Assembly: GCA_023249795.1 (NCBI GenBank) | Contig: JAHFBU010000001.1 | Span: forward strand, 1 to 38,499 | DNA: 38,499 nucleotides | From: Syntrophaceae bacterium | Lineage (GTDB): Bacteria; Desulfobacterota; Syntrophia; Syntrophales; UBA5619 | Reading direction: 5' to 3' | Part shown: positions 1 to 38,499 of the stretch, piece after piece | Layout: every line of letters starts with the position of its first letter | Numbering within the stretch: the stretch's first letter is position 1 | The notes under the pieces: model-generated | Database searches by the model: none | What the model saw: only the letters and a program-made list of their open reading frames with translations | What the model was told of the DNA's origin: nothing | Position numbers and translations under genes: made by a program

Positions 1-336
1 TCGGTCGTCACCTTCCCCGAGGGAACCCGCAGCAAGGATGGAACCATCCGGCCGTTCAAACAGGGCCTTTTCCACCTCGCCATCAAGGCGGGGGTTCCCA
101 TCGTGCCCATTTCAATCATCGGGGCCCATGCGATCATGCCAAAACGGAGTTTGAAGATCCGGCCGGGGAAGATCACGATGATCATCGACCAGCCGGTGGA
201 CGTGTCCGGATACACCGTTGAGACGAGGGGGGAGCTGATCGAGAGGGTCCGTGGCGTCATTATCCGGAACTTTGAAAAAGGCAACGCCGACGGCGGTCAA
301 CCTCTTGTAGCGGACAGCGGGAAGGAAGCCCCGTGA
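1..336 (+). CDS. plsC: 1-acyl-sn-glycerol-3-phosphate acyltransferase family protein, C-terminal part (5' end outside window)
   Basis: Frame 1 is open from nt 1 and reads SVVTFPEGTRSKDGTIRPFKQGLFHLAIKAGVPIVPISIIGAH..., carrying the FPEGTRS and hydrophobic-P-I/V-VP acyltransferase motifs. Stop TGA at 334-336. Confidence 0.8.
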   Translation, partial: SVVTFPEGTRSKDGTIRPFKQGLFHLAIKAGVPIVPISIIGAHAIMPKRSLKIRPGKITMIIDQPVDVSGYTVETRGELIERVRGVIIRNFEKGNADGGQPLVADSGKEAP

Positions 337-596
337 CCCTGATAGGAGCAATCATCCTGGGCGTTGTTCAAGGGTTTACGGAGCTCTCCGCAGAAGATCT
401 GCCGCTGCTGGGCGCCGGACTCCTCGCAGCCACTGTGACGGCACTGTTTTCCCCGAAGCTCCTCTTCGTCATGGTCAATAAGATCGGCCTCGCCTCCTTA
501 GCAATGGTATTGCTGCTTTGTCGGATCCACCACCCTGATCATCCGGCGAATAGGATGAAAAGCCGAAACCGGTTTGAGATAAGACATGAACAATAA
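333..596 (+). CDS. Hypothetical small membrane protein; N-terminus resembles the UppP/BacA signature, so possibly an internally deleted uppP remnant
   Basis: GTG start overlaps the plsC stop. The 87-aa hydrophobic product begins ..GAIILGVVQGFTEL, close to the UppP N-terminal AILG(V/I)VEGLTEFLP motif, but lacks the following VSSxGH. The C-terminal helix loosely resembles the UppP C-terminus. It is far too short for a functional UppP. Confidence 0.3.
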   Translation: MTLIGAIILGVVQGFTELSAEDLPLLGAGLLAATVTALFSPKLLFVMVNKIGLASLAMVLLLCRIHHPDHPANRMKSRNRFEIRHEQ

Positions 597-2880
597 ATTG
601 CCTTCTCAAAAACGGGCTGCGGAAATTTCCGGGCTGATCTGCCTCGCCATCGGCCTGTTTCTTATGCTGGCCCTTTTCTCCTATCATCCGGACGATCCTT
701 CTCTGAGAAAATCCTACAGCCCCTGGGAGACTGTCTACACCCATAATCTGATCGGGACCGTCGGATCCTACATAGCCGATACACTGATCTGGATCCTGGG
801 GATCGGGATACTTTGGTTGCCGGCTTTGCTTCTGGTGGCCGCATGTCGGTATTTCCGCGAAACCCTGTTCCGGATCGGGGCGGCCGCAGCGACGGGCATG
901 GCCGGTCTCGTCTTCGCCACATCGGGTCTGGTTGCCCTGCTCATCGGAGAGATCCATATCTACGGCACATCAATGAGCGCGGGCGGGTGGCTGGGGACGA
1001 ATACGGCCAATCTTCTCGACGCCCACCTGCGTCTGGCCGGATCCATGATCCTTCTTGGTCTGATGCTGATCATTGCGCTGATGATCCTGTTCGATTTTTC
1101 CGTCGTTTCCTTTGTGGGGAGATCGGCGGCCGTGGCGGGAAAGACCGCGCGAATGGGAAGGTCCTTGTTTGACTTCTGTAGGGGGAAGTTTAGCAATAAC
1201 AGGAAAGCGCCCACCGCGATCGGTCCGTCTGCGGCGCCTGCCCCAATCATCCTCGAGACCAAGACGGAAACGCTGAAGGAAAAATTAGCAAAGGCGGAAC
1301 AGACCCGCCTCGACTTCGCCGGCCGCTTGAATGGAAAGTTCAAGCTGCCGCCGCTGACCCTGCTGGACCATGTGGAGAGGAAGGATACGCGAATCAAGCG
1401 GGAAACCCTGATCGCCAATTCCCGGATCCTTGAGAAAAAGCTCTCCGACTTCGGGGTGGACGGGAAGGTCATCGAAGTGAGACCAGGTCCGGTTATCACC
1501 ATGTATGAGCTGGAGCCCGCACCGGGCGTCAAGATCAACAAGATCACGAATCTCTCCGACGACCTGGCACTGGCGCTGCGTGCGCCGAGTATCCGCATCA
1601 TCGCCCCCATTCCGAACAAGGGGGCGATTGGCATCGAGATCCCCAATCAAGAGCGTGATCCGGTCCGCCTGCGCGACGTCCTCGACCACGCCACCTTTCG
1701 GGACTCGCCTTCCCGTCTCCCCATCGTCCTCGGCGAGGACATCGTTGGCGTCCCTGTCATCACCGATCTGATCCGCATGCCCCACCTCCTGATCGCCGGG
1801 ACAACGGGCTCGGGTAAAAGCGTCTCCCTCAACGCCATGATCTGCAGCATCCTCTTCAAAGCACCGCCGGACGAGGTCAAATTCATCATGATCGACCCCA
1901 AGCGGCTGGAACTGTCCGGGTATGAGGGAATCCCCCACCTTCTCCATCCGGTTGTCGTCGATCCGAAAAAGGCATCGCTCGTCCTCCGCTGGGCCGTGGA
2001 GGAGATGGAGCGCCGCTACCGGATCATCAGCGGCGTCGGGGTGAAGAGCATCGATGCATACAACCAACTCCGATCGGGGAAGACATCCGCACCACCCCCG
2101 GCGCCGATATGTGACGCGGCAGAAATCCAACCGGAGGTTACGGCGGAACCGATCCCGTCTGTGTTGGGCGAAAGCCCTGTGAGAAAATCGGCCGCAGAGA
2201 CTTTCCTAAAGAACGAACCGCTTCCCGATCGGCTCCCCTACATCGTCATCATCATCGACGAGCTTGCGGACCTGATGATGGTCGCCCAGAGAAATGTCGA
2301 GGAATCGCTGACCCGCCTGGCTCAGATGGCCAGAGCCGCCGGGATCCATCTGATCCTGGCGACTCAGCGCCCATCCGTGGATGTCATCACGGGGATCATC
2401 AAGGCAAACTTCCCTACCCGAATCTCGTTCCAGGTTTCCTCCAAAGTCGACTCGAGGACCATTCTCGATCAAATGGGCGCAGAGAAGCTCCTCGGGGCCG
2501 GGGATATGCTCTTCATCCCTCCCGGCTCTTCCAGGCTGATGCGGATCCACGGTGCCTTTGTCTCAGACCGGGAGATCGAACGGATCGTCGATTTTGTGAA
2601 ACAACAGGGAACGCCCGCCTACGATGAGTCGATAATGGAATATGAGCCGGAGGCGGCCGACGCAGAGAAACAGGATTCGGACTTCGACGAGAAGTACGAT
2701 GAAGCCGTTGCGCTCGTGACGGATCTGGGACATGCGTCGATTTCCCTCGTTCAGCGGCACATGAAGATCGGGTACAACCGGGCGGCCAGGATCATCGAAC
2801 GGATGGAGGCCGAAGGGGTTGTGGGCCCTTCGGATGGCGCCAAGCCACGGAAAGTGCTTGCACGGAAACTCCCGCGTTGA
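586..2880 (+). CDS. ftsK: DNA translocase FtsK
   Basis: 764 aa. N-terminal transmembrane helices, a variable linker, a RecA-like motor with Walker A GTTGSGKS and IIIDELADLMM, and a C-terminal gamma winged-helix (ASISLVQRHMKIGYNRAARIIERME). Confidence 0.95.
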   Translation: MNNKLPSQKRAAEISGLICLAIGLFLMLALFSYHPDDPSLRKSYSPWETVYTHNLIGTVGSYIADTLIWILGIGILWLPALLLVAACRYFRETLFRIGAAAATGMAGLVFATSGLVALLIGEIHIYGTSMSAGGWLGTNTANLLDAHLRLAGSMILLGLMLIIALMILFDFSVVSFVGRSAAVAGKTARMGRSLFDFCRGKFSNNRKAPTAIGPSAAPAPIILETKTETLKEKLAKAEQTRLDFAGRLNGKFKLPPLTLLDHVERKDTRIKRETLIANSRILEKKLSDFGVDGKVIEVRPGPVITMYELEPAPGVKINKITNLSDDLALALRAPSIRIIAPIPNKGAIGIEIPNQERDPVRLRDVLDHATFRDSPSRLPIVLGEDIVGVPVITDLIRMPHLLIAGTTGSGKSVSLNAMICSILFKAPPDEVKFIMIDPKRLELSGYEGIPHLLHPVVVDPKKASLVLRWAVEEMERRYRIISGVGVKSIDAYNQLRSGKTSAPPPAPICDAAEIQPEVTAEPIPSVLGESPVRKSAAETFLKNEPLPDRLPYIVIIIDELADLMMVAQRNVEESLTRLAQMARAAGIHLILATQRPSVDVITGIIKANFPTRISFQVSSKVDSRTILDQMGAEKLLGAGDMLFIPPGSSRLMRIHGAFVSDREIERIVDFVKQQGTPAYDESIMEYEPEAADAEKQDSDFDEKYDEAVALVTDLGHASISLVQRHMKIGYNRAARIIERMEAEGVVGPSDGAKPRKVLARKLPR

Positions 2881-2885
2881 AACGA

Positions 2886-2913
2886 AAGCCCGCCCGGGCT
2901 ACGGCCCGGGCTT
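2886..2913 (+). terminator. GC-rich hairpin downstream of ftsK (possible terminator, no clear T-run)
   Basis: AAGCCCG (2886-2892) pairs with CGGGCTT (2907-2913), and there are internal GCCCGGGC palindromes. It lies in the 58-nt ftsK-rimO spacer. Confidence 0.3.
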
Positions 2914-2938
2914 ATCCGCGATAAGAGGACTTTGAGAA

Positions 2939-4288
2939 ATGTTTGCAAAAAAAGTCCACATCGTCAGCCTCGGCTGTCCAAAGAACCTGGTCGACTCCGA
3001 GGTCATGGCCGGCATCCTCGCCGGGAACGGCTATCGCCTTACGGACCAGCCTGAAGAAGCCAATATCCTGCTCGTCAATACCTGTGCCTTTATCCTTCCG
3101 GCCCGTGAAGAGGCGATCTCGGAAATCCTCCGCATGGCCGCATGGAAGCAGCAGGGCGACGGCCCCTGTTCATTTCTGGTCGTCACCGGTTGTCTCCCCC
3201 AGCGCTATGGGAGGGAACTGGTGGAGGCGCTGCCGGAGGTTGATCTCTTTCTCGGTACCGCGGAGGTTCCGCACATCGGCCTGCATCTCGACAGCCTTTT
3301 ATCCGGTATCGGAAAAAAGCGCCCGCGTTCCGTCGTCGGTCGGCCGGCTTTTCTCATGAACGCCAGCCACAGACGCCTGATCTCCACGCCTGCCGGAAGC
3401 GCCTATATCAAAATCGCCGACGGCTGTTCCAACCGCTGCGCCTACTGTGTGATCCCCTCCATCCGCGGCAAGGCCCGGAGCCGGTCCATCGACGATATCG
3501 TAAATGAGGCGGAGGGGCTTGCCGCACGGGGCATCCGCGAACTGATCGTCACCGCCCAGGATACAACGGCATATGGTCTCGACCGAAAAGAGAAGCCGAC
3601 TCTGAGCGGCCTGCTTCGGGGGCTGGCTGCCGTTGACGGTCTTTCGTGGATTCGTCTTCTCTACACCCACCCGACCCGTCTGACGACGGAGCTTCTCCGG
3701 ACCATCGCCGACGAGAAAAAAATTTGCCGCTACCTGGATATGCCGATCCAGCATTGTGATGATGCGATCCTTGCGGCCATGAACCGGCGGGGGGGCGGCG
3801 TCCTGATCCGGGAAGCCGTTGCGCAGGCGCGCGAGATCATCCCCGGTGTCTCCCTCAGGACAGCACTCATTGTCGGCTTCCCCGGGGAGACCCGCCGCCG
3901 CTTTGAAAACCTTTTGTCATTCGTCCGCGAAATGCGATTCGACCACCTCGGCGTTTTTCCTTATTCCCGCGAGGAGGGGACGGTAGCTGCGGCTCTTCCC
4001 TCCCGAATCTCGGAGCGGGAAAAGGAGCGACGCCGGAACCTCATTATGGAGGAGCAGTCTCTCATCTCCCGGGATATCAACAGCGCCTTTATCGGCACAT
4101 GGCAGGATGTCCTCGTCGAAGGACAGGGCGAACTCTCCGGTTACAACCGCATTGCCCGGTGCCGGCACCAGGCCCCCGAGATCGACGGCATAACCCATCT
4201 CCGGGGAGGAAATCCGGCGCCGGGGACGATGATCACTTGCCGGATCATTGCCGCCGATGATTACGACCTGTTCGCCGAAATCACCTGA
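2939..4288 (+). CDS. rimO: Ribosomal protein S12 methylthiotransferase RimO (radical SAM, MiaB family)
   Basis: 449 aa. N-terminal VHIVSLGCPKNLVDSE, typical of RimO; radical-SAM CSNRCAYC cluster motif; C-terminal TRAM-like region. RBS AAGAGGA lies upstream of the ATG. Confidence 0.9.
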   Translation: MFAKKVHIVSLGCPKNLVDSEVMAGILAGNGYRLTDQPEEANILLVNTCAFILPAREEAISEILRMAAWKQQGDGPCSFLVVTGCLPQRYGRELVEALPEVDLFLGTAEVPHIGLHLDSLLSGIGKKRPRSVVGRPAFLMNASHRRLISTPAGSAYIKIADGCSNRCAYCVIPSIRGKARSRSIDDIVNEAEGLAARGIRELIVTAQDTTAYGLDRKEKPTLSGLLRGLAAVDGLSWIRLLYTHPTRLTTELLRTIADEKKICRYLDMPIQHCDDAILAAMNRRGGGVLIREAVAQAREIIPGVSLRTALIVGFPGETRRRFENLLSFVREMRFDHLGVFPYSREEGTVAAALPSRISEREKERRRNLIMEEQSLISRDINSAFIGTWQDVLVEGQGELSGYNRIARCRHQAPEIDGITHLRGGNPAPGTMITCRIIAADDYDLFAEIT

Positions 4289-4370
4289 TTGCTTCCATCT
4301 TCTTCATGGTGCTCTTGCCGATGTCATCTTCTGTCAGATCTCAATGGCTCTCATTACGGGGTGAGCTTGC

Positions 4371-4411
4371 GAAACCGGGATTTGCCCGCTCACTCTCGGA
4401 TTCCCGCTTTT
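4371..4411 (+). repeat. Copy 1 of a 41-nt direct repeat in the rimO-pdaD spacer
   Basis: GAAACCGGGA-N20-TTCCCGCTTTT. The terminal 10- and 11-mers are identical to copy 2, and about half of the internal positions match by hand alignment. The ends are near-inverted (AAACCGGGA versus TCCCGCTTT). Confidence 0.6.
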
Positions 4412-4524
4412 AGGTGCATGGCCTTCTGTGGGTTTACCGTGCGGGGCAAAGTGCGTTTCTCCGCTCTTACCGATTTCTTCTTTTGTCCGATCAAGATGGA
4501 TTTATCGATGATGGTCAATGTTCA

Positions 4525-4565
4525 GAAACCGGGAATACCATGCTCAGTCTAAGTTTCCCGCTTTT
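4525..4565 (+). repeat. Copy 2 of the 41-nt direct repeat in the rimO-pdaD spacer
   Basis: GAAACCGGGA-N20-TTCCCGCTTTT, 154 nt downstream of copy 1 and of the same length. Confidence 0.6.
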
Positions 4566-4628
4566 GCGTAAACGACCGTCATTGGATTACCGAACGAGGC
4601 GTGGAATGTGTCGGCATGCAAATATTTT

Positions 4629-4657
4629 TTGCATTCCCTGTTGAAGCTTGGTATATT
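4629..4657 (+). promoter_or_regulatory. Candidate sigma70 promoter of pdaD with an overlapping inverted repeat
   Basis: TTGCAT (4629-4634), a 17-nt spacer, then TATATT (4652-4657). The -35 is part of the inverted repeat ATGCAAA-N5-TTTGCAT (4616-4634). Confidence 0.4.
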
Positions 4658-4729
4658 CATTTCAAGGTCTTGTGTGGCCGGGTTTTTGATCCGGCATAAG
4701 GTTCTATAAGAATGTTGAAGAGAGGACCT

Positions 4730-5278
4730 ATGAAAGGTCTCGTTCCAAAGAAGATTTTTTTCACCAAAGGCGTCGGCACCCACAGGGATGAGCTCCACTC
4801 TTTCGAGCGGTCGCTTCGCGATGCGGGGATCGAACGCTGTAACCTGGTACAGGTATCCAGCATCTTCCCCCCCAACTGCAAGATGATCTCCAAAACACAG
4901 GGACTCAAGGAGCTGGTTTCCGGGGCAATCACTTTCTGCGTCATGAGCCGCTGTTGCAGCAATGAACCGAAGCGTCTGCTGGCCGCGTCGGTCGGTTGCG
5001 CCCTTCCTGCCGATCAGCGCTCCTACGGCTACATCAGCGAGCATCACGCCTTCGGTCAGACGGAGAAACAGGCGGGCGATTACGCAGAGGACCTGGCAGC
5101 CGCCATGCTCGCCTCCACTCTGGGAATCGATTTCGACGTCGATGAAAGCTGGGACGCAAAGAAGAAGTTTTTCAAAATCAGTGGAAAGATTGTCCGGACC
5201 CGAAACGTCACACAATCGACCATCGTGAAGAACAGTAGCTACACCACGGTGATCGCGGCGGCGGTCTATATTTTCTGA
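4730..5278 (+). CDS. pdaD: Pyruvoyl-dependent arginine decarboxylase (PdaD); an alternative in-frame ATG is at 4712
   Basis: [48 protein letters not shown] matches the PdaD family, including the VSS self-cleavage site. RBS GAAGAGAGGA ends 4 nt before the ATG at 4730. Confidence 0.88.
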
Positions 5279-5517
5279 CCGGCACACAACGGATGTGTTC
5301 CCTAGGACGTAAGAAAAGGGATTCTATGAAAACGGATCGGCTGGCGAAGAAAGATACCCGGCAAGCAAGCGTCGTACGGTTGCATAATGAGGCCATTTAC
5401 GGAATGTTCATGGACGAAAGACCACCTTGGTGAAGCGAACGATTACGCACGCAGGAGGGCGCGGAAAGGCCGGGCTCAGCGAGGCGGAATCGCATATTTG
5501 AAAAGGAGGAAGCACGT

Positions 5518-5808
5518 ATGGCAACAGGAACGAAGATGCCGGCAAAACCGGTCACTGCTCCGGTAAAGCCGGCAGCGGCTCCGGCAAAGGCAAAAGCGAA
5601 GACGGCAGCCAAGGCCAAACCGGCCGCAAAAGTTGCGAAGAAGGCTCCGGCAAAGGCGGTCGCAAAGAAGGCACCGGCGAAGAAGGCAGTCGCCAAAAAG
5701 GCACCGGCAAAAAAGGCAGTCGCCAAGAAGGCACCGGCGAAGAAGGCAGTTGCCAAGAAGGCACCGGTAAAGAAGGCAGTCGCCAAGAAGGCACCGGCAA
5801 AGAAGTAA
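5518..5808 (+). CDS. Histone H1-like Lys/Ala/Pro-repeat nucleoid protein
   Basis: 96 aa, almost entirely KKAPAKKAVA-type repeats. Strong RBS AAAGGAGGAA lies 6 nt upstream of the ATG, and a hairpin follows. The antisense ORFs over the same DNA are mirror-image low-complexity artefacts. Confidence 0.8.
   Translation: MATGTKMPAKPVTAPVKPAAAPAKAKAKTAAKAKPAAKVAKKAPAKAVAKKAPAKKAVAKKAPAKKAVAKKAPAKKAVAKKAPVKKAVAKKAPAKK
5641..5805 (+). repeat. Tandem 30-bp repeat (about 5.5 units) encoding KKAPAKKAVA
   Basis: Units at 5641, 5671, 5701, 5731 and 5761, plus a partial unit at 5791. The consensus is GCACCGGCGAAGAAGGCAGTCGCCAAGAAG with a few substitutions per unit. Confidence 0.9.
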
Positions 5809-5833
5809 TTTCCTGACCCATCTTAGAAACACA

Positions 5834-5880
5834 TTTGCCGGGAACCCGTTCATCACGACGGATGTGGGGTTCCCGGCAAA
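5834..5880. terminator. Bidirectional hairpin terminator between convergent genes
   Basis: Perfect 14-bp stem: TTTGCCGGGAACCC (5834-5847) pairs with GGGTTCCCGGCAAA (5867-5880), with a 19-nt loop. The T/A-rich ends give short U-runs in both orientations. Confidence 0.6.
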
Positions 5881-5911
5881 TGAGAATCTTTAAAGAGGGG
5901 TCTCTCTTGTC

Positions 5912-7606
5912 CTATTTCACCGTCTGGCCCACGATCCGATAATTGAATTCATAGTTCAGGGCGCCGCTCCAGTCTCTCTGGAAAACCCCTTTGTAACGGG
6001 TCCCGTGCACGGGACCGACAGGCTTGCCGTAAGAGTAGAACCAGTTCACGATCGGGTTCCCGGAAAATCCCAGGGCGATCCAGTAGGCGCCCGGCATCAG
6101 CACGGTATTCTCCCGGCCGAAATCAAAATCCGCCCACCGGTAACCCGGCCGCGAGGAGATGTCCGCAACGCTGACGATGGAACTCGCCGCGATCGGCGGG
6201 CCGGGTTTCCCATCGCGGTCCTCGAAAATATCCACCCAAAGAGACCCTTCCCCCCCGAAGTTGTGCAGGGCGAGGCTTACCTTTTCCACACGGGCCGGTT
6301 TTTGCAGAATCACCACTTGGGCATACTGGGTCAGGTTCGTCGTCACATATTCGGCGGTTTCAACGAGAAAATTTCGGCGCATCTCGAAGGCGTCCCCGCC
6401 GGCGGAGCTGGTTACCCGCGGGAAGGCAAAGTCGACTTCCTCGGGGAACGCGAGGTTACCGTAAACCAGAGGCGTATCGAAACGAAAGGCCCTCTTCTCC
6501 TTCTCTGTGTATGCGGGCAGGGGGGGAGGTGGCTTGATTTCAAGCGGCTGGAACGACGCCCGGACCCGCGGGCTGAGAAGGAGGTTCCGGGGACCGAAGG
6601 TTTCCCTCTCTCCCTGGATTCGGACTTCATCCTTCTGAAAATCGGCGTTCACCGCCTCCTGGAGCGTGGGCTTCGCGGCGGCATTGCGGTCCTGAGTCCA
6701 AGTGAGCAGGCCATCGTTTTTCGTCTCGTTGTTGTCGATACCCACCTCAACACGGATGAAACGGTTGGAGACAAAAAGCACGGAGTTCTGAGGATCGAAC
6801 GGCACCCAACCCAGATCGGGGAACCAGACCTCGATCCAGGAGTGGCGGCCCTGGCCCATCTTGAAGGTCATGACCCCTTGCTGCCAAGCCACATCGAAGG
6901 GTCGATTCAGCGTAATGCCATTGACGATCCGGGTGGGAATGCCGGCCGCCCGAAGAAGGGCGGCGCCCAAGTGGGAGAAATTTTGACAGTTCCCCTTTCC
7001 CGATCCGAGCGCATAAACCGCATCGTATTGCTCGGGGGGGCTGACGTAGGAGACATGATCCACCACCCAGGAGATCAGCCGCTGGACCGCATCGAATTCG
7101 GTGGTGACCCCCTTTGTCAGTTCTGCCGACAGAGACCGGATACGTGAATCATCGGACTGGACCTGCTCCGTCGCCCCGAGATAATCCTGAAGCTCCCGAG
7201 AGACCTTCGCCAGAGGGAAGGGCGCCTTCGTCTCGATGGTTTCGAGTCCCGTCGCGTTAGCCGCAGTGAACGACGTACGGACGTCAATGAGACCCGGAGG
7301 GCTGTTCCAGACAGCGGTTTGAATACGGTTTCCCCGACCGTCCTCACTTTTCCTCTGCTCATCAGGACTGGGCATGAAAGAGATATCGACGTCCCGGATC
7401 TCCTGGCGGAAGGTGGGCGATTCGAAGTTCCGGGGGATCACGAAGCTAAGCGAAGCCTTCCGAACGCCCGTACCTGTCGAAATCGTCTCGCGCATCTCGT
7501 AACGGATCTCCGCGCCCATCCCTCCCCGGACCGTATAGTTCTCCGCCAGGGCCGGAGCCGCTGTGAGAAGGATCAAACATAAAATCATGGCGACTCGTTT
7601 TTCCAT
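5912..7606 (-). CDS. Secreted transglutaminase-like (cysteine protease fold) protein
   Basis: 564 aa. Signal peptide MEKRVAMILCLILLTAAPALA. Transglutaminase core triad context GKGNCQNFSHL (Cys), HSWIEVW (His) and PFDPQN (Asp). RBS GGAGAGGGGAG. Confidence 0.85.
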   Translation of the reverse strand: MEKRVAMILCLILLTAAPALAENYTVRGGMGAEIRYEMRETISTGTGVRKASLSFVIPRNFESPTFRQEIRDVDISFMPSPDEQRKSEDGRGNRIQTAVWNSPPGLIDVRTSFTAANATGLETIETKAPFPLAKVSRELQDYLGATEQVQSDDSRIRSLSAELTKGVTTEFDAVQRLISWVVDHVSYVSPPEQYDAVYALGSGKGNCQNFSHLGAALLRAAGIPTRIVNGITLNRPFDVAWQQGVMTFKMGQGRHSWIEVWFPDLGWVPFDPQNSVLFVSNRFIRVEVGIDNNETKNDGLLTWTQDRNAAAKPTLQEAVNADFQKDEVRIQGERETFGPRNLLLSPRVRASFQPLEIKPPPPLPAYTEKEKRAFRFDTPLVYGNLAFPEEVDFAFPRVTSSAGGDAFEMRRNFLVETAEYVTTNLTQYAQVVILQKPARVEKVSLALHNFGGEGSLWVDIFEDRDGKPGPPIAASSIVSVADISSRPGYRWADFDFGRENTVLMPGAYWIALGFSGNPIVNWFYSYGKPVGPVHGTRYKGVFQRDWSGALNYEFNYRIVGQTVK

Positions 7607-7699
7607 CTCCCCTCTCCTTCGTGCTCGCGGGCAAATAAAATTAATGTTCCTCCGGATTGAGCCGGGGGTAAACCGGAGCAGAAAGCGCCACTTTCTTTC

Positions 7700-8293
7700 T
7701 TACAGCCCCCCCTCCGGCTTGCAGATCACCTCTCTGATCCGGAGATCAAAAAAATGAGAACTGGTCGTCGGTCTGAGGACAAGGGCCGTATCCGCCCCCT
7801 GCCCCGTGCCACCGACTGAAATCACATCCTCGTCGGACCGGACGAGACCGGCGTCCGCCGCCATCAGGGCAATCTCTACGGCGACCTTTGTCCCCTGGCC
7901 GAAGATCCGCAGGGTATATGCCATGATTTCATCGATCTGATAAGTGCCGACCCTGTTCCGCACGCCGCGGCCGACGCCGCCGAACGCATGCGCGCAGGTA
8001 AGCACCTCCACACCCTCCGCCTGGAGTGCTCGTCTATCCTCTTCGCTCAATTCCTGAATATTGGGCTCATAGAATCCCGTCACATGCGTGACGGCTATGA
8101 CCTTCAAGGACGGGTCAAAGCTTCTGCGCACCTCGAACGCCGTCCTGCCGCTGCACGTCGCCACAATGACCCGGTCAATGGAAAGTTCCCTCGCCCGCCG
8201 GACAACGGCCTCGATGACGGCCTCCGTATTGGCGGGGCCGGGCTTCGGAAAATACCGGCAGGGAATCTCGGAAAAAGACGGGGACGCTGTCAT
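7700..8293 (-). CDS. Pyruvate kinase C-terminal (alpha/beta) domain-like protein of unknown function
   Basis: 197 aa starting at MTASPSF; the track ORF extends to 8356, but GGAGG sits 7 nt upstream of the ATG at 8293. The family assignment is from memory of similar about 190-aa proteins annotated this way in anaerobes. Confidence 0.6.
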   Translation of the reverse strand: MTASPSFSEIPCRYFPKPGPANTEAVIEAVVRRARELSIDRVIVATCSGRTAFEVRRSFDPSLKVIAVTHVTGFYEPNIQELSEEDRRALQAEGVEVLTCAHAFGGVGRGVRNRVGTYQIDEIMAYTLRIFGQGTKVAVEIALMAADAGLVRSDEDVISVGGTGQGADTALVLRPTTSSHFFDLRIREVICKPEGGL

Positions 8294-8327
8294 GGTTTCT
8301 GCCTCCGAACAGTGGACAGGTTTTGAA

Positions 8328-8356
8328 ATCATAAATAACGCCGGGATTCTTATCAA
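8328..8356 (-). promoter_or_regulatory. Candidate sigma70 promoter for the 7700-8293 gene
   Basis: The minus strand reads TTGATA (8356-8351), a 17-nt spacer, then TATGAT (8333-8328), about 35 nt upstream of the ATG at 8293. Confidence 0.4.
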
Positions 8357-8449
8357 CGATTATTCGCGATCGAAAATCCTGCAACCATTGACGATCCCCC
8401 AATATCAAGAACATGTGCCGCGCTCGCAAGGATATCGGGGAGAGTGTCC

Positions 8450-9334
8450 CTACGGAAGACGACCTTCTTGGCGGAGCTTGTCGAGGATCTGCCGGATCTG
8501 GGGTAGGGCTTGGGCAGCGGCCTTTTCGCCTTCGAGGATCGCATCGTTGCGTTTTTCGAAATCGCTCGACCCGATGTGGCTCACTTGGGGGCGTATGACC
8601 ACGTCGGCGCCTTTGAGCTGAACCGTTGCGATCTTCGCGTACATGATGTCGATCGACTGTAGCATCGTATCAAGAATGCCCTGCGGGACCGCGCCCGCCA
8701 CTCCCGCCGAGATGTCCACGGCTATGACGATGTCGGCCCCCGCCCTTCGCGCCGCATCCACGGCGACGGGGCTCACCACACCGCCGTCCACGTAGGTATT
8801 CTCGCCGATCCGGACCGGCTGGAAGACGCCCGGGATGGCGCAGCTCGCCCGAACCGCCCTGCCGGTGTTCCCCGTCGCGAAGACGGTCTCCTCTCCGGTC
8901 TGGAGGTTCGTTGCAACCGCCCGGAAGGGGATCTTCAGCCGTTCAAGCGAGGTCTGGCGGACCGTTTTATTGACATAATTCTCCAATTTGTCACCGCGGA
9001 CAAAGCCGTTGTCCGGAATAATCCAATCGACCACGTCGTCCTTCAGGAGGCACATGGCCATCGTCTGGAGCTGGAAGGCGTCGATCCCGTAAGCATAGAA
9101 GCTCCCGACGACGCTCCCCGCGCTGGTCCCAACGATCAGGTGGATCGGAATCTTCTGCGATTCGAGAACCTTGAGGACGCCGACATGGGCAAAACCCCTG
9201 GAGGCGCCGGCACCGAGGACGATGGCGATCTTCGCCGGTTTTCGCTGCGGCATCGGCGGGGGAATCTCTTTCGGCAGACAGGCGGAAAGGATAAGCAAGG
9301 AGAGCCCCAAGGCAATCCAGCGGAGCGTATTCAT
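8450..9334 (-). CDS. Patatin-like phospholipase, predicted lipoprotein
   Basis: 294 aa. Lipobox LLILSAC. Oxyanion GAGASRG, nucleophile elbow GTSAGS and catalytic DGG. The start ATG overlaps the gyrA stop (ATGA at 9331-9334). Confidence 0.9.
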
Positions 9335-11859
9335 TCCTCCGCCTCCGCAGGGCCGATCGCCGGAGCAAGTTCCAGCTCGTTCCCCGTCTCTTCCGCGGGA
9401 TCCTCCGTCCCCTCTCCGTTCTCCCGCTCCTCTTCCCTCTCTGCGCGGGCGACGCCCACCAGTTTTTCGTTCTCGTCAAGGTCAATCAGGCGCACCCCCT
9501 GGGTGCTCCGGTGGATGACGCGCACCTCCTCCGCACGCATGCGGATGATCCGGCCCGAGTCGCTGATCATCATGATGTCCTCACTGCCGGAGATCTGGAG
9601 GATCCCGGAAACGTCGCCCACCTTGGGGACCGTCCGGAGGTTGATCGTCCCCTTCCCTCCGCGGGATTGGAGGCGATACTCCGCAATTTCGGTCCGCTTT
9701 CCATATCCCTTTTCGGAGACAGTAAGAATCGTGTTCCCCTCGGTCGGGATTTCCATACCGATGACCCGGTCTTCGTCAGCCATCCTGATCCCCCGGACGC
9801 CTCGCGCCGTACGGCCCATGTCGCGGACGTCGTCCTCTTTGAAGCGGATCGATTTGCCCTTCCGGGTTCCGAGGAAGATGTCCTGACCGCCAAGGGTAAG
9901 CTGGACATCGATCAGCTCGTCCCCTTCATCGATTGAGATCGCAATGATCCCGCCCGCACGGGGGTTGGAGAAGGCCGAAAGCTCCGTCTTCTTGATTGTC
10001 CCCCGGCGGGTCACCATGACCACCGATTTATCCCCGGTGAACTCCCGGACCGGCAGCACCGCGGCGACCCGTTCGCCTTCGGTCAGGTTGATCAAATTGA
10101 CGATCGCCTTCCCCTTGGCGGCGCGTCCGGCCTGCGGGATCAGGTAGACCTTCAGCCAGTAGAGACGGCCCTTGCTCGTGAAGATCAGCACGTAGTGGTG
10201 GGTGTTGGCGATGAAGATGCGTTCTACGAAATCCTCCTCCTTCGTCCCCATTCCGATCTTTCCCTTGCCGCCTCGCCGCTGGCTCTTATAGAGACTGACG
10301 GCATTGCGTTTGATGTAGCCCGCATGTGAAACGGTGACCACCATGTCCTCTTCAACGATCAGGTCTTCAATGTTGATGTCCTCGGAGCTGAAGACGATCT
10401 CGGTGCGCCGGTCGTCGCCATAGCGCCCCCGGATCTCGGTGAGCTCTTCGACGATCACGTCGAGTACCTTCTGCGGGTCGTCGAGGATTCCCTGGAGCTT
10501 GTGAATCAGCGCCGAGATCTCGGCATATTCCGCGTCGATCTTCTCCCGTTCGAGACTGGTCAGGCGTTGCAGACGCATCTCCAGGATCGCCTTGGCCTGG
10601 AACTCGCTCAAGCCGAACCGGCTGCAGAGGGCGACGGAAGCCTCCGCGGGGTTCCCGGAGGCCTTGATCACGGCGATCACCTCGTCGATCCGGTCGAGGG
10701 CGATGATCAGCCCTTCGAGGATATGGGCCCGCTCCTTGGCCCGGGCGAGGTCGAAGGCTGTCCGGCGGACCACCACCTGTTTGCGAAACTCCAGGAAGCT
10801 CTGGAGAACCTCCTTCAGGTTGAACACCCGGGGCTGCACCCGGTCAATCGCAAGCATGATGATCCCGAAGGTCGATTCCATCTGGGTGTGTTTGTAGAGC
10901 TGATTCAGGACGATCGCGGAGGCCTCGTCCCGCTTCAGGTCGAGGACGACGCGGATCCCGTCGCGGTCCGACTCGTCCCGGAGGTCGGCGATCCCGCCAA
11001 TCTTCTTCTCCTTGACGAGTTCCGCGATCTTCTCGATCAGGTTCGCCTTGTTCACCTGATAGGGGAGCTCGGTGACGACGATGCTCTCCCGGTCGTTGCG
11101 CGCATTCTTCTCGATCAGCGCGCGCGCCCTCACCCGGATGATCCCGCGACCCGTCCGATAGGCGGAGAGGATTCCCTCGCGGCCGTTGATGAAGCCCGCC
11201 GTCGGGAAGTCCGGCCCCTGGATGTGGTGCATGAGTCCGTCGACCGTAATTTCGGGGTCGCGGATCATTGCGATCGTCCCGTCGATCACCTCCCGGAGGT
11301 TGTGGGGCGGAATGTTCGTCGCAACGCCGACGGCGATGCCGGCGGTGCCATTAAGGAGCAGCAGGGGGATCTTTGCCGGCAGCACGGTCGGCTCCTCCAG
11401 CGATTCGTCGTAGGTGGGTATGAAATCGACGGTGTTCTTCTCCAGATCTGCCAGCAGTTCCTCGGAGAACCTCGTCATCCGGACTTCGGTGTACCGCATC
11501 GCGGCAGGCGGGTCCCCGTCGATCGAGCCGAAGTTCCCCTGGCCGTCGACCAGCAGATAGCGCATGGAGAACTCCTGAGCCATACGGACGATCGTATCGT
11601 AGGCGGCCTGATCCCCATGGGGATGGTACTTTCCGATGATATCCCCGACGATCCTCGCCGATTTCTTGTAGGGCTTGTTCCAGCGATTACCCATTTCGTT
11701 CATGGCGAACAGCGCCCTGCGGTGAACGGGCTTCAGTCCATCCCGGACATCGGGGATGGCCCGGCCGATGATGACGCTCATGGCATAGTCCATGTAGGAC
11801 TTTTTCATTTCGTCTTCGATATTGGTCGGGATCGACTTTTCAAACAGATGTTCCATCAA
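9331..11859 (-). CDS. gyrA: DNA gyrase subunit A
   Basis: 842 aa. N-terminal [35 protein letters not shown] and the active-site region AAMRYTE. C-terminal beta-pinwheel repeats and an acidic tail. Confidence 0.97.
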
Positions 11860-12000
11860 GATACAGTTCTCCTTAACCCTGGATCATGGCAGGCCTCTGC
11901 GAGGAGAGGGCCATGGTCATCTTTCAATATCTGCTCAGCGGGGCTCTTTCCAGGGTACGGCCGAGGAAAGACACGCCACATACGAATTTTTCAGCTGCGG

Positions 12001-14484
<2,484 letters not shown>

Positions 14485-14507
14485 TCAACCTCTTTCCATT
14501 TTTAATG

Positions 14508-15623
14508 TTACAGTTTCAATGGCATGACGATACAAAAATAATTTTCATTCCCCGCCGCCCGAACGATGCCGGGCTTCATCCCCTCTCCAACCTCAAAAGC
14601 AATGATCTCTTCATCAATCACATCAATGGCATCAGAAAGATAGGTTATATTATAGCCGATGCTTCTACCCTCTCCCGTATAGGCGACATCGAGCTCATCG
14701 TCGGCCTCTCCAACATCAGGGTTGTTTGAATTCAAGATAATTTTATCCGTGGCCAGGGTCATAATCACCCCATTATACCGTTCAGACGATATGACCCCCA
14801 TCCGGCGAAGGGCATGGAGGAGTTTGTATTTATCTACTTCAACCATCACCCCTGTCTCTGCCGGGATCACACGCCGGTAATCCGGGTATTCCCCGTCAAT
14901 CAAACTGACCTTCAGTGTGGTATGGTCCGTTTTGACAATGCACATCCCCTGACGGACCCCAAGCGAAACATCCCCATGTTCATCCTCCACCAGCCGCCGG
15001 ATCTCCACGAGCCCCTTCCTTGGAATGATCACACCCTTTTCCATTTTTAAAAAATTTTTCTCGCCCGTATCCCCCTTCATCACGGAGAGACGGTGACCAT
15101 CCGTGGCCACCATCCGCAACCAGAAAGTTTCCCCCATCTCTTCCGTTTCCATGAAGACGCCGCACAGGGTCTTCCTCATCTCATCGGTCGACATCGCAAA
15201 GGCAGTTTTGCGGATCAACTCTTTCAAGAGACTGCCTTTTATTTTATAAAAAAGAATATCCTCGTTCGCCACCACCGGATAGTCATCCGCCGGGATACCG
15301 GGAATCCTGTATGTGGCCTTGTTGCAGGTCAGAATAACAATATCCCGTTCGTTTTTAGCCACATGGATTTTATCGCCCTGGATCTCCCGAACCATTTCAT
15401 GGAGCTTTCTCGCTGAGAGGGTAATCTGCCCTTCCCGGATCACCTCCGCCTCATAGTCCGCCACAATACCAATTTCACGGTCCGTTGCCACAATGGTGAC
15501 CCGGTTTGGGCCTGCCATGAGCAATAGATTACTTAGAATTGGCATCGTTGTTTTCTTCTCCACAATCCCAAGTGTCTTCTGAATTCCCGCCAGAAAAACA
15601 TCCCTTTTTATATTAAATTCCAT
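14508..15623 (-). CDS. dnaN: DNA polymerase III beta sliding clamp; alternative TTG/GTG starts at 15635/15632
   Basis: MEFNIKRDVFLAGIQKTLGIVEKKTTMPILSNLLL is a canonical DnaN N-terminus. About 371 aa with three-domain length. Only 23 nt separate its stop from the gyrB start. Confidence 0.95.
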   Translation of the reverse strand: MEFNIKRDVFLAGIQKTLGIVEKKTTMPILSNLLLMAGPNRVTIVATDREIGIVADYEAEVIREGQITLSARKLHEMVREIQGDKIHVAKNERDIVILTCNKATYRIPGIPADDYPVVANEDILFYKIKGSLLKELIRKTAFAMSTDEMRKTLCGVFMETEEMGETFWLRMVATDGHRLSVMKGDTGEKNFLKMEKGVIIPRKGLVEIRRLVEDEHGDVSLGVRQGMCIVKTDHTTLKVSLIDGEYPDYRRVIPAETGVMVEVDKYKLLHALRRMGVISSERYNGVIMTLATDKIILNSNNPDVGEADDELDVAYTGEGRSIGYNITYLSDAIDVIDEEIIAFEVGEGMKPGIVRAAGNENYFCIVMPLKL

Positions 15624-15799
15624 AACTTTCACCAATCCTTTCTGCTGAATTAACAGGTTCTGTAATTTAAATAATTTCTTCTTTTAAAATAACCAGTAAT
15701 AGTAATAGTACTTGTGAATGATGTTCATAACCCGCTTTGTTTTTAATTTCGTGACCTATTTTCTCCCGCCTGCTGTGGACAGAGTCACATGAAAAAGTC
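15624..15799. other. Candidate oriC core (AT-rich unwinding region plus DnaA-box-like 9-mers) in the dnaA-dnaN spacer
   Basis: An AT-rich tract runs about 15651-15712 and includes the trinucleotide-periodic AGTAATAGTAATAGTA (15695-15710). TGTGAATGA lies at 15713-15721 and TGTGGACAG at 15774-15782. A further TGTGGAGAA sits at 15808-15816 inside the dnaA 3' end. All three 9-mers share one orientation. Confidence 0.45.
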
Positions 15800-17155
15800 T
15801 CACCGTTTGTGGAGAAGAGCCTCCGTGATTTCCTCAACGGTATCCCTGAGGGTCTTATTGGCTTCTATCATCTTTTTGATTTTATTGTGGGCATAGATCA
15901 CCGTTGAGTGATCCCTGCCGCCGATTTTGTCACCGATATCAGGGAAGGAGAAGCTGGTCATCTCACGTGCAAGAAACATAGCAAACTGTCGTGCCAAAAC
16001 AATATTCTTATTTTTTTTCTGAGATTTGATTTCAGAAATCTTGATGTTGAAATGAGCGCCCACTGCCTTCACAATTTCCTCAATCGTGATCTCCTTCGTT
16101 TCCTCCTTTTTGAGAAGTTGTCTCATCACATTCCTGACCAGATCCAGGTCGATCTGGCGCTCGGTCAGGGAGGAGTATGCGGCGATCCGAACCAGATATC
16201 CTTCCAACTCCCGGATATTGGACTCCGCCTGTGATGCAAGGTAAAGGGCGACGTTTCCCGGCAGGGAGATATTGTTCTCCTGAGCCTTCTTCTCCAAGAT
16301 GGCAACCTTCGTTTCAATCTCAGGTGGCTGGATGTCCGCAATCAGCCCCCATTCGAACCGAGATCGCAATCGCCCCTCCAGATTTGGAATGTCTTTTGGA
16401 AATTTGTCGCTGGTTACAACGATCTGTTTGCCGGCGTCATGAAGGGTATTGAAGGTATGAAAAAATTCCTCCTGGGTTCGCTCCTTTCCGGCGATAAACT
16501 GGATGTCGTCAATGAGAAGACAATCGATATTCCTGAACTTCTCTCTGAATTTTGGCATCTTGTCATAGCGGATCGAATTGATCAACTCGTTCATAAAGAC
16601 TTCCGCCGAGACATAGACCACGTTCAGGTCCGGAAAAAGTTTCAAAGTCTTCAGGCCGATGGCATTTAGAAGGTGGGTCTTTCCCAGTCCCACGCCGCCG
16701 TATATGAACAAGGGATTGTAATTTTTCGCCGGCTGCTCGGCAACCGCCGCCGAGGCGGCATGGGCGAATTGGTTGCAGGAGCCCACGACGAAGCGTTCAA
16801 AAGAGTAGTTTACGTTCAGAGAAGAGTGAATCCGTGCCCGGGAAGGCCTTTTTACGACGGTCTTGGCTGAGACCGTCGCCTCGCCTCGTCCTGCAATATC
16901 CTGATCGTGCGGACTGTCTTGTTCTATGGCCAGTTCAATTTGAAATGGAACTCCGGTCGCCAACTTCATCGAATCCCGGATCATGGAAAGATAATTTTCC
17001 GATAGCCAGTCGCGGAAAAAGCGGTTGGGAACGCTGAGATGGACTTGATCCCCCTCCATGTGGATGATGCGGACAGGACGGATCCATGTATCGAAGTTCT
17101 GCTGGCTGACCGTTTCTTTAATGATTTTAGCCGTTTTTTCCCAAAGTATTTCCAA
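15800..17155 (-). CDS. dnaA: Chromosomal replication initiator DnaA (TTG start)
   Basis: 451 aa. N-terminal EILWEKTAKIIKETVSQQNFDTWIRPV, AAA+ Walker A GGVGLGKTHL, Walker B LLIDDIQF, and C-terminal DNA-binding helix region (IGGRDHSTVIYAHNKI). An in-frame stop lies 2 codons upstream (17161-17159), so the TTG at 17155 is the only start that retains the conserved N-terminus. Confidence 0.97.
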   Translation of the reverse strand: MEILWEKTAKIIKETVSQQNFDTWIRPVRIIHMEGDQVHLSVPNRFFRDWLSENYLSMIRDSMKLATGVPFQIELAIEQDSPHDQDIAGRGEATVSAKTVVKRPSRARIHSSLNVNYSFERFVVGSCNQFAHAASAAVAEQPAKNYNPLFIYGGVGLGKTHLLNAIGLKTLKLFPDLNVVYVSAEVFMNELINSIRYDKMPKFREKFRNIDCLLIDDIQFIAGKERTQEEFFHTFNTLHDAGKQIVVTSDKFPKDIPNLEGRLRSRFEWGLIADIQPPEIETKVAILEKKAQENNISLPGNVALYLASQAESNIRELEGYLVRIAAYSSLTERQIDLDLVRNVMRQLLKKEETKEITIEEIVKAVGAHFNIKISEIKSQKKNKNIVLARQFAMFLAREMTSFSFPDIGDKIGGRDHSTVIYAHNKIKKMIEANKTLRDTVEEITEALLHKR

Positions 17156-17166
17156 TGTTCACAACC

Positions 17167-17198
17167 TTATTCACAGTTTTATCCACACCTGTGGACAA
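17167..17198. promoter_or_regulatory. Cluster of three DnaA boxes immediately upstream of dnaA
   Basis: TTATTCACA (17167-17175), perfect TTATCCACA (17179-17187) and inverted TGTGGACAA (17190-17198), all within the 50-nt parB-dnaA spacer. Confidence 0.65.
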
Positions 17199-17205
17199 TG
17201 TCTCT

Positions 17206-18057
17206 CTATTTATCGCGAAACAGCCGTACCAGGCGGTTCAATTCCTCTCCGTTGGCGTAGCGGATTTCGATGGTTCCTGACTTTTTTCCGGCCCGGATCT
17301 TGACGGCCGCAAGCAGTTGAGAGGAGAGTTCACGCTCCAGGTCTGCAAGGTGCGGGTCTTTGCGACCGGACTTCTTCTTGTCCGGTCCCTTTTTGAGATT
17401 CCGGATCAGCCTTTCCGTCTCCCGGACGTTAAGGTCTTGCTGCTGGATCGTCCTGAGCGCTTTGATCTGTTCGCCAGGAAGCTCCAGGGCAAGAAGCGCG
17501 CGGGCATGTCCAGCCGTGATCTTCTTTTGAATGAGTGACTGCTTGGCCGCTTCGGTAAGCCTCAACAGCCGGACCGTGTTGGCGATCGTGGAACGGTCCT
17601 TCCCGACGCGGGCGGAGATTTCCTCCTGTGACAGAGCGAAGCGTGACAGCAGGGTCTGATAGGCGTCCGCCTCTTCGATGGGGTTGAGGGCTTCGCGCTG
17701 AATATTCTCAATCAAGGAGAGCTCAGCCAGATCCAGGTCTTCCGCTTTGCGGACAATGATGGGCACCTCTTTTAACCCGGCCGCCTGCGCCGCCCTCCAG
17801 CGTCGCTCTCCGGCGATGATTTCATAACCGGAATCCGCCTTCCGGACAATGATCGGTTGGATGACCCCGCTCTTGCTGACGGAGGAGACGAGTTCCTTCT
17901 GGTCCTCGTCGTTGAAGTCCCGCCGGGGCTGAAATCGGTTCGGGATAAGTTCTTCGATCCCGCAATGAACGAACGAAGGTCGGTCGCCGATGTTGTTCAT
18001 CAGATCGGGAAACATTGCCCCCAGGCCTCGGCCGAGGGAATTCTTTGGCGGCATCAC
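17206..18057 (-). CDS. parB: Chromosome partitioning protein ParB/Spo0J
   Basis: 283 aa. GLGRGLGAMF, the ParB box IIAGERRWRAA and a helix-turn-helix region. The start overlaps the parA stop (ATGA). Confidence 0.95.
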   Translation of the reverse strand: MMPPKNSLGRGLGAMFPDLMNNIGDRPSFVHCGIEELIPNRFQPRRDFNDEDQKELVSSVSKSGVIQPIIVRKADSGYEIIAGERRWRAAQAAGLKEVPIIVRKAEDLDLAELSLIENIQREALNPIEEADAYQTLLSRFALSQEEISARVGKDRSTIANTVRLLRLTEAAKQSLIQKKITAGHARALLALELPGEQIKALRTIQQQDLNVRETERLIRNLKKGPDKKKSGRKDPHLADLERELSSQLLAAVKIRAGKKSGTIEIRYANGEELNRLVRLFRDK

Positions 18058-18827
18058 ATCCTCCCGTTGTTCAGGATTTCCTTGGCCAGTTCCATGTATG
18101 AGACTGCACCGCGCGACCGGATATCATAAAGAATGATGGGAAGTCCATGGCTGGGACTCTCCGACAGCCGCACGTTCCGCGGGATGACCGTCTGAAAAAC
18201 AAGATTCCCGAAATGGCCGCGCACATCCTCGCTGACCCGGCGTGAAAGCAGGTTCCGCGCGTCGTACATGGTGAGCAAAATCCCCCCCAGGGCCAGCGTG
18301 GGGTTCAGCCGGTTTTTCACCAGGCGCATCGTGTTGAGCAGATGCCCCAACCCCTCCATCGCAAAATATTCACATTGGAGGGGCACGATCAGGTAGTCCG
18401 AGGCCACCAAGGCATTGACCGTAAGAAACCCCAGGGACGGCGGACAGTCGATAATGATATATTCGTAAGGCGTCTCCAGTGCCCTGAGCATGTTCCGAAG
18501 TCTTTTCTCCCTGTCATCGAGGGAGATGAATTCCACTTCGATCCCAACCAGATCCTGGTTCGCGGGGAGCAGATCCAAATGGGCAATCTGCGTTCCTATG
18601 ATCGCCTCCTGTAGGGGGCGATTCTCGATCAGACAGCGATAGAGGTTCTTTTCCCGGATCGCTTCGCCACAGATTCCCATGCCGCTCGTGGCGTTTCCCT
18701 GGGAATCACAATCGATCAAAAGGGTTCTTCTCTCCGCTGCCGCCAGCGAGGCCGAGAGGTTGATGGCCGTTGTGGTTTTTCCGACCCCTCCTTTTTGATT
18801 GGCCATGCTTATGATTTTACGCATCAT
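18054..18827 (-). CDS. parA: Chromosome partitioning ATPase ParA/Soj
   Basis: 257 aa with the deviant Walker A NQKGGVGKTTT and typical ParA motifs (IIIDCPPSLG). Confidence 0.95.
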   Translation of the reverse strand: MMRKIISMANQKGGVGKTTTAINLSASLAAAERRTLLIDCDSQGNATSGMGICGEAIREKNLYRCLIENRPLQEAIIGTQIAHLDLLPANQDLVGIEVEFISLDDREKRLRNMLRALETPYEYIIIDCPPSLGFLTVNALVASDYLIVPLQCEYFAMEGLGHLLNTMRLVKNRLNPTLALGGILLTMYDARNLLSRRVSEDVRGHFGNLVFQTVIPRNVRLSESPSHGLPIILYDIRSRGAVSYMELAKEILNNGRM

Positions 18828-18921
18828 GTAATATGAATAAGCCCCGCGAGATGGTTATTGTCGAACCGGCGGTGAAGGTAGCACAAAAAAGGATTTTGCG
18901 AAAGGTTTATTAAAGAAAGTT

Positions 18922-19590
18922 TCAGTAAAAAACGCGATTGTAAATAACGATTATCTTTGATGATTCTGCGTCGTGTGGGCGGACGTCCCGCAGGGCCGTG
19001 AAGACCATTCCCGCAGGGCCCAAAATCCGCTCCGTTTCGGCTATTTCTTCGCGCGGATCGGGGCCCTTCATGGCGATGAGCTGCCCTCCCGGCTTGAGAA
19101 AATAGGAGGCCATCCGAACCAGTTCCGGGAGCTTGAACGCCGCCCGGGAAATGAGCGTATCGAAGCCGCCTGCCAGGGTCCTCCCGGCGGTCAGGACCTC
19201 GACGCGCTCCCGGGCCACCTGAACCCCGTCAAGGCGCAGGGTCCGGACGACATGGGAGAGGAAGGAGGACTTTTTCCGAGAGGCCTCGACAAGCGTCACT
19301 TGCAAACCGGGCAGGGCGATCCGCAGAGGGATCCCCGGAAAGCCGCCCCCGCTCCCGATATCGATCAGGCTGCCATCCGGGCGGTCCAAATACGGTGCCG
19401 GTGTCAGGGAGTCGAGAAAGTGGCGGATGCCGATCTTCTGCGCGGAGCCCTCCGAGACGAGGTTGATCCGCCGGTTCCAGAGAAGGAGTTCCCTGTGATA
19501 GGAGGCAAAGAGCTTCAGATCCGCCGGCTCCAGGCGGACGCCGATGGCCGCCGCCCCAACCGCCAAGGTGTTGATCCAAGGATCATCCAT
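18922..19590 (-). CDS. rsmG: 16S rRNA (guanine527-N7)-methyltransferase RsmG (GidB)
   Basis: About 222 aa from MDDPWIN. Contains LLLWNRRINLVS and the SAM motif DIGSGGGFPGIPL. The track ORF extends to 19740, but that extra N-terminus has no family counterpart. Confidence 0.88.
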   Translation of the reverse strand: MDDPWINTLAVGAAAIGVRLEPADLKLFASYHRELLLWNRRINLVSEGSAQKIGIRHFLDSLTPAPYLDRPDGSLIDIGSGGGFPGIPLRIALPGLQVTLVEASRKKSSFLSHVVRTLRLDGVQVARERVEVLTAGRTLAGGFDTLISRAAFKLPELVRMASYFLKPGGQLIAMKGPDPREEIAETERILGPAGMVFTALRDVRPHDAESSKIIVIYNRVFY

Positions 19591-19643
19591 GTCTCTCTTT
19601 TGACAGAGCCTCCCGCCGTTGTCAATCCCCTTCCAATTTTCCG

Positions 19644-19671
19644 TTGCATCAAACCGTCGAACCCTTATATA
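19644..19671 (+). promoter_or_regulatory. Candidate sigma70 promoter for trmJ
   Basis: TTGCAT (19644-19649), a 16-nt spacer, then TATATA (19666-19671), in the divergent rsmG/trmJ spacer. Confidence 0.3.
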
Positions 19672-19760
19672 AGAAACTCCTCCTTGCCATACGTAGGCAT
19701 TGCAGACAGGGGCAGAGTCCATAGCGGAGAGGGAAGTCACAAAAAGGGACGGGCAACCAC

Positions 19761-20501
19761 TTGGTCAAGGCGAAACTCGATAACGTGACCCTTGTTTTGA
19801 AAGGGCCGAAATTTCCCGGAAATGTCGGGTCCGCGGCCCGCTGCGCCATGAACATGGGGATCGGAAAGATGATTGTTGTAGGGAACCGAAATCTGGATGA
19901 TGAGGCCGTCCGGCAGATGGCAACCCACGTGGCGAAGGAGATTGTCGAGGGTATCTGCCACTTCGACACCCTCGACGAGGCGCTGGCGGGGTTCTCCTGG
20001 GTTGTCGGGACGACGGCACGGCATGGATCTGGCCGGGGGCCCGTCGTCTGTCCCCGCCGGATGGCCGAGATATTGGTCGGCATCTCCCAGGAAAACGAGA
20101 TCGCGCTGCTCTTCGGTCCGGAGGACACGGGGCTCACGAACGACGACCTCCGTTTCTGCCAGACCGTGGTCACGATTCCCACCGTGGGGTTCAAATCCCT
20201 GAACCTCTCCCATGCGGTCATGGTGATCTGTTACGAACTGCTGATTGCGCGGATGGAAAAAGAGGATGGCATCGCACCGAAGCTGGCCAGCGCGAAGGAA
20301 CTGGAGGGGATGTATGCGAAGCTCAAGGAGACGTTGCTTGCCATCGGGTTCCTGTTGCCGGACAACCCCGACTATTGGATGATGCACCTTCGCCGCCTGT
20401 TTTCGAGGACGACCCTGCTGGCCCGGGAGATCAAGATCCTACGGGGGATCTGCCGGCAGATCGAGTGGTACGGGGACCACAAGGAGCGCAAATCTTCTTG
20501 A
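19761..20501 (+). CDS. trmJ: tRNA (cytidine/uridine-2'-O-)-methyltransferase TrmJ (SpoU/TrmH family), TTG start
   Basis: 246 aa. Aligns by eye with E. coli TrmJ throughout: GNVGSAARCAMNMG, DTLDEALAG, LLFGPEDTGLTNDDL, SLNLSHAV, LRRLFSRT..ILRGI..IEW. Confidence 0.85.
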   Translation: MVKAKLDNVTLVLKGPKFPGNVGSAARCAMNMGIGKMIVVGNRNLDDEAVRQMATHVAKEIVEGICHFDTLDEALAGFSWVVGTTARHGSGRGPVVCPRRMAEILVGISQENEIALLFGPEDTGLTNDDLRFCQTVVTIPTVGFKSLNLSHAVMVICYELLIARMEKEDGIAPKLASAKELEGMYAKLKETLLAIGFLLPDNPDYWMMHLRRLFSRTTLLAREIKILRGICRQIEWYGDHKERKSS

Positions 20502-20586
20502 CTTTCCGCTGCCGGGCTCGTATGCAGTCCGCTCACAGTCGTGACATTATTATGACAGAATACGCCATAAATATGGAGAACCGGTC

Positions 20587-21744
20587 ATGAAAACATTTTC
20601 TTTTACGGGCGCCAAAAAGATCGTATTCGGAAACGGAAGCTTCGCCGGACTGGCGGAGCACCTCGCGGAGCTGAAGGTCAGTCGGCCGCTGGTCGTTCTC
20701 GACGGGAACCTGGCCGGGGCCGGTTTTGGAGCGAAGGTATCCGCCCTCATGGAGAAGGCGAAGATCGGCTTTGTCCTCTTTGACAAGGCGGCGCCGGAGC
20801 CGCCCATTGAACTGGCCAATGAGGGGACCAAACTTGCACTGACGAAGAAATGCGACGGGATTGTCGGAATCGGCGGCGGGAGCGCAATGGACCTTGCCAA
20901 GGCGATTGCCGTCCTTGCGGGGAATCGCGGGAAAGCTGAGGATTATCTTGGGCTGAACAAGGTACCCGGTCCGGGGCTCCCGAAGATCATGGTTCCGACA
21001 ACCTCCGGGACGGGGAGTGAGGTGACTTTCACGGCCGTCTTCATCCGGAAGAAACTCAAAAAGAAGGAGGGGATGAACAGCCCCTATCTCTATCCGGAAT
21101 TGGCGTTGCTCGATCCTGAGCTGACGCTGACCCTTCCGCCCCATCCGACGGCGGCGACGGGAATCGACGCCCTCTGCCACGCGATCGAATCATACACCTC
21201 GGTCAACGCCTCACCCATGAGCGAAGTAATGTCTTTGGAGGCGATCCGCCTCATCTCCGACAACCTGCGGACAGCCGTCCACGATGGGACGAATATCGAG
21301 GCGAGAGAAGCGATGCTTCTGGGAAGCCTCTATGCCGGGCTCGGTCTTGCCAATGCGGGCGTGACGGCGGTCCACTCCCTTTCCTACCCGCTCGGTGGAA
21401 AATACGGGGTCTCCCACGGCCTGGCCAATACGATCATGCTTCCGCGGGTGATGACGTTCAATCTTTCGGGAGCACGGGAAAAGTTTGTCGATATCGCGGA
21501 AATTATGGGAGAGATTGTCGATGATATGCCCATCCGGGAGGCAGCTTATCTGGCGGTGGAGGCGGTGGAGGACCTGATCGAGGACTGCGGCATCTTCACG
21601 ACGCTCGAGGAGCTGGGCATCCCGCAGGAGGATTTCGACGAGCTCGCGAAAGCGGCGATGACGGTCGCCCGACCCCTGGCCAACAACCCCTGCAAGATGA
21701 CCCTGGAGGATATGGTAGAGATTTATCAGGAGTGCTATTCATAA
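20587..21744 (+). CDS. Iron-containing (group III) alcohol dehydrogenase family oxidoreductase; KdnB-like by context
   Basis: 385 aa with the Fe-ADH motifs GIGGGSAMDLAKA and His-rich metal ligands (IDALCHAIESY, AVHSLSYPLG). RBS GGAGAA. Confidence 0.9.
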   Translation: MKTFSFTGAKKIVFGNGSFAGLAEHLAELKVSRPLVVLDGNLAGAGFGAKVSALMEKAKIGFVLFDKAAPEPPIELANEGTKLALTKKCDGIVGIGGGSAMDLAKAIAVLAGNRGKAEDYLGLNKVPGPGLPKIMVPTTSGTGSEVTFTAVFIRKKLKKKEGMNSPYLYPELALLDPELTLTLPPHPTAATGIDALCHAIESYTSVNASPMSEVMSLEAIRLISDNLRTAVHDGTNIEAREAMLLGSLYAGLGLANAGVTAVHSLSYPLGGKYGVSHGLANTIMLPRVMTFNLSGAREKFVDIAEIMGEIVDDMPIREAAYLAVEAVEDLIEDCGIFTTLEELGIPQEDFDELAKAAMTVARPLANNPCKMTLEDMVEIYQECYS

Positions 21745-21809
21745 AACATGAAAATGGAGACACGATGCGGCATCATGTCCCCATTTTCCGGACAAAGGAG
21801 AAAAAGGTT

Positions 21810-23006
21810 ATGGCCGGTGCGGAAGTGATTGGTAAGGAAGAGATCAGGGAGGTCATGGAGGTCCTGAAAACAGGCGTCTTTGCAAGATACGCCTTCGACA
21901 AGGAACGGCAGGGGATCTGGAAGGTTCGGGATTTCGAGAGGGCCTTCGCGAAGTATTGCGGGACGCCGTATGCTTTAGGCGTGACCTCGGGATCGTCGGC
22001 CCTCAAGGTCGCGCTCACGGCGCTCGACGTGGGGCCCGGCGATGAGGTGATCTGCCCCGCCTTCACATTCATGGCCACCTACGAGGCGGTTCTTGAGGTC
22101 GGCGGCATCCCCGTCATGGCGGACATCGACGATACCCTGAACCTCGATCCCGATTATATTCCCAACAAGATCACGCCGCGCACCAAGGCGGTCATACCCG
22201 TCCACATGTGCGGGGCGCCCGCGCGGATGGACAAGATTCTGAAGGTGGCCAAAAAACACAAACTCTTCGTCCTTGAAGATACCGCCCAGGGACTGGGGGC
22301 GAGCTTCAAGGGGAAGATGCTCGGCTCGCTGGGCCACATGGGTACCTTCAGCTTCGACCACTACAAGACGATCACGACCGGCGAGGGAGGCATGGTCATC
22401 ACCAATGACCTCAACCTCTACCACCGCGCCGAATGGTATCACGATCACGGCCACGATCACGTCTCCACCGTTAGCCGGGCGCTCGACGGACGGACGATTC
22501 TCGGCTTCAATTACCGAATGAACGAGTTTCAGGGGGCGATCGGCCTGGCCCAACTGGGAAAACTCAACCGGGTGATCGCCGCGCAGCGGAAGAACCAGGC
22601 GGCCGTTATGGAGATGCTCTCCGTGGTTCCGAAGATCAAGTTCCGCGGGATGGCCGACCCGGAAGGGGATTCGGCGACCTTCCTCGCCTTCAACCTGCCC
22701 CATGCGGAGCAGACGAAGGCCTTTCAGAATGCTCTCAAGGAGGAAGGTCTCGACACGGTCTGTTTCAAGGAGAATTTCTGGCACTACCTTCCCAACTGGG
22801 AACATTTCCTGGCGAAGTCAACAGCCCAGACGAAGAATCCTTTTACGGATAAACGCAACGGGAAAGTAAACTACAACCGCAAGGCGATTCCGAACGCGGA
22901 AGATCTTCTCGGCCGGACACTGGTCATGGGGATCTCGGTGAAGATGCCTGCGGCCAGGATGAAGGCGATGCGCAAGGCGATCACGAACGCGGCAAAAGTG
23001 CTGTAG
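21810..23006 (+). CDS. DegT/DnrJ/EryC1/StrS-family PLP-dependent sugar aminotransferase; KdnA-like by context
   Basis: About 398 aa from MAGAEVIGKEE. RBS AAGGAG lies upstream of the ATG at 21810; the track ORF starts at 21732. The PLP-lysine context is SFDHYKTITTGEGGMV. Confidence 0.9.
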   Translation: MAGAEVIGKEEIREVMEVLKTGVFARYAFDKERQGIWKVRDFERAFAKYCGTPYALGVTSGSSALKVALTALDVGPGDEVICPAFTFMATYEAVLEVGGIPVMADIDDTLNLDPDYIPNKITPRTKAVIPVHMCGAPARMDKILKVAKKHKLFVLEDTAQGLGASFKGKMLGSLGHMGTFSFDHYKTITTGEGGMVITNDLNLYHRAEWYHDHGHDHVSTVSRALDGRTILGFNYRMNEFQGAIGLAQLGKLNRVIAAQRKNQAAVMEMLSVVPKIKFRGMADPEGDSATFLAFNLPHAEQTKAFQNALKEEGLDTVCFKENFWHYLPNWEHFLAKSTAQTKNPFTDKRNGKVNYNRKAIPNAEDLLGRTLVMGISVKMPAARMKAMRKAITNAAKVL

Positions 23007-23015
23007 GAGATCAAT

Positions 23016-23984
23016 ATGATCGTTGTTACCGGCGGGGCCGGGTTCATCGGAAGTGCCTTCGTTGCGAAACTCAATGCCGAGGGGATCGGCGACATCATCA
23101 TCGTCGACGAATTGGGGACAGACGAGAAGTGGAAGAACCTTGTCAAACGCCGCTACACGGACTATCTCCACAAGGAGACCTTTCTCTCCATGGTGGAGGC
23201 GGACGAGGTTCCTTTTCCCGTTGAGGCCATCATCCACATGGGGGCCTGCTCCTCGACGACGGAACGGGACGCCGACTACCTCATTGAAAACAACTTCCAT
23301 TACACCTGCTGTCTTGCGGAATGGACGCTTGCCCAGGAGATACGGTTTATTTACGCGAGTTCCGCGGCGACCTACGGCGACGGCGCACAGGGTTTCTCCG
23401 ACGAGGATGATACAACCCGCAGCCTGCGGCCGATCAATATGTACGGCTACTCGAAGCAGCTCTTCGACCTGAAGGTGCTGCGCGAAGGGATAGCGGACAA
23501 AGTTGCCGGGATCAAATTCTTCAACGTTTTTGGCCCGAACGAGTATCACAAGGGCGACATGACCAGCGTGATCTTCAAGGCATTCCATCAGATCCGTGAG
23601 ACGGGAAAGGTGCGCCTCTTCAAATCGTACAAGCCGGAATACAGCGACGGCGGTCAGATGCGTGATTTCGTGTATGTCAAGGACTGCGTCGAGATCCTCT
23701 GGTGGCTTCTGAACCACAAGGAAGCGAACGGGATCTTCAACCTCGGGACGGGACGGGCGCGGACCTGGAACGACCTGATCGGTTTGGTCTTCACCGCGAT
23801 GAACCTGTCGCCGGCCATCGATTACATTGAGATCCCGGAGGCAATCCGGGGACAGTACCAGTATTTTACCGAGGCGAAAATGGACAAACTTAGGGCCGCC
23901 GGTTGCCCGGTCGTCTTTGCTCCGCTGGAGGAAACGGTCGCGGATTACGTGATGCACCTGATTGCGGCCGATCGCTATTTGTAG
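23016..23984 (+). CDS. hldD: ADP-L-glycero-D-manno-heptose 6-epimerase
   Basis: 322 aa with the Rossmann motif MIVVTGGAGFIGS, the catalytic YGYSK, and overall HldD/RfaD-like sequence (FFNVFGPNEYHKG). RBS AGGAG. Confidence 0.92.
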   Translation: MIVVTGGAGFIGSAFVAKLNAEGIGDIIIVDELGTDEKWKNLVKRRYTDYLHKETFLSMVEADEVPFPVEAIIHMGACSSTTERDADYLIENNFHYTCCLAEWTLAQEIRFIYASSAATYGDGAQGFSDEDDTTRSLRPINMYGYSKQLFDLKVLREGIADKVAGIKFFNVFGPNEYHKGDMTSVIFKAFHQIRETGKVRLFKSYKPEYSDGGQMRDFVYVKDCVEILWWLLNHKEANGIFNLGTGRARTWNDLIGLVFTAMNLSPAIDYIEIPEAIRGQYQYFTEAKMDKLRAAGCPVVFAPLEETVADYVMHLIAADRYL

Positions 23985-24095
23985 AGGTTGTCAGTCCCGC
24001 GAAAGCGGGAAGCCAGTTTAAAAAAGTTCCGGACCCCGGCGGACGCCGGGGTGACAAGCGGCATTGAATTAAATTGTTTCCGTTAGAGGGTAACA

Positions 24096-24845
24096 ATGCC
24101 CGTCCATGTTGTCTGCATCATCCCGTCGCGTTACGAATCAAGCCGCTTTCCAGGAAAGCCGCTCGCCGAGCTCTGCGGAAAGCCGATGATCCGGCACGTC
24201 TATGAGCGGGTCCTGCGGGCGCGGTGCGTCTCATCCGTGGCCGTGGCCACGGATGACGAGCGGATCTTCCAGGCGGTCCGGGCCTTCGGCGGCCGGGCGG
24301 TGATGACTTCCGCGCAACATCGTTCGGGCACGGACCGGATCGCTGAGGCGGTCGAGACGATGGGGCTGCGGAACGAGGACATCGTTGTCAACATCCAGGG
24401 GGACCAGCCGCTCTTCGAACCGGCGCAGGTGGACGAGGTCGTGCAGCCGCTCCTGGACGATTTGACGATTCCCATGTCCACGTTGATCTACCGGATTGTC
24501 CGCGACGAAGAGATCACCCATCCGAACGCGGTCAAGACCGTCTTCGACCGTGACCAGTTCGCCCTCTACTTCTCCCGCGCCACGATTCCTTTTGTCCGAG
24601 ACCGGGGGAACAAGGCCGAATACTTCAAACACCACGGGATCTACGCCTACCGTCGCGGTTTCCTGCGCACCTTTATCTCGCTGCCCGAGGGGGTGCTGGA
24701 GCGGCTGGAGGCGCTCGAACAGCTCCGAGCTATCGAGCACGGCCACCGGATCAAGGTGGTCATCACGCCGCACGACTCCGTCGAGGTGGACACGCCCCAG
24801 GAGTTGGAGCGCGTCCGCAGACTGATGACAGGCGAGGAAACCTGA
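24096..24845 (+). CDS. kdsB: 3-deoxy-manno-octulosonate cytidylyltransferase (CMP-Kdo synthetase)
   Basis: 249 aa with IIPSRYESSRFPGKPL, VNIQGDQPL and HHGIYAYRRGFL, all typical of KdsB. Confidence 0.93.
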   Translation: MPVHVVCIIPSRYESSRFPGKPLAELCGKPMIRHVYERVLRARCVSSVAVATDDERIFQAVRAFGGRAVMTSAQHRSGTDRIAEAVETMGLRNEDIVVNIQGDQPLFEPAQVDEVVQPLLDDLTIPMSTLIYRIVRDEEITHPNAVKTVFDRDQFALYFSRATIPFVRDRGNKAEYFKHHGIYAYRRGFLRTFISLPEGVLERLEALEQLRAIEHGHRIKVVITPHDSVEVDTPQELERVRRLMTGEET

Positions 24846-24858
24846 AACAGGAGCGCAG

Positions 24859-25803
24859 ATGATCGACGTCGAGTATCTGAATAAAATCAGACTGGTTTCC
24901 CGGCCGCTCGGCCAGAAGATCGTTGCGAATTTTCTGCTTCTGCCCAACTACCGCATCTTTCAGAGGGTGGACATCCGGATCGAGAACATCGAACGGATTC
25001 CCCGCGGTGAGAGCGTGATCTTCGCCATGAACCACACCGACCGGTTCAACTACTGGCCCTTTCAGTACAAGCTCTTCAAGGCGCGAGAGTTCCCGTTCAC
25101 GACGGTCTGGGTGAAGGCCAAATACTACAAGAATGCCTTCCTTGCGAAGGGACTGGATTTCTGCAACCTCATCCCCGTGCCGTCGATGGGATATCTCATC
25201 GAGGAGTATTACCGGAAGATGTTCAACCGCAAGATGGACAAGGGTCTCTACCGCGCGGTCAAGGACATGATCGAAGGCCGTCTCGCGGATGGCGGGCCGC
25301 AGGAGCGGGCCGCCATCGAGACGCTCCAGTCGATGGGCGAACAGTTTGCGGAGTTCATCAGGACGCAATACGAGGGGGTCATGGAGAAGGTTGCGGAAGT
25401 GAGCCGCGCGGCCCTCTGCGAGCAGAAGCTCAATGTGATCATCTTTCCGGAGGGAACCCGCTCCGTGAAGCTGGCCGAGGGCCGGACCGGCCTTGCCCAA
25501 CTCGCCCTGCATACGGAAAAGCGGATCGTCCCCGTCGCCTGCAACAACTCCGAAGAGGTGTATCGGGGGAGCCTCCCCTTTGCGCGGAGCGGCCGGATCA
25601 CCTACCGGATCGGCGAGCCGCTTTCCGTGCACGATCAGCTCAAGCCCTTCCGGATCGGCGAGCCGTTCCGCCTCCTCTCTCGGGAATCGCAGCAGCGCTA
25701 CCGGGAGCAGTTCGAGGGTGTGACTCAGGTCGTCATGGAGAGCATCGACCGGATGCTCGACGAAAAATACCGCCGGGGCTGCGCTGCGACATCCCCAGTC
25801 TGA
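24859..25803 (+). CDS. Lysophospholipid/PlsC-superfamily acyltransferase
   Basis: 314 aa with MNHTDRFN (an H-x4 motif variant) and IIFPEGTRS. RBS AGGAG lies 5 nt upstream. It follows kdsB after 13 nt. Confidence 0.75.
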   Translation: MIDVEYLNKIRLVSRPLGQKIVANFLLLPNYRIFQRVDIRIENIERIPRGESVIFAMNHTDRFNYWPFQYKLFKAREFPFTTVWVKAKYYKNAFLAKGLDFCNLIPVPSMGYLIEEYYRKMFNRKMDKGLYRAVKDMIEGRLADGGPQERAAIETLQSMGEQFAEFIRTQYEGVMEKVAEVSRAALCEQKLNVIIFPEGTRSVKLAEGRTGLAQLALHTEKRIVPVACNNSEEVYRGSLPFARSGRITYRIGEPLSVHDQLKPFRIGEPFRLLSRESQQRYREQFEGVTQVVMESIDRMLDEKYRRGCAATSPV

Positions 25804-25956
25804 TCGAGACCCGTTGCCATTGCCATTGTGATGGGCATGGGCATCCGGAAATACGTGGAGCGTTTTGCCGGCGAGGCCATTCCCTGGAGGCGAGGATTAT
25901 CGCCACCGTGGACTCCTTCAGAGCAGGGCGGACTCCCGGGATACAAGACGACCGTT

Positions 25957-26011
25957 GCCGGTTTCGTAAGCAAACCGGCGTTCCGGGGACACCTTGCGGC
26001 AAGGTGTCCCC
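25957..26011. terminator. Two tandem GC-rich hairpins between the convergent acyltransferase and ilvC genes
   Basis: GCCGGTTT (25957-25964) pairs with AAACCGGC (25972-25979). GGGGACACCTTGC (25985-25997) pairs with GCAAGGTGTCCCC (25999-26011). Neither has a strong U-run. Confidence 0.45.
25985..26011. repeat. Palindrome copy 1: ACACCTTGC-N-GCAAGGTGT core, 3' of ilvC
   Basis: GGGGACACCTTGCGGCAAGGTGTCCCC. It shares the 9-1-9 core with 27171-27193. Confidence 0.7.
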
Positions 26012-26030
26012 GCATGTCCCCGCCGAGTTG

Positions 26031-27083
26031 TTAGCGCTTCCGGTTTTCCGGACGTAGGGCGCGGACGGCGGCGCCGGCCTGCCACAGCTCCGTGTTCCGC
26101 ATCGTTTCCAACTCCGCGTTGAGCTTCTGGCGGTAGTCGGGGGCGTTGTTCACCGACAGGACGATCCGCGTCTCCTCGCCGGAACGGACACTCTCGTAGA
26201 GCTTTTCAAAGACCGGTGCGACGGCGTCGCGGAAGGGTCCCTTCCAGTCCAGCGCTCCTCGCTGGGCGGTTGTGCTGCAGTTGGCATACATCCAGTCCAT
26301 CCCGTTCTCCGCGACGAGACGGATGAGGCTCTGCGTCAGCTCCTCCACCGTTTCATTGAAGGCCTCGCTCGGGCTGTGGCCGTTTTTCCTGAGCACGTTG
26401 TACTGCGCCTCCATGACGCCGGCCAGGGCGCCCATCAGGATTCCGCGCTCGCCCGTGAGGTCGCTGAACACCTCCTTCTCGAAAGTAGTCGGGAAGAGGT
26501 AGCCCGAACCGATGGCCATGCCGAGAGCAATGGTCTTCTCGGTCGCCTTCCCTGATGCGTCCTGGAAGATTGCGTAACTGGAATTGAGTCCGCTCCCGTC
26601 GAGAAAGTTGGTGCGCAGCGAGCGTCCCGAACCCTTGGGGGCGACGAGGACGACGTCGATGTCCGGAGGCGGAATCACGCCGGTCTGCTCCCGGTAGGTG
26701 ATCGAGAAGCCGTGTGAAAAATAGAGGGTCTTTCCCTTCGTGAGGTAGGGTTTGATCGTCGGCCACATCTGTGTTTGGCCGGCATCGGAAAGCAGGTATT
26801 CGATAATCGTTCCCCGCTTCGCCGCCTCTTCGATGGGGAAGAGGGTCTCCCCGGGAACGAAGCCGTCCTCGACGGCCTTCTTCCACGTGGCGCCTCCTTC
26901 GCGCTGTCCGACGATCACATGGATGCCGTTGTCGCGCAGGTTGAGCGCCTGCCCCGGTCCCTGCACGCCATAGCCGAGCACCGCAACTGTCTCGCCCTTC
27001 AGCACTTCCTGCGCCCGGCTCAATGGAAATTCATCGGACGTCACCACATCTTCCCACACCCCGCCGAAATTGATTTTTGCCAT
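26031..27083 (-). CDS. ilvC: Ketol-acid reductoisomerase
   Basis: 350 aa from MAKINFGG. A perfect RBS AAGGAG lies 5 nt upstream of the ATG at 27083; the track ORF runs to 27161. Contains the NADP Rossmann motif AVLGYGVQGPGQALNL and KARI C-terminal knotted-domain motifs. Confidence 0.95.
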   Translation of the reverse strand: MAKINFGGVWEDVVTSDEFPLSRAQEVLKGETVAVLGYGVQGPGQALNLRDNGIHVIVGQREGGATWKKAVEDGFVPGETLFPIEEAAKRGTIIEYLLSDAGQTQMWPTIKPYLTKGKTLYFSHGFSITYREQTGVIPPPDIDVVLVAPKGSGRSLRTNFLDGSGLNSSYAIFQDASGKATEKTIALGMAIGSGYLFPTTFEKEVFSDLTGERGILMGALAGVMEAQYNVLRKNGHSPSEAFNETVEELTQSLIRLVAENGMDWMYANCSTTAQRGALDWKGPFRDAVAPVFEKLYESVRSGEETRIVLSVNNAPDYRQKLNAELETMRNTELWQAGAAVRALRPENRKR

Positions 27084-27170
27084 GATATTCTCCTTTGTTG
27101 ATATGAACGGGGCCTGTGTGCATCGGCCCCGGGAAAAGGGGTCGCCCGACCCCGTCTTCATTCATTCCGA

Positions 27171-27193
27171 GAACACCTTGCTGCAAGGTGTTC
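27171..27193. repeat. Palindrome copy 2: ACACCTTGC-N-GCAAGGTGT core, in the ilvN-ilvC spacer
   Basis: GAACACCTTGCTGCAAGGTGTTC. Confidence 0.7.
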
Positions 27194-27214
27194 CCGCTGT
27201 ACGCGACTGGAATC

Positions 27215-27709
27215 CTATCCCTCCCGCTTCTGGCGGAAGACGGCTATCGCGCCGGTTCTATTCATCTCCTCCACGCCGAAAGGTTCAAAATATTTCAGGA
27301 TCGCCGCCGTCTTGTCCTTGTTTGCCGTGATCTCCAGAATCAGGTGGTCCTCGCTCATCGTGACTACCCGGCAGCCGAAGAGGTCGACCGCCCGGAGGAC
27401 CTCCCGGCGGTTCTCCACCGTGAGCAGGAGGCTGACGAGCATCAGTTCCCGCTGCACTGAAGGGGCGCCGGTGAAATCCGTGACGGAGATGATGTCCACG
27501 AGCTTGTCGAGCTGCTTTTTGATCTTCTCCGTAAAGTCGCTCTCCGCCCGGCTGGTCAGCGTAATCCGGGAGACTTCCGGGTTGATCGTCTCGGCGACGC
27601 AGAGACTTCGGATATTGTAACCGCGACTGCTGAAGACGCCGGCAATCCGCGAGAGAACCCCCGGCTGGTTGTTCACGAGCATCGAGATGGTGCGTTCCTC
27701 AATAGCCAT
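27215..27709 (-). CDS. ilvN: Acetolactate synthase small (regulatory) subunit
   Basis: 164 aa from MAIEERTISMLVNNQPGVLSRIAGVFSSRGYNI (ACT domain). The track ORF's N-terminal extension to 27772 is not supported. Confidence 0.93.
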   Translation of the reverse strand: MAIEERTISMLVNNQPGVLSRIAGVFSSRGYNIRSLCVAETINPEVSRITLTSRAESDFTEKIKKQLDKLVDIISVTDFTGAPSVQRELMLVSLLLTVENRREVLRAVDLFGCRVVTMSEDHLILEITANKDKTAAILKYFEPFGVEEMNRTGAIAVFRQKREG

Positions 27710-27869
27710 ATTCCTTATTCCTTTCTTTTCCCTTCGCTTCGATGGGTCCAAGGACTTCGCCGAAGGGCGCATCGGAGATTTCTCGGTTCACCGTGCTGCC
27801 GCGGAGGAGGAGAACGGCCGGAAATATACGGCACCCGGGTGAAGGGCATGGACCACTCATTCTACCATT

Positions 27870-29531
27870 CTATTTTCCACAGATCATCTCCACATTGGAA
27901 CGGCCCGGAGGGATGATCGGATAGACATAGGCGTTCGGATCGACCATGGCCTCCAGCATATAAGGGCCCGGGGCGGAAGCCATCCGGGCAATCGCCTCCT
28001 CCGGGTCTTCGTCCATGGCAACCCGCTCGGCCTGGATGCCGAACCCTTTTGCCACGGCCGTCAGATCGACCGTGTCTCCCAGGAAGCTGGTTGTAAAACG
28101 CGCTTCGTAGAAGAGGTCCTGCATCTGCCGGATCATTCCCAAGTGGCCGTTGTTGATCACGACGATCTTGATCGGCAGGCGGTAGGTGCTGATCGTCGCC
28201 AGTTCCTGGATGTTCATGTGAAACCCGCCGTCGCCGCAGATGGCGACCACGTCCCGGTCCGGGGCGCCCACCCTGGCGCCGATGGCGGCCGGAAGGGAGA
28301 AGCCCATCGTCCCCATGCCGCCGCTCGTAAGCAAGCTGCGGGGAGAATGGCTCTGCCAGGTGCGGACCGTCCAGATCTGGTTGAGCCCCACGTCCGCGAC
28401 GGCGATCGTCTCCCGTGGCATGGCGGCCTGGATCTTTCGGATCAGGGTCCCCGCCTGGCCGCACCCGCCATCAATGAGTTTTTCTCCCAGGGTTTGGCGG
28501 TCCGTTCGTATTCGTTCCTGCCATGCCTTCCGTTCCCTGGAAACGATCAGCGGGATCAGCGCCGCAAGCGCCTCCCGGATATCCCCCACAAGGGGGAGAT
28601 CCACCCTGATGTTCTTGCCGATGGAGGTGGGATCGATGTCGATCTGGGCGACGGTGGCAAGCGGGGCGAACTCCTCGATGCGGGAGGTACTCCGCTCTGT
28701 GAAGCGGGTCCCCAGGGCGAGAATAAAGTCGGCCTGGTGGACCGTCCGGTTGGCCAATTCGTTTCCGTGCGTGCCGATGAATCCGAGGTTGAACCCGTTC
28801 GTTGTCGCGACCGAGCCGATTCCCATCATCGTGGTTACGAACGGAACCTGCGCCGTCTGCACGAACTCGGTCGCGCGGTCGCAGGCGTTGCCCAGCTTGA
28901 CACCGCCGCCGATGATGATCACCGGCCGCTCGCTCCGGCTCAGCGCCTGCGCGATCCGTTCGATCTGCTCCGGATTCCCGGCGGGTTTCGATGGCGGGGC
29001 GGCCGGTCTCCTCTTCGGCTGGTCGCCGCAGGGGGCGCTCAGGATGTCTCTCGGGATGTCTACGAGGACGGGACCCGTCCGTCCGGAGCCGGCGAGCTCG
29101 AAGGCCTGCCGGAAAGACGAGGCAATTTGGTTCACATCGCGCACCATGAAGCTGTGCTTGGTGATGGGCATCGTGATCCCGATGATGTCCGTCTCCTGAA
29201 AGGCGTCACGGCCCCAGAGGTCGCTGTTGACCTGGGCGGTGATGGCGACCATGGGGGTCGAATCCATGTAGGCGGTGGCGATTCCGGTGACCATGTTGGT
29301 GGCGCCGGGACCCGATGTGGAGAGGCAGACCCCCACCTTGCCCGTCGCGCGGGCATAGCCGTCGGCGGCATGGGCTGCCCCCTGCTCGTGCCGCATCAGG
29401 TAGTGCCGGATGCGGCTGCCGGTCAGCCGGTCGTTGAGCGGCAGGGTGTTGGCGCCGGGGTAGCCGAAAATCGCCTCCACCCCTTCCTCCAACAGGGTTT
29501 TCACAACAATGTCCGCACCGATGGTATCCAT
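27870..29531 (-). CDS. ilvB: Acetolactate synthase large (catalytic) subunit, ThDP-dependent
   Basis: 553 aa with IFGYPGANTLPLND, RHEQGAAHAADGYARATG and the ThDP motif GDGGFHMNIQELATI..NNGHLGM. Confidence 0.95.
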   Translation of the reverse strand: MDTIGADIVVKTLLEEGVEAIFGYPGANTLPLNDRLTGSRIRHYLMRHEQGAAHAADGYARATGKVGVCLSTSGPGATNMVTGIATAYMDSTPMVAITAQVNSDLWGRDAFQETDIIGITMPITKHSFMVRDVNQIASSFRQAFELAGSGRTGPVLVDIPRDILSAPCGDQPKRRPAAPPSKPAGNPEQIERIAQALSRSERPVIIIGGGVKLGNACDRATEFVQTAQVPFVTTMMGIGSVATTNGFNLGFIGTHGNELANRTVHQADFILALGTRFTERSTSRIEEFAPLATVAQIDIDPTSIGKNIRVDLPLVGDIREALAALIPLIVSRERKAWQERIRTDRQTLGEKLIDGGCGQAGTLIRKIQAAMPRETIAVADVGLNQIWTVRTWQSHSPRSLLTSGGMGTMGFSLPAAIGARVGAPDRDVVAICGDGGFHMNIQELATISTYRLPIKIVVINNGHLGMIRQMQDLFYEARFTTSFLGDTVDLTAVAKGFGIQAERVAMDEDPEEAIARMASAPGPYMLEAMVDPNAYVYPIIPPGRSNVEMICGK

Positions 29532-29549
29532 GACCTGTTCCTTTCCGTA

Positions 29550-29586
29550 AATAAAAAAGCCGTCGATTCTTCCGAACCGCGGCTTT
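29550..29586 (-). terminator. Second intrinsic terminator of the ilv leader (T2)
   Basis: The minus-strand RNA reads AAAGCCGCGGUUC-GGAA-GAAUCG(A)CGGCUUU, 13 bp with one bulged A, followed by UUUAUUU. It ends about 20 nt before the ilvB RBS. Confidence 0.55.
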
Positions 29587-29629
29587 ATAAAAAAAGAAAA
29601 GCCGCGGACCTTTCGGGGTCTGCGGCTTT
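29587..29629 (-). terminator. First intrinsic terminator of the ilv leader (attenuator T1)
   Basis: The minus-strand RNA reads AAAGCCGCAGACC-CCGAAA-GGUCCGCGGCUUU, 12 of 13 bp, followed by UCUUUUUUUAU. It begins 16 nt after the leader-peptide stop. Confidence 0.6.
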
Positions 29630-29645
29630 CGTCCTTAACATTTCA

Positions 29646-29735
29646 TCAAAGACGCCGAGCAGCAGCCCCTGTGTGTACGAGTACGACGACGGGAATGACG
29701 AGAAGCAAGCTGTTCGACAATGTTGTTTGTTTCAT
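29646..29735 (-). CDS. ilv operon leader peptide (29 aa, Leu/Val/Ile-rich)
   Basis: Hand translation of the minus strand gives ATG AAA CAA ACA ACA TTG TCG AAC AGC TTG CTT CTC GTC ATT CCC GTC GTC GTA CTC GTA CAC ACA GGG GCT GCT GCT CGG CGT CTT TGA. This reads MKQTTLSNSLLLVIPVVVLVHTGAAARRL. RBS GGAAGGG lies 7 nt upstream. The ORF is below the length cut-off of the ORF track. Confidence 0.6.
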   Translation of the reverse strand: MKQTTLSNSLLLVIPVVVLVHTGAAARRL

Positions 29736-29768
29736 CAATTAACCCTTCCGTTCCGATGGCTGGCCCGG

Positions 29769-29797
29769 ACCCTACCGGAACGAAAAACATTTGTCAA
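29769..29797 (-). promoter_or_regulatory. Candidate sigma70 promoter of the ilv leader and ilvBNC operon
   Basis: The minus strand reads a perfect TTGACA (29797-29792), a 17-nt spacer, then TAGGGT (29774-29769), about 35 nt upstream of the leader ATG. Confidence 0.5.
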
Positions 29798-29807
29798 GGC
29801 GATTTTT

Positions 29808-29835
29808 GGGGCGCGGTGTCGAAGGACCGCGCCCC
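29808..29835 (-). terminator. 10-bp GC hairpin just 3' of the giant gene (possible terminator or 3' stabiliser)
   Basis: GGGGCGCGGT (29808-29817) pairs with ACCGCGCCCC (29826-29835), starting 16 nt after the stop. On the minus strand it is followed by an A-run rather than a U-run, so it is atypical. Confidence 0.4.
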
Positions 29836-29851
29836 AGTCTGAGGTTATGCA

Positions 29852-32800
29852 TTACTCACCCTTCACGACGACGCCCGCCGCCGTGCCGGAGAAGGAACCG
29901 GTGCCGGGGAGGGATTGGCCGTGAGCGGCGGTGTTGTTCACGCCCGGGGTGATCGTCCCCGCCGCCGCGCCCGGCATCGACGAAATGTGGATCGCCGTCG
30001 GCGCCGCGGGCAGTCTTGCCGTGTCGGTGGTGCTTCGGGCCAGCGTCCCGGGGGTGTCTGTTTGGAGATTGTGAAGGGCGGCGCCCCAGCCGTTGTTTGT
30101 CGTGTCCCACTGCTTCACTACGAATGTCTGTGTCAACCCCGTGAGGTTGCCGGAGCTACTGAGCGTCACCGTGGTGCCGACCGACGGATCCGCGGCGTAG
30201 CTTCCATAAACATTGTTTGTAGCCCAGATCCGCGGACCCTCCTCGTTCTGGAAACGGAAGAACTTGATGTTGTCCATGTTCACGTAAAGGTTGCCGTTGT
30301 TGCCCCGGAGGTTGGCCATCCCGACGTCGAAGGCGGGGATCTTCGTGGCTCGCTCGAAATTGGCCCTTTCGCTGTCGGCCATCCCGGACTGCTTGTCGAT
30401 AAAGTTTTCAGTTCTCATGTAACCGCCCTGGGAAATGGCGGTCCAGGTGAGCGGTGTCGTGGTGGGATCAAAGATCCCCTTGACGCCGCCGCCCATGACC
30501 ACCGTGTAGGATTCGGGGATGGACTCGGCGGTCATTTTTTCTCCCCACCTGGCCTCGGCTCCCGCCACGGTGCCCGAGGAGACGCCGTTGGCCGAAGCAC
30601 CCATACTGAAGTTCAGATACTCGCTGCCATAACCGCCAGCCCAAGGCGACGGAAGGGGTATGTTTTCTTCGACCGACGAGATGTTGCTACGGAAATCAAG
30701 GGGATCCCCCCCGATTAGGGAAGGGTAGCCCCCGAGAGATCCCGTACCGTAGCCTCCCGCGGATGTGTCATCGAAACCCCCGAATACCCTGTGCCAGATT
30801 CCCCATGATTCACCGGGGAAATGTTGGATGGTTGTCTGGGACGTCTGCGAATTGTTTGTGTATGCCAAGGTGTTTATGGTGGATGACGATAGATAGCCTG
30901 ACATCTGGTAGGCATTGATGTCTCCCTGCGCTTTCCAGGAACCGATCTCGGGGGCGTAGGTGCCGGCGATGTCATCACTGTAGAGGATGCCCCCGTAGCC
31001 GTAGCCCTGCTGGTAAAGGGCCATGATGCCGCCGGAAACGACGTTGGCGGAATCGGCGGCGACTCCGGCGAATCCCTCATAGTATCCCGTGAACGTCGAG
31101 GTTACGGGAATGTGGCTGAAAATTGCGCTCGCGGCGACAAAGGGCACGGTCGGGAGAGATCCCACCTCTTTGTTGCCCAGGAGGCCGAGGAACTTGATCG
31201 GGCTCGTCCCGGATGCGAAAAGGTTTAAGCTCAGGCCGCCCATGATGCCGCTGAAATAATACTGATCCTGTTGAAGGTTCACAGACTCTCCGTAACCGGA
31301 AACCACGGTCTTGAATGTGGAGCCGTCGATGGCGCTGCTGAAGGCGAGCATTTGGCCCGAGAAGGTCCCCACCCCCTCGCCGATCCACCCTCCGCTGAAG
31401 CCTCCGTCGCCGTCCGACTCTTCGTTGTACAAGCCATAGAAGGGGCCGCTGAAGGTGCCGATCTGGTCCATGGTCATGTAGTCGCCGGAAGTGACGCCCG
31501 TAATCTCGCCGTTCCCTTCCCCGATGGACGTCCAGACGGGGCTGTTTACCTTGCCGATCCAGAAACCGCTTTCGGTGGAACCGCCGCCGGTCTTGATGGC
31601 TTTTCCGTCGAAGGGATGAGAAGAACCTGTCCCAGAACCATGGTCTTGATATCCGTCCTCGATCCAGAAAGCGAAGACCCCCCACGGAAGATTGAAGGTT
31701 GCTTCCCGCTCACTGTCGTAGGCGCTGAAGTAGAAGGCGTCGATCCCGCCCAGGCCCCGGATCAGGCTTCCGGAATCGTTTCCGTATCCCGCCCTGATGT
31801 CATATTCCGTTTCCTGAAGGGTGAATGCGCTGAGGGTGGTGCGCGTCTCCATCGGCGTAGCCGTCAGGGTGCCGTCGAGGGACCAGTAACCGTATTCTAT
31901 ACCGTTCTCCACCGGGTAGGGATAAAACCCGCCCGTCAGGCCCCCCTCGCTGCCGCCCGGGGTGAAGGTGGACAGAAGTCCCGCCTTCCCGTTCTTGACA
32001 TAGATGGCCGCCAGCGCGCCGTTCGCCGTCCGTTCCCAGACGCCGTTCTCGGGATCGACGTGAGAGAGGAGCCTTCCCGCGACGGCGCCGAAGAAATCGC
32101 CGTCCTGGAAAAGCGGCTCATTCCAGAGAGAATTCGCCGGATCCGGGCGGCTGCCGACCGGTGAACTCAACAGGAGGGCATTCGGCGCGGAGCTTTCAAA
32201 GTAATCGGCGTAATCCATCCCGTATGCTCCCGCCACCTTGATCGCCGCGGGGGCGTTCCACGGGGCGGTCCAGGCGCCGATGAGGCCCCACTCGTCGCCG
32301 ACGTGCTCCTCGTAGCCGTTGTCGTTGATGTACAGGCAATTATTTATGGCATAGCCCCAGTATCCGCCGAAGGCCGTCGGGGCCAGTTCGATGGTCCCTG
32401 CGCCGCCGCTGTTGCCGCCGTAATAGGGATCGCTCTCCCATGACTCGAAATTGATGTAGCCCATGGATCCGGGGAGCCCTGCTTCGAAGTTGCCCGTTCC
32501 CTTGAACTGGTTGTATCCGGGTGTGATGTAGAGGAGGTTCCGTCCCGACAGGCGCAGGCGGGTCGGATCGGTCTCCGTCCCCACCCCTGTGTTATACCCG
32601 GTGACATTGCCTACGATGAAGTAAGGATAGGGATCATCCCCTTCCTGGACCGCGTAGTTGTAACCGGCGTGCCCGTACTTGGCCGCCCATGTCGTCGGGG
32701 CATTTCCCGCCGCGCTGTAGTAGAACCCGTTATCGTCATTGATCCTGTTCACGGCCCAGGCGGAAAGGAATTTTGACCCGTCGGACGAGAGGTAGTTCTG

Positions 32801-35800
32801 GCTGGCGCCGGCGCCGTCCAGGATGCTTCCGGCGGAAACGACGCCGGACCAGATATAAGCGGGAAGGCCGGGCCCTCCCACCAGCACCGCCGAAACGCCG
32901 GGGACGTCCAGGCCCATCTGTTCGAAAAGAGCGGGCGAAACGCCGGTCAATCCCGTTGTGGCGGTCGTAAGAGCGGGCGTTCGGGTCAGGCCGCCGCTTG
33001 CGGTCAGTCTCCCATTGGCGTCATTGTAAGTCCCGTCGAGATAACCGAGAAAAAGCCCGACGCCCGTCGCATCGGCATAGAGGCCACTCAGGGCGCCCTC
33101 CCAGGAGCCGGGGATACTGGTGATCAGTCCCGTAACGTTGCTGCCGTTCTGCATTCGGCCGACAAGGGTTCCGATCTCCTGTTGCGGGGCAAGGTAGGGG
33201 GTTTCCTGTCCCGGTGTCTGGTCGTACTCCAGCGTCAGGGTGATGGAGCCGATGTTGGTCGTGCTGTTCAGGTTCTCCAGAAGCCTCCCCGCGGCGGTGC
33301 TTTCCCCGGGCGTCGCCGGATATGAATAGGGGAAATAGACATTGATCCGCGGTGCCTCCGTTGAAATTTCCACCACCCCCGCCGCCGTGCCGGAGAAGGA
33401 ACCGGTGCCGGGAAGACCCGTGTTGTTTACGCCCGGGGTGATCGAACCCGCCGCCAGGCCGGTCATTGCCGAGATCGGTATCGTGGCGGTGGCACCCTCG
33501 GGCAGTGTCCGGGTTTCAGTCCGTGTCAGGATTCCTCCCGTGTCGGTGGCGCCGTTGTTGTAGATGGAGGCGCCCCAGCCATTGTTTGGCGTGTCCCACT
33601 GCTCGACCTCAAAGGTATGGTTCAGGCCGACGAGGTTGCCGGAACTGGTGAGCGTCACGGTGGTACCGACCGTCGGATCGGTGGTGTAGCTTCCGTAGAC
33701 ATTGTTTGTTGCCCAGAGCTGTGGGTTTGCCTCGTTCTGGAAGCGGAAGAACTTGATGTTGTCCATACCCACATAAAGGTTGCCGTTGTTGCCGCGGAGG
33801 TTGGCCATTCCGACATCGAAGGCGGGGATCTTCAGCGCGCGCTCGAAATCGGCCCGCCCGCTGTCGGTCATTTCGGACAGCATGCCGAGGAAGGTTTCCG
33901 ACCTCATGCCGCCGCCCTGGGAGATGGCGGTCCAGGCCAGAGGCGTGGAATTGGGATCGAATAGGGCCTCGACGCTGCCGCCCATGACCAACGTGAAGGA
34001 TTCGGGGGTGGACTCCGAGGGCATCAGTTGATTCCATACGCTGCGGACCCCCACCACGGTTCCCGAGGAGACGCCGTTTACCGGCGCGGCCATGTTGTAG
34101 AGCTGGTACTGGATGCCGTAACTGCTGTCCCATTCCTGGGTCAGTAGAGGGACGTTGTTCTCGATCGATAACCAGTTGCGCGGGGTGTCGCCTTCATAGG
34201 TTCCCCCGGAGACGTTTTGCCAGATTCCCCAGGAGGTCTCGTCGTGGAAGTTCAGGACGACGGTTTGGGATGTCCGCAGATCGACAGTCCCGCCGGAGAT
34301 CGCCTTTACGGGCACTTCACCGGCGGCGTAGGATTGCGAGTATTCCCATCTGTGAATGGATGACGATAGATCGCCCGGCATCCGGTAGGCATTGAGGTTT
34401 CCTTCGGCTTTCCAGGAACCGATTTCGGTGTCGTAGGTACCGGCGACGTCATCGCTCCAGAGGATGCCCCCATCGCCGCCATTGCCCTGTTGGTAAAGGG
34501 CCAGAACCTCGCCCGAAACGGCCTTGGCGGAATCGGTGGCCATGCGGAGGAGGCCTTGATAGGATCCGGCGAATGACGAAGTCACGGGGATGTGGCTGGT
34601 GATTTCGGCCGTTGAAAGAGAAGCCATCCCCAACGCGGAATCCAGAATCACTGCGGGAGGGTCGATGCCGAGGAAACGGATCGGACTGGTTCCCGTTGTG
34701 AAGATGTCCTGGCTTAAGCCTCCCATGATACCGCTGAAGGTGTCGAAAATGGAACCGGATCCGACATACGTCAATCCTTGAATCGTGCTACTGAAGGCGA
34801 GCGTCTGGCCCGAGAAGGTTCCCACCCCTTCGCCGATCCAGCCCCCGCCGTAGCCCCCCGCCCCTTCGTTATACAGACCATAGAAGAGGCCGCTGAACGC
34901 GCCGAACTGGTCATTGTTTATATAGTCGCCGGACAGGGTACCCGTTATCTCGCCATTCCCGGAAGCGGTGGACGTCCAGACGGGGTTGTTCACCTTGCCG
35001 GCCAGGAAGCCGTCTTCGGTGGAGCCGCCTGCGATCTTGATGGCCTTGCCGTTCAAAGCCGTAGGCGTTCCCTCGAAAGAGGCGGCGGAATCATTTCCAA
35101 TCGAGAAACCGAAGATCCCCCAGGGAAGGTCGTGGTGCCCTTCAAGCATGCTGTCGTAGGCGTTGAAGAAGGCGGCGCCGAATCCGCCTTCCCCCCGGAT
35201 CCGGCTTCCGGAGGCGTTTCCGTACGCCGCTATGATGCCGAGTTCCCTTTCCTGAAGCATAAAATCGCTGAGGGTGGTGCGCGTCTCCATCGGCGTTGCC
35301 TTCAGGATGCCGTCAAGGTGCCATGTACCGCCATCCGGGCCGAGAGAAAACCCGCCGGTCAGGCCGCCCACGGCGCTGCCCGGGGCATAGGTTGTGAGCC
35401 AACCGGCCTTTCCGTCCTTCAGATAGAGGGCTACCGCCCCCCCCTTTGCAGAGCGGCTCCAGACCGTGCCGGAGGTCCCCGTGTAGGGGCCGATGATTCC
35501 CGCGGCTCCGCCGAAGAAATCCCCATCCGCGAAAACGGAATCATTCCACGGCATGTCCGCCGGCTTCGGGCGGCTGCCGATCGGGGAACCCAACAGGAAG
35601 CCCGGTGCGGAGGCGCCATTGTCGCTTCCGGAGGAATCCATCCGGAACTCTCCCGCAGCCTTGATGACGGCTGGGGCGGACCACGGGGCGGAGCGGGCGC
35701 CGATCAGGCCCCACTCGTCCGCGACATGTTCCTCGTAGCCGTTGTTGTTCATGAACAGGCAGGCTTCTCCATTCGTGCTCATGTCGTAGCCCCAGTATCC

Positions 35801-36655
35801 AATGGTCGTCAGCGGGGGTTCTTCCACCGGCGTCACCCCTGTCCCGGTCAGTTCCGGGGGAATAACAGGCGGCGTGGGCGGTGGGGGAGGTGTGGGCGGT
35901 TCCCCGGGACCGGGGCCGATTACGGGAGCGGTTAAAAGCCCGCCGCTTGCCTGCGTCGGCTCCGTGGGCGTCAGCACCAGAATCATCGGGACCTCCGGGG
36001 CGGCAGAGGCGCCCGCGTCTTTCTTGTCCTTGTCTCCTTTATCCCCGACGGGGGCCGTGTCCGACACATGCTTATCCACTTCGATGGAGGTCGCGGGCTG
36101 AATTACCGGCGGCTGGTTGTTCCCAGGGATCAGGAGGGCCTGACCGGGAGTGACGGTTTTCACATCCTGAGGCATGTTGCGGTTATACCCGTAGATGGTT
36201 CCCTCCTTCGGGACAAAGCCGCTCACCCCATCGTGGAAGAAGGAGAAGAAGTTGGTTCCGCGCACGCCGCAGACGGACGTGGGGGTGTGAACTTCATACC
36301 TTGCGTTTTTGGCCAACGAAGAAACGATATTCTGGGTCTTCCCCCTGAACAGATTCAGGATGGTGGTTTTGCCCTCCCCGGACGGGTAATCTGTGATCCG
36401 GACGCGGGTTCCTTCGGCCAGCCGCAGGATATTCCCATCGAGGAAGGTCACTTCGGCCCTGGCCCTGCTTTTGGATCGTAGGACATCGCCGGCGTTGACC
36501 GGCTCGCCGAGGCCGGCCGGTCGGACCGTGTCGCCGGCGGTGATATCAACGTTGCCCTCAATGTGGGTGATCTTTCCCACCGGGGCGGCGGAGGCGGTCA
36601 GAGGCAGCAACAGCAGGACCGTGATGATCCAAAATAATTTCGTGAAGTTCTTCAT
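29852..36655 (-). CDS. Giant secreted FecR-domain protein with two about 800-aa paralogous modules of unknown function
   Basis: About 2267 aa from MKNFTKLFWIITVLLLLPLTASA|AP. RBS GAGGGGG lies 6 nt upstream of the ATG at 36655; the track ORF starts at 36670. FecR-domain signature GKITHIEGNVDI..AGDVLRSKSRARAEVTFLDGNILRLAEGTRVRI...VHTPTSVCGVRGTNFF. Pro-rich linker GPGPGEPPTPPPPPTPPVIPPE. The rest is Gly/Ser/Thr/Asn/Tyr/Trp-rich. Confidence 0.85.
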   Translation of the reverse strand: MKNFTKLFWIITVLLLLPLTASAAPVGKITHIEGNVDITAGDTVRPAGLGEPVNAGDVLRSKSRARAEVTFLDGNILRLAEGTRVRITDYPSGEGKTTILNLFRGKTQNIVSSLAKNARYEVHTPTSVCGVRGTNFFSFFHDGVSGFVPKEGTIYGYNRNMPQDVKTVTPGQALLIPGNNQPPVIQPATSIEVDKHVSDTAPVGDKGDKDKKDAGASAAPEVPMILVLTPTEPTQASGGLLTAPVIGPGPGEPPTPPPPPTPPVIPPELTGTGVTPVEEPPLTTIGYWGYDMSTNGEACLFMNNNGYEEHVADEWGLIGARSAPWSAPAVIKAAGEFRMDSSGSDNGASAPGFLLGSPIGSRPKPADMPWNDSVFADGDFFGGAAGIIGPYTGTSGTVWSRSAKGGAVALYLKDGKAGWLTTYAPGSAVGGLTGGFSLGPDGGTWHLDGILKATPMETRTTLSDFMLQERELGIIAAYGNASGSRIRGEGGFGAAFFNAYDSMLEGHHDLPWGIFGFSIGNDSAASFEGTPTALNGKAIKIAGGSTEDGFLAGKVNNPVWTSTASGNGEITGTLSGDYINNDQFGAFSGLFYGLYNEGAGGYGGGWIGEGVGTFSGQTLAFSSTIQGLTYVGSGSIFDTFSGIMGGLSQDIFTTGTSPIRFLGIDPPAVILDSALGMASLSTAEITSHIPVTSSFAGSYQGLLRMATDSAKAVSGEVLALYQQGNGGDGGILWSDDVAGTYDTEIGSWKAEGNLNAYRMPGDLSSSIHRWEYSQSYAAGEVPVKAISGGTVDLRTSQTVVLNFHDETSWGIWQNVSGGTYEGDTPRNWLSIENNVPLLTQEWDSSYGIQYQLYNMAAPVNGVSSGTVVGVRSVWNQLMPSESTPESFTLVMGGSVEALFDPNSTPLAWTAISQGGGMRSETFLGMLSEMTDSGRADFERALKIPAFDVGMANLRGNNGNLYVGMDNIKFFRFQNEANPQLWATNNVYGSYTTDPTVGTTVTLTSSGNLVGLNHTFEVEQWDTPNNGWGASIYNNGATDTGGILTRTETRTLPEGATATIPISAMTGLAAGSITPGVNNTGLPGTGSFSGTAAGVVEISTEAPRINVYFPYSYPATPGESTAAGRLLENLNSTTNIGSITLTLEYDQTPGQETPYLAPQQEIGTLVGRMQNGSNVTGLITSIPGSWEGALSGLYADATGVGLFLGYLDGTYNDANGRLTASGGLTRTPALTTATTGLTGVSPALFEQMGLDVPGVSAVLVGGPGLPAYIWSGVVSAGSILDGAGASQNYLSSDGSKFLSAWAVNRINDDNGFYYSAAGNAPTTWAAKYGHAGYNYAVQEGDDPYPYFIVGNVTGYNTGVGTETDPTRLRLSGRNLLYITPGYNQFKGTGNFEAGLPGSMGYINFESWESDPYYGGNSGGAGTIELAPTAFGGYWGYAINNCLYINDNGYEEHVGDEWGLIGAWTAPWNAPAAIKVAGAYGMDYADYFESSAPNALLLSSPVGSRPDPANSLWNEPLFQDGDFFGAVAGRLLSHVDPENGVWERTANGALAAIYVKNGKAGLLSTFTPGGSEGGLTGGFYPYPVENGIEYGYWSLDGTLTATPMETRTTLSAFTLQETEYDIRAGYGNDSGSLIRGLGGIDAFYFSAYDSEREATFNLPWGVFAFWIEDGYQDHGSGTGSSHPFDGKAIKTGGGSTESGFWIGKVNSPVWTSIGEGNGEITGVTSGDYMTMDQIGTFSGPFYGLYNEESDGDGGFSGGWIGEGVGTFSGQMLAFSSAIDGSTFKTVVSGYGESVNLQQDQYYFSGIMGGLSLNLFASGTSPIKFLGLLGNKEVGSLPTVPFVAASAIFSHIPVTSTFTGYYEGFAGVAADSANVVSGGIMALYQQGYGYGGILYSDDIAGTYAPEIGSWKAQGDINAYQMSGYLSSSTINTLAYTNNSQTSQTTIQHFPGESWGIWHRVFGGFDDTSAGGYGTGSLGGYPSLIGGDPLDFRSNISSVEENIPLPSPWAGGYGSEYLNFSMGASANGVSSGTVAGAEARWGEKMTAESIPESYTVVMGGGVKGIFDPTTTPLTWTAISQGGYMRTENFIDKQSGMADSERANFERATKIPAFDVGMANLRGNNGNLYVNMDNIKFFRFQNEEGPRIWATNNVYGSYAADPSVGTTVTLSSSGNLTGLTQTFVVKQWDTTNNGWGAALHNLQTDTPGTLARSTTDTARLPAAPTAIHISSMPGAAAGTITPGVNNTAAHGQSLPGTGSFSGTAAGVVVKGE
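29855..32365 (-). repeat. Module B of the intragenic duplication (from GYWGYA.. to the C-terminal PGTGSFSGTAAGVV)
   Basis: Collinear with module A through many conserved blocks: NGYEEHVxDEWGLIGA, TATPMETRTTLS, GGWIGEGVGTFSGQ, KIPAFDVGMANLRGNNGNLYV, WATNNVYGSY, PGTGSFSGTAAGVV. Confidence 0.85.
33371..35800 (-). repeat. Module A of the intragenic duplication (from GYWGYD.. to PGTGSFSGTAAGVV)
   Basis: Same conserved blocks as module B. The 35-nt stretch 33378-33412 is identical to 29874-29908. Confidence 0.85.
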
Positions 36656-36699
36656 ATGATACCCCCTCATTAAGAAAAGGAACGATGATCGGTTTTCCC

Positions 36700-38250
36700 T
36701 TAGAATTTAAGCTCCATCCCCAGTGAATAGATCTCCCGCTTATAGTCGTAGGCGTAGATGTTGGAATTCACCCGCGTATAGAGGTACTGGGCGGTCACGT
36801 CCATCTGCTTGAAGATCGTCCAGGTCAGGCCGACCGTTCCCGTGTAGGTGCGGTCCTTGCGGACCGCGTTGTCGAAGATAAGGTTTTCGTTATTGTAATC
36901 CTGCAGATAGAGATCGCCTCCCAACTGGAGCCGCAGCTTGTCCCGAAGCGGATAGATCAGGCCGGCCGAAAAACGGTAGCCCTGGTTGTCGTAATTGCGG
37001 CCCTCGGCATTGTCCCTGGTGTAGCCGACCTTCAGGTTTAAGAGGGCGTTCTCCCGGAAGAACCAGATCCCGTTCAGGGAGCCGTCCAGTCCCCGTGAAG
37101 ACTGGTCCTCGTTTGCGGGATCGGGGACCGCGAGGAAATAATTCTTTCTCACGAAGGCAAGGCTGGCCTCGAGAATGCGATTATTGCTCAGAAGATAGCG
37201 GAACAGGGGGCCGACGCTGGCGCTTTCGGAATAGCGGTTATAACCGGGATCGCGCTTCAGATTGTGGGTGTAGTTGGCCACCAGGTTGACGGCGAATTTC
37301 TCGAAACTGACCCCCGGCGCCATTGTGAAGGAGTTGGAGAAGGTATCGTTGTCGGTGCCGTATCGCTGATGGAGCGCATTCGCGGCTGCATATCCGGCCG
37401 TGAAGATGAAGGGTGCGCGGAGGACGGGCACATAGTCAAGCCGGACGACGTTCTGCATCACCAGGCTCTGCCTGTCCTGGCTCTCCAGGTAATGGGTCAT
37501 GGCTGCGGGGGCTTGGGCGTAGGGTTCTGCCAGAGTCCTGTAGTTGGAGTCGTACTGAGCGGTTACGTCGATCGTCACCCGAAGCGGCCGCTCGATGTAT
37601 TGCCAATGCTCCGCGGCATCCTGATAGCGCCGCGCGTAGGAGGCCATGTCGGAAAGGGGGTCTTGCGTCACCGCCGCCTGGAAACGATTCCGGGCCAGTT
37701 TGAATTTACGCTGGTTCATATAGCAGATGCCGGTCTGGAGATCGGCGGACTGGGTATAGGCAGGATCGAGCTGCTTGCATTTTTCGAACGCGGCGACGGC
37801 CTCGTCGTATTTCGCCTGCTTCGCGAGCAACGTTCCCTTGAGAAAGGCGACGCGGGCCGGGTAGACCTTGTGCTCTTCGGCAACGCCGATCCACTTGCTG
37901 GCGGTATCGAACTTGTCCAGCAAAGTCGCCGCCTCGATAAATTCGAGGATCGCGTTGTCCGAAAGGGGCCTGAGGGCCACGGCATCCTCGAACTGCTTGT
38001 AGGCGTCCTGGATGTCATTGGCCTGACGGTAGGCCATGCCGAGATAGAAGGCCGCTTCAGCCGAAGCCGGATCTTCCCCCCGCGCCTTGGCCAGCGCCAC
38101 GATGGCCTCTTCAAGATTTTCCTGGTTATAGAGCGCGATCCCCTCCTTCAGGGAATCCGACCTCTGAGCGAAGGCCGGCGTGGGCAACGCGGGGAATATA
38201 ACAACAGCGATAACAAAGACAAAAACGGATAGAATAGCGAATTTTCTCAT
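36700..38250 (-). CDS. Outer-membrane protein: N-terminal TPR-like domain plus C-terminal beta-barrel (Slam/DUF560-like architecture, unverified)
   Basis: About 516 aa from MRKFAILSVFVFVIAVVIFPALPTPAFA|Q. RBS AAAGGA lies upstream of the ATG at 38250; the track ORF starts at 38295. About 200 aa of TPR-like helical repeats (AAFYLGMAYRQANDIQDAYKQFEDAV..., AFLKGTLLAKQAKYDEAVAAFEKCKQLDP). Then about 290 aa of alternating-pattern beta strands rich in Y/N/R/D, ending ...YSLGMELKF with a C-terminal Phe. Confidence 0.8.
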   Translation of the reverse strand: MRKFAILSVFVFVIAVVIFPALPTPAFAQRSDSLKEGIALYNQENLEEAIVALAKARGEDPASAEAAFYLGMAYRQANDIQDAYKQFEDAVALRPLSDNAILEFIEAATLLDKFDTASKWIGVAEEHKVYPARVAFLKGTLLAKQAKYDEAVAAFEKCKQLDPAYTQSADLQTGICYMNQRKFKLARNRFQAAVTQDPLSDMASYARRYQDAAEHWQYIERPLRVTIDVTAQYDSNYRTLAEPYAQAPAAMTHYLESQDRQSLVMQNVVRLDYVPVLRAPFIFTAGYAAANALHQRYGTDNDTFSNSFTMAPGVSFEKFAVNLVANYTHNLKRDPGYNRYSESASVGPLFRYLLSNNRILEASLAFVRKNYFLAVPDPANEDQSSRGLDGSLNGIWFFRENALLNLKVGYTRDNAEGRNYDNQGYRFSAGLIYPLRDKLRLQLGGDLYLQDYNNENLIFDNAVRKDRTYTGTVGLTWTIFKQMDVTAQYLYTRVNSNIYAYDYKREIYSLGMELKF

Positions 38251-38499
38251 GATTTGTCCTTTCTGTGGCGGGTTTGGCCGGACCGCTTGGTGCAAGACGC
38301 CGAAAGAAAACTGAAAACAAGAGATGACTGCCGAATTGCAGGCACGACCTCCCAGGCAAAAAAATAATGTTGGATGTTTGATAAATAATGGGGCGAACCG
38401 GCGCGAAAAGTCAAGAAAAAAGTACTTATACCGTCATGAGGGACGCGGCTGAAAGGATGAGACGCAGTTGCATTGGACAATCACATCATTCCGTATTTT

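Follow-up and report, generated by a model that had tools for sequence, protein, structure and literature searches.

The minus strand of the window (the whole 38,499-nt stretch of DNA from a Syntrophaceae bacterium that was analysed here) carries an ilvBNC operon and, upstream of it, a leader with a promoter-like pair of hexamers, a small open reading frame (ORF) and two hairpins with U-runs; every element listed in Table 1 was read from the window sequence at the position given there. The leader ORF sits 114 nt before ilvB, a 16-nt spacer separates its stop codon from the first hairpin (T1), and close relatives keep GAAAGGAG at the ilvB Shine-Dalgarno position, downstream of the second hairpin (T2).

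Table 1. Features of the ilvBNC operon and its leader in the window, in the direction of transcription
Feature	Position	Strand	Basis or remark
A-rich stretch AAAAAT, 5' of the -35 hexamer	29807-29802	(-)	
-35 hexamer TTGACA	29792..29797	(-)	read in sequence
-10-like hexamer TAGGGT	29769..29774	(-)	17-nt spacer from TTGACA
Leader-ORF Shine-Dalgarno GGAAGGG	29743..29749	(-)	7 nt before ATG
Leader ORF, 29 codons + UGA, product MKQTTLSNSLLLVIPVVVLVHTGAAARRL	29646..29735	(-)	sequence and relatives
Regulatory codon run Leu10-Val20 (LLLVIPVVVLV)	29676..29708	(-)	presumed ribosome stalling site
Segment 1, leader 3' end GGGGCUGCUGCUCGG, codons Gly23-Arg27	29655..29669	(-)	5' strand of AT1
Inner stop-codon hairpin CGUCUUUGAU / GUUAAGGACG	29630..29654	(-)	in both states; top of AT1
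AT1, complete putative antiterminator hairpin, segment 1 + T1 5' arm	29615..29669	(-)	-27.7 kcal/mol, z = -4.7
T1 hairpin, segments 2 + 3	29597..29630	(-)	-20.3 kcal/mol; minimum-energy fold, terminator scan
T1 U-run UUUUCUUUUUUU	29589..29600	(-)	first Us also pair in AT2
AT2, T1 3' arm CCGCGGCUUU (29607-29598) with T2 5' arm AAAGCCGCGG (29586-29577)	29577..29607	(-)	-17.1 kcal/mol, z = -4.1
T2 hairpin, segments 4 + 5	29556..29586	(-)	-17.9 kcal/mol; minimum-energy fold, terminator scan
T2 U-run UUUUUU	29553..29558	(-)	
ilvB Shine-Dalgarno GGAAAGGA	29539..29546	(-)	outside T2
ilvBNC operon, putatively regulated	26031..29531	(-)	NCBIfam models TIGR00118, TIGR00119 and TIGR00465, all above cut-offs
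ilvB, ATG at 29531	29531-27870	(-)	NCBIfam
ilvN	27772-27215	(-)	NCBIfam
ilvC	27161-26031	(-)	NCBIfam

An earlier, sequence-only reading of this DNA had proposed a TTGACA-N17-TAGGGT promoter upstream of the leader ORF. Every element named in that reading was found where it had placed it. The two hexamers are present, and in ~40 relatives TTGACA is invariant, is preceded by an A-rich run, and is followed 17-18 nt later by a TA-initial hexamer (TAGGGT, TATAAA, TAGAAG and others). A promoter scan of the window did not flag the TTGACA/TAGGGT pair because TAGGGT, a weak match to TATAAT, agrees with it at 3/6 positions.

The small ORF itself was found as that reading had described it, with 29 codons, a ribosome binding site and a run rich in branched-chain amino acids (BCAA): Leu, Val and Ile take up 10/11 codons between Leu10 and Val20, and across six frames of the 38.5-kb window this leader holds the sole 11-codon stretch with at least 10 such codons. 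The BCAA-rich character is conserved in relatives, where the distance from the end of the homologous Val/Leu-rich ORF to ilvB is 100-185 nt (at most 283 nt, where there is an insertion after T2) and the Shine-Dalgarno position conserves GGAAGG or AAAGG. The N-terminus of the peptide is variable in relatives, and its C-terminus is conserved as GAAARRL or GTAARFL. Across 71 leaders the core consists of 40% Val and 20% Leu, with Val, Leu and Ile together making up 64%; Val and Leu are nearly the sole hydrophobic residues, joined by a little Ile, and Phe and Met each account for <1%.

Codon usage in the leaders revealed a number of further clues: firstly, GUA makes up 74% of Val codons in the 71 leaders, as compared to 6% in the genes of the window; secondly, the last Val codon is GUA in 68/70 sequences; thirdly, third positions that are four-fold degenerate are frozen in segment 1, with Gly encoded by GGG in 70/70 sequences and Ala by GCU in 67/70. 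Together with the invariant or nearly invariant cores of the pairing segments described below, the GUA bias and the frozen degenerate positions suggest that both the RNA and ribosome stalling have been under selection.

Downstream of the codon run, the RNA can be drawn as five consecutive segments: the leader 3' end (segment 1), the T1 5' arm (2), the T1 3' arm together with the U-run that follows it (3), an A-run joined to the T2 5' arm (4), and the T2 3' arm plus the second U-run (5). Adjacent segments can pair in either of two registers that exclude each other (AT1 and AT2 versus T1 and T2). The minimum-energy fold of the whole leader in the window contains both T1 and T2, a simple terminator scan flags both, and the z-scores of all four hairpins lie between -4.1 and -4.9 relative to dinucleotide shuffles. 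The pattern GCCGC...GCGGCTTT is unique to the leader site within the window. That two hairpins with U-runs lie here, as the sequence-only reading had claimed, is thus borne out by folding, by the terminator scan and by the conservation of both with six-U tails; likewise, CCGCGGCUUU is fully complementary to AAAGCCGCGG, as it had noted of the T1 3' arm and the T2 5' arm, and relatives keep this helix. Folding with alternative structures, which had been suggested as a check, showed that both alternative helices it named are real. The pairing it saw between the leader end and the T1 5' arm does exist as a helix of GGGGCUGC with GCAGACCCC with one bulged A, but its extent had been understated: this helix is the outer end of AT1, a continuous 55-nt hairpin that runs through the stop codon, which lies near its tip.

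We compared 71 Syntrophales genomes with sequence upstream of ilvB; the alignment holds 70 sequences. The arrangement lies upstream of ilvB in 71/71, with one locus (L019) alone keeping leader and T1 without T2; the Val/Leu-run leader ORF was found in 70 loci and, by hand, in one more (L020), and these two loci indicate that T2 can be lost or altered. A further 28 metagenome contigs carry the arrangement, all upstream of ilvB and some next to an ilvB only 40% identical; the loose pattern used for that scan returned 120 hits, 92 of them chance matches that included a recurrent human-gut terminator. The arrangement is absent from six outgroup loci, and the T1-T2 tandem was not found elsewhere in the loci searched.

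Within the alignment, the segment cores hardly change: GCNGC in the leader segment is kept in 67-70/70 sequences, GCCGC in 70/70 and GCGGC in 68-70/70 (69-70/70 in the T1 arm), and the U-runs of T1 and T2 each have six Us in at least 60/70. The AT1 topology and AT2 are predicted in 70/70 sequences, as are both registers, with 87% (segments 1:2 with 3:4) and 91% (2:3 with 4:5) of alignment cells pairing; for the antiterminator helices the 87% (AT1 88%, AT2 86%) compares with 40-55% in slid controls. The five core pairs of AT2 are invariant, and the outer five pairs of T2 and the A-run are invariant or nearly so even though IlvB is only 59-88% identical, while the inner stem and loop of T2 drift freely.

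Because the arms hardly vary, covariation in them is sparse: an A at column 103 is accompanied by U at column 53 (5/5 sequences) and by U at column 124 (4/5), and a G at column 149 keeps a wobble with U130 in 13/13. The variable parts are more informative. The stop-codon hairpin has a clade-specific sequence with its pairing kept, and its cognate halves pair better than swapped ones, with 0/5000 random re-pairings as good; in the T2 inner stem, 2 to 3 of 5000 re-pairings matched the cognate halves. This swap test was double-centred and run on clade representatives, since some halves are intrinsically more stable and a raw swap is uninformative. The sequence-only reading had called for conservation and covariation to be tested, and the outcome is favourable to it: small ORF and arms are conserved and the variable inner stems covary. 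As a control we used the terminators downstream of ilvC, which are clear in ~6/20 sequences (19 loci and the window) and have at least 3 unrelated stem sequences, weakly supporting the view that ordinary terminators here are not sequence-conserved.

Energies and simulated ribosome footprints bear on how the two registers might be switched. Median energies of the antiterminator and terminator registers are nearly equal, at -29.8 kcal/mol for the AT1 state versus -27.6 kcal/mol for the T1 state (path barrier 13.6 kcal/mol) and -15.4 kcal/mol for AT2 versus -15.2 kcal/mol for T2 (a modest median barrier of 8.3 kcal/mol from AT2 to T2). When a footprint was masked at the stop codon during folding, AT1 formed in 0/70 sequences and T1 in 70/70; when it was masked in the Val run, AT1 formed first in 55/70. 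These results fit the earlier proposal that a single stall collapses both terminators. With the whole leader free, however, T1 plus T2 is the minimum-energy state in 47/70 sequences, and still in 45/70 with the Val-run footprint, so that in these 70 sequences equilibrium folding with a ribosome mask in the Val run does not alone favour the antiterminators. Since most sequences have the terminators as their equilibrium state, antitermination would have to be kinetic, and in this we liken it to the E. coli trp attenuator. In the window, segment 1 also pairs with codons 7-12 in the minimum-energy fold, a possible protector helix analogous to trp 1:2; this pairing is inconsistent across relatives.

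Taken together, these features make it probable that ilvBNC is controlled by a ribosome-mediated leader-peptide transcription attenuator that senses charged Val-, Leu- and Ile-tRNA, mainly that for Val, and relays to two terminators. By computational analysis, an ORF with a ribosome binding site stands before the operon, end-product codons are clustered in it, an intrinsic terminator lies in between, and the antiterminator depends on ribosome position. From this we infer an attenuator function, including a response to BCAA supply, and, with it, the promoter start site, termination at each U-run and ribosome stalling. Transcription would start ~27 nt before the leader ORF, and each of the five segments would be able to pair with either neighbour. 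When BCAA are plentiful, the ribosome would reach the UGA and cover or unwind segment 1 and the stop-codon hairpin; with segment 1 occluded, segment 2 would pair with segment 3 to form T1, and RNA polymerase would terminate at the first U-run, while any polymerase escaping T1 would meet T2, segment 4 being free for segment 5. Under scarcity of charged tRNA, the ribosome would stall in the Leu10-Val20 run, rich in rare GUA, and leave segment 1 free to zip onto segment 2, forming AT1 atop the stop-codon hairpin that is already in place; segment 3, thereby released, would capture segment 4 once it is made (AT2), neither terminator would form, and ilvBNC would be transcribed.

A more tentative extension, to which we give somewhat less credence than to its negation, is that polymerase reads the same ribosome twice, making the leader a two-checkpoint attenuator. 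A brief pause in the Val run would let polymerase pass T1; the ribosome would then resume to the stop codon within the ~45 nt (~1 s) of polymerase travel to the second U-run and melt AT1, and a late T1 would pull segment 3 from AT2, so that T2 terminates and only sustained stalling passes both. If this were true, termination efficiencies would multiply, leak would be lower, dynamic range would be wider and transient pauses would be filtered out. In the literature searched, we found no description of such a one-sensor, two-terminator, two-checkpoint design for natural attenuators.

Whether both hairpins terminate is the point on which other explanations differ. T1 could serve as no more than the relay helix in the middle, comparable to C:D in the his attenuator, with its U-run kept for pairing with the A-run and T2 alone terminating; the five-segment relay shares the logic of the his leader, where the last hairpin alone terminates (PMC10989985), and in most sequences AT2 takes up the first four Us that follow T1, so that conservation of the Us alone is no proof of a terminator role. 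T1 nevertheless has all the features of an intrinsic terminator, with a GC-rich stem (12-13 bp, -18 to -27 kcal/mol) and a tail of six Us followed by (G/A)UU, the same design as T2, whereas the his C:D helix has no U-run; moreover, L019 has T1 without T2, and therefore T1 must suffice there. We consider a single working terminator of this type unlikely.

It is more doubtful still that attenuation acts at T1 only, with T2 an independent, unregulated or leaky duplicate that lowers basal expression and the helix between the T1 3' arm and the T2 5' arm without a role. Hairpins that share a stem are by construction complementary across their junction, and if T2 is a copy of T1 this complementarity follows automatically, so that only its long-term preservation argues for function. 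The near-equal equilibrium energies of AT2 and T2, the low barrier between them and the loss or alteration of T2 in L019 and L020 would all suit an independent T2. Yet the outer five pairs of T2 and the A-run stay near-invariant while the inner stem and loop drift, such substitutions as are seen preserve pairing with both partners, and an unregulated terminator before an essential biosynthetic operon would cap induction. Finally, the small ORF might encode a functional hydrophobic micro-protein, with the hairpins as its ordinary terminators and adjacency to ilvB incidental. A hydrophobic peptide of ~29 amino acids with a conserved C-terminus is what this would predict; however, conservation of the C-terminus includes four-fold-degenerate sites and agrees with the RNA pairing, hydrophobic residues other than Val, Leu and a little Ile are nearly absent, the N-terminus is variable, and the ORF always lies immediately upstream of ilvB with a conserved promoter before it and none in between, all of which makes this explanation highly improbable.

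Database searches returned no known family for this element. Rfam release 15 gave 0 matches across the whole window at the gathering score, and a permissive scan of 29500-29860 gave only noise (12-18 bits). Pfam and NCBIfam gave 0 families at E <= 10 for five representative leader peptides, so that they match none of the curated models for enterobacterial ilv leader peptides. In the literature searched, no paper dealt with an ilvB attenuator of Syntrophus or of deltaproteobacteria.

On the strength of its sequence, the leader thus appears to be an uncatalogued and strongly conserved sensor, a variant of a textbook mechanism and no new kind of regulation. To our knowledge, little gene regulation has been characterised in Syntrophales (Thermodesulfobacteriota), and these data suggest BCAA leader-peptide attenuation across this whole order of syntrophic anaerobes. 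The small ORF and RNA can now be annotated in >100 genomes and contigs, where they would show at which point the ilv transcription unit really begins. Provided that both terminators work, the leader would be a natural case in which an attenuator gains a wider dynamic range, or a time-filtered input, without a second sensor, and such a single-sensor, two-terminator relay could be copied in synthetic biology.

Among the closest parallels are other ilv leaders. In enterobacterial ilvBN (ivbL) and ilvGMEDA (ilvL), an acetolactate synthase operon is preceded by an intrinsic terminator under the control of a leader peptide rich in Val/Leu(/Ile); leader-peptide attenuation of ilv operons was reportedly treated by Kolter and Yanofsky in 1982 (cited in PMC10989985). 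Those attenuators have a single terminator, whereas two are present here, and the phylum differs. Actinobacterial ilvBNC leaders (the Corynebacterium three-hairpin attenuator, or ilvB-II uORF, and those of Mycobacterium and Streptomyces) also have an Ile/Val/Leu-rich upstream ORF and a terminator, and they share the ilvB-ilvN-ilvC order (PMC1262725, PMC11857589, PMC10272879). By contrast, the actinobacterial ORF overlaps the terminator, the model proposed there has three hairpins and one terminator, and the present leader matches no Rfam family. When the codons of an ilvB leader of similar appearance were mutated in Streptomyces coelicolor, it did not behave as a classical attenuator, and the mechanism in Streptomyces is disputed (PMC1262725), a result that counts against the attenuator reading here.

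Two successive termination decisions before one operon are also made by tandem riboswitches. Tandem riboswitches and attenuators have two sensors, one per terminator, whereas here there is one leader ORF only: the arm cores of T1 and T2 lie ~22 nt apart with the gap filled by the U-run and the A-run, which leaves no room for a second sensor, and two complete units are not present. Salmonella mgtCBR has two leader ORFs and two successive termination decisions (PMC3641672). In some Gammaproteobacteria the rimP-leader has two terminators in tandem and a potential antiterminator (PMC2965389); it shares with the present leader the tandem terminators in one 5' leader, though the second is found in some species only and that source describes no leader peptide for it. 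Here, if our model is right, the second termination decision would be slaved to the first by base pairing.

In its architecture the leader resembles the his attenuator, whose register-shift relay was reportedly treated by Johnston et al. in 1980. The E. coli and Salmonella hisL leader (helices A:B, C:D and E:F versus B:C and D:E) likewise has one leader ORF and a ribosome-started register shift relayed via a middle helix (PMC10989985). The register-shifting cascade proposed in the sequence-only reading thus has a precedent in the his leader, where the same relay operates (PMC10989985). The five-segment, two-register relay of his-type attenuators was recovered here, whereas termination confined to the last hairpin was not: E. 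coli C:D is followed by UGGUGCAUG, which holds no U-run, and the middle hairpin T1 has a run of 6-7 Us in at least 60/70 sequences. The regulatory codons are His in the one and Val, Leu and Ile in the other, and there is neither sequence similarity nor a match to the Rfam His_leader. Thus, judged from its sequence, the leader appears to be built like that of his, but with a middle hairpin that is itself predicted to be a full terminator, giving two termination points.

Read on the minus strand, the window contains every element that the sequence-only reading had listed upstream of ilvB: promoter, ribosome-binding site (RBS), leader ORF, the first and second terminator hairpins (T1 and T2) and the ilvB RBS. 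NCBIfam equivalog models identify the downstream genes as ilvB, ilvN and ilvC, and Leu10-Val20 of the leader is the sole 11-codon stretch with at least 10 Leu, Val or Ile codons in all six frames of the whole window. Conservation supports a promoter upstream of the leader, despite the window's weak -10 hexamer: in ~40 relatives TTGACA is invariant, with an A-rich stretch 5' of it and a TA-initial hexamer 17-18 nt 3' of it. Directly upstream of this promoter lies a 2272-aa ORF (29852-36670, minus strand) in which Pfam recognises an N-terminal FecR domain and nothing else; a GC-rich hairpin at its end (29801-29839, GGGGCGCGGU...ACCGCGCCCC) is followed by AAAAAU, with no U-run, and this A-run is at the same time the conserved A-rich stretch 5' of the -35 hexamer. 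Elsewhere in the window, dnaA, dnaN, gyrB and gyrA stand consecutively at 9331-17155 on the minus strand (Pfam), and the window thus adjoins the chromosomal replication origin region.

Elements of the ilvB leader in the window and segments of its RNA
Feature	Sequence	Position	Strand	Basis
-35 hexamer	TTGACA	29797-29792	minus	sequence reading
Spacer, TTGACA to TAGGGT	17 nt		minus	sequence reading
-10 hexamer	TAGGGT	29774-29769	minus	sequence reading
Leader RBS	GGAAGGG	29749-29743	minus	sequence reading
Leader ORF, ATG to UGA	MKQTTLSNSLLLVIPVVVLVHTGAAARRL	29735-29646	minus	sequence reading
Spacer after leader stop	16 nt		minus	sequence reading
T1	hairpin, then UUUUCUUUUUUU	29630-29597	minus	sequence reading
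T2	hairpin, then U6	29586-29556	minus	sequence reading
ilvB RBS		29546-29539	minus	sequence reading
ilvB ATG		29531	minus	sequence reading
Segment 1, last ORF codons	GGGG(C/A)(U/C)GC(U/C)GCUCG			alignment of 70
Segment 2, T1 5' arm	(G/A)AGCCGC(G/A)G.CCCC			alignment of 70
Segment 3, T1 3' arm	end GCGGCUUUUUU			alignment of 70
Segment 4, T2 5' arm with A-run	AAAAGCCGC			alignment of 70
Segment 5, T2 3' arm	GCGGCUUUUUU			alignment of 70

An IlvB search of species-representative genomes yielded 80 loci, 74 of them from Syntrophales (Syntrophaceae, Smithellaceae and unclassified MAGs; phylum Thermodesulfobacteriota; IlvB 59-88% identical to that of the window) and six from outgroups (Bacillota, an archaeon and one unclassified bacterium; 41-44%). 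Three Syntrophales loci lack upstream sequence; in each of the remaining 71 there is a small ORF containing a Val/Leu run, that of the S. aciditrophicus-like MAG L020 being missed by scoring and recognised by inspection. The ORF ends 100-185 nt before ilvB, or more where an insertion is present, and its peptides (...SLLLVLGVVVLVRTGAAARRL, ...IVAVVVVSVLRGTAARFL, ...VLVVVLTGTAARP and alike) combine a variable N-terminus, a Val-rich core and a conserved C-terminus. T1 and T2 follow it at every one of these loci but L019 (an uncultured Syntrophus sp.), which has T1 alone, T2 being wholly absent. Neither leader ORF nor hairpins were found at the six outgroup loci, and none of the 80 loci has the tandem anywhere else. 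The pattern GCCGC...GCGGCTTT matches one place only in the window. A pattern scan of metagenome contigs found 28 further copies of the arrangement, each directly before an ilvB. A recurrent human-gut sequence (L085, L093 and L097, for example), GAGCCGCTTATTCTTTTCCATAAGAGTAAGCGGCTTTTTTGCG... behind a gene whose product ends ...RQGRYTDCIDELIFKVANAPVKKMKIEYV, was rejected as a chance match to the loose pattern; it looks like an ordinary terminator unrelated to the attenuator.

Folded singly, all 70 distinct sequences of our alignment form the same four hairpins: AT1 (segments 1:2), a long antiterminator hairpin topped by a small one enclosing the stop codon; T1 (2:3); AT2 (3:4), the second antiterminator helix; and T2 (4:5). 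Both alternative helices proposed from sequence, T1-3'/T2-5' and ORF-end/T1-5', were borne out; each folded alone gave a z-score of -4.1 to -4.9, as did T1 and T2. At minimum energy the 234-nt leader folds with both terminators (z = -3.0), and a terminator scan of the window lists both. Pairing across the alignment reaches 87.4% of cells for AT1 + AT2 as compared to 40-55% with partners slid by 1-3 columns, and 91.4% for T1 + T2 as compared to 31-57%. In at least 60 of the 70 sequences both U-runs are six Us long; (G/A)UU or AUU comes next.

Covariation in the arms is sparse because the arms barely vary, as expected where each has two partners, and as likewise described for other attenuators (PMC1262725). 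The substitutions that do occur are compatible with both partners: A at column 103 faces U at column 53 in five of five sequences and U at column 124 in four of five, the exception being the window, with an A.C mismatch in T1. A-to-G at column 149 still wobble-pairs with U130 in 13 of 13 and towards column 178 is compensated in five and wobble-paired in eight. The single-partner stretches drift and covary: cognate halves outperform halves swapped between clades both in the stop-codon hairpin (0 of 5000 random re-pairings as good) and in the T2 inner stem (2 to 3 of 5000). Four-fold-degenerate positions of segment 1 are frozen (Gly GGG in 70/70, Ala GCU in 67/70), and selection there acts on the RNA.

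The best-supported model for this anatomy and pairing logic, conserved as they are, is ribosome-mediated attenuation through a pairing relay. On reaching UGA, a ribosome would unwind the 5' strand of AT1 and let T1 form, which would leave segment 4 free to form T2 as a further opportunity for termination; on stalling at Val/Leu codons, it would leave segment 1 free to form AT1, whereupon segment 3 would capture segment 4 (AT2) and neither terminator would form. The earlier proposal that ribosome position decides between AT1 and T1 was upheld in simulation: a 28-nt footprint on the stop codon abolished AT1 and formed T1 in 70 of 70 sequences, and with a footprint in the Val run AT1 formed before any other structure in 55 of 70. 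Codon usage supports translation as the sensor: GUA, used less than any other Val codon in the window's genes, makes up 74% of Val codons in the regulatory run as compared to 6% in those genes, and is the run's last Val codon in 68 of 70 sequences. Leader peptides classically contain rare cognate codons. The ORF might instead encode a generic membrane peptide, but its hydrophobic core (Val 40%, Leu 20%, Ile 4%), almost without Phe or Met, speaks against this. We infer termination, stalling and a response to branched-chain amino-acid supply; the initial observation is confirmed and its interpretation supported.

Locally, the two registers are predicted to be nearly isoenergetic. Median energies are -29.8 kcal/mol for the AT1 state vs -27.6 for the T1 state (AT1 more stable in 51/70; median direct-path barrier 13.6 kcal/mol) and -15.4 for AT2 vs -15.2 for T2 (AT2 more stable in 39/70; barrier 8.3 kcal/mol). 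When folding is allowed over the entire leader, most of the 70 sequences have T1 + T2 as their ground state, and read-through must therefore depend on folding order during transcription; the trp attenuator, in which the terminator exceeds the antiterminator in stability, relies on folding order in the same way. The window's fold suggests a protector helix that would sequester segment 1 when the leader is untranslated, a feature not consistent among relatives.

T1 is more likely a real terminator than solely a relay that does not terminate; its canonical terminator form and its presence without T2 at L019 both favour this.

Variant loci were also recorded. L020 has T2 arms AACCGC / GCGGUU, a compensated G-C to A-U change inside T2 at the cost of one AT2 pair. 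Insertions of 150-300 nt separate T2 from ilvB at L020 (2150-2460), L059, L069 and L070, with the attenuator upstream intact; that of L020 holds two copies of a ~35-nt repeat, CCCCGAATG(C/T)TTCTATCGGG(G/A)ATATGGTTTT, resembling a small mobile repeat. At 36 Syntrophales loci (within L021-L075) one operon holds two acetolactate synthase large-subunit paralogues: ilvB type A and ilvN are followed by ilvB type B, ~0.8 kb past the first ilvB (L060 4227-6657, for example). The window has ilvC immediately after ilvB-ilvN, and no type-B gene was found in it. Type B, the more typical paralogue (~40% identical to the window IlvB), is itself directly preceded by leader, T1 and T2 in nine of the 28 metagenome copies (L092, L094, L102, L106, L118, L141, L142, L153 and L166), and the attenuator is thus kept while the operon's first gene differs. 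In L118, type B heads ilvB-ilvN-ilvC-ilvD, with an IlvC 72-74% identical to those of Syntrophales.

Vitreschak et al. 2004, the key comparative paper, reportedly does not cover this group, and in the literature searched we found no account of a Syntrophus or deltaproteobacterial ilvB attenuator. The enterobacterial ilvBN and ilvGMEDA attenuators and actinobacterial ilvBNC leaders (PMC1262725, PMC11857589, PMC10272879) have their principle in common with ours but are not homologous to it: the window has no Rfam match, and the leader peptides match nothing in Pfam or NCBIfam. Tandem terminators within a single leader are described for rimP in some Gammaproteobacteria (PMC2965389), and the tandem attenuators of mgtCBR answer to two sensors (PMC3641672), whereas the Syntrophales leader has one. 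It differs likewise from tandem riboswitches. These have two sensors. The his leader relay is said to have been described by Johnston et al. 1980. Its helices A:B, C:D and E:F, alternating with B:C and D:E, follow the relay logic seen here (PMC10989985). In the E. coli his leader, which we folded, the middle helix C:D is followed by UGGUGCAUG and has no U-run, so that E:F is the sole terminator; by contrast, the Syntrophales middle helix, T1, has its own U-run. The proposed mechanism is an ordinary one, in a lineage previously without a catalogued case, and its two-terminator relay is unusual and strongly conserved.

What the first reader, a model, noticed from the sequence alone, without database searches (positions are those of the whole stretch)
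29852..38250. Two-gene module: TPR/beta-barrel outer-membrane protein plus a 2267-aa FecR-domain repeat protein, a candidate uncharacterised secretion or surface system
Seen in the sequence:
- Two co-oriented genes are separated by 44 nt.
- The first encodes a Sec-signal protein with about 200 aa of TPR-like repeats fused to an about 290-aa beta-barrel-like region ending in ...LGMELKF.
- The second encodes a very large Sec-signal protein (ASA|AP cleavage site, no lipobox). It has a clear N-terminal FecR domain, a poly-proline linker and about 2000 aa of Gly/Ser/Thr/Asn/aromatic-rich sequence in which I recognise no known domain.
- I see no RTX GGxGxD nonapeptides, no TPS domain, no autotransporter-like C-terminal barrel signature, no LPXTG and no PEP-CTERM.

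Established knowledge: a TPR domain plus a small barrel is the architecture of Slam/DUF560 (type XI secretion) translocators, and these are usually encoded next to their cargo.

Inference: the barrel protein exports or anchors the giant protein at the cell surface. A FecR domain at the N-terminus of a giant exported protein, rather than in an anti-sigma factor, would make this a new cargo class or a new system. No sigma/anti-sigma or TonB-receptor gene is adjacent in the window.
Basis: partly seen in the sequence, partly recalled or inferred. Interest (0 to 1): 0.85.

Follow-up and report, generated by a model that had tools for sequence, protein, structure and literature searches.

The report
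Slam-like barrel tethering plugged giant adhesin
A conserved gene pair in sulfate-reducer and syntroph relatives encodes an outer-membrane barrel and a giant protein whose N-terminal domain resembles the plug that tethers LapA-type adhesins to the cell surface, which points to an undescribed way of displaying very large surface proteins.

Summary
On the minus strand, a 516-aa protein (Sec signal, 11 TPR helices, 14-strand barrel) lies 44 nt upstream of a 2267-aa Sec-signal protein with an N-terminal FecR domain.

The pair is strongly conserved. In 79 species-level loci of Desulfobacterota (one from Thermodesulfovibrionales), 74 carry a FecR gene downstream on the same strand, although the flanking genes differ.

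DUF560/Slam is the only Pfam family that aligns along most of the barrel, and it does so only at borderline scores.

The giant protein has a fixed plan:
- an N-domain as conserved as the barrel;
- a disordered linker;
- a hypervariable passenger, which carries Ig-like domains in some relatives;
- a conserved ~280-aa C-terminal domain with a confident model and no structural or sequence match.

New here: the N-domain profile matches the periplasmic plug (RIN, 5IX9) of the MpIBP adhesin, and the LapA retention-module model matches weakly.

Best reading (confidence about 0.5): a Sec-dependent giant adhesin is threaded through a Slam-like barrel and held by an N-terminal plug.

It is neither a canonical T11SS nor a T1SS. 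TbpB-type cargo barrels, RTX repeats and T1SS genes are all absent. No experiment exists, and I found no published description.

The parts
38385..38414 (-). Sigma-70-like promoter match upstream of the barrel gene (TTGACT, 18 nt spacer, CATTAT)
   Evidence: This is a consensus match only, and the number of matches in the region is no higher than in shuffled sequence.
36700..38250 (-). Gene for the 516-aa TPR + 14-strand outer-membrane barrel protein (Slam-like)
38167..38250 (-). Sec signal peptide of the barrel protein (aa 1-28, AFA|Q). It contains no cysteine, so the protein is not a lipoprotein.
   Evidence: Read from the translation. In the model this is a helix at aa 4-21 followed by a low-confidence stretch.
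37594..38157 (-). Periplasmic TPR domain (aa 32-219, 11 helices)
   Evidence: Pfam TPR_2 and TPR_16 among others. AF2 helices. TPR_Slam PF24575 is hit by 30 of 44 family members.
36703..37584 (-). 14-strand beta-barrel (aa 223-516), ending LGMELKF
   Evidence: AF2 strands. SlipAM scores 23.1 bits over model positions 77-278 of 288. The best barrel-only structural fits are the 14-strand proteins OmpG and CymA.
29852..36655 (-). Gene for the 2267-aa giant protein, including its stop codon
36587..36655 (-). Sec signal peptide of the giant (aa 1-23, ASA|AP)
   Evidence: Read from the translation. The cleavage-site context is conserved in homologs.
36056..36586 (-). Conserved N-terminal FecR-type domain (aa ~24-200), proposed to act as a periplasmic plug or retention module
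   Evidence: PF04773 at 38.9 bits. The family profile hits PDB 5IX9 (RIN of MpIBP) at E 3e-5. NF033682 retention_LapA is hit by 22 of 22 members at E<=1, with a best E of 2.4e-8. The domain is 40-75% identical across homologs and co-diverges with the barrel.
35816..36055 (-). Pro/Gly/Thr-rich low-complexity linker (aa ~201-280), proposed to be the segment that spans the membrane pore
   Evidence: The segment is 24% Pro and 70% disorder-promoting residues. The equivalent segment in 43 homologs has a median of 80% disorder-promoting and 9% hydrophobic residues.
33371..35839 (-). Passenger module A (aa ~273-1095)
   Evidence: Self-BLAST shows 55% identity to module B over 873 columns.
33368..34246 (-). 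Internal copy of the conserved 'C-terminal domain' (CTD copy 1, aa 804-1096)
   Evidence: The CTD profile matches here; see also the alignment.
32405..33370 (-). Unique segment between the two modules (aa ~1096-1417). In shorter relatives such as P0109, the homologous segment directly follows the linker.
29867..32404 (-). Passenger module B (aa ~1418-2263)
29855..30715 (-). Terminal conserved C-terminal domain (CTD copy 2, aa 1981-2267), ending ...GSFSGTAAGVVVKGE
   Evidence: Alignment A2. AF2 model with pLDDT 89.8 and pTM 0.88. No match in PDB or Pfam. The domain is C-terminal in essentially all of the top 150 of 631 relatives.
29596..29614 (-). Terminator-like hairpin plus T-run between the giant gene and ilvB
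   Evidence: This is a consensus match only.

Best explanation
The two genes encode a dedicated outer-membrane display system for a giant, fast-evolving surface protein, probably an adhesin.

Proposed steps:
1. Both proteins cross the inner membrane by the Sec pathway.
2. The 516-aa protein inserts into the outer membrane as a 14-strand barrel, with its TPR domain in the periplasm.
3. The giant protein's N-terminal FecR-type domain folds in the periplasm. The rest is kept unfolded; in many relatives a Skp-type chaperone is encoded next door.
4. The unfolded part is passed outward through, or with the help of, the Slam-like barrel. Transport probably starts from the conserved C-terminal domain.
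5. The folded N-domain is too bulky to follow. It stays in the periplasm as a plug, possibly docked on the TPR domain.
6. The protein is therefore left tethered, with its disordered Pro-rich linker in the pore and its variable passenger outside.

Shown here:
- the domain anatomy;
- 14 strands in a confident model;
- conservation of the gene pair;
- equal conservation and co-divergence of the barrel and the N-domain;
- the relationship of the N-domain to the RIN/LapA retention module;
- the universal disordered linker;
- the C-terminal position of the CTD.

Inferred, not shown:
- surface exposure;
- threading through the barrel;
- the direction of transport;
- the plug role;
- adhesive function.
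For: - Gene pair. Six divergent homologs sit in six different genomic contexts. In 79 GTDB species-representative loci, 74 have a FecR-N gene downstream on the same strand. Of the other five, two are cut by a contig end (L065, L088), two have only 0.9-1.3 kb of downstream sequence (L059, L039), and only L042 has ample room (10 kb) and still lacks a partner.
- Barrel. It has a TPR domain plus 14 strands. This is the T11SS outer-membrane protein architecture as described in PMC8406197. SlipAM is the only Pfam family spanning most of the barrel.
- N-domain. Its profile hits RIN of MpIBP (5IX9) at E 3e-5. All 22 members hit NF033682 retention_LapA at E<=1. RIN is described as a periplasmic plug too large for the outer-membrane pore (PMC5550230), and the LapA retention module tethers that adhesin in LapE (10.1101/198937).
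- Linker. A disordered linker follows the N-domain in all 43 homologs examined, as it does in LapA.
- Co-divergence. Barrel and N-domain are equally conserved (44% vs 43% mean identity). Their identity matrices correlate (r 0.64, Mantel 0 of 999). Paralogous pairs duplicated as units.
- Passenger. It is hypervariable, and in some relatives it carries Big_13, PKD, HYR, FN3 or Y_Y_Y domains, which are typical of extracellular proteins.
- Neighbouring genes. The only recurrent extra genes are a Skp-like chaperone (13 loci), a CsgD-like regulator (14 loci) and a PilZ-like protein (12 loci). Skp is required for Slam-mediated TbpB translocation (PMC9090332). CsgD and PilZ point to biofilm and c-di-GMP control.
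Against: - No experiment or expression data exists for any member of the family.
- The SlipAM score is at the threshold: 20.6 bits in the full protein and 23.1 for the barrel alone, against a gathering score of 22.
- The retention_LapA score for the window protein is far below NCBI's cutoff (17.5 vs 50), and its single-sequence match to 5IX9 is not significant (E 0.38). Only the family profile gives significance.
- Known T11SS cargo is defined by a C-terminal 8-strand TbpB-type barrel. The CTD shows no such similarity.
- Some partners are short (268-560 aa) and have neither passenger nor CTD. The core barrel/N-domain interaction may therefore serve a purpose other than display.
- Correlation of the two identity matrices is expected from co-inheritance alone.
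- No release protease of the LapG type is linked to the pair.
Confidence: 0.5

Rival explanations
1. This is a T11SS-like secretion system without tethering. The barrel translocates the whole giant protein, which is then released or re-binds the surface. The FecR-type N-domain and/or the CTD act only as recognition signals for the TPR domain.
For: The barrel has Slam-like architecture and borderline SlipAM hits. T11SS secretes soluble, unlipidated cargo (PMC12282271). The conserved CTD sits at the extreme C-terminus, where T11SS targeting domains lie. A Skp gene is linked to the pair.
Against: The N-domain is specifically related to a domain whose described role is retention. It is the most conserved part of the giant and is followed by a pore-length disordered linker. 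The CTD is unlike known T11SS cargo barrels.
Confidence: 0.17
2. This is a periplasmic or inner-leaflet envelope complex. The FecR-type domain binds the TPR domain and the giant protein stays in the periplasm, for example as a structural or envelope-spanning scaffold. The barrel acts only as an outer-membrane anchor.
For: FecR-type domains are periplasmic protein-binding modules in cell-surface signalling (established knowledge). Short partners consisting of only the FecR domain plus a tail exist. Some barrel homologs carry an N-terminal peptidoglycan-binding SPOR domain.
Against: Hypervariable passengers of 1000-3400 aa carrying Ig-like, PKD or HYR domains are typical of surface proteins. A 14-strand barrel is more than an anchor needs. 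The strictly C-terminal conserved domain suggests an export signal.
Confidence: 0.15
3. The barrel is an exopolysaccharide export porin of the EpsL/BBP2/PgaA/BcsC type, and the FecR protein is an accessory factor.
For: BBP2_2 is hit by 42 of 44 family members. EpsL TIGR03014 scores E 1e-9. The top whole-chain Foldseek hit is BcsC. A CsgD-like regulator is present in some loci.
Against: The BBP2_2 match covers only the last ~58 model positions. EpsL scores 37.5 bits against a cutoff of 275. The barrel has 14 strands, not 16-18. The BcsC hit has a TM-score of 0.32 and is driven by the shared TPR-plus-barrel layout. No glycosyltransferase or synthase gene recurs in the 79 loci.
Confidence: 0.05
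4. This is a FecR-type trans-envelope signalling system: a sensor that passes signals from an outer-membrane protein to a regulator.
For: The PF04773 domain is present. In 12-14 loci, CsgD-like and PilZ genes lie between the two genes.
Against: There is no cytoplasmic anti-sigma domain and no membrane anchor, only a cleavable signal peptide. No ECF sigma factor or TonB-dependent transducer is found in the window or recurrently in the 79 loci. The model does not explain the 2000-aa variable region.
Confidence: 0.03

Closest known systems
Type XI secretion / Slam (DUF560, PF04575) translocons with adjacent cargo (Neisseria Slam1-TbpB, Xenorhabdus NilB-NilC, HrpB-HrpC)
   Same: - A Sec-dependent outer-membrane protein with an N-terminal periplasmic TPR domain and a 14-strand barrel.
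- The cargo gene is encoded immediately adjacent.
- The cargo has a conserved domain at its extreme C-terminus.
- A Skp chaperone is connected to both: experimentally for Slam, by gene linkage here.
   Different: - The sequence relationship to PF04575 is only borderline.
- The host lineage is Desulfobacterota and Nitrospirota, not the host-associated Proteobacteria.
- The cargo is 1000-3400 aa rather than ~20-80 kDa.
- The cargo has no TbpBBD or lipoprotein-C-type 8-strand barrel and no lipid anchor.
- The cargo has a conserved FecR-type N-domain, which the T11SS cargo survey never mentions.
LapA/MpIBP-type RTX adhesins retained in their T1SS pore by an N-terminal retention module (NF033682; RIN, PDB 5IX9)
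   Same: - A giant modular surface protein.
- A conserved N-terminal beta-rich domain related in sequence (profile E 3e-5).
- A flexible linker immediately after that domain.
- A hypervariable, repeat-rich passenger.
- A hint of c-di-GMP or biofilm control (PilZ and CsgD-like genes in a subset of loci).
   Different: - Export is Sec-dependent, with a cleavable signal peptide, rather than by T1SS.
- There are no RTX repeats.
- No ABC/MFP/TolC-like genes are linked.
- No LapG/LapD genes are linked.
- The pore would be a 14-strand monomeric barrel rather than a TolC-like trimer.
CdrA-CdrB two-partner secretion adhesin retained in its outer-membrane pore
   Same: A Sec-dependent large adhesin is held in a dedicated single-protein outer-membrane pore that is encoded next to it and upstream.
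   Different: CdrB is a POTRA + 16-strand TpsB protein. CdrA has a TPS domain and a cysteine hook. None of these features is present here.
FecR/PupR anti-sigma regulators and Leptospira FecR-domain lipoproteins (LipL45, Lsa33)
   Same: All share the PF04773 domain. LipL45 and Lsa33 are the best NCBIfam hits of the N-domain, and they are annotated as outer-membrane or surface proteins.
   Different: There is no anti-sigma domain, no transmembrane segment, no lipobox and no partner sigma factor or TonB receptor. The scores are far below the family cutoffs.

Membership tests
T11SS / Slam outer-membrane protein (DUF560, PF04575) | N-terminal periplasmic TPR domain | tested here: met
   TPR families match at aa 34-200. 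The AF2 model has 11 helices at aa 32-219. TPR_Slam PF24575 is hit by 30 of 44 family members.
T11SS / Slam outer-membrane protein (DUF560, PF04575) | 14-strand C-terminal barrel (as opposed to 16 strands in PgaA-like proteins) | tested here: met
   The AF2 model (pLDDT 90.2) has 14 strands at aa 223-515. The criterion is taken from PMC8406197.
T11SS / Slam outer-membrane protein (DUF560, PF04575) | Sequence match to PF04575 at Pfam's gathering score | tested here: inconclusive
   The full protein scores 20.6 bits against a gathering score of 22. The barrel alone scores 23.1 bits over model positions 77-278 of 288. Nine of 44 members hit at E<0.01. Four of 8 isolated barrels pass, scoring 23-34 bits.
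T11SS / Slam outer-membrane protein (DUF560, PF04575) | Cargo gene encoded adjacent | tested here: met
   There is a 44-nt gap in the window. A partner gene lies downstream in 74 of 79 species-level loci.
T11SS / Slam outer-membrane protein (DUF560, PF04575) | Cargo ends in an 8-strand TbpBBD or lipoprotein-C-type barrel | tested here: not met
   The CTD has no Pfam hit and no PDB sequence hit. Foldseek against the PDB finds nothing below E 0.03 or above TM 0.2. The criterion is taken from PMC12282271. The CTD coordinates could not be inspected directly.
T11SS / Slam outer-membrane protein (DUF560, PF04575) | Barrel-dependent translocation of cargo to the surface | not testable with these tools
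   This needs surface labelling or shaving with and without the barrel gene.
LapA-type retained T1SS adhesins (retention module, NF033682) | N-terminal retention module | tested here: inconclusive
   The window protein scores 17.5 bits against a cutoff of 50. All 22 family members hit at E<=1, with a best E of 2.4e-8. The family profile hits RIN 5IX9 at E 3e-5. This indicates a related domain, not membership at the curated threshold.
LapA-type retained T1SS adhesins (retention module, NF033682) | Flexible linker directly after the module | tested here: met
LapA-type retained T1SS adhesins (retention module, NF033682) | C-terminal RTX repeats and T1SS signal; no Sec signal peptide | tested here: not met
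   There is no GGxGxD motif and no RTX Pfam hit. A cleavable Sec signal is present.
LapA-type retained T1SS adhesins (retention module, NF033682) | Linked ABC transporter, MFP and TolC-like genes, plus LapG/LapD | tested here: not met
   None is present in the window, and none recurs in the 79 loci.
FecR-type anti-sigma regulators (cell-surface signalling) | PF04773 domain | tested here: met
   38.9 bits against a gathering score of 24.
FecR-type anti-sigma regulators (cell-surface signalling) | Cytoplasmic anti-sigma domain plus a transmembrane segment N-terminal to the FecR domain | tested here: not met
   The domain starts directly after the ASA|AP signal-peptide cleavage site.
FecR-type anti-sigma regulators (cell-surface signalling) | Adjacent ECF sigma factor and TonB-dependent transducer | tested here: not met
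Exopolysaccharide export porins (BcsC, PgaA, EpsL/BBP2) | 16-18-strand barrel, family-level sequence match and linked polysaccharide synthesis genes | tested here: not met
   The barrel has 14 strands. EpsL scores 37.5 bits against a cutoff of 275. BBP2_2 matches only the last ~58 model positions. No recurrent glycosyltransferase or synthase gene is linked.
Type V secretion (autotransporters, two-partner secretion) | C-terminal 12-strand translocator, or a TPS domain with a POTRA-containing TpsB partner | tested here: not met
   No such Pfam hits. The CTD strands are not amphipathic in the way membrane strands are, and the protein does not end in an aromatic residue (read from the sequence).

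The most novel reading that the evidence does not exclude
This is a previously undescribed outer-membrane display system of Desulfobacterota. Sec-exported giant adhesins are threaded, C-terminus first, through a dedicated Slam-like TPR/14-strand barrel, and they stay tethered by an N-terminal FecR-fold plug that is homologous to the LapA/MpIBP retention module.

If correct, three things follow:
- The retention-module principle operates outside type I secretion.
- A T11SS-like translocon can handle multi-thousand-residue cargo that lacks the TbpB-type barrel.
- FecR domains and adhesin retention modules are one fold family.
Probability: 0.4. Interest if true: 0.85.

Novelty: new variant of a known kind. 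Interest (0 to 1): 0.7.

Why it matters
- Scope of T11SS. T11SS is the youngest named secretion system. Its verified cargo is small, comes from host-associated Proteobacteria, and is defined by a C-terminal 8-strand barrel. A conserved Slam-like barrel paired with 1000-3400-aa cargo of a different design, in free-living anaerobes, would widen what this class of translocon can move and how cargo is recognised.
- A second route to tethering. The link between FecR-type domains and the LapA/MpIBP retention module suggests that a periplasmic plug on a threaded linker is a general solution for tethering giant adhesins, reached through two different export routes.
- Ecology. The carriers (Syntrophales, Smithella, Desulfobacterales) live by physical association with partners and surfaces in digesters and sediments. 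Hypervariable giant surface proteins are obvious candidates for mediating aggregation.
- A possible new fold. The conserved C-terminal domain is confidently modelled and has no match, so it is also a candidate new fold.

Tried and rejected
1. CTD as a TbpB-like handle-plus-barrel. The motif F.G.AAG...G.FSGTAAG looked reminiscent of TbpB. I rejected the idea at the sensitivity available:
   - no Pfam hit;
   - no PDB sequence hit;
   - no Foldseek hit in the PDB or BFVD.
   The BFVD search was poor use of the last Foldseek job.

2. Barrel as an EPS porin. BcsC is the top Foldseek hit, but with a TM-score of 0.32 that reflects only the shared TPR-plus-barrel layout. The strand count and gene context also argue against it.

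3. LPGTG as a sortase signal, and TAAG as a LapG site.
   - Both motifs lie in the conserved last strands of the CTD.
   - In homologs, TAAG varies to GTGAG, GEGAG or GTASG, so it is more likely structural.
   - No LapG gene is linked to the pair.

4. The transglutaminase-like gene at 5912-7606 as a LapG analogue. It hits PF01841 and was not seen to match the LapG family. It lies 22 kb away among housekeeping genes, and no transglutaminase-like family is among the recurrent neighbours in related loci.

5. Mobile or island origin. I rejected this because the window is the chromosomal origin region (dnaA, dnaN, gyrB, gyrA, parAB, rsmG) and the pair's GC content is like that of its surroundings.

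6. Literature. Searches for FecR together with 'retention module', for DUF2860/BBP2, and for FecR proteins in Syntrophales found nothing describing this pair.

7. Mirror-tree correlation. It is positive, but I do not count it as evidence of physical contact, because co-inheritance alone would produce it.

Full report
**1. What is in the sequence**

Both genes lie on the minus strand.

- The upstream gene spans 36700..38250 and encodes 516 aa. Its ATG at 38250 follows GAAAGGA.
- The downstream gene spans 29852..36655 and encodes 2267 aa. Its ATG is 7 nt after GAGGGGG. The database copy, P0108, has the same length.
- The two genes are 44 nt apart.
- A promoter-like site (38414-38385) precedes the pair, and a hairpin with a T-run (29614-29596) follows it. 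Both are consensus matches only.
- Downstream come ilvB, ilvN and ilvC. The rest of the window holds ftsK, gyrA, gyrB, dnaN, dnaA, parB, parA, rsmG and sugar-nucleotide genes.
- The pair therefore sits in the chromosomal origin region and not on an island. The window ends about 250 nt upstream of the barrel gene.

**2. The barrel protein**

- The N-terminus is a Sec signal peptide (AFA|Q) without a cysteine.
- Pfam finds multiple TPR families at aa 34-200.
- An AlphaFold2 model built on 44 homologs (pLDDT 90.2) has 11 helices at aa 32-219 followed by 14 strands at aa 223-515.
- In a Foldseek search of the PDB, the best whole-chain hit is BcsC (E 2.7e-12, TM only 0.32). This reflects the shared TPR-plus-barrel layout.
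- The best barrel-only fits are the 14-strand proteins OmpG (TM 0.62-0.69) and CymA. No Slam structure appeared among the matches.

Family assignment by sequence is borderline:

| Pfam or NCBIfam family | Members hit (of 44) | Window barrel scanned alone | Model coverage |
|---|---|---|---|
| BBP2_2 (PF10082) | 42 | 25.1 bits (gathering score 23.7) | only the last ~58 of 378 positions |
| TPR_Slam (PF24575) | 30 | not applicable | TPR region |
| DUF2860 (PF11059) | 11 | no hit | C-terminal half, in other members |
| SlipAM/DUF560 (PF04575) | 9 | 23.1 bits (gathering score 22) | positions 77-278 of 288 |

- In other family members, SlipAM scores 25-34 bits and covers up to positions 1-279 of 288.
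- In the full-length window protein, SlipAM scores 20.6 bits, just below threshold.
- EpsL scores 37.5 bits against a cutoff of 275.
- My reading is that this is a distant relative of the DUF560 barrels. It shares their defining architecture of a periplasmic TPR domain plus a 14-strand barrel (PMC8406197). It is not a PgaA/BcsC-type porin.

**3. The giant protein has a fixed plan**

Self-comparison shows two ~830-870-aa modules that are 55% identical. They lie at aa 278-1100 and 1423-2268 in 2272-aa numbering and are separated by a unique ~320-aa segment.

Comparison with 45 homologs shows the general design:

- **N-domain.** It starts right after the signal peptide and runs to about aa 200. 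It is 40-75% identical even between proteins that share nothing else.
- **Linker.** A low-complexity segment follows. It is 24% Pro in the window protein. In 43 homologs the median is 80% disorder-promoting and 9% hydrophobic residues, against 58% and 31% in the rest of the proteins.
- **Passenger.** It is hypervariable. Complete partners are 268-3216 aa in the species-level loci, and database relatives reach about 3600 aa. In some relatives the passenger contains Big_13, Y_Y_Y, PKD, HYR, Big_3_3 or FN3 domains.
- **C-terminal domain (CTD).** This conserved ~280-aa domain ends with F.G(G/A)AAG.I...G.FSGTAAG(V/I).(K/R).
- **Origin of the window protein.** It is a P0109-like protein (1430 aa) with an extra module, including a second CTD copy, inserted after the linker.

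The CTD itself:

- Its AlphaFold2 model is confident (pLDDT 89.8, pTM 0.88). It has about 15 mostly long strands and two helices.
- It has no Pfam hit and no PDB sequence hit.
- Foldseek finds nothing in the PDB or BFVD below E 0.03 or above TM 0.2.
- An exhaustive profile search of 1.84 billion representative proteins finds 631 proteins (477 at E<=1e-30). In essentially all of the top 150, the best match ends at the C-terminus. Many also have 2-9 weaker internal copies.

**4. The pair is a unit**

- Six homologs that are 36-48% identical to the window barrel lie in six unrelated contexts. Each is followed on the same strand by a FecR-domain gene.
- A scan of GTDB species representatives found 169 relatives, and 79 loci were kept. 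They come from Syntrophales, Smithella, Syntrophus, Desulfobacterales, Desulfatiglandales, Syntrophorhabdaceae, one 'Geobacter' MAG and one Thermodesulfovibrionales genome.
- I built my own HMMs for the barrel, the N-domain and the CTD and searched six-frame ORFs. This paired 78 barrel ORFs or ORF fragments with a downstream FecR-N ORF on the same strand. Clustering of the ORFs puts the FecR protein in 74 of the 79 loci.
- Of the five loci without a partner, two are cut by a contig end (L065, L088). Two have only 0.9-1.3 kb of downstream sequence (L059, L039). Only L042 has ample room (10 kb) and still lacks one.
- Barrel and N-domain are equally conserved (mean identity 44% vs 43%). Their identity matrices correlate (r 0.64, Mantel 0 of 999). 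In genomes with two pairs, each barrel's nearest relatives match those of its own partner. This shows inheritance as a unit. It is compatible with physical contact but does not prove it.
- Clustering all flanking ORFs shows only three other recurrent genes:
  - a Skp/OmpH-like chaperone in 13 loci, usually directly after the giant gene, and also seen with Pfam PF03938;
  - a CsgD-like LuxR regulator in 14 loci (best NCBIfam hit CsgD, 113.9 bits);
  - a PilZ-like protein in 12 loci.
  The CsgD-like and PilZ-like genes are inserted between the barrel and FecR genes.
- No T1SS components, LapG/LapD, sigma/anti-sigma, TonB receptor or polysaccharide genes recur.

**5. The N-domain is related to adhesin retention modules**

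- Besides PF04773 (38.9 bits), the N-domain weakly matches the Leptospira FecR-domain lipoproteins LipL45 and Lsa33.
- A profile of 22 N-domains hits exactly one PDB entry significantly: 5IX9 (E 3e-5, 26.6 bits, profile positions 18-95).
- 5IX9 is RIN, the N-terminal periplasmic domain of the 1.5-MDa Marinomonas adhesin MpIBP. It is described as too large to pass the outer-membrane pore and therefore as a plug that keeps the adhesin attached (PMC5550230).
- All 22 N-domains also match NCBIfam NF033682 'retention module-containing protein' at E<=1. The best E is 2.4e-8. The window protein scores E 0.0036 and 17.5 bits, far below the cutoff of 50.
- The LapA retention module was modelled on 5IX9. 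It tethers LapA in its TolC-like pore LapE, with a flexible segment threaded through the pore (bioRxiv 10.1101/198937).
- No paper in the searchable library mentions both FecR and 'retention module'.

**6. Mechanism proposed**

The steps are:

1. Both proteins are exported by the Sec pathway.
2. The N-domain folds in the periplasm.
3. Skp-type holdases keep the rest of the giant protein unfolded.
4. The TPR domain and barrel take the chain outward, plausibly starting at the CTD. This is by analogy with T11SS, where the C-terminal domain of the cargo is the common element (PMC12282271) and Skp is required (PMC9090332).
5. The N-domain cannot follow and stays as a plug. The disordered linker is left in the 14-strand lumen and the variable passenger on the surface.

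The anatomy and conservation are shown. Topology, direction of transport and function are inferred. I put this reading at about 0.5.

The rivals are:

- full secretion without tethering (0.17);
- a purely periplasmic complex (0.15);
- an EPS porin (0.05);
- FecR-type signalling (0.03).

The short partners, which consist of only the FecR domain plus a charged tail (for example L003 11559-12578), are the observation that fits the display model least well.

**7. Comparison with known systems, and novelty**

- The system works like a hybrid of T11SS (translocon architecture, adjacent cargo, Skp link) and the LapA/MpIBP retention strategy (N-terminal plug plus linker).
- It is not a member of either as currently defined. 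The cargo lacks the TbpB-type barrel. RTX repeats, T1SS genes and LapG/LapD are absent. The curated thresholds are met only marginally (PF04575) or not at all (NF033682).
- I therefore file it as a new variant of a known kind. It is widespread, with at least 169 species-level genomes carrying the barrel and 631 protein clusters at 50% identity carrying the CTD.
- It is uncharacterised, and no description of it turned up in the literature I could search.

Noticed in passing
window 9331-20387: The cluster gyrA, gyrB, dnaN, dnaA, parB, parA, rsmG marks the chromosomal replication origin region. GC content dips to 0.486 at 14-16 kb, and the cumulative GC skew reaches its minimum at about 16-18 kb.
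   Followed up: partly
L010 9776-11091; L027, L028, L031, L035, L044, L045, L057, L068, L070, L076, L077, L079 (between the barrel and FecR genes): In 12-14 mostly Desulfobacterales loci, a CsgD-like LuxR regulator (CsgD NF007505, 113.9 bits) and a PilZ-like protein are inserted between the two genes. This hints at biofilm or c-di-GMP control of the system.
   Followed up: partly
L001 19604-20131; L008 15929-16474; L020, L022, L023, L028, L033, L049, L051, L081 (after the giant gene); L062, L063, L093 (between barrel and giant genes): A Skp/OmpH-type periplasmic chaperone gene is linked to the pair in at least 13 species-level loci, and its position relative to the pair varies. The window itself has none; ilvB follows the giant gene.
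   Followed up: partly
L003 11559-12578; also L029, L037, L052, L091, L073, L068: Some barrels are paired with short partners of 268-560 aa. These have a signal peptide, the FecR-type domain and a Lys/Ser/Glu-rich tail, but no passenger and no CTD. They may be plug-only proteins or decayed cargo.
   Followed up: partly
P0068, P0069, P0074, P0080, P0081, P0084 (L008 7418-9376): A subgroup of barrel homologs (~650 aa) carries an extra N-terminal SPOR peptidoglycan-binding domain. This is consistent with the N-terminal half being periplasmic.
   Followed up: no
L005-L007, L021, L022 (two divergent pairs ~5 kb apart on opposite strands); L051 (two FecR-N genes, 11570-15046 and 17255-21472, with skp between): Several genomes carry two paralogous barrel/giant pairs. 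The paralogs are 50-57% identical to each other, and each barrel's nearest relatives match those of its own partner, so the pairs duplicated as units.
   Followed up: partly
window 33368-33420 and 29855-29910 (giant aa 1081-1095 and 2249-2263): The conserved terminal CTD motif contains LPGTG (matching the LPxTG pattern) and TAAG (matching the LapG dialanine consensus). Neither has the context of a sortase or LapG site, and TAAG varies to GTGAG or GEGAG in homologs.
   Followed up: partly
P0154, P0160, P0138, P0156 and others: In the largest relatives (2600-3600 aa), the CTD profile matches 5-9 separate stretches. The passenger may therefore largely consist of diverged CTD-like modules.
   Followed up: no
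window 5912-7606 (-): This 564-aa protein has a transglutaminase-core domain (PF01841). LapG-type adhesin proteases are transglutaminase-like. However, this gene is 22 kb from the pair, no hit to the LapG family was seen, and no transglutaminase-like family is among the recurrent neighbours in related loci.
   Followed up: no
window 21732-25803 (+): This run of sugar-nucleotide genes comprises a DegT-type aminotransferase, an NAD-dependent epimerase/dehydratase, a CMP-sugar-type cytidylyltransferase and an acyltransferase. It is probably involved in LPS or surface-glycan synthesis, and nothing links it to the pair.
   Followed up: no
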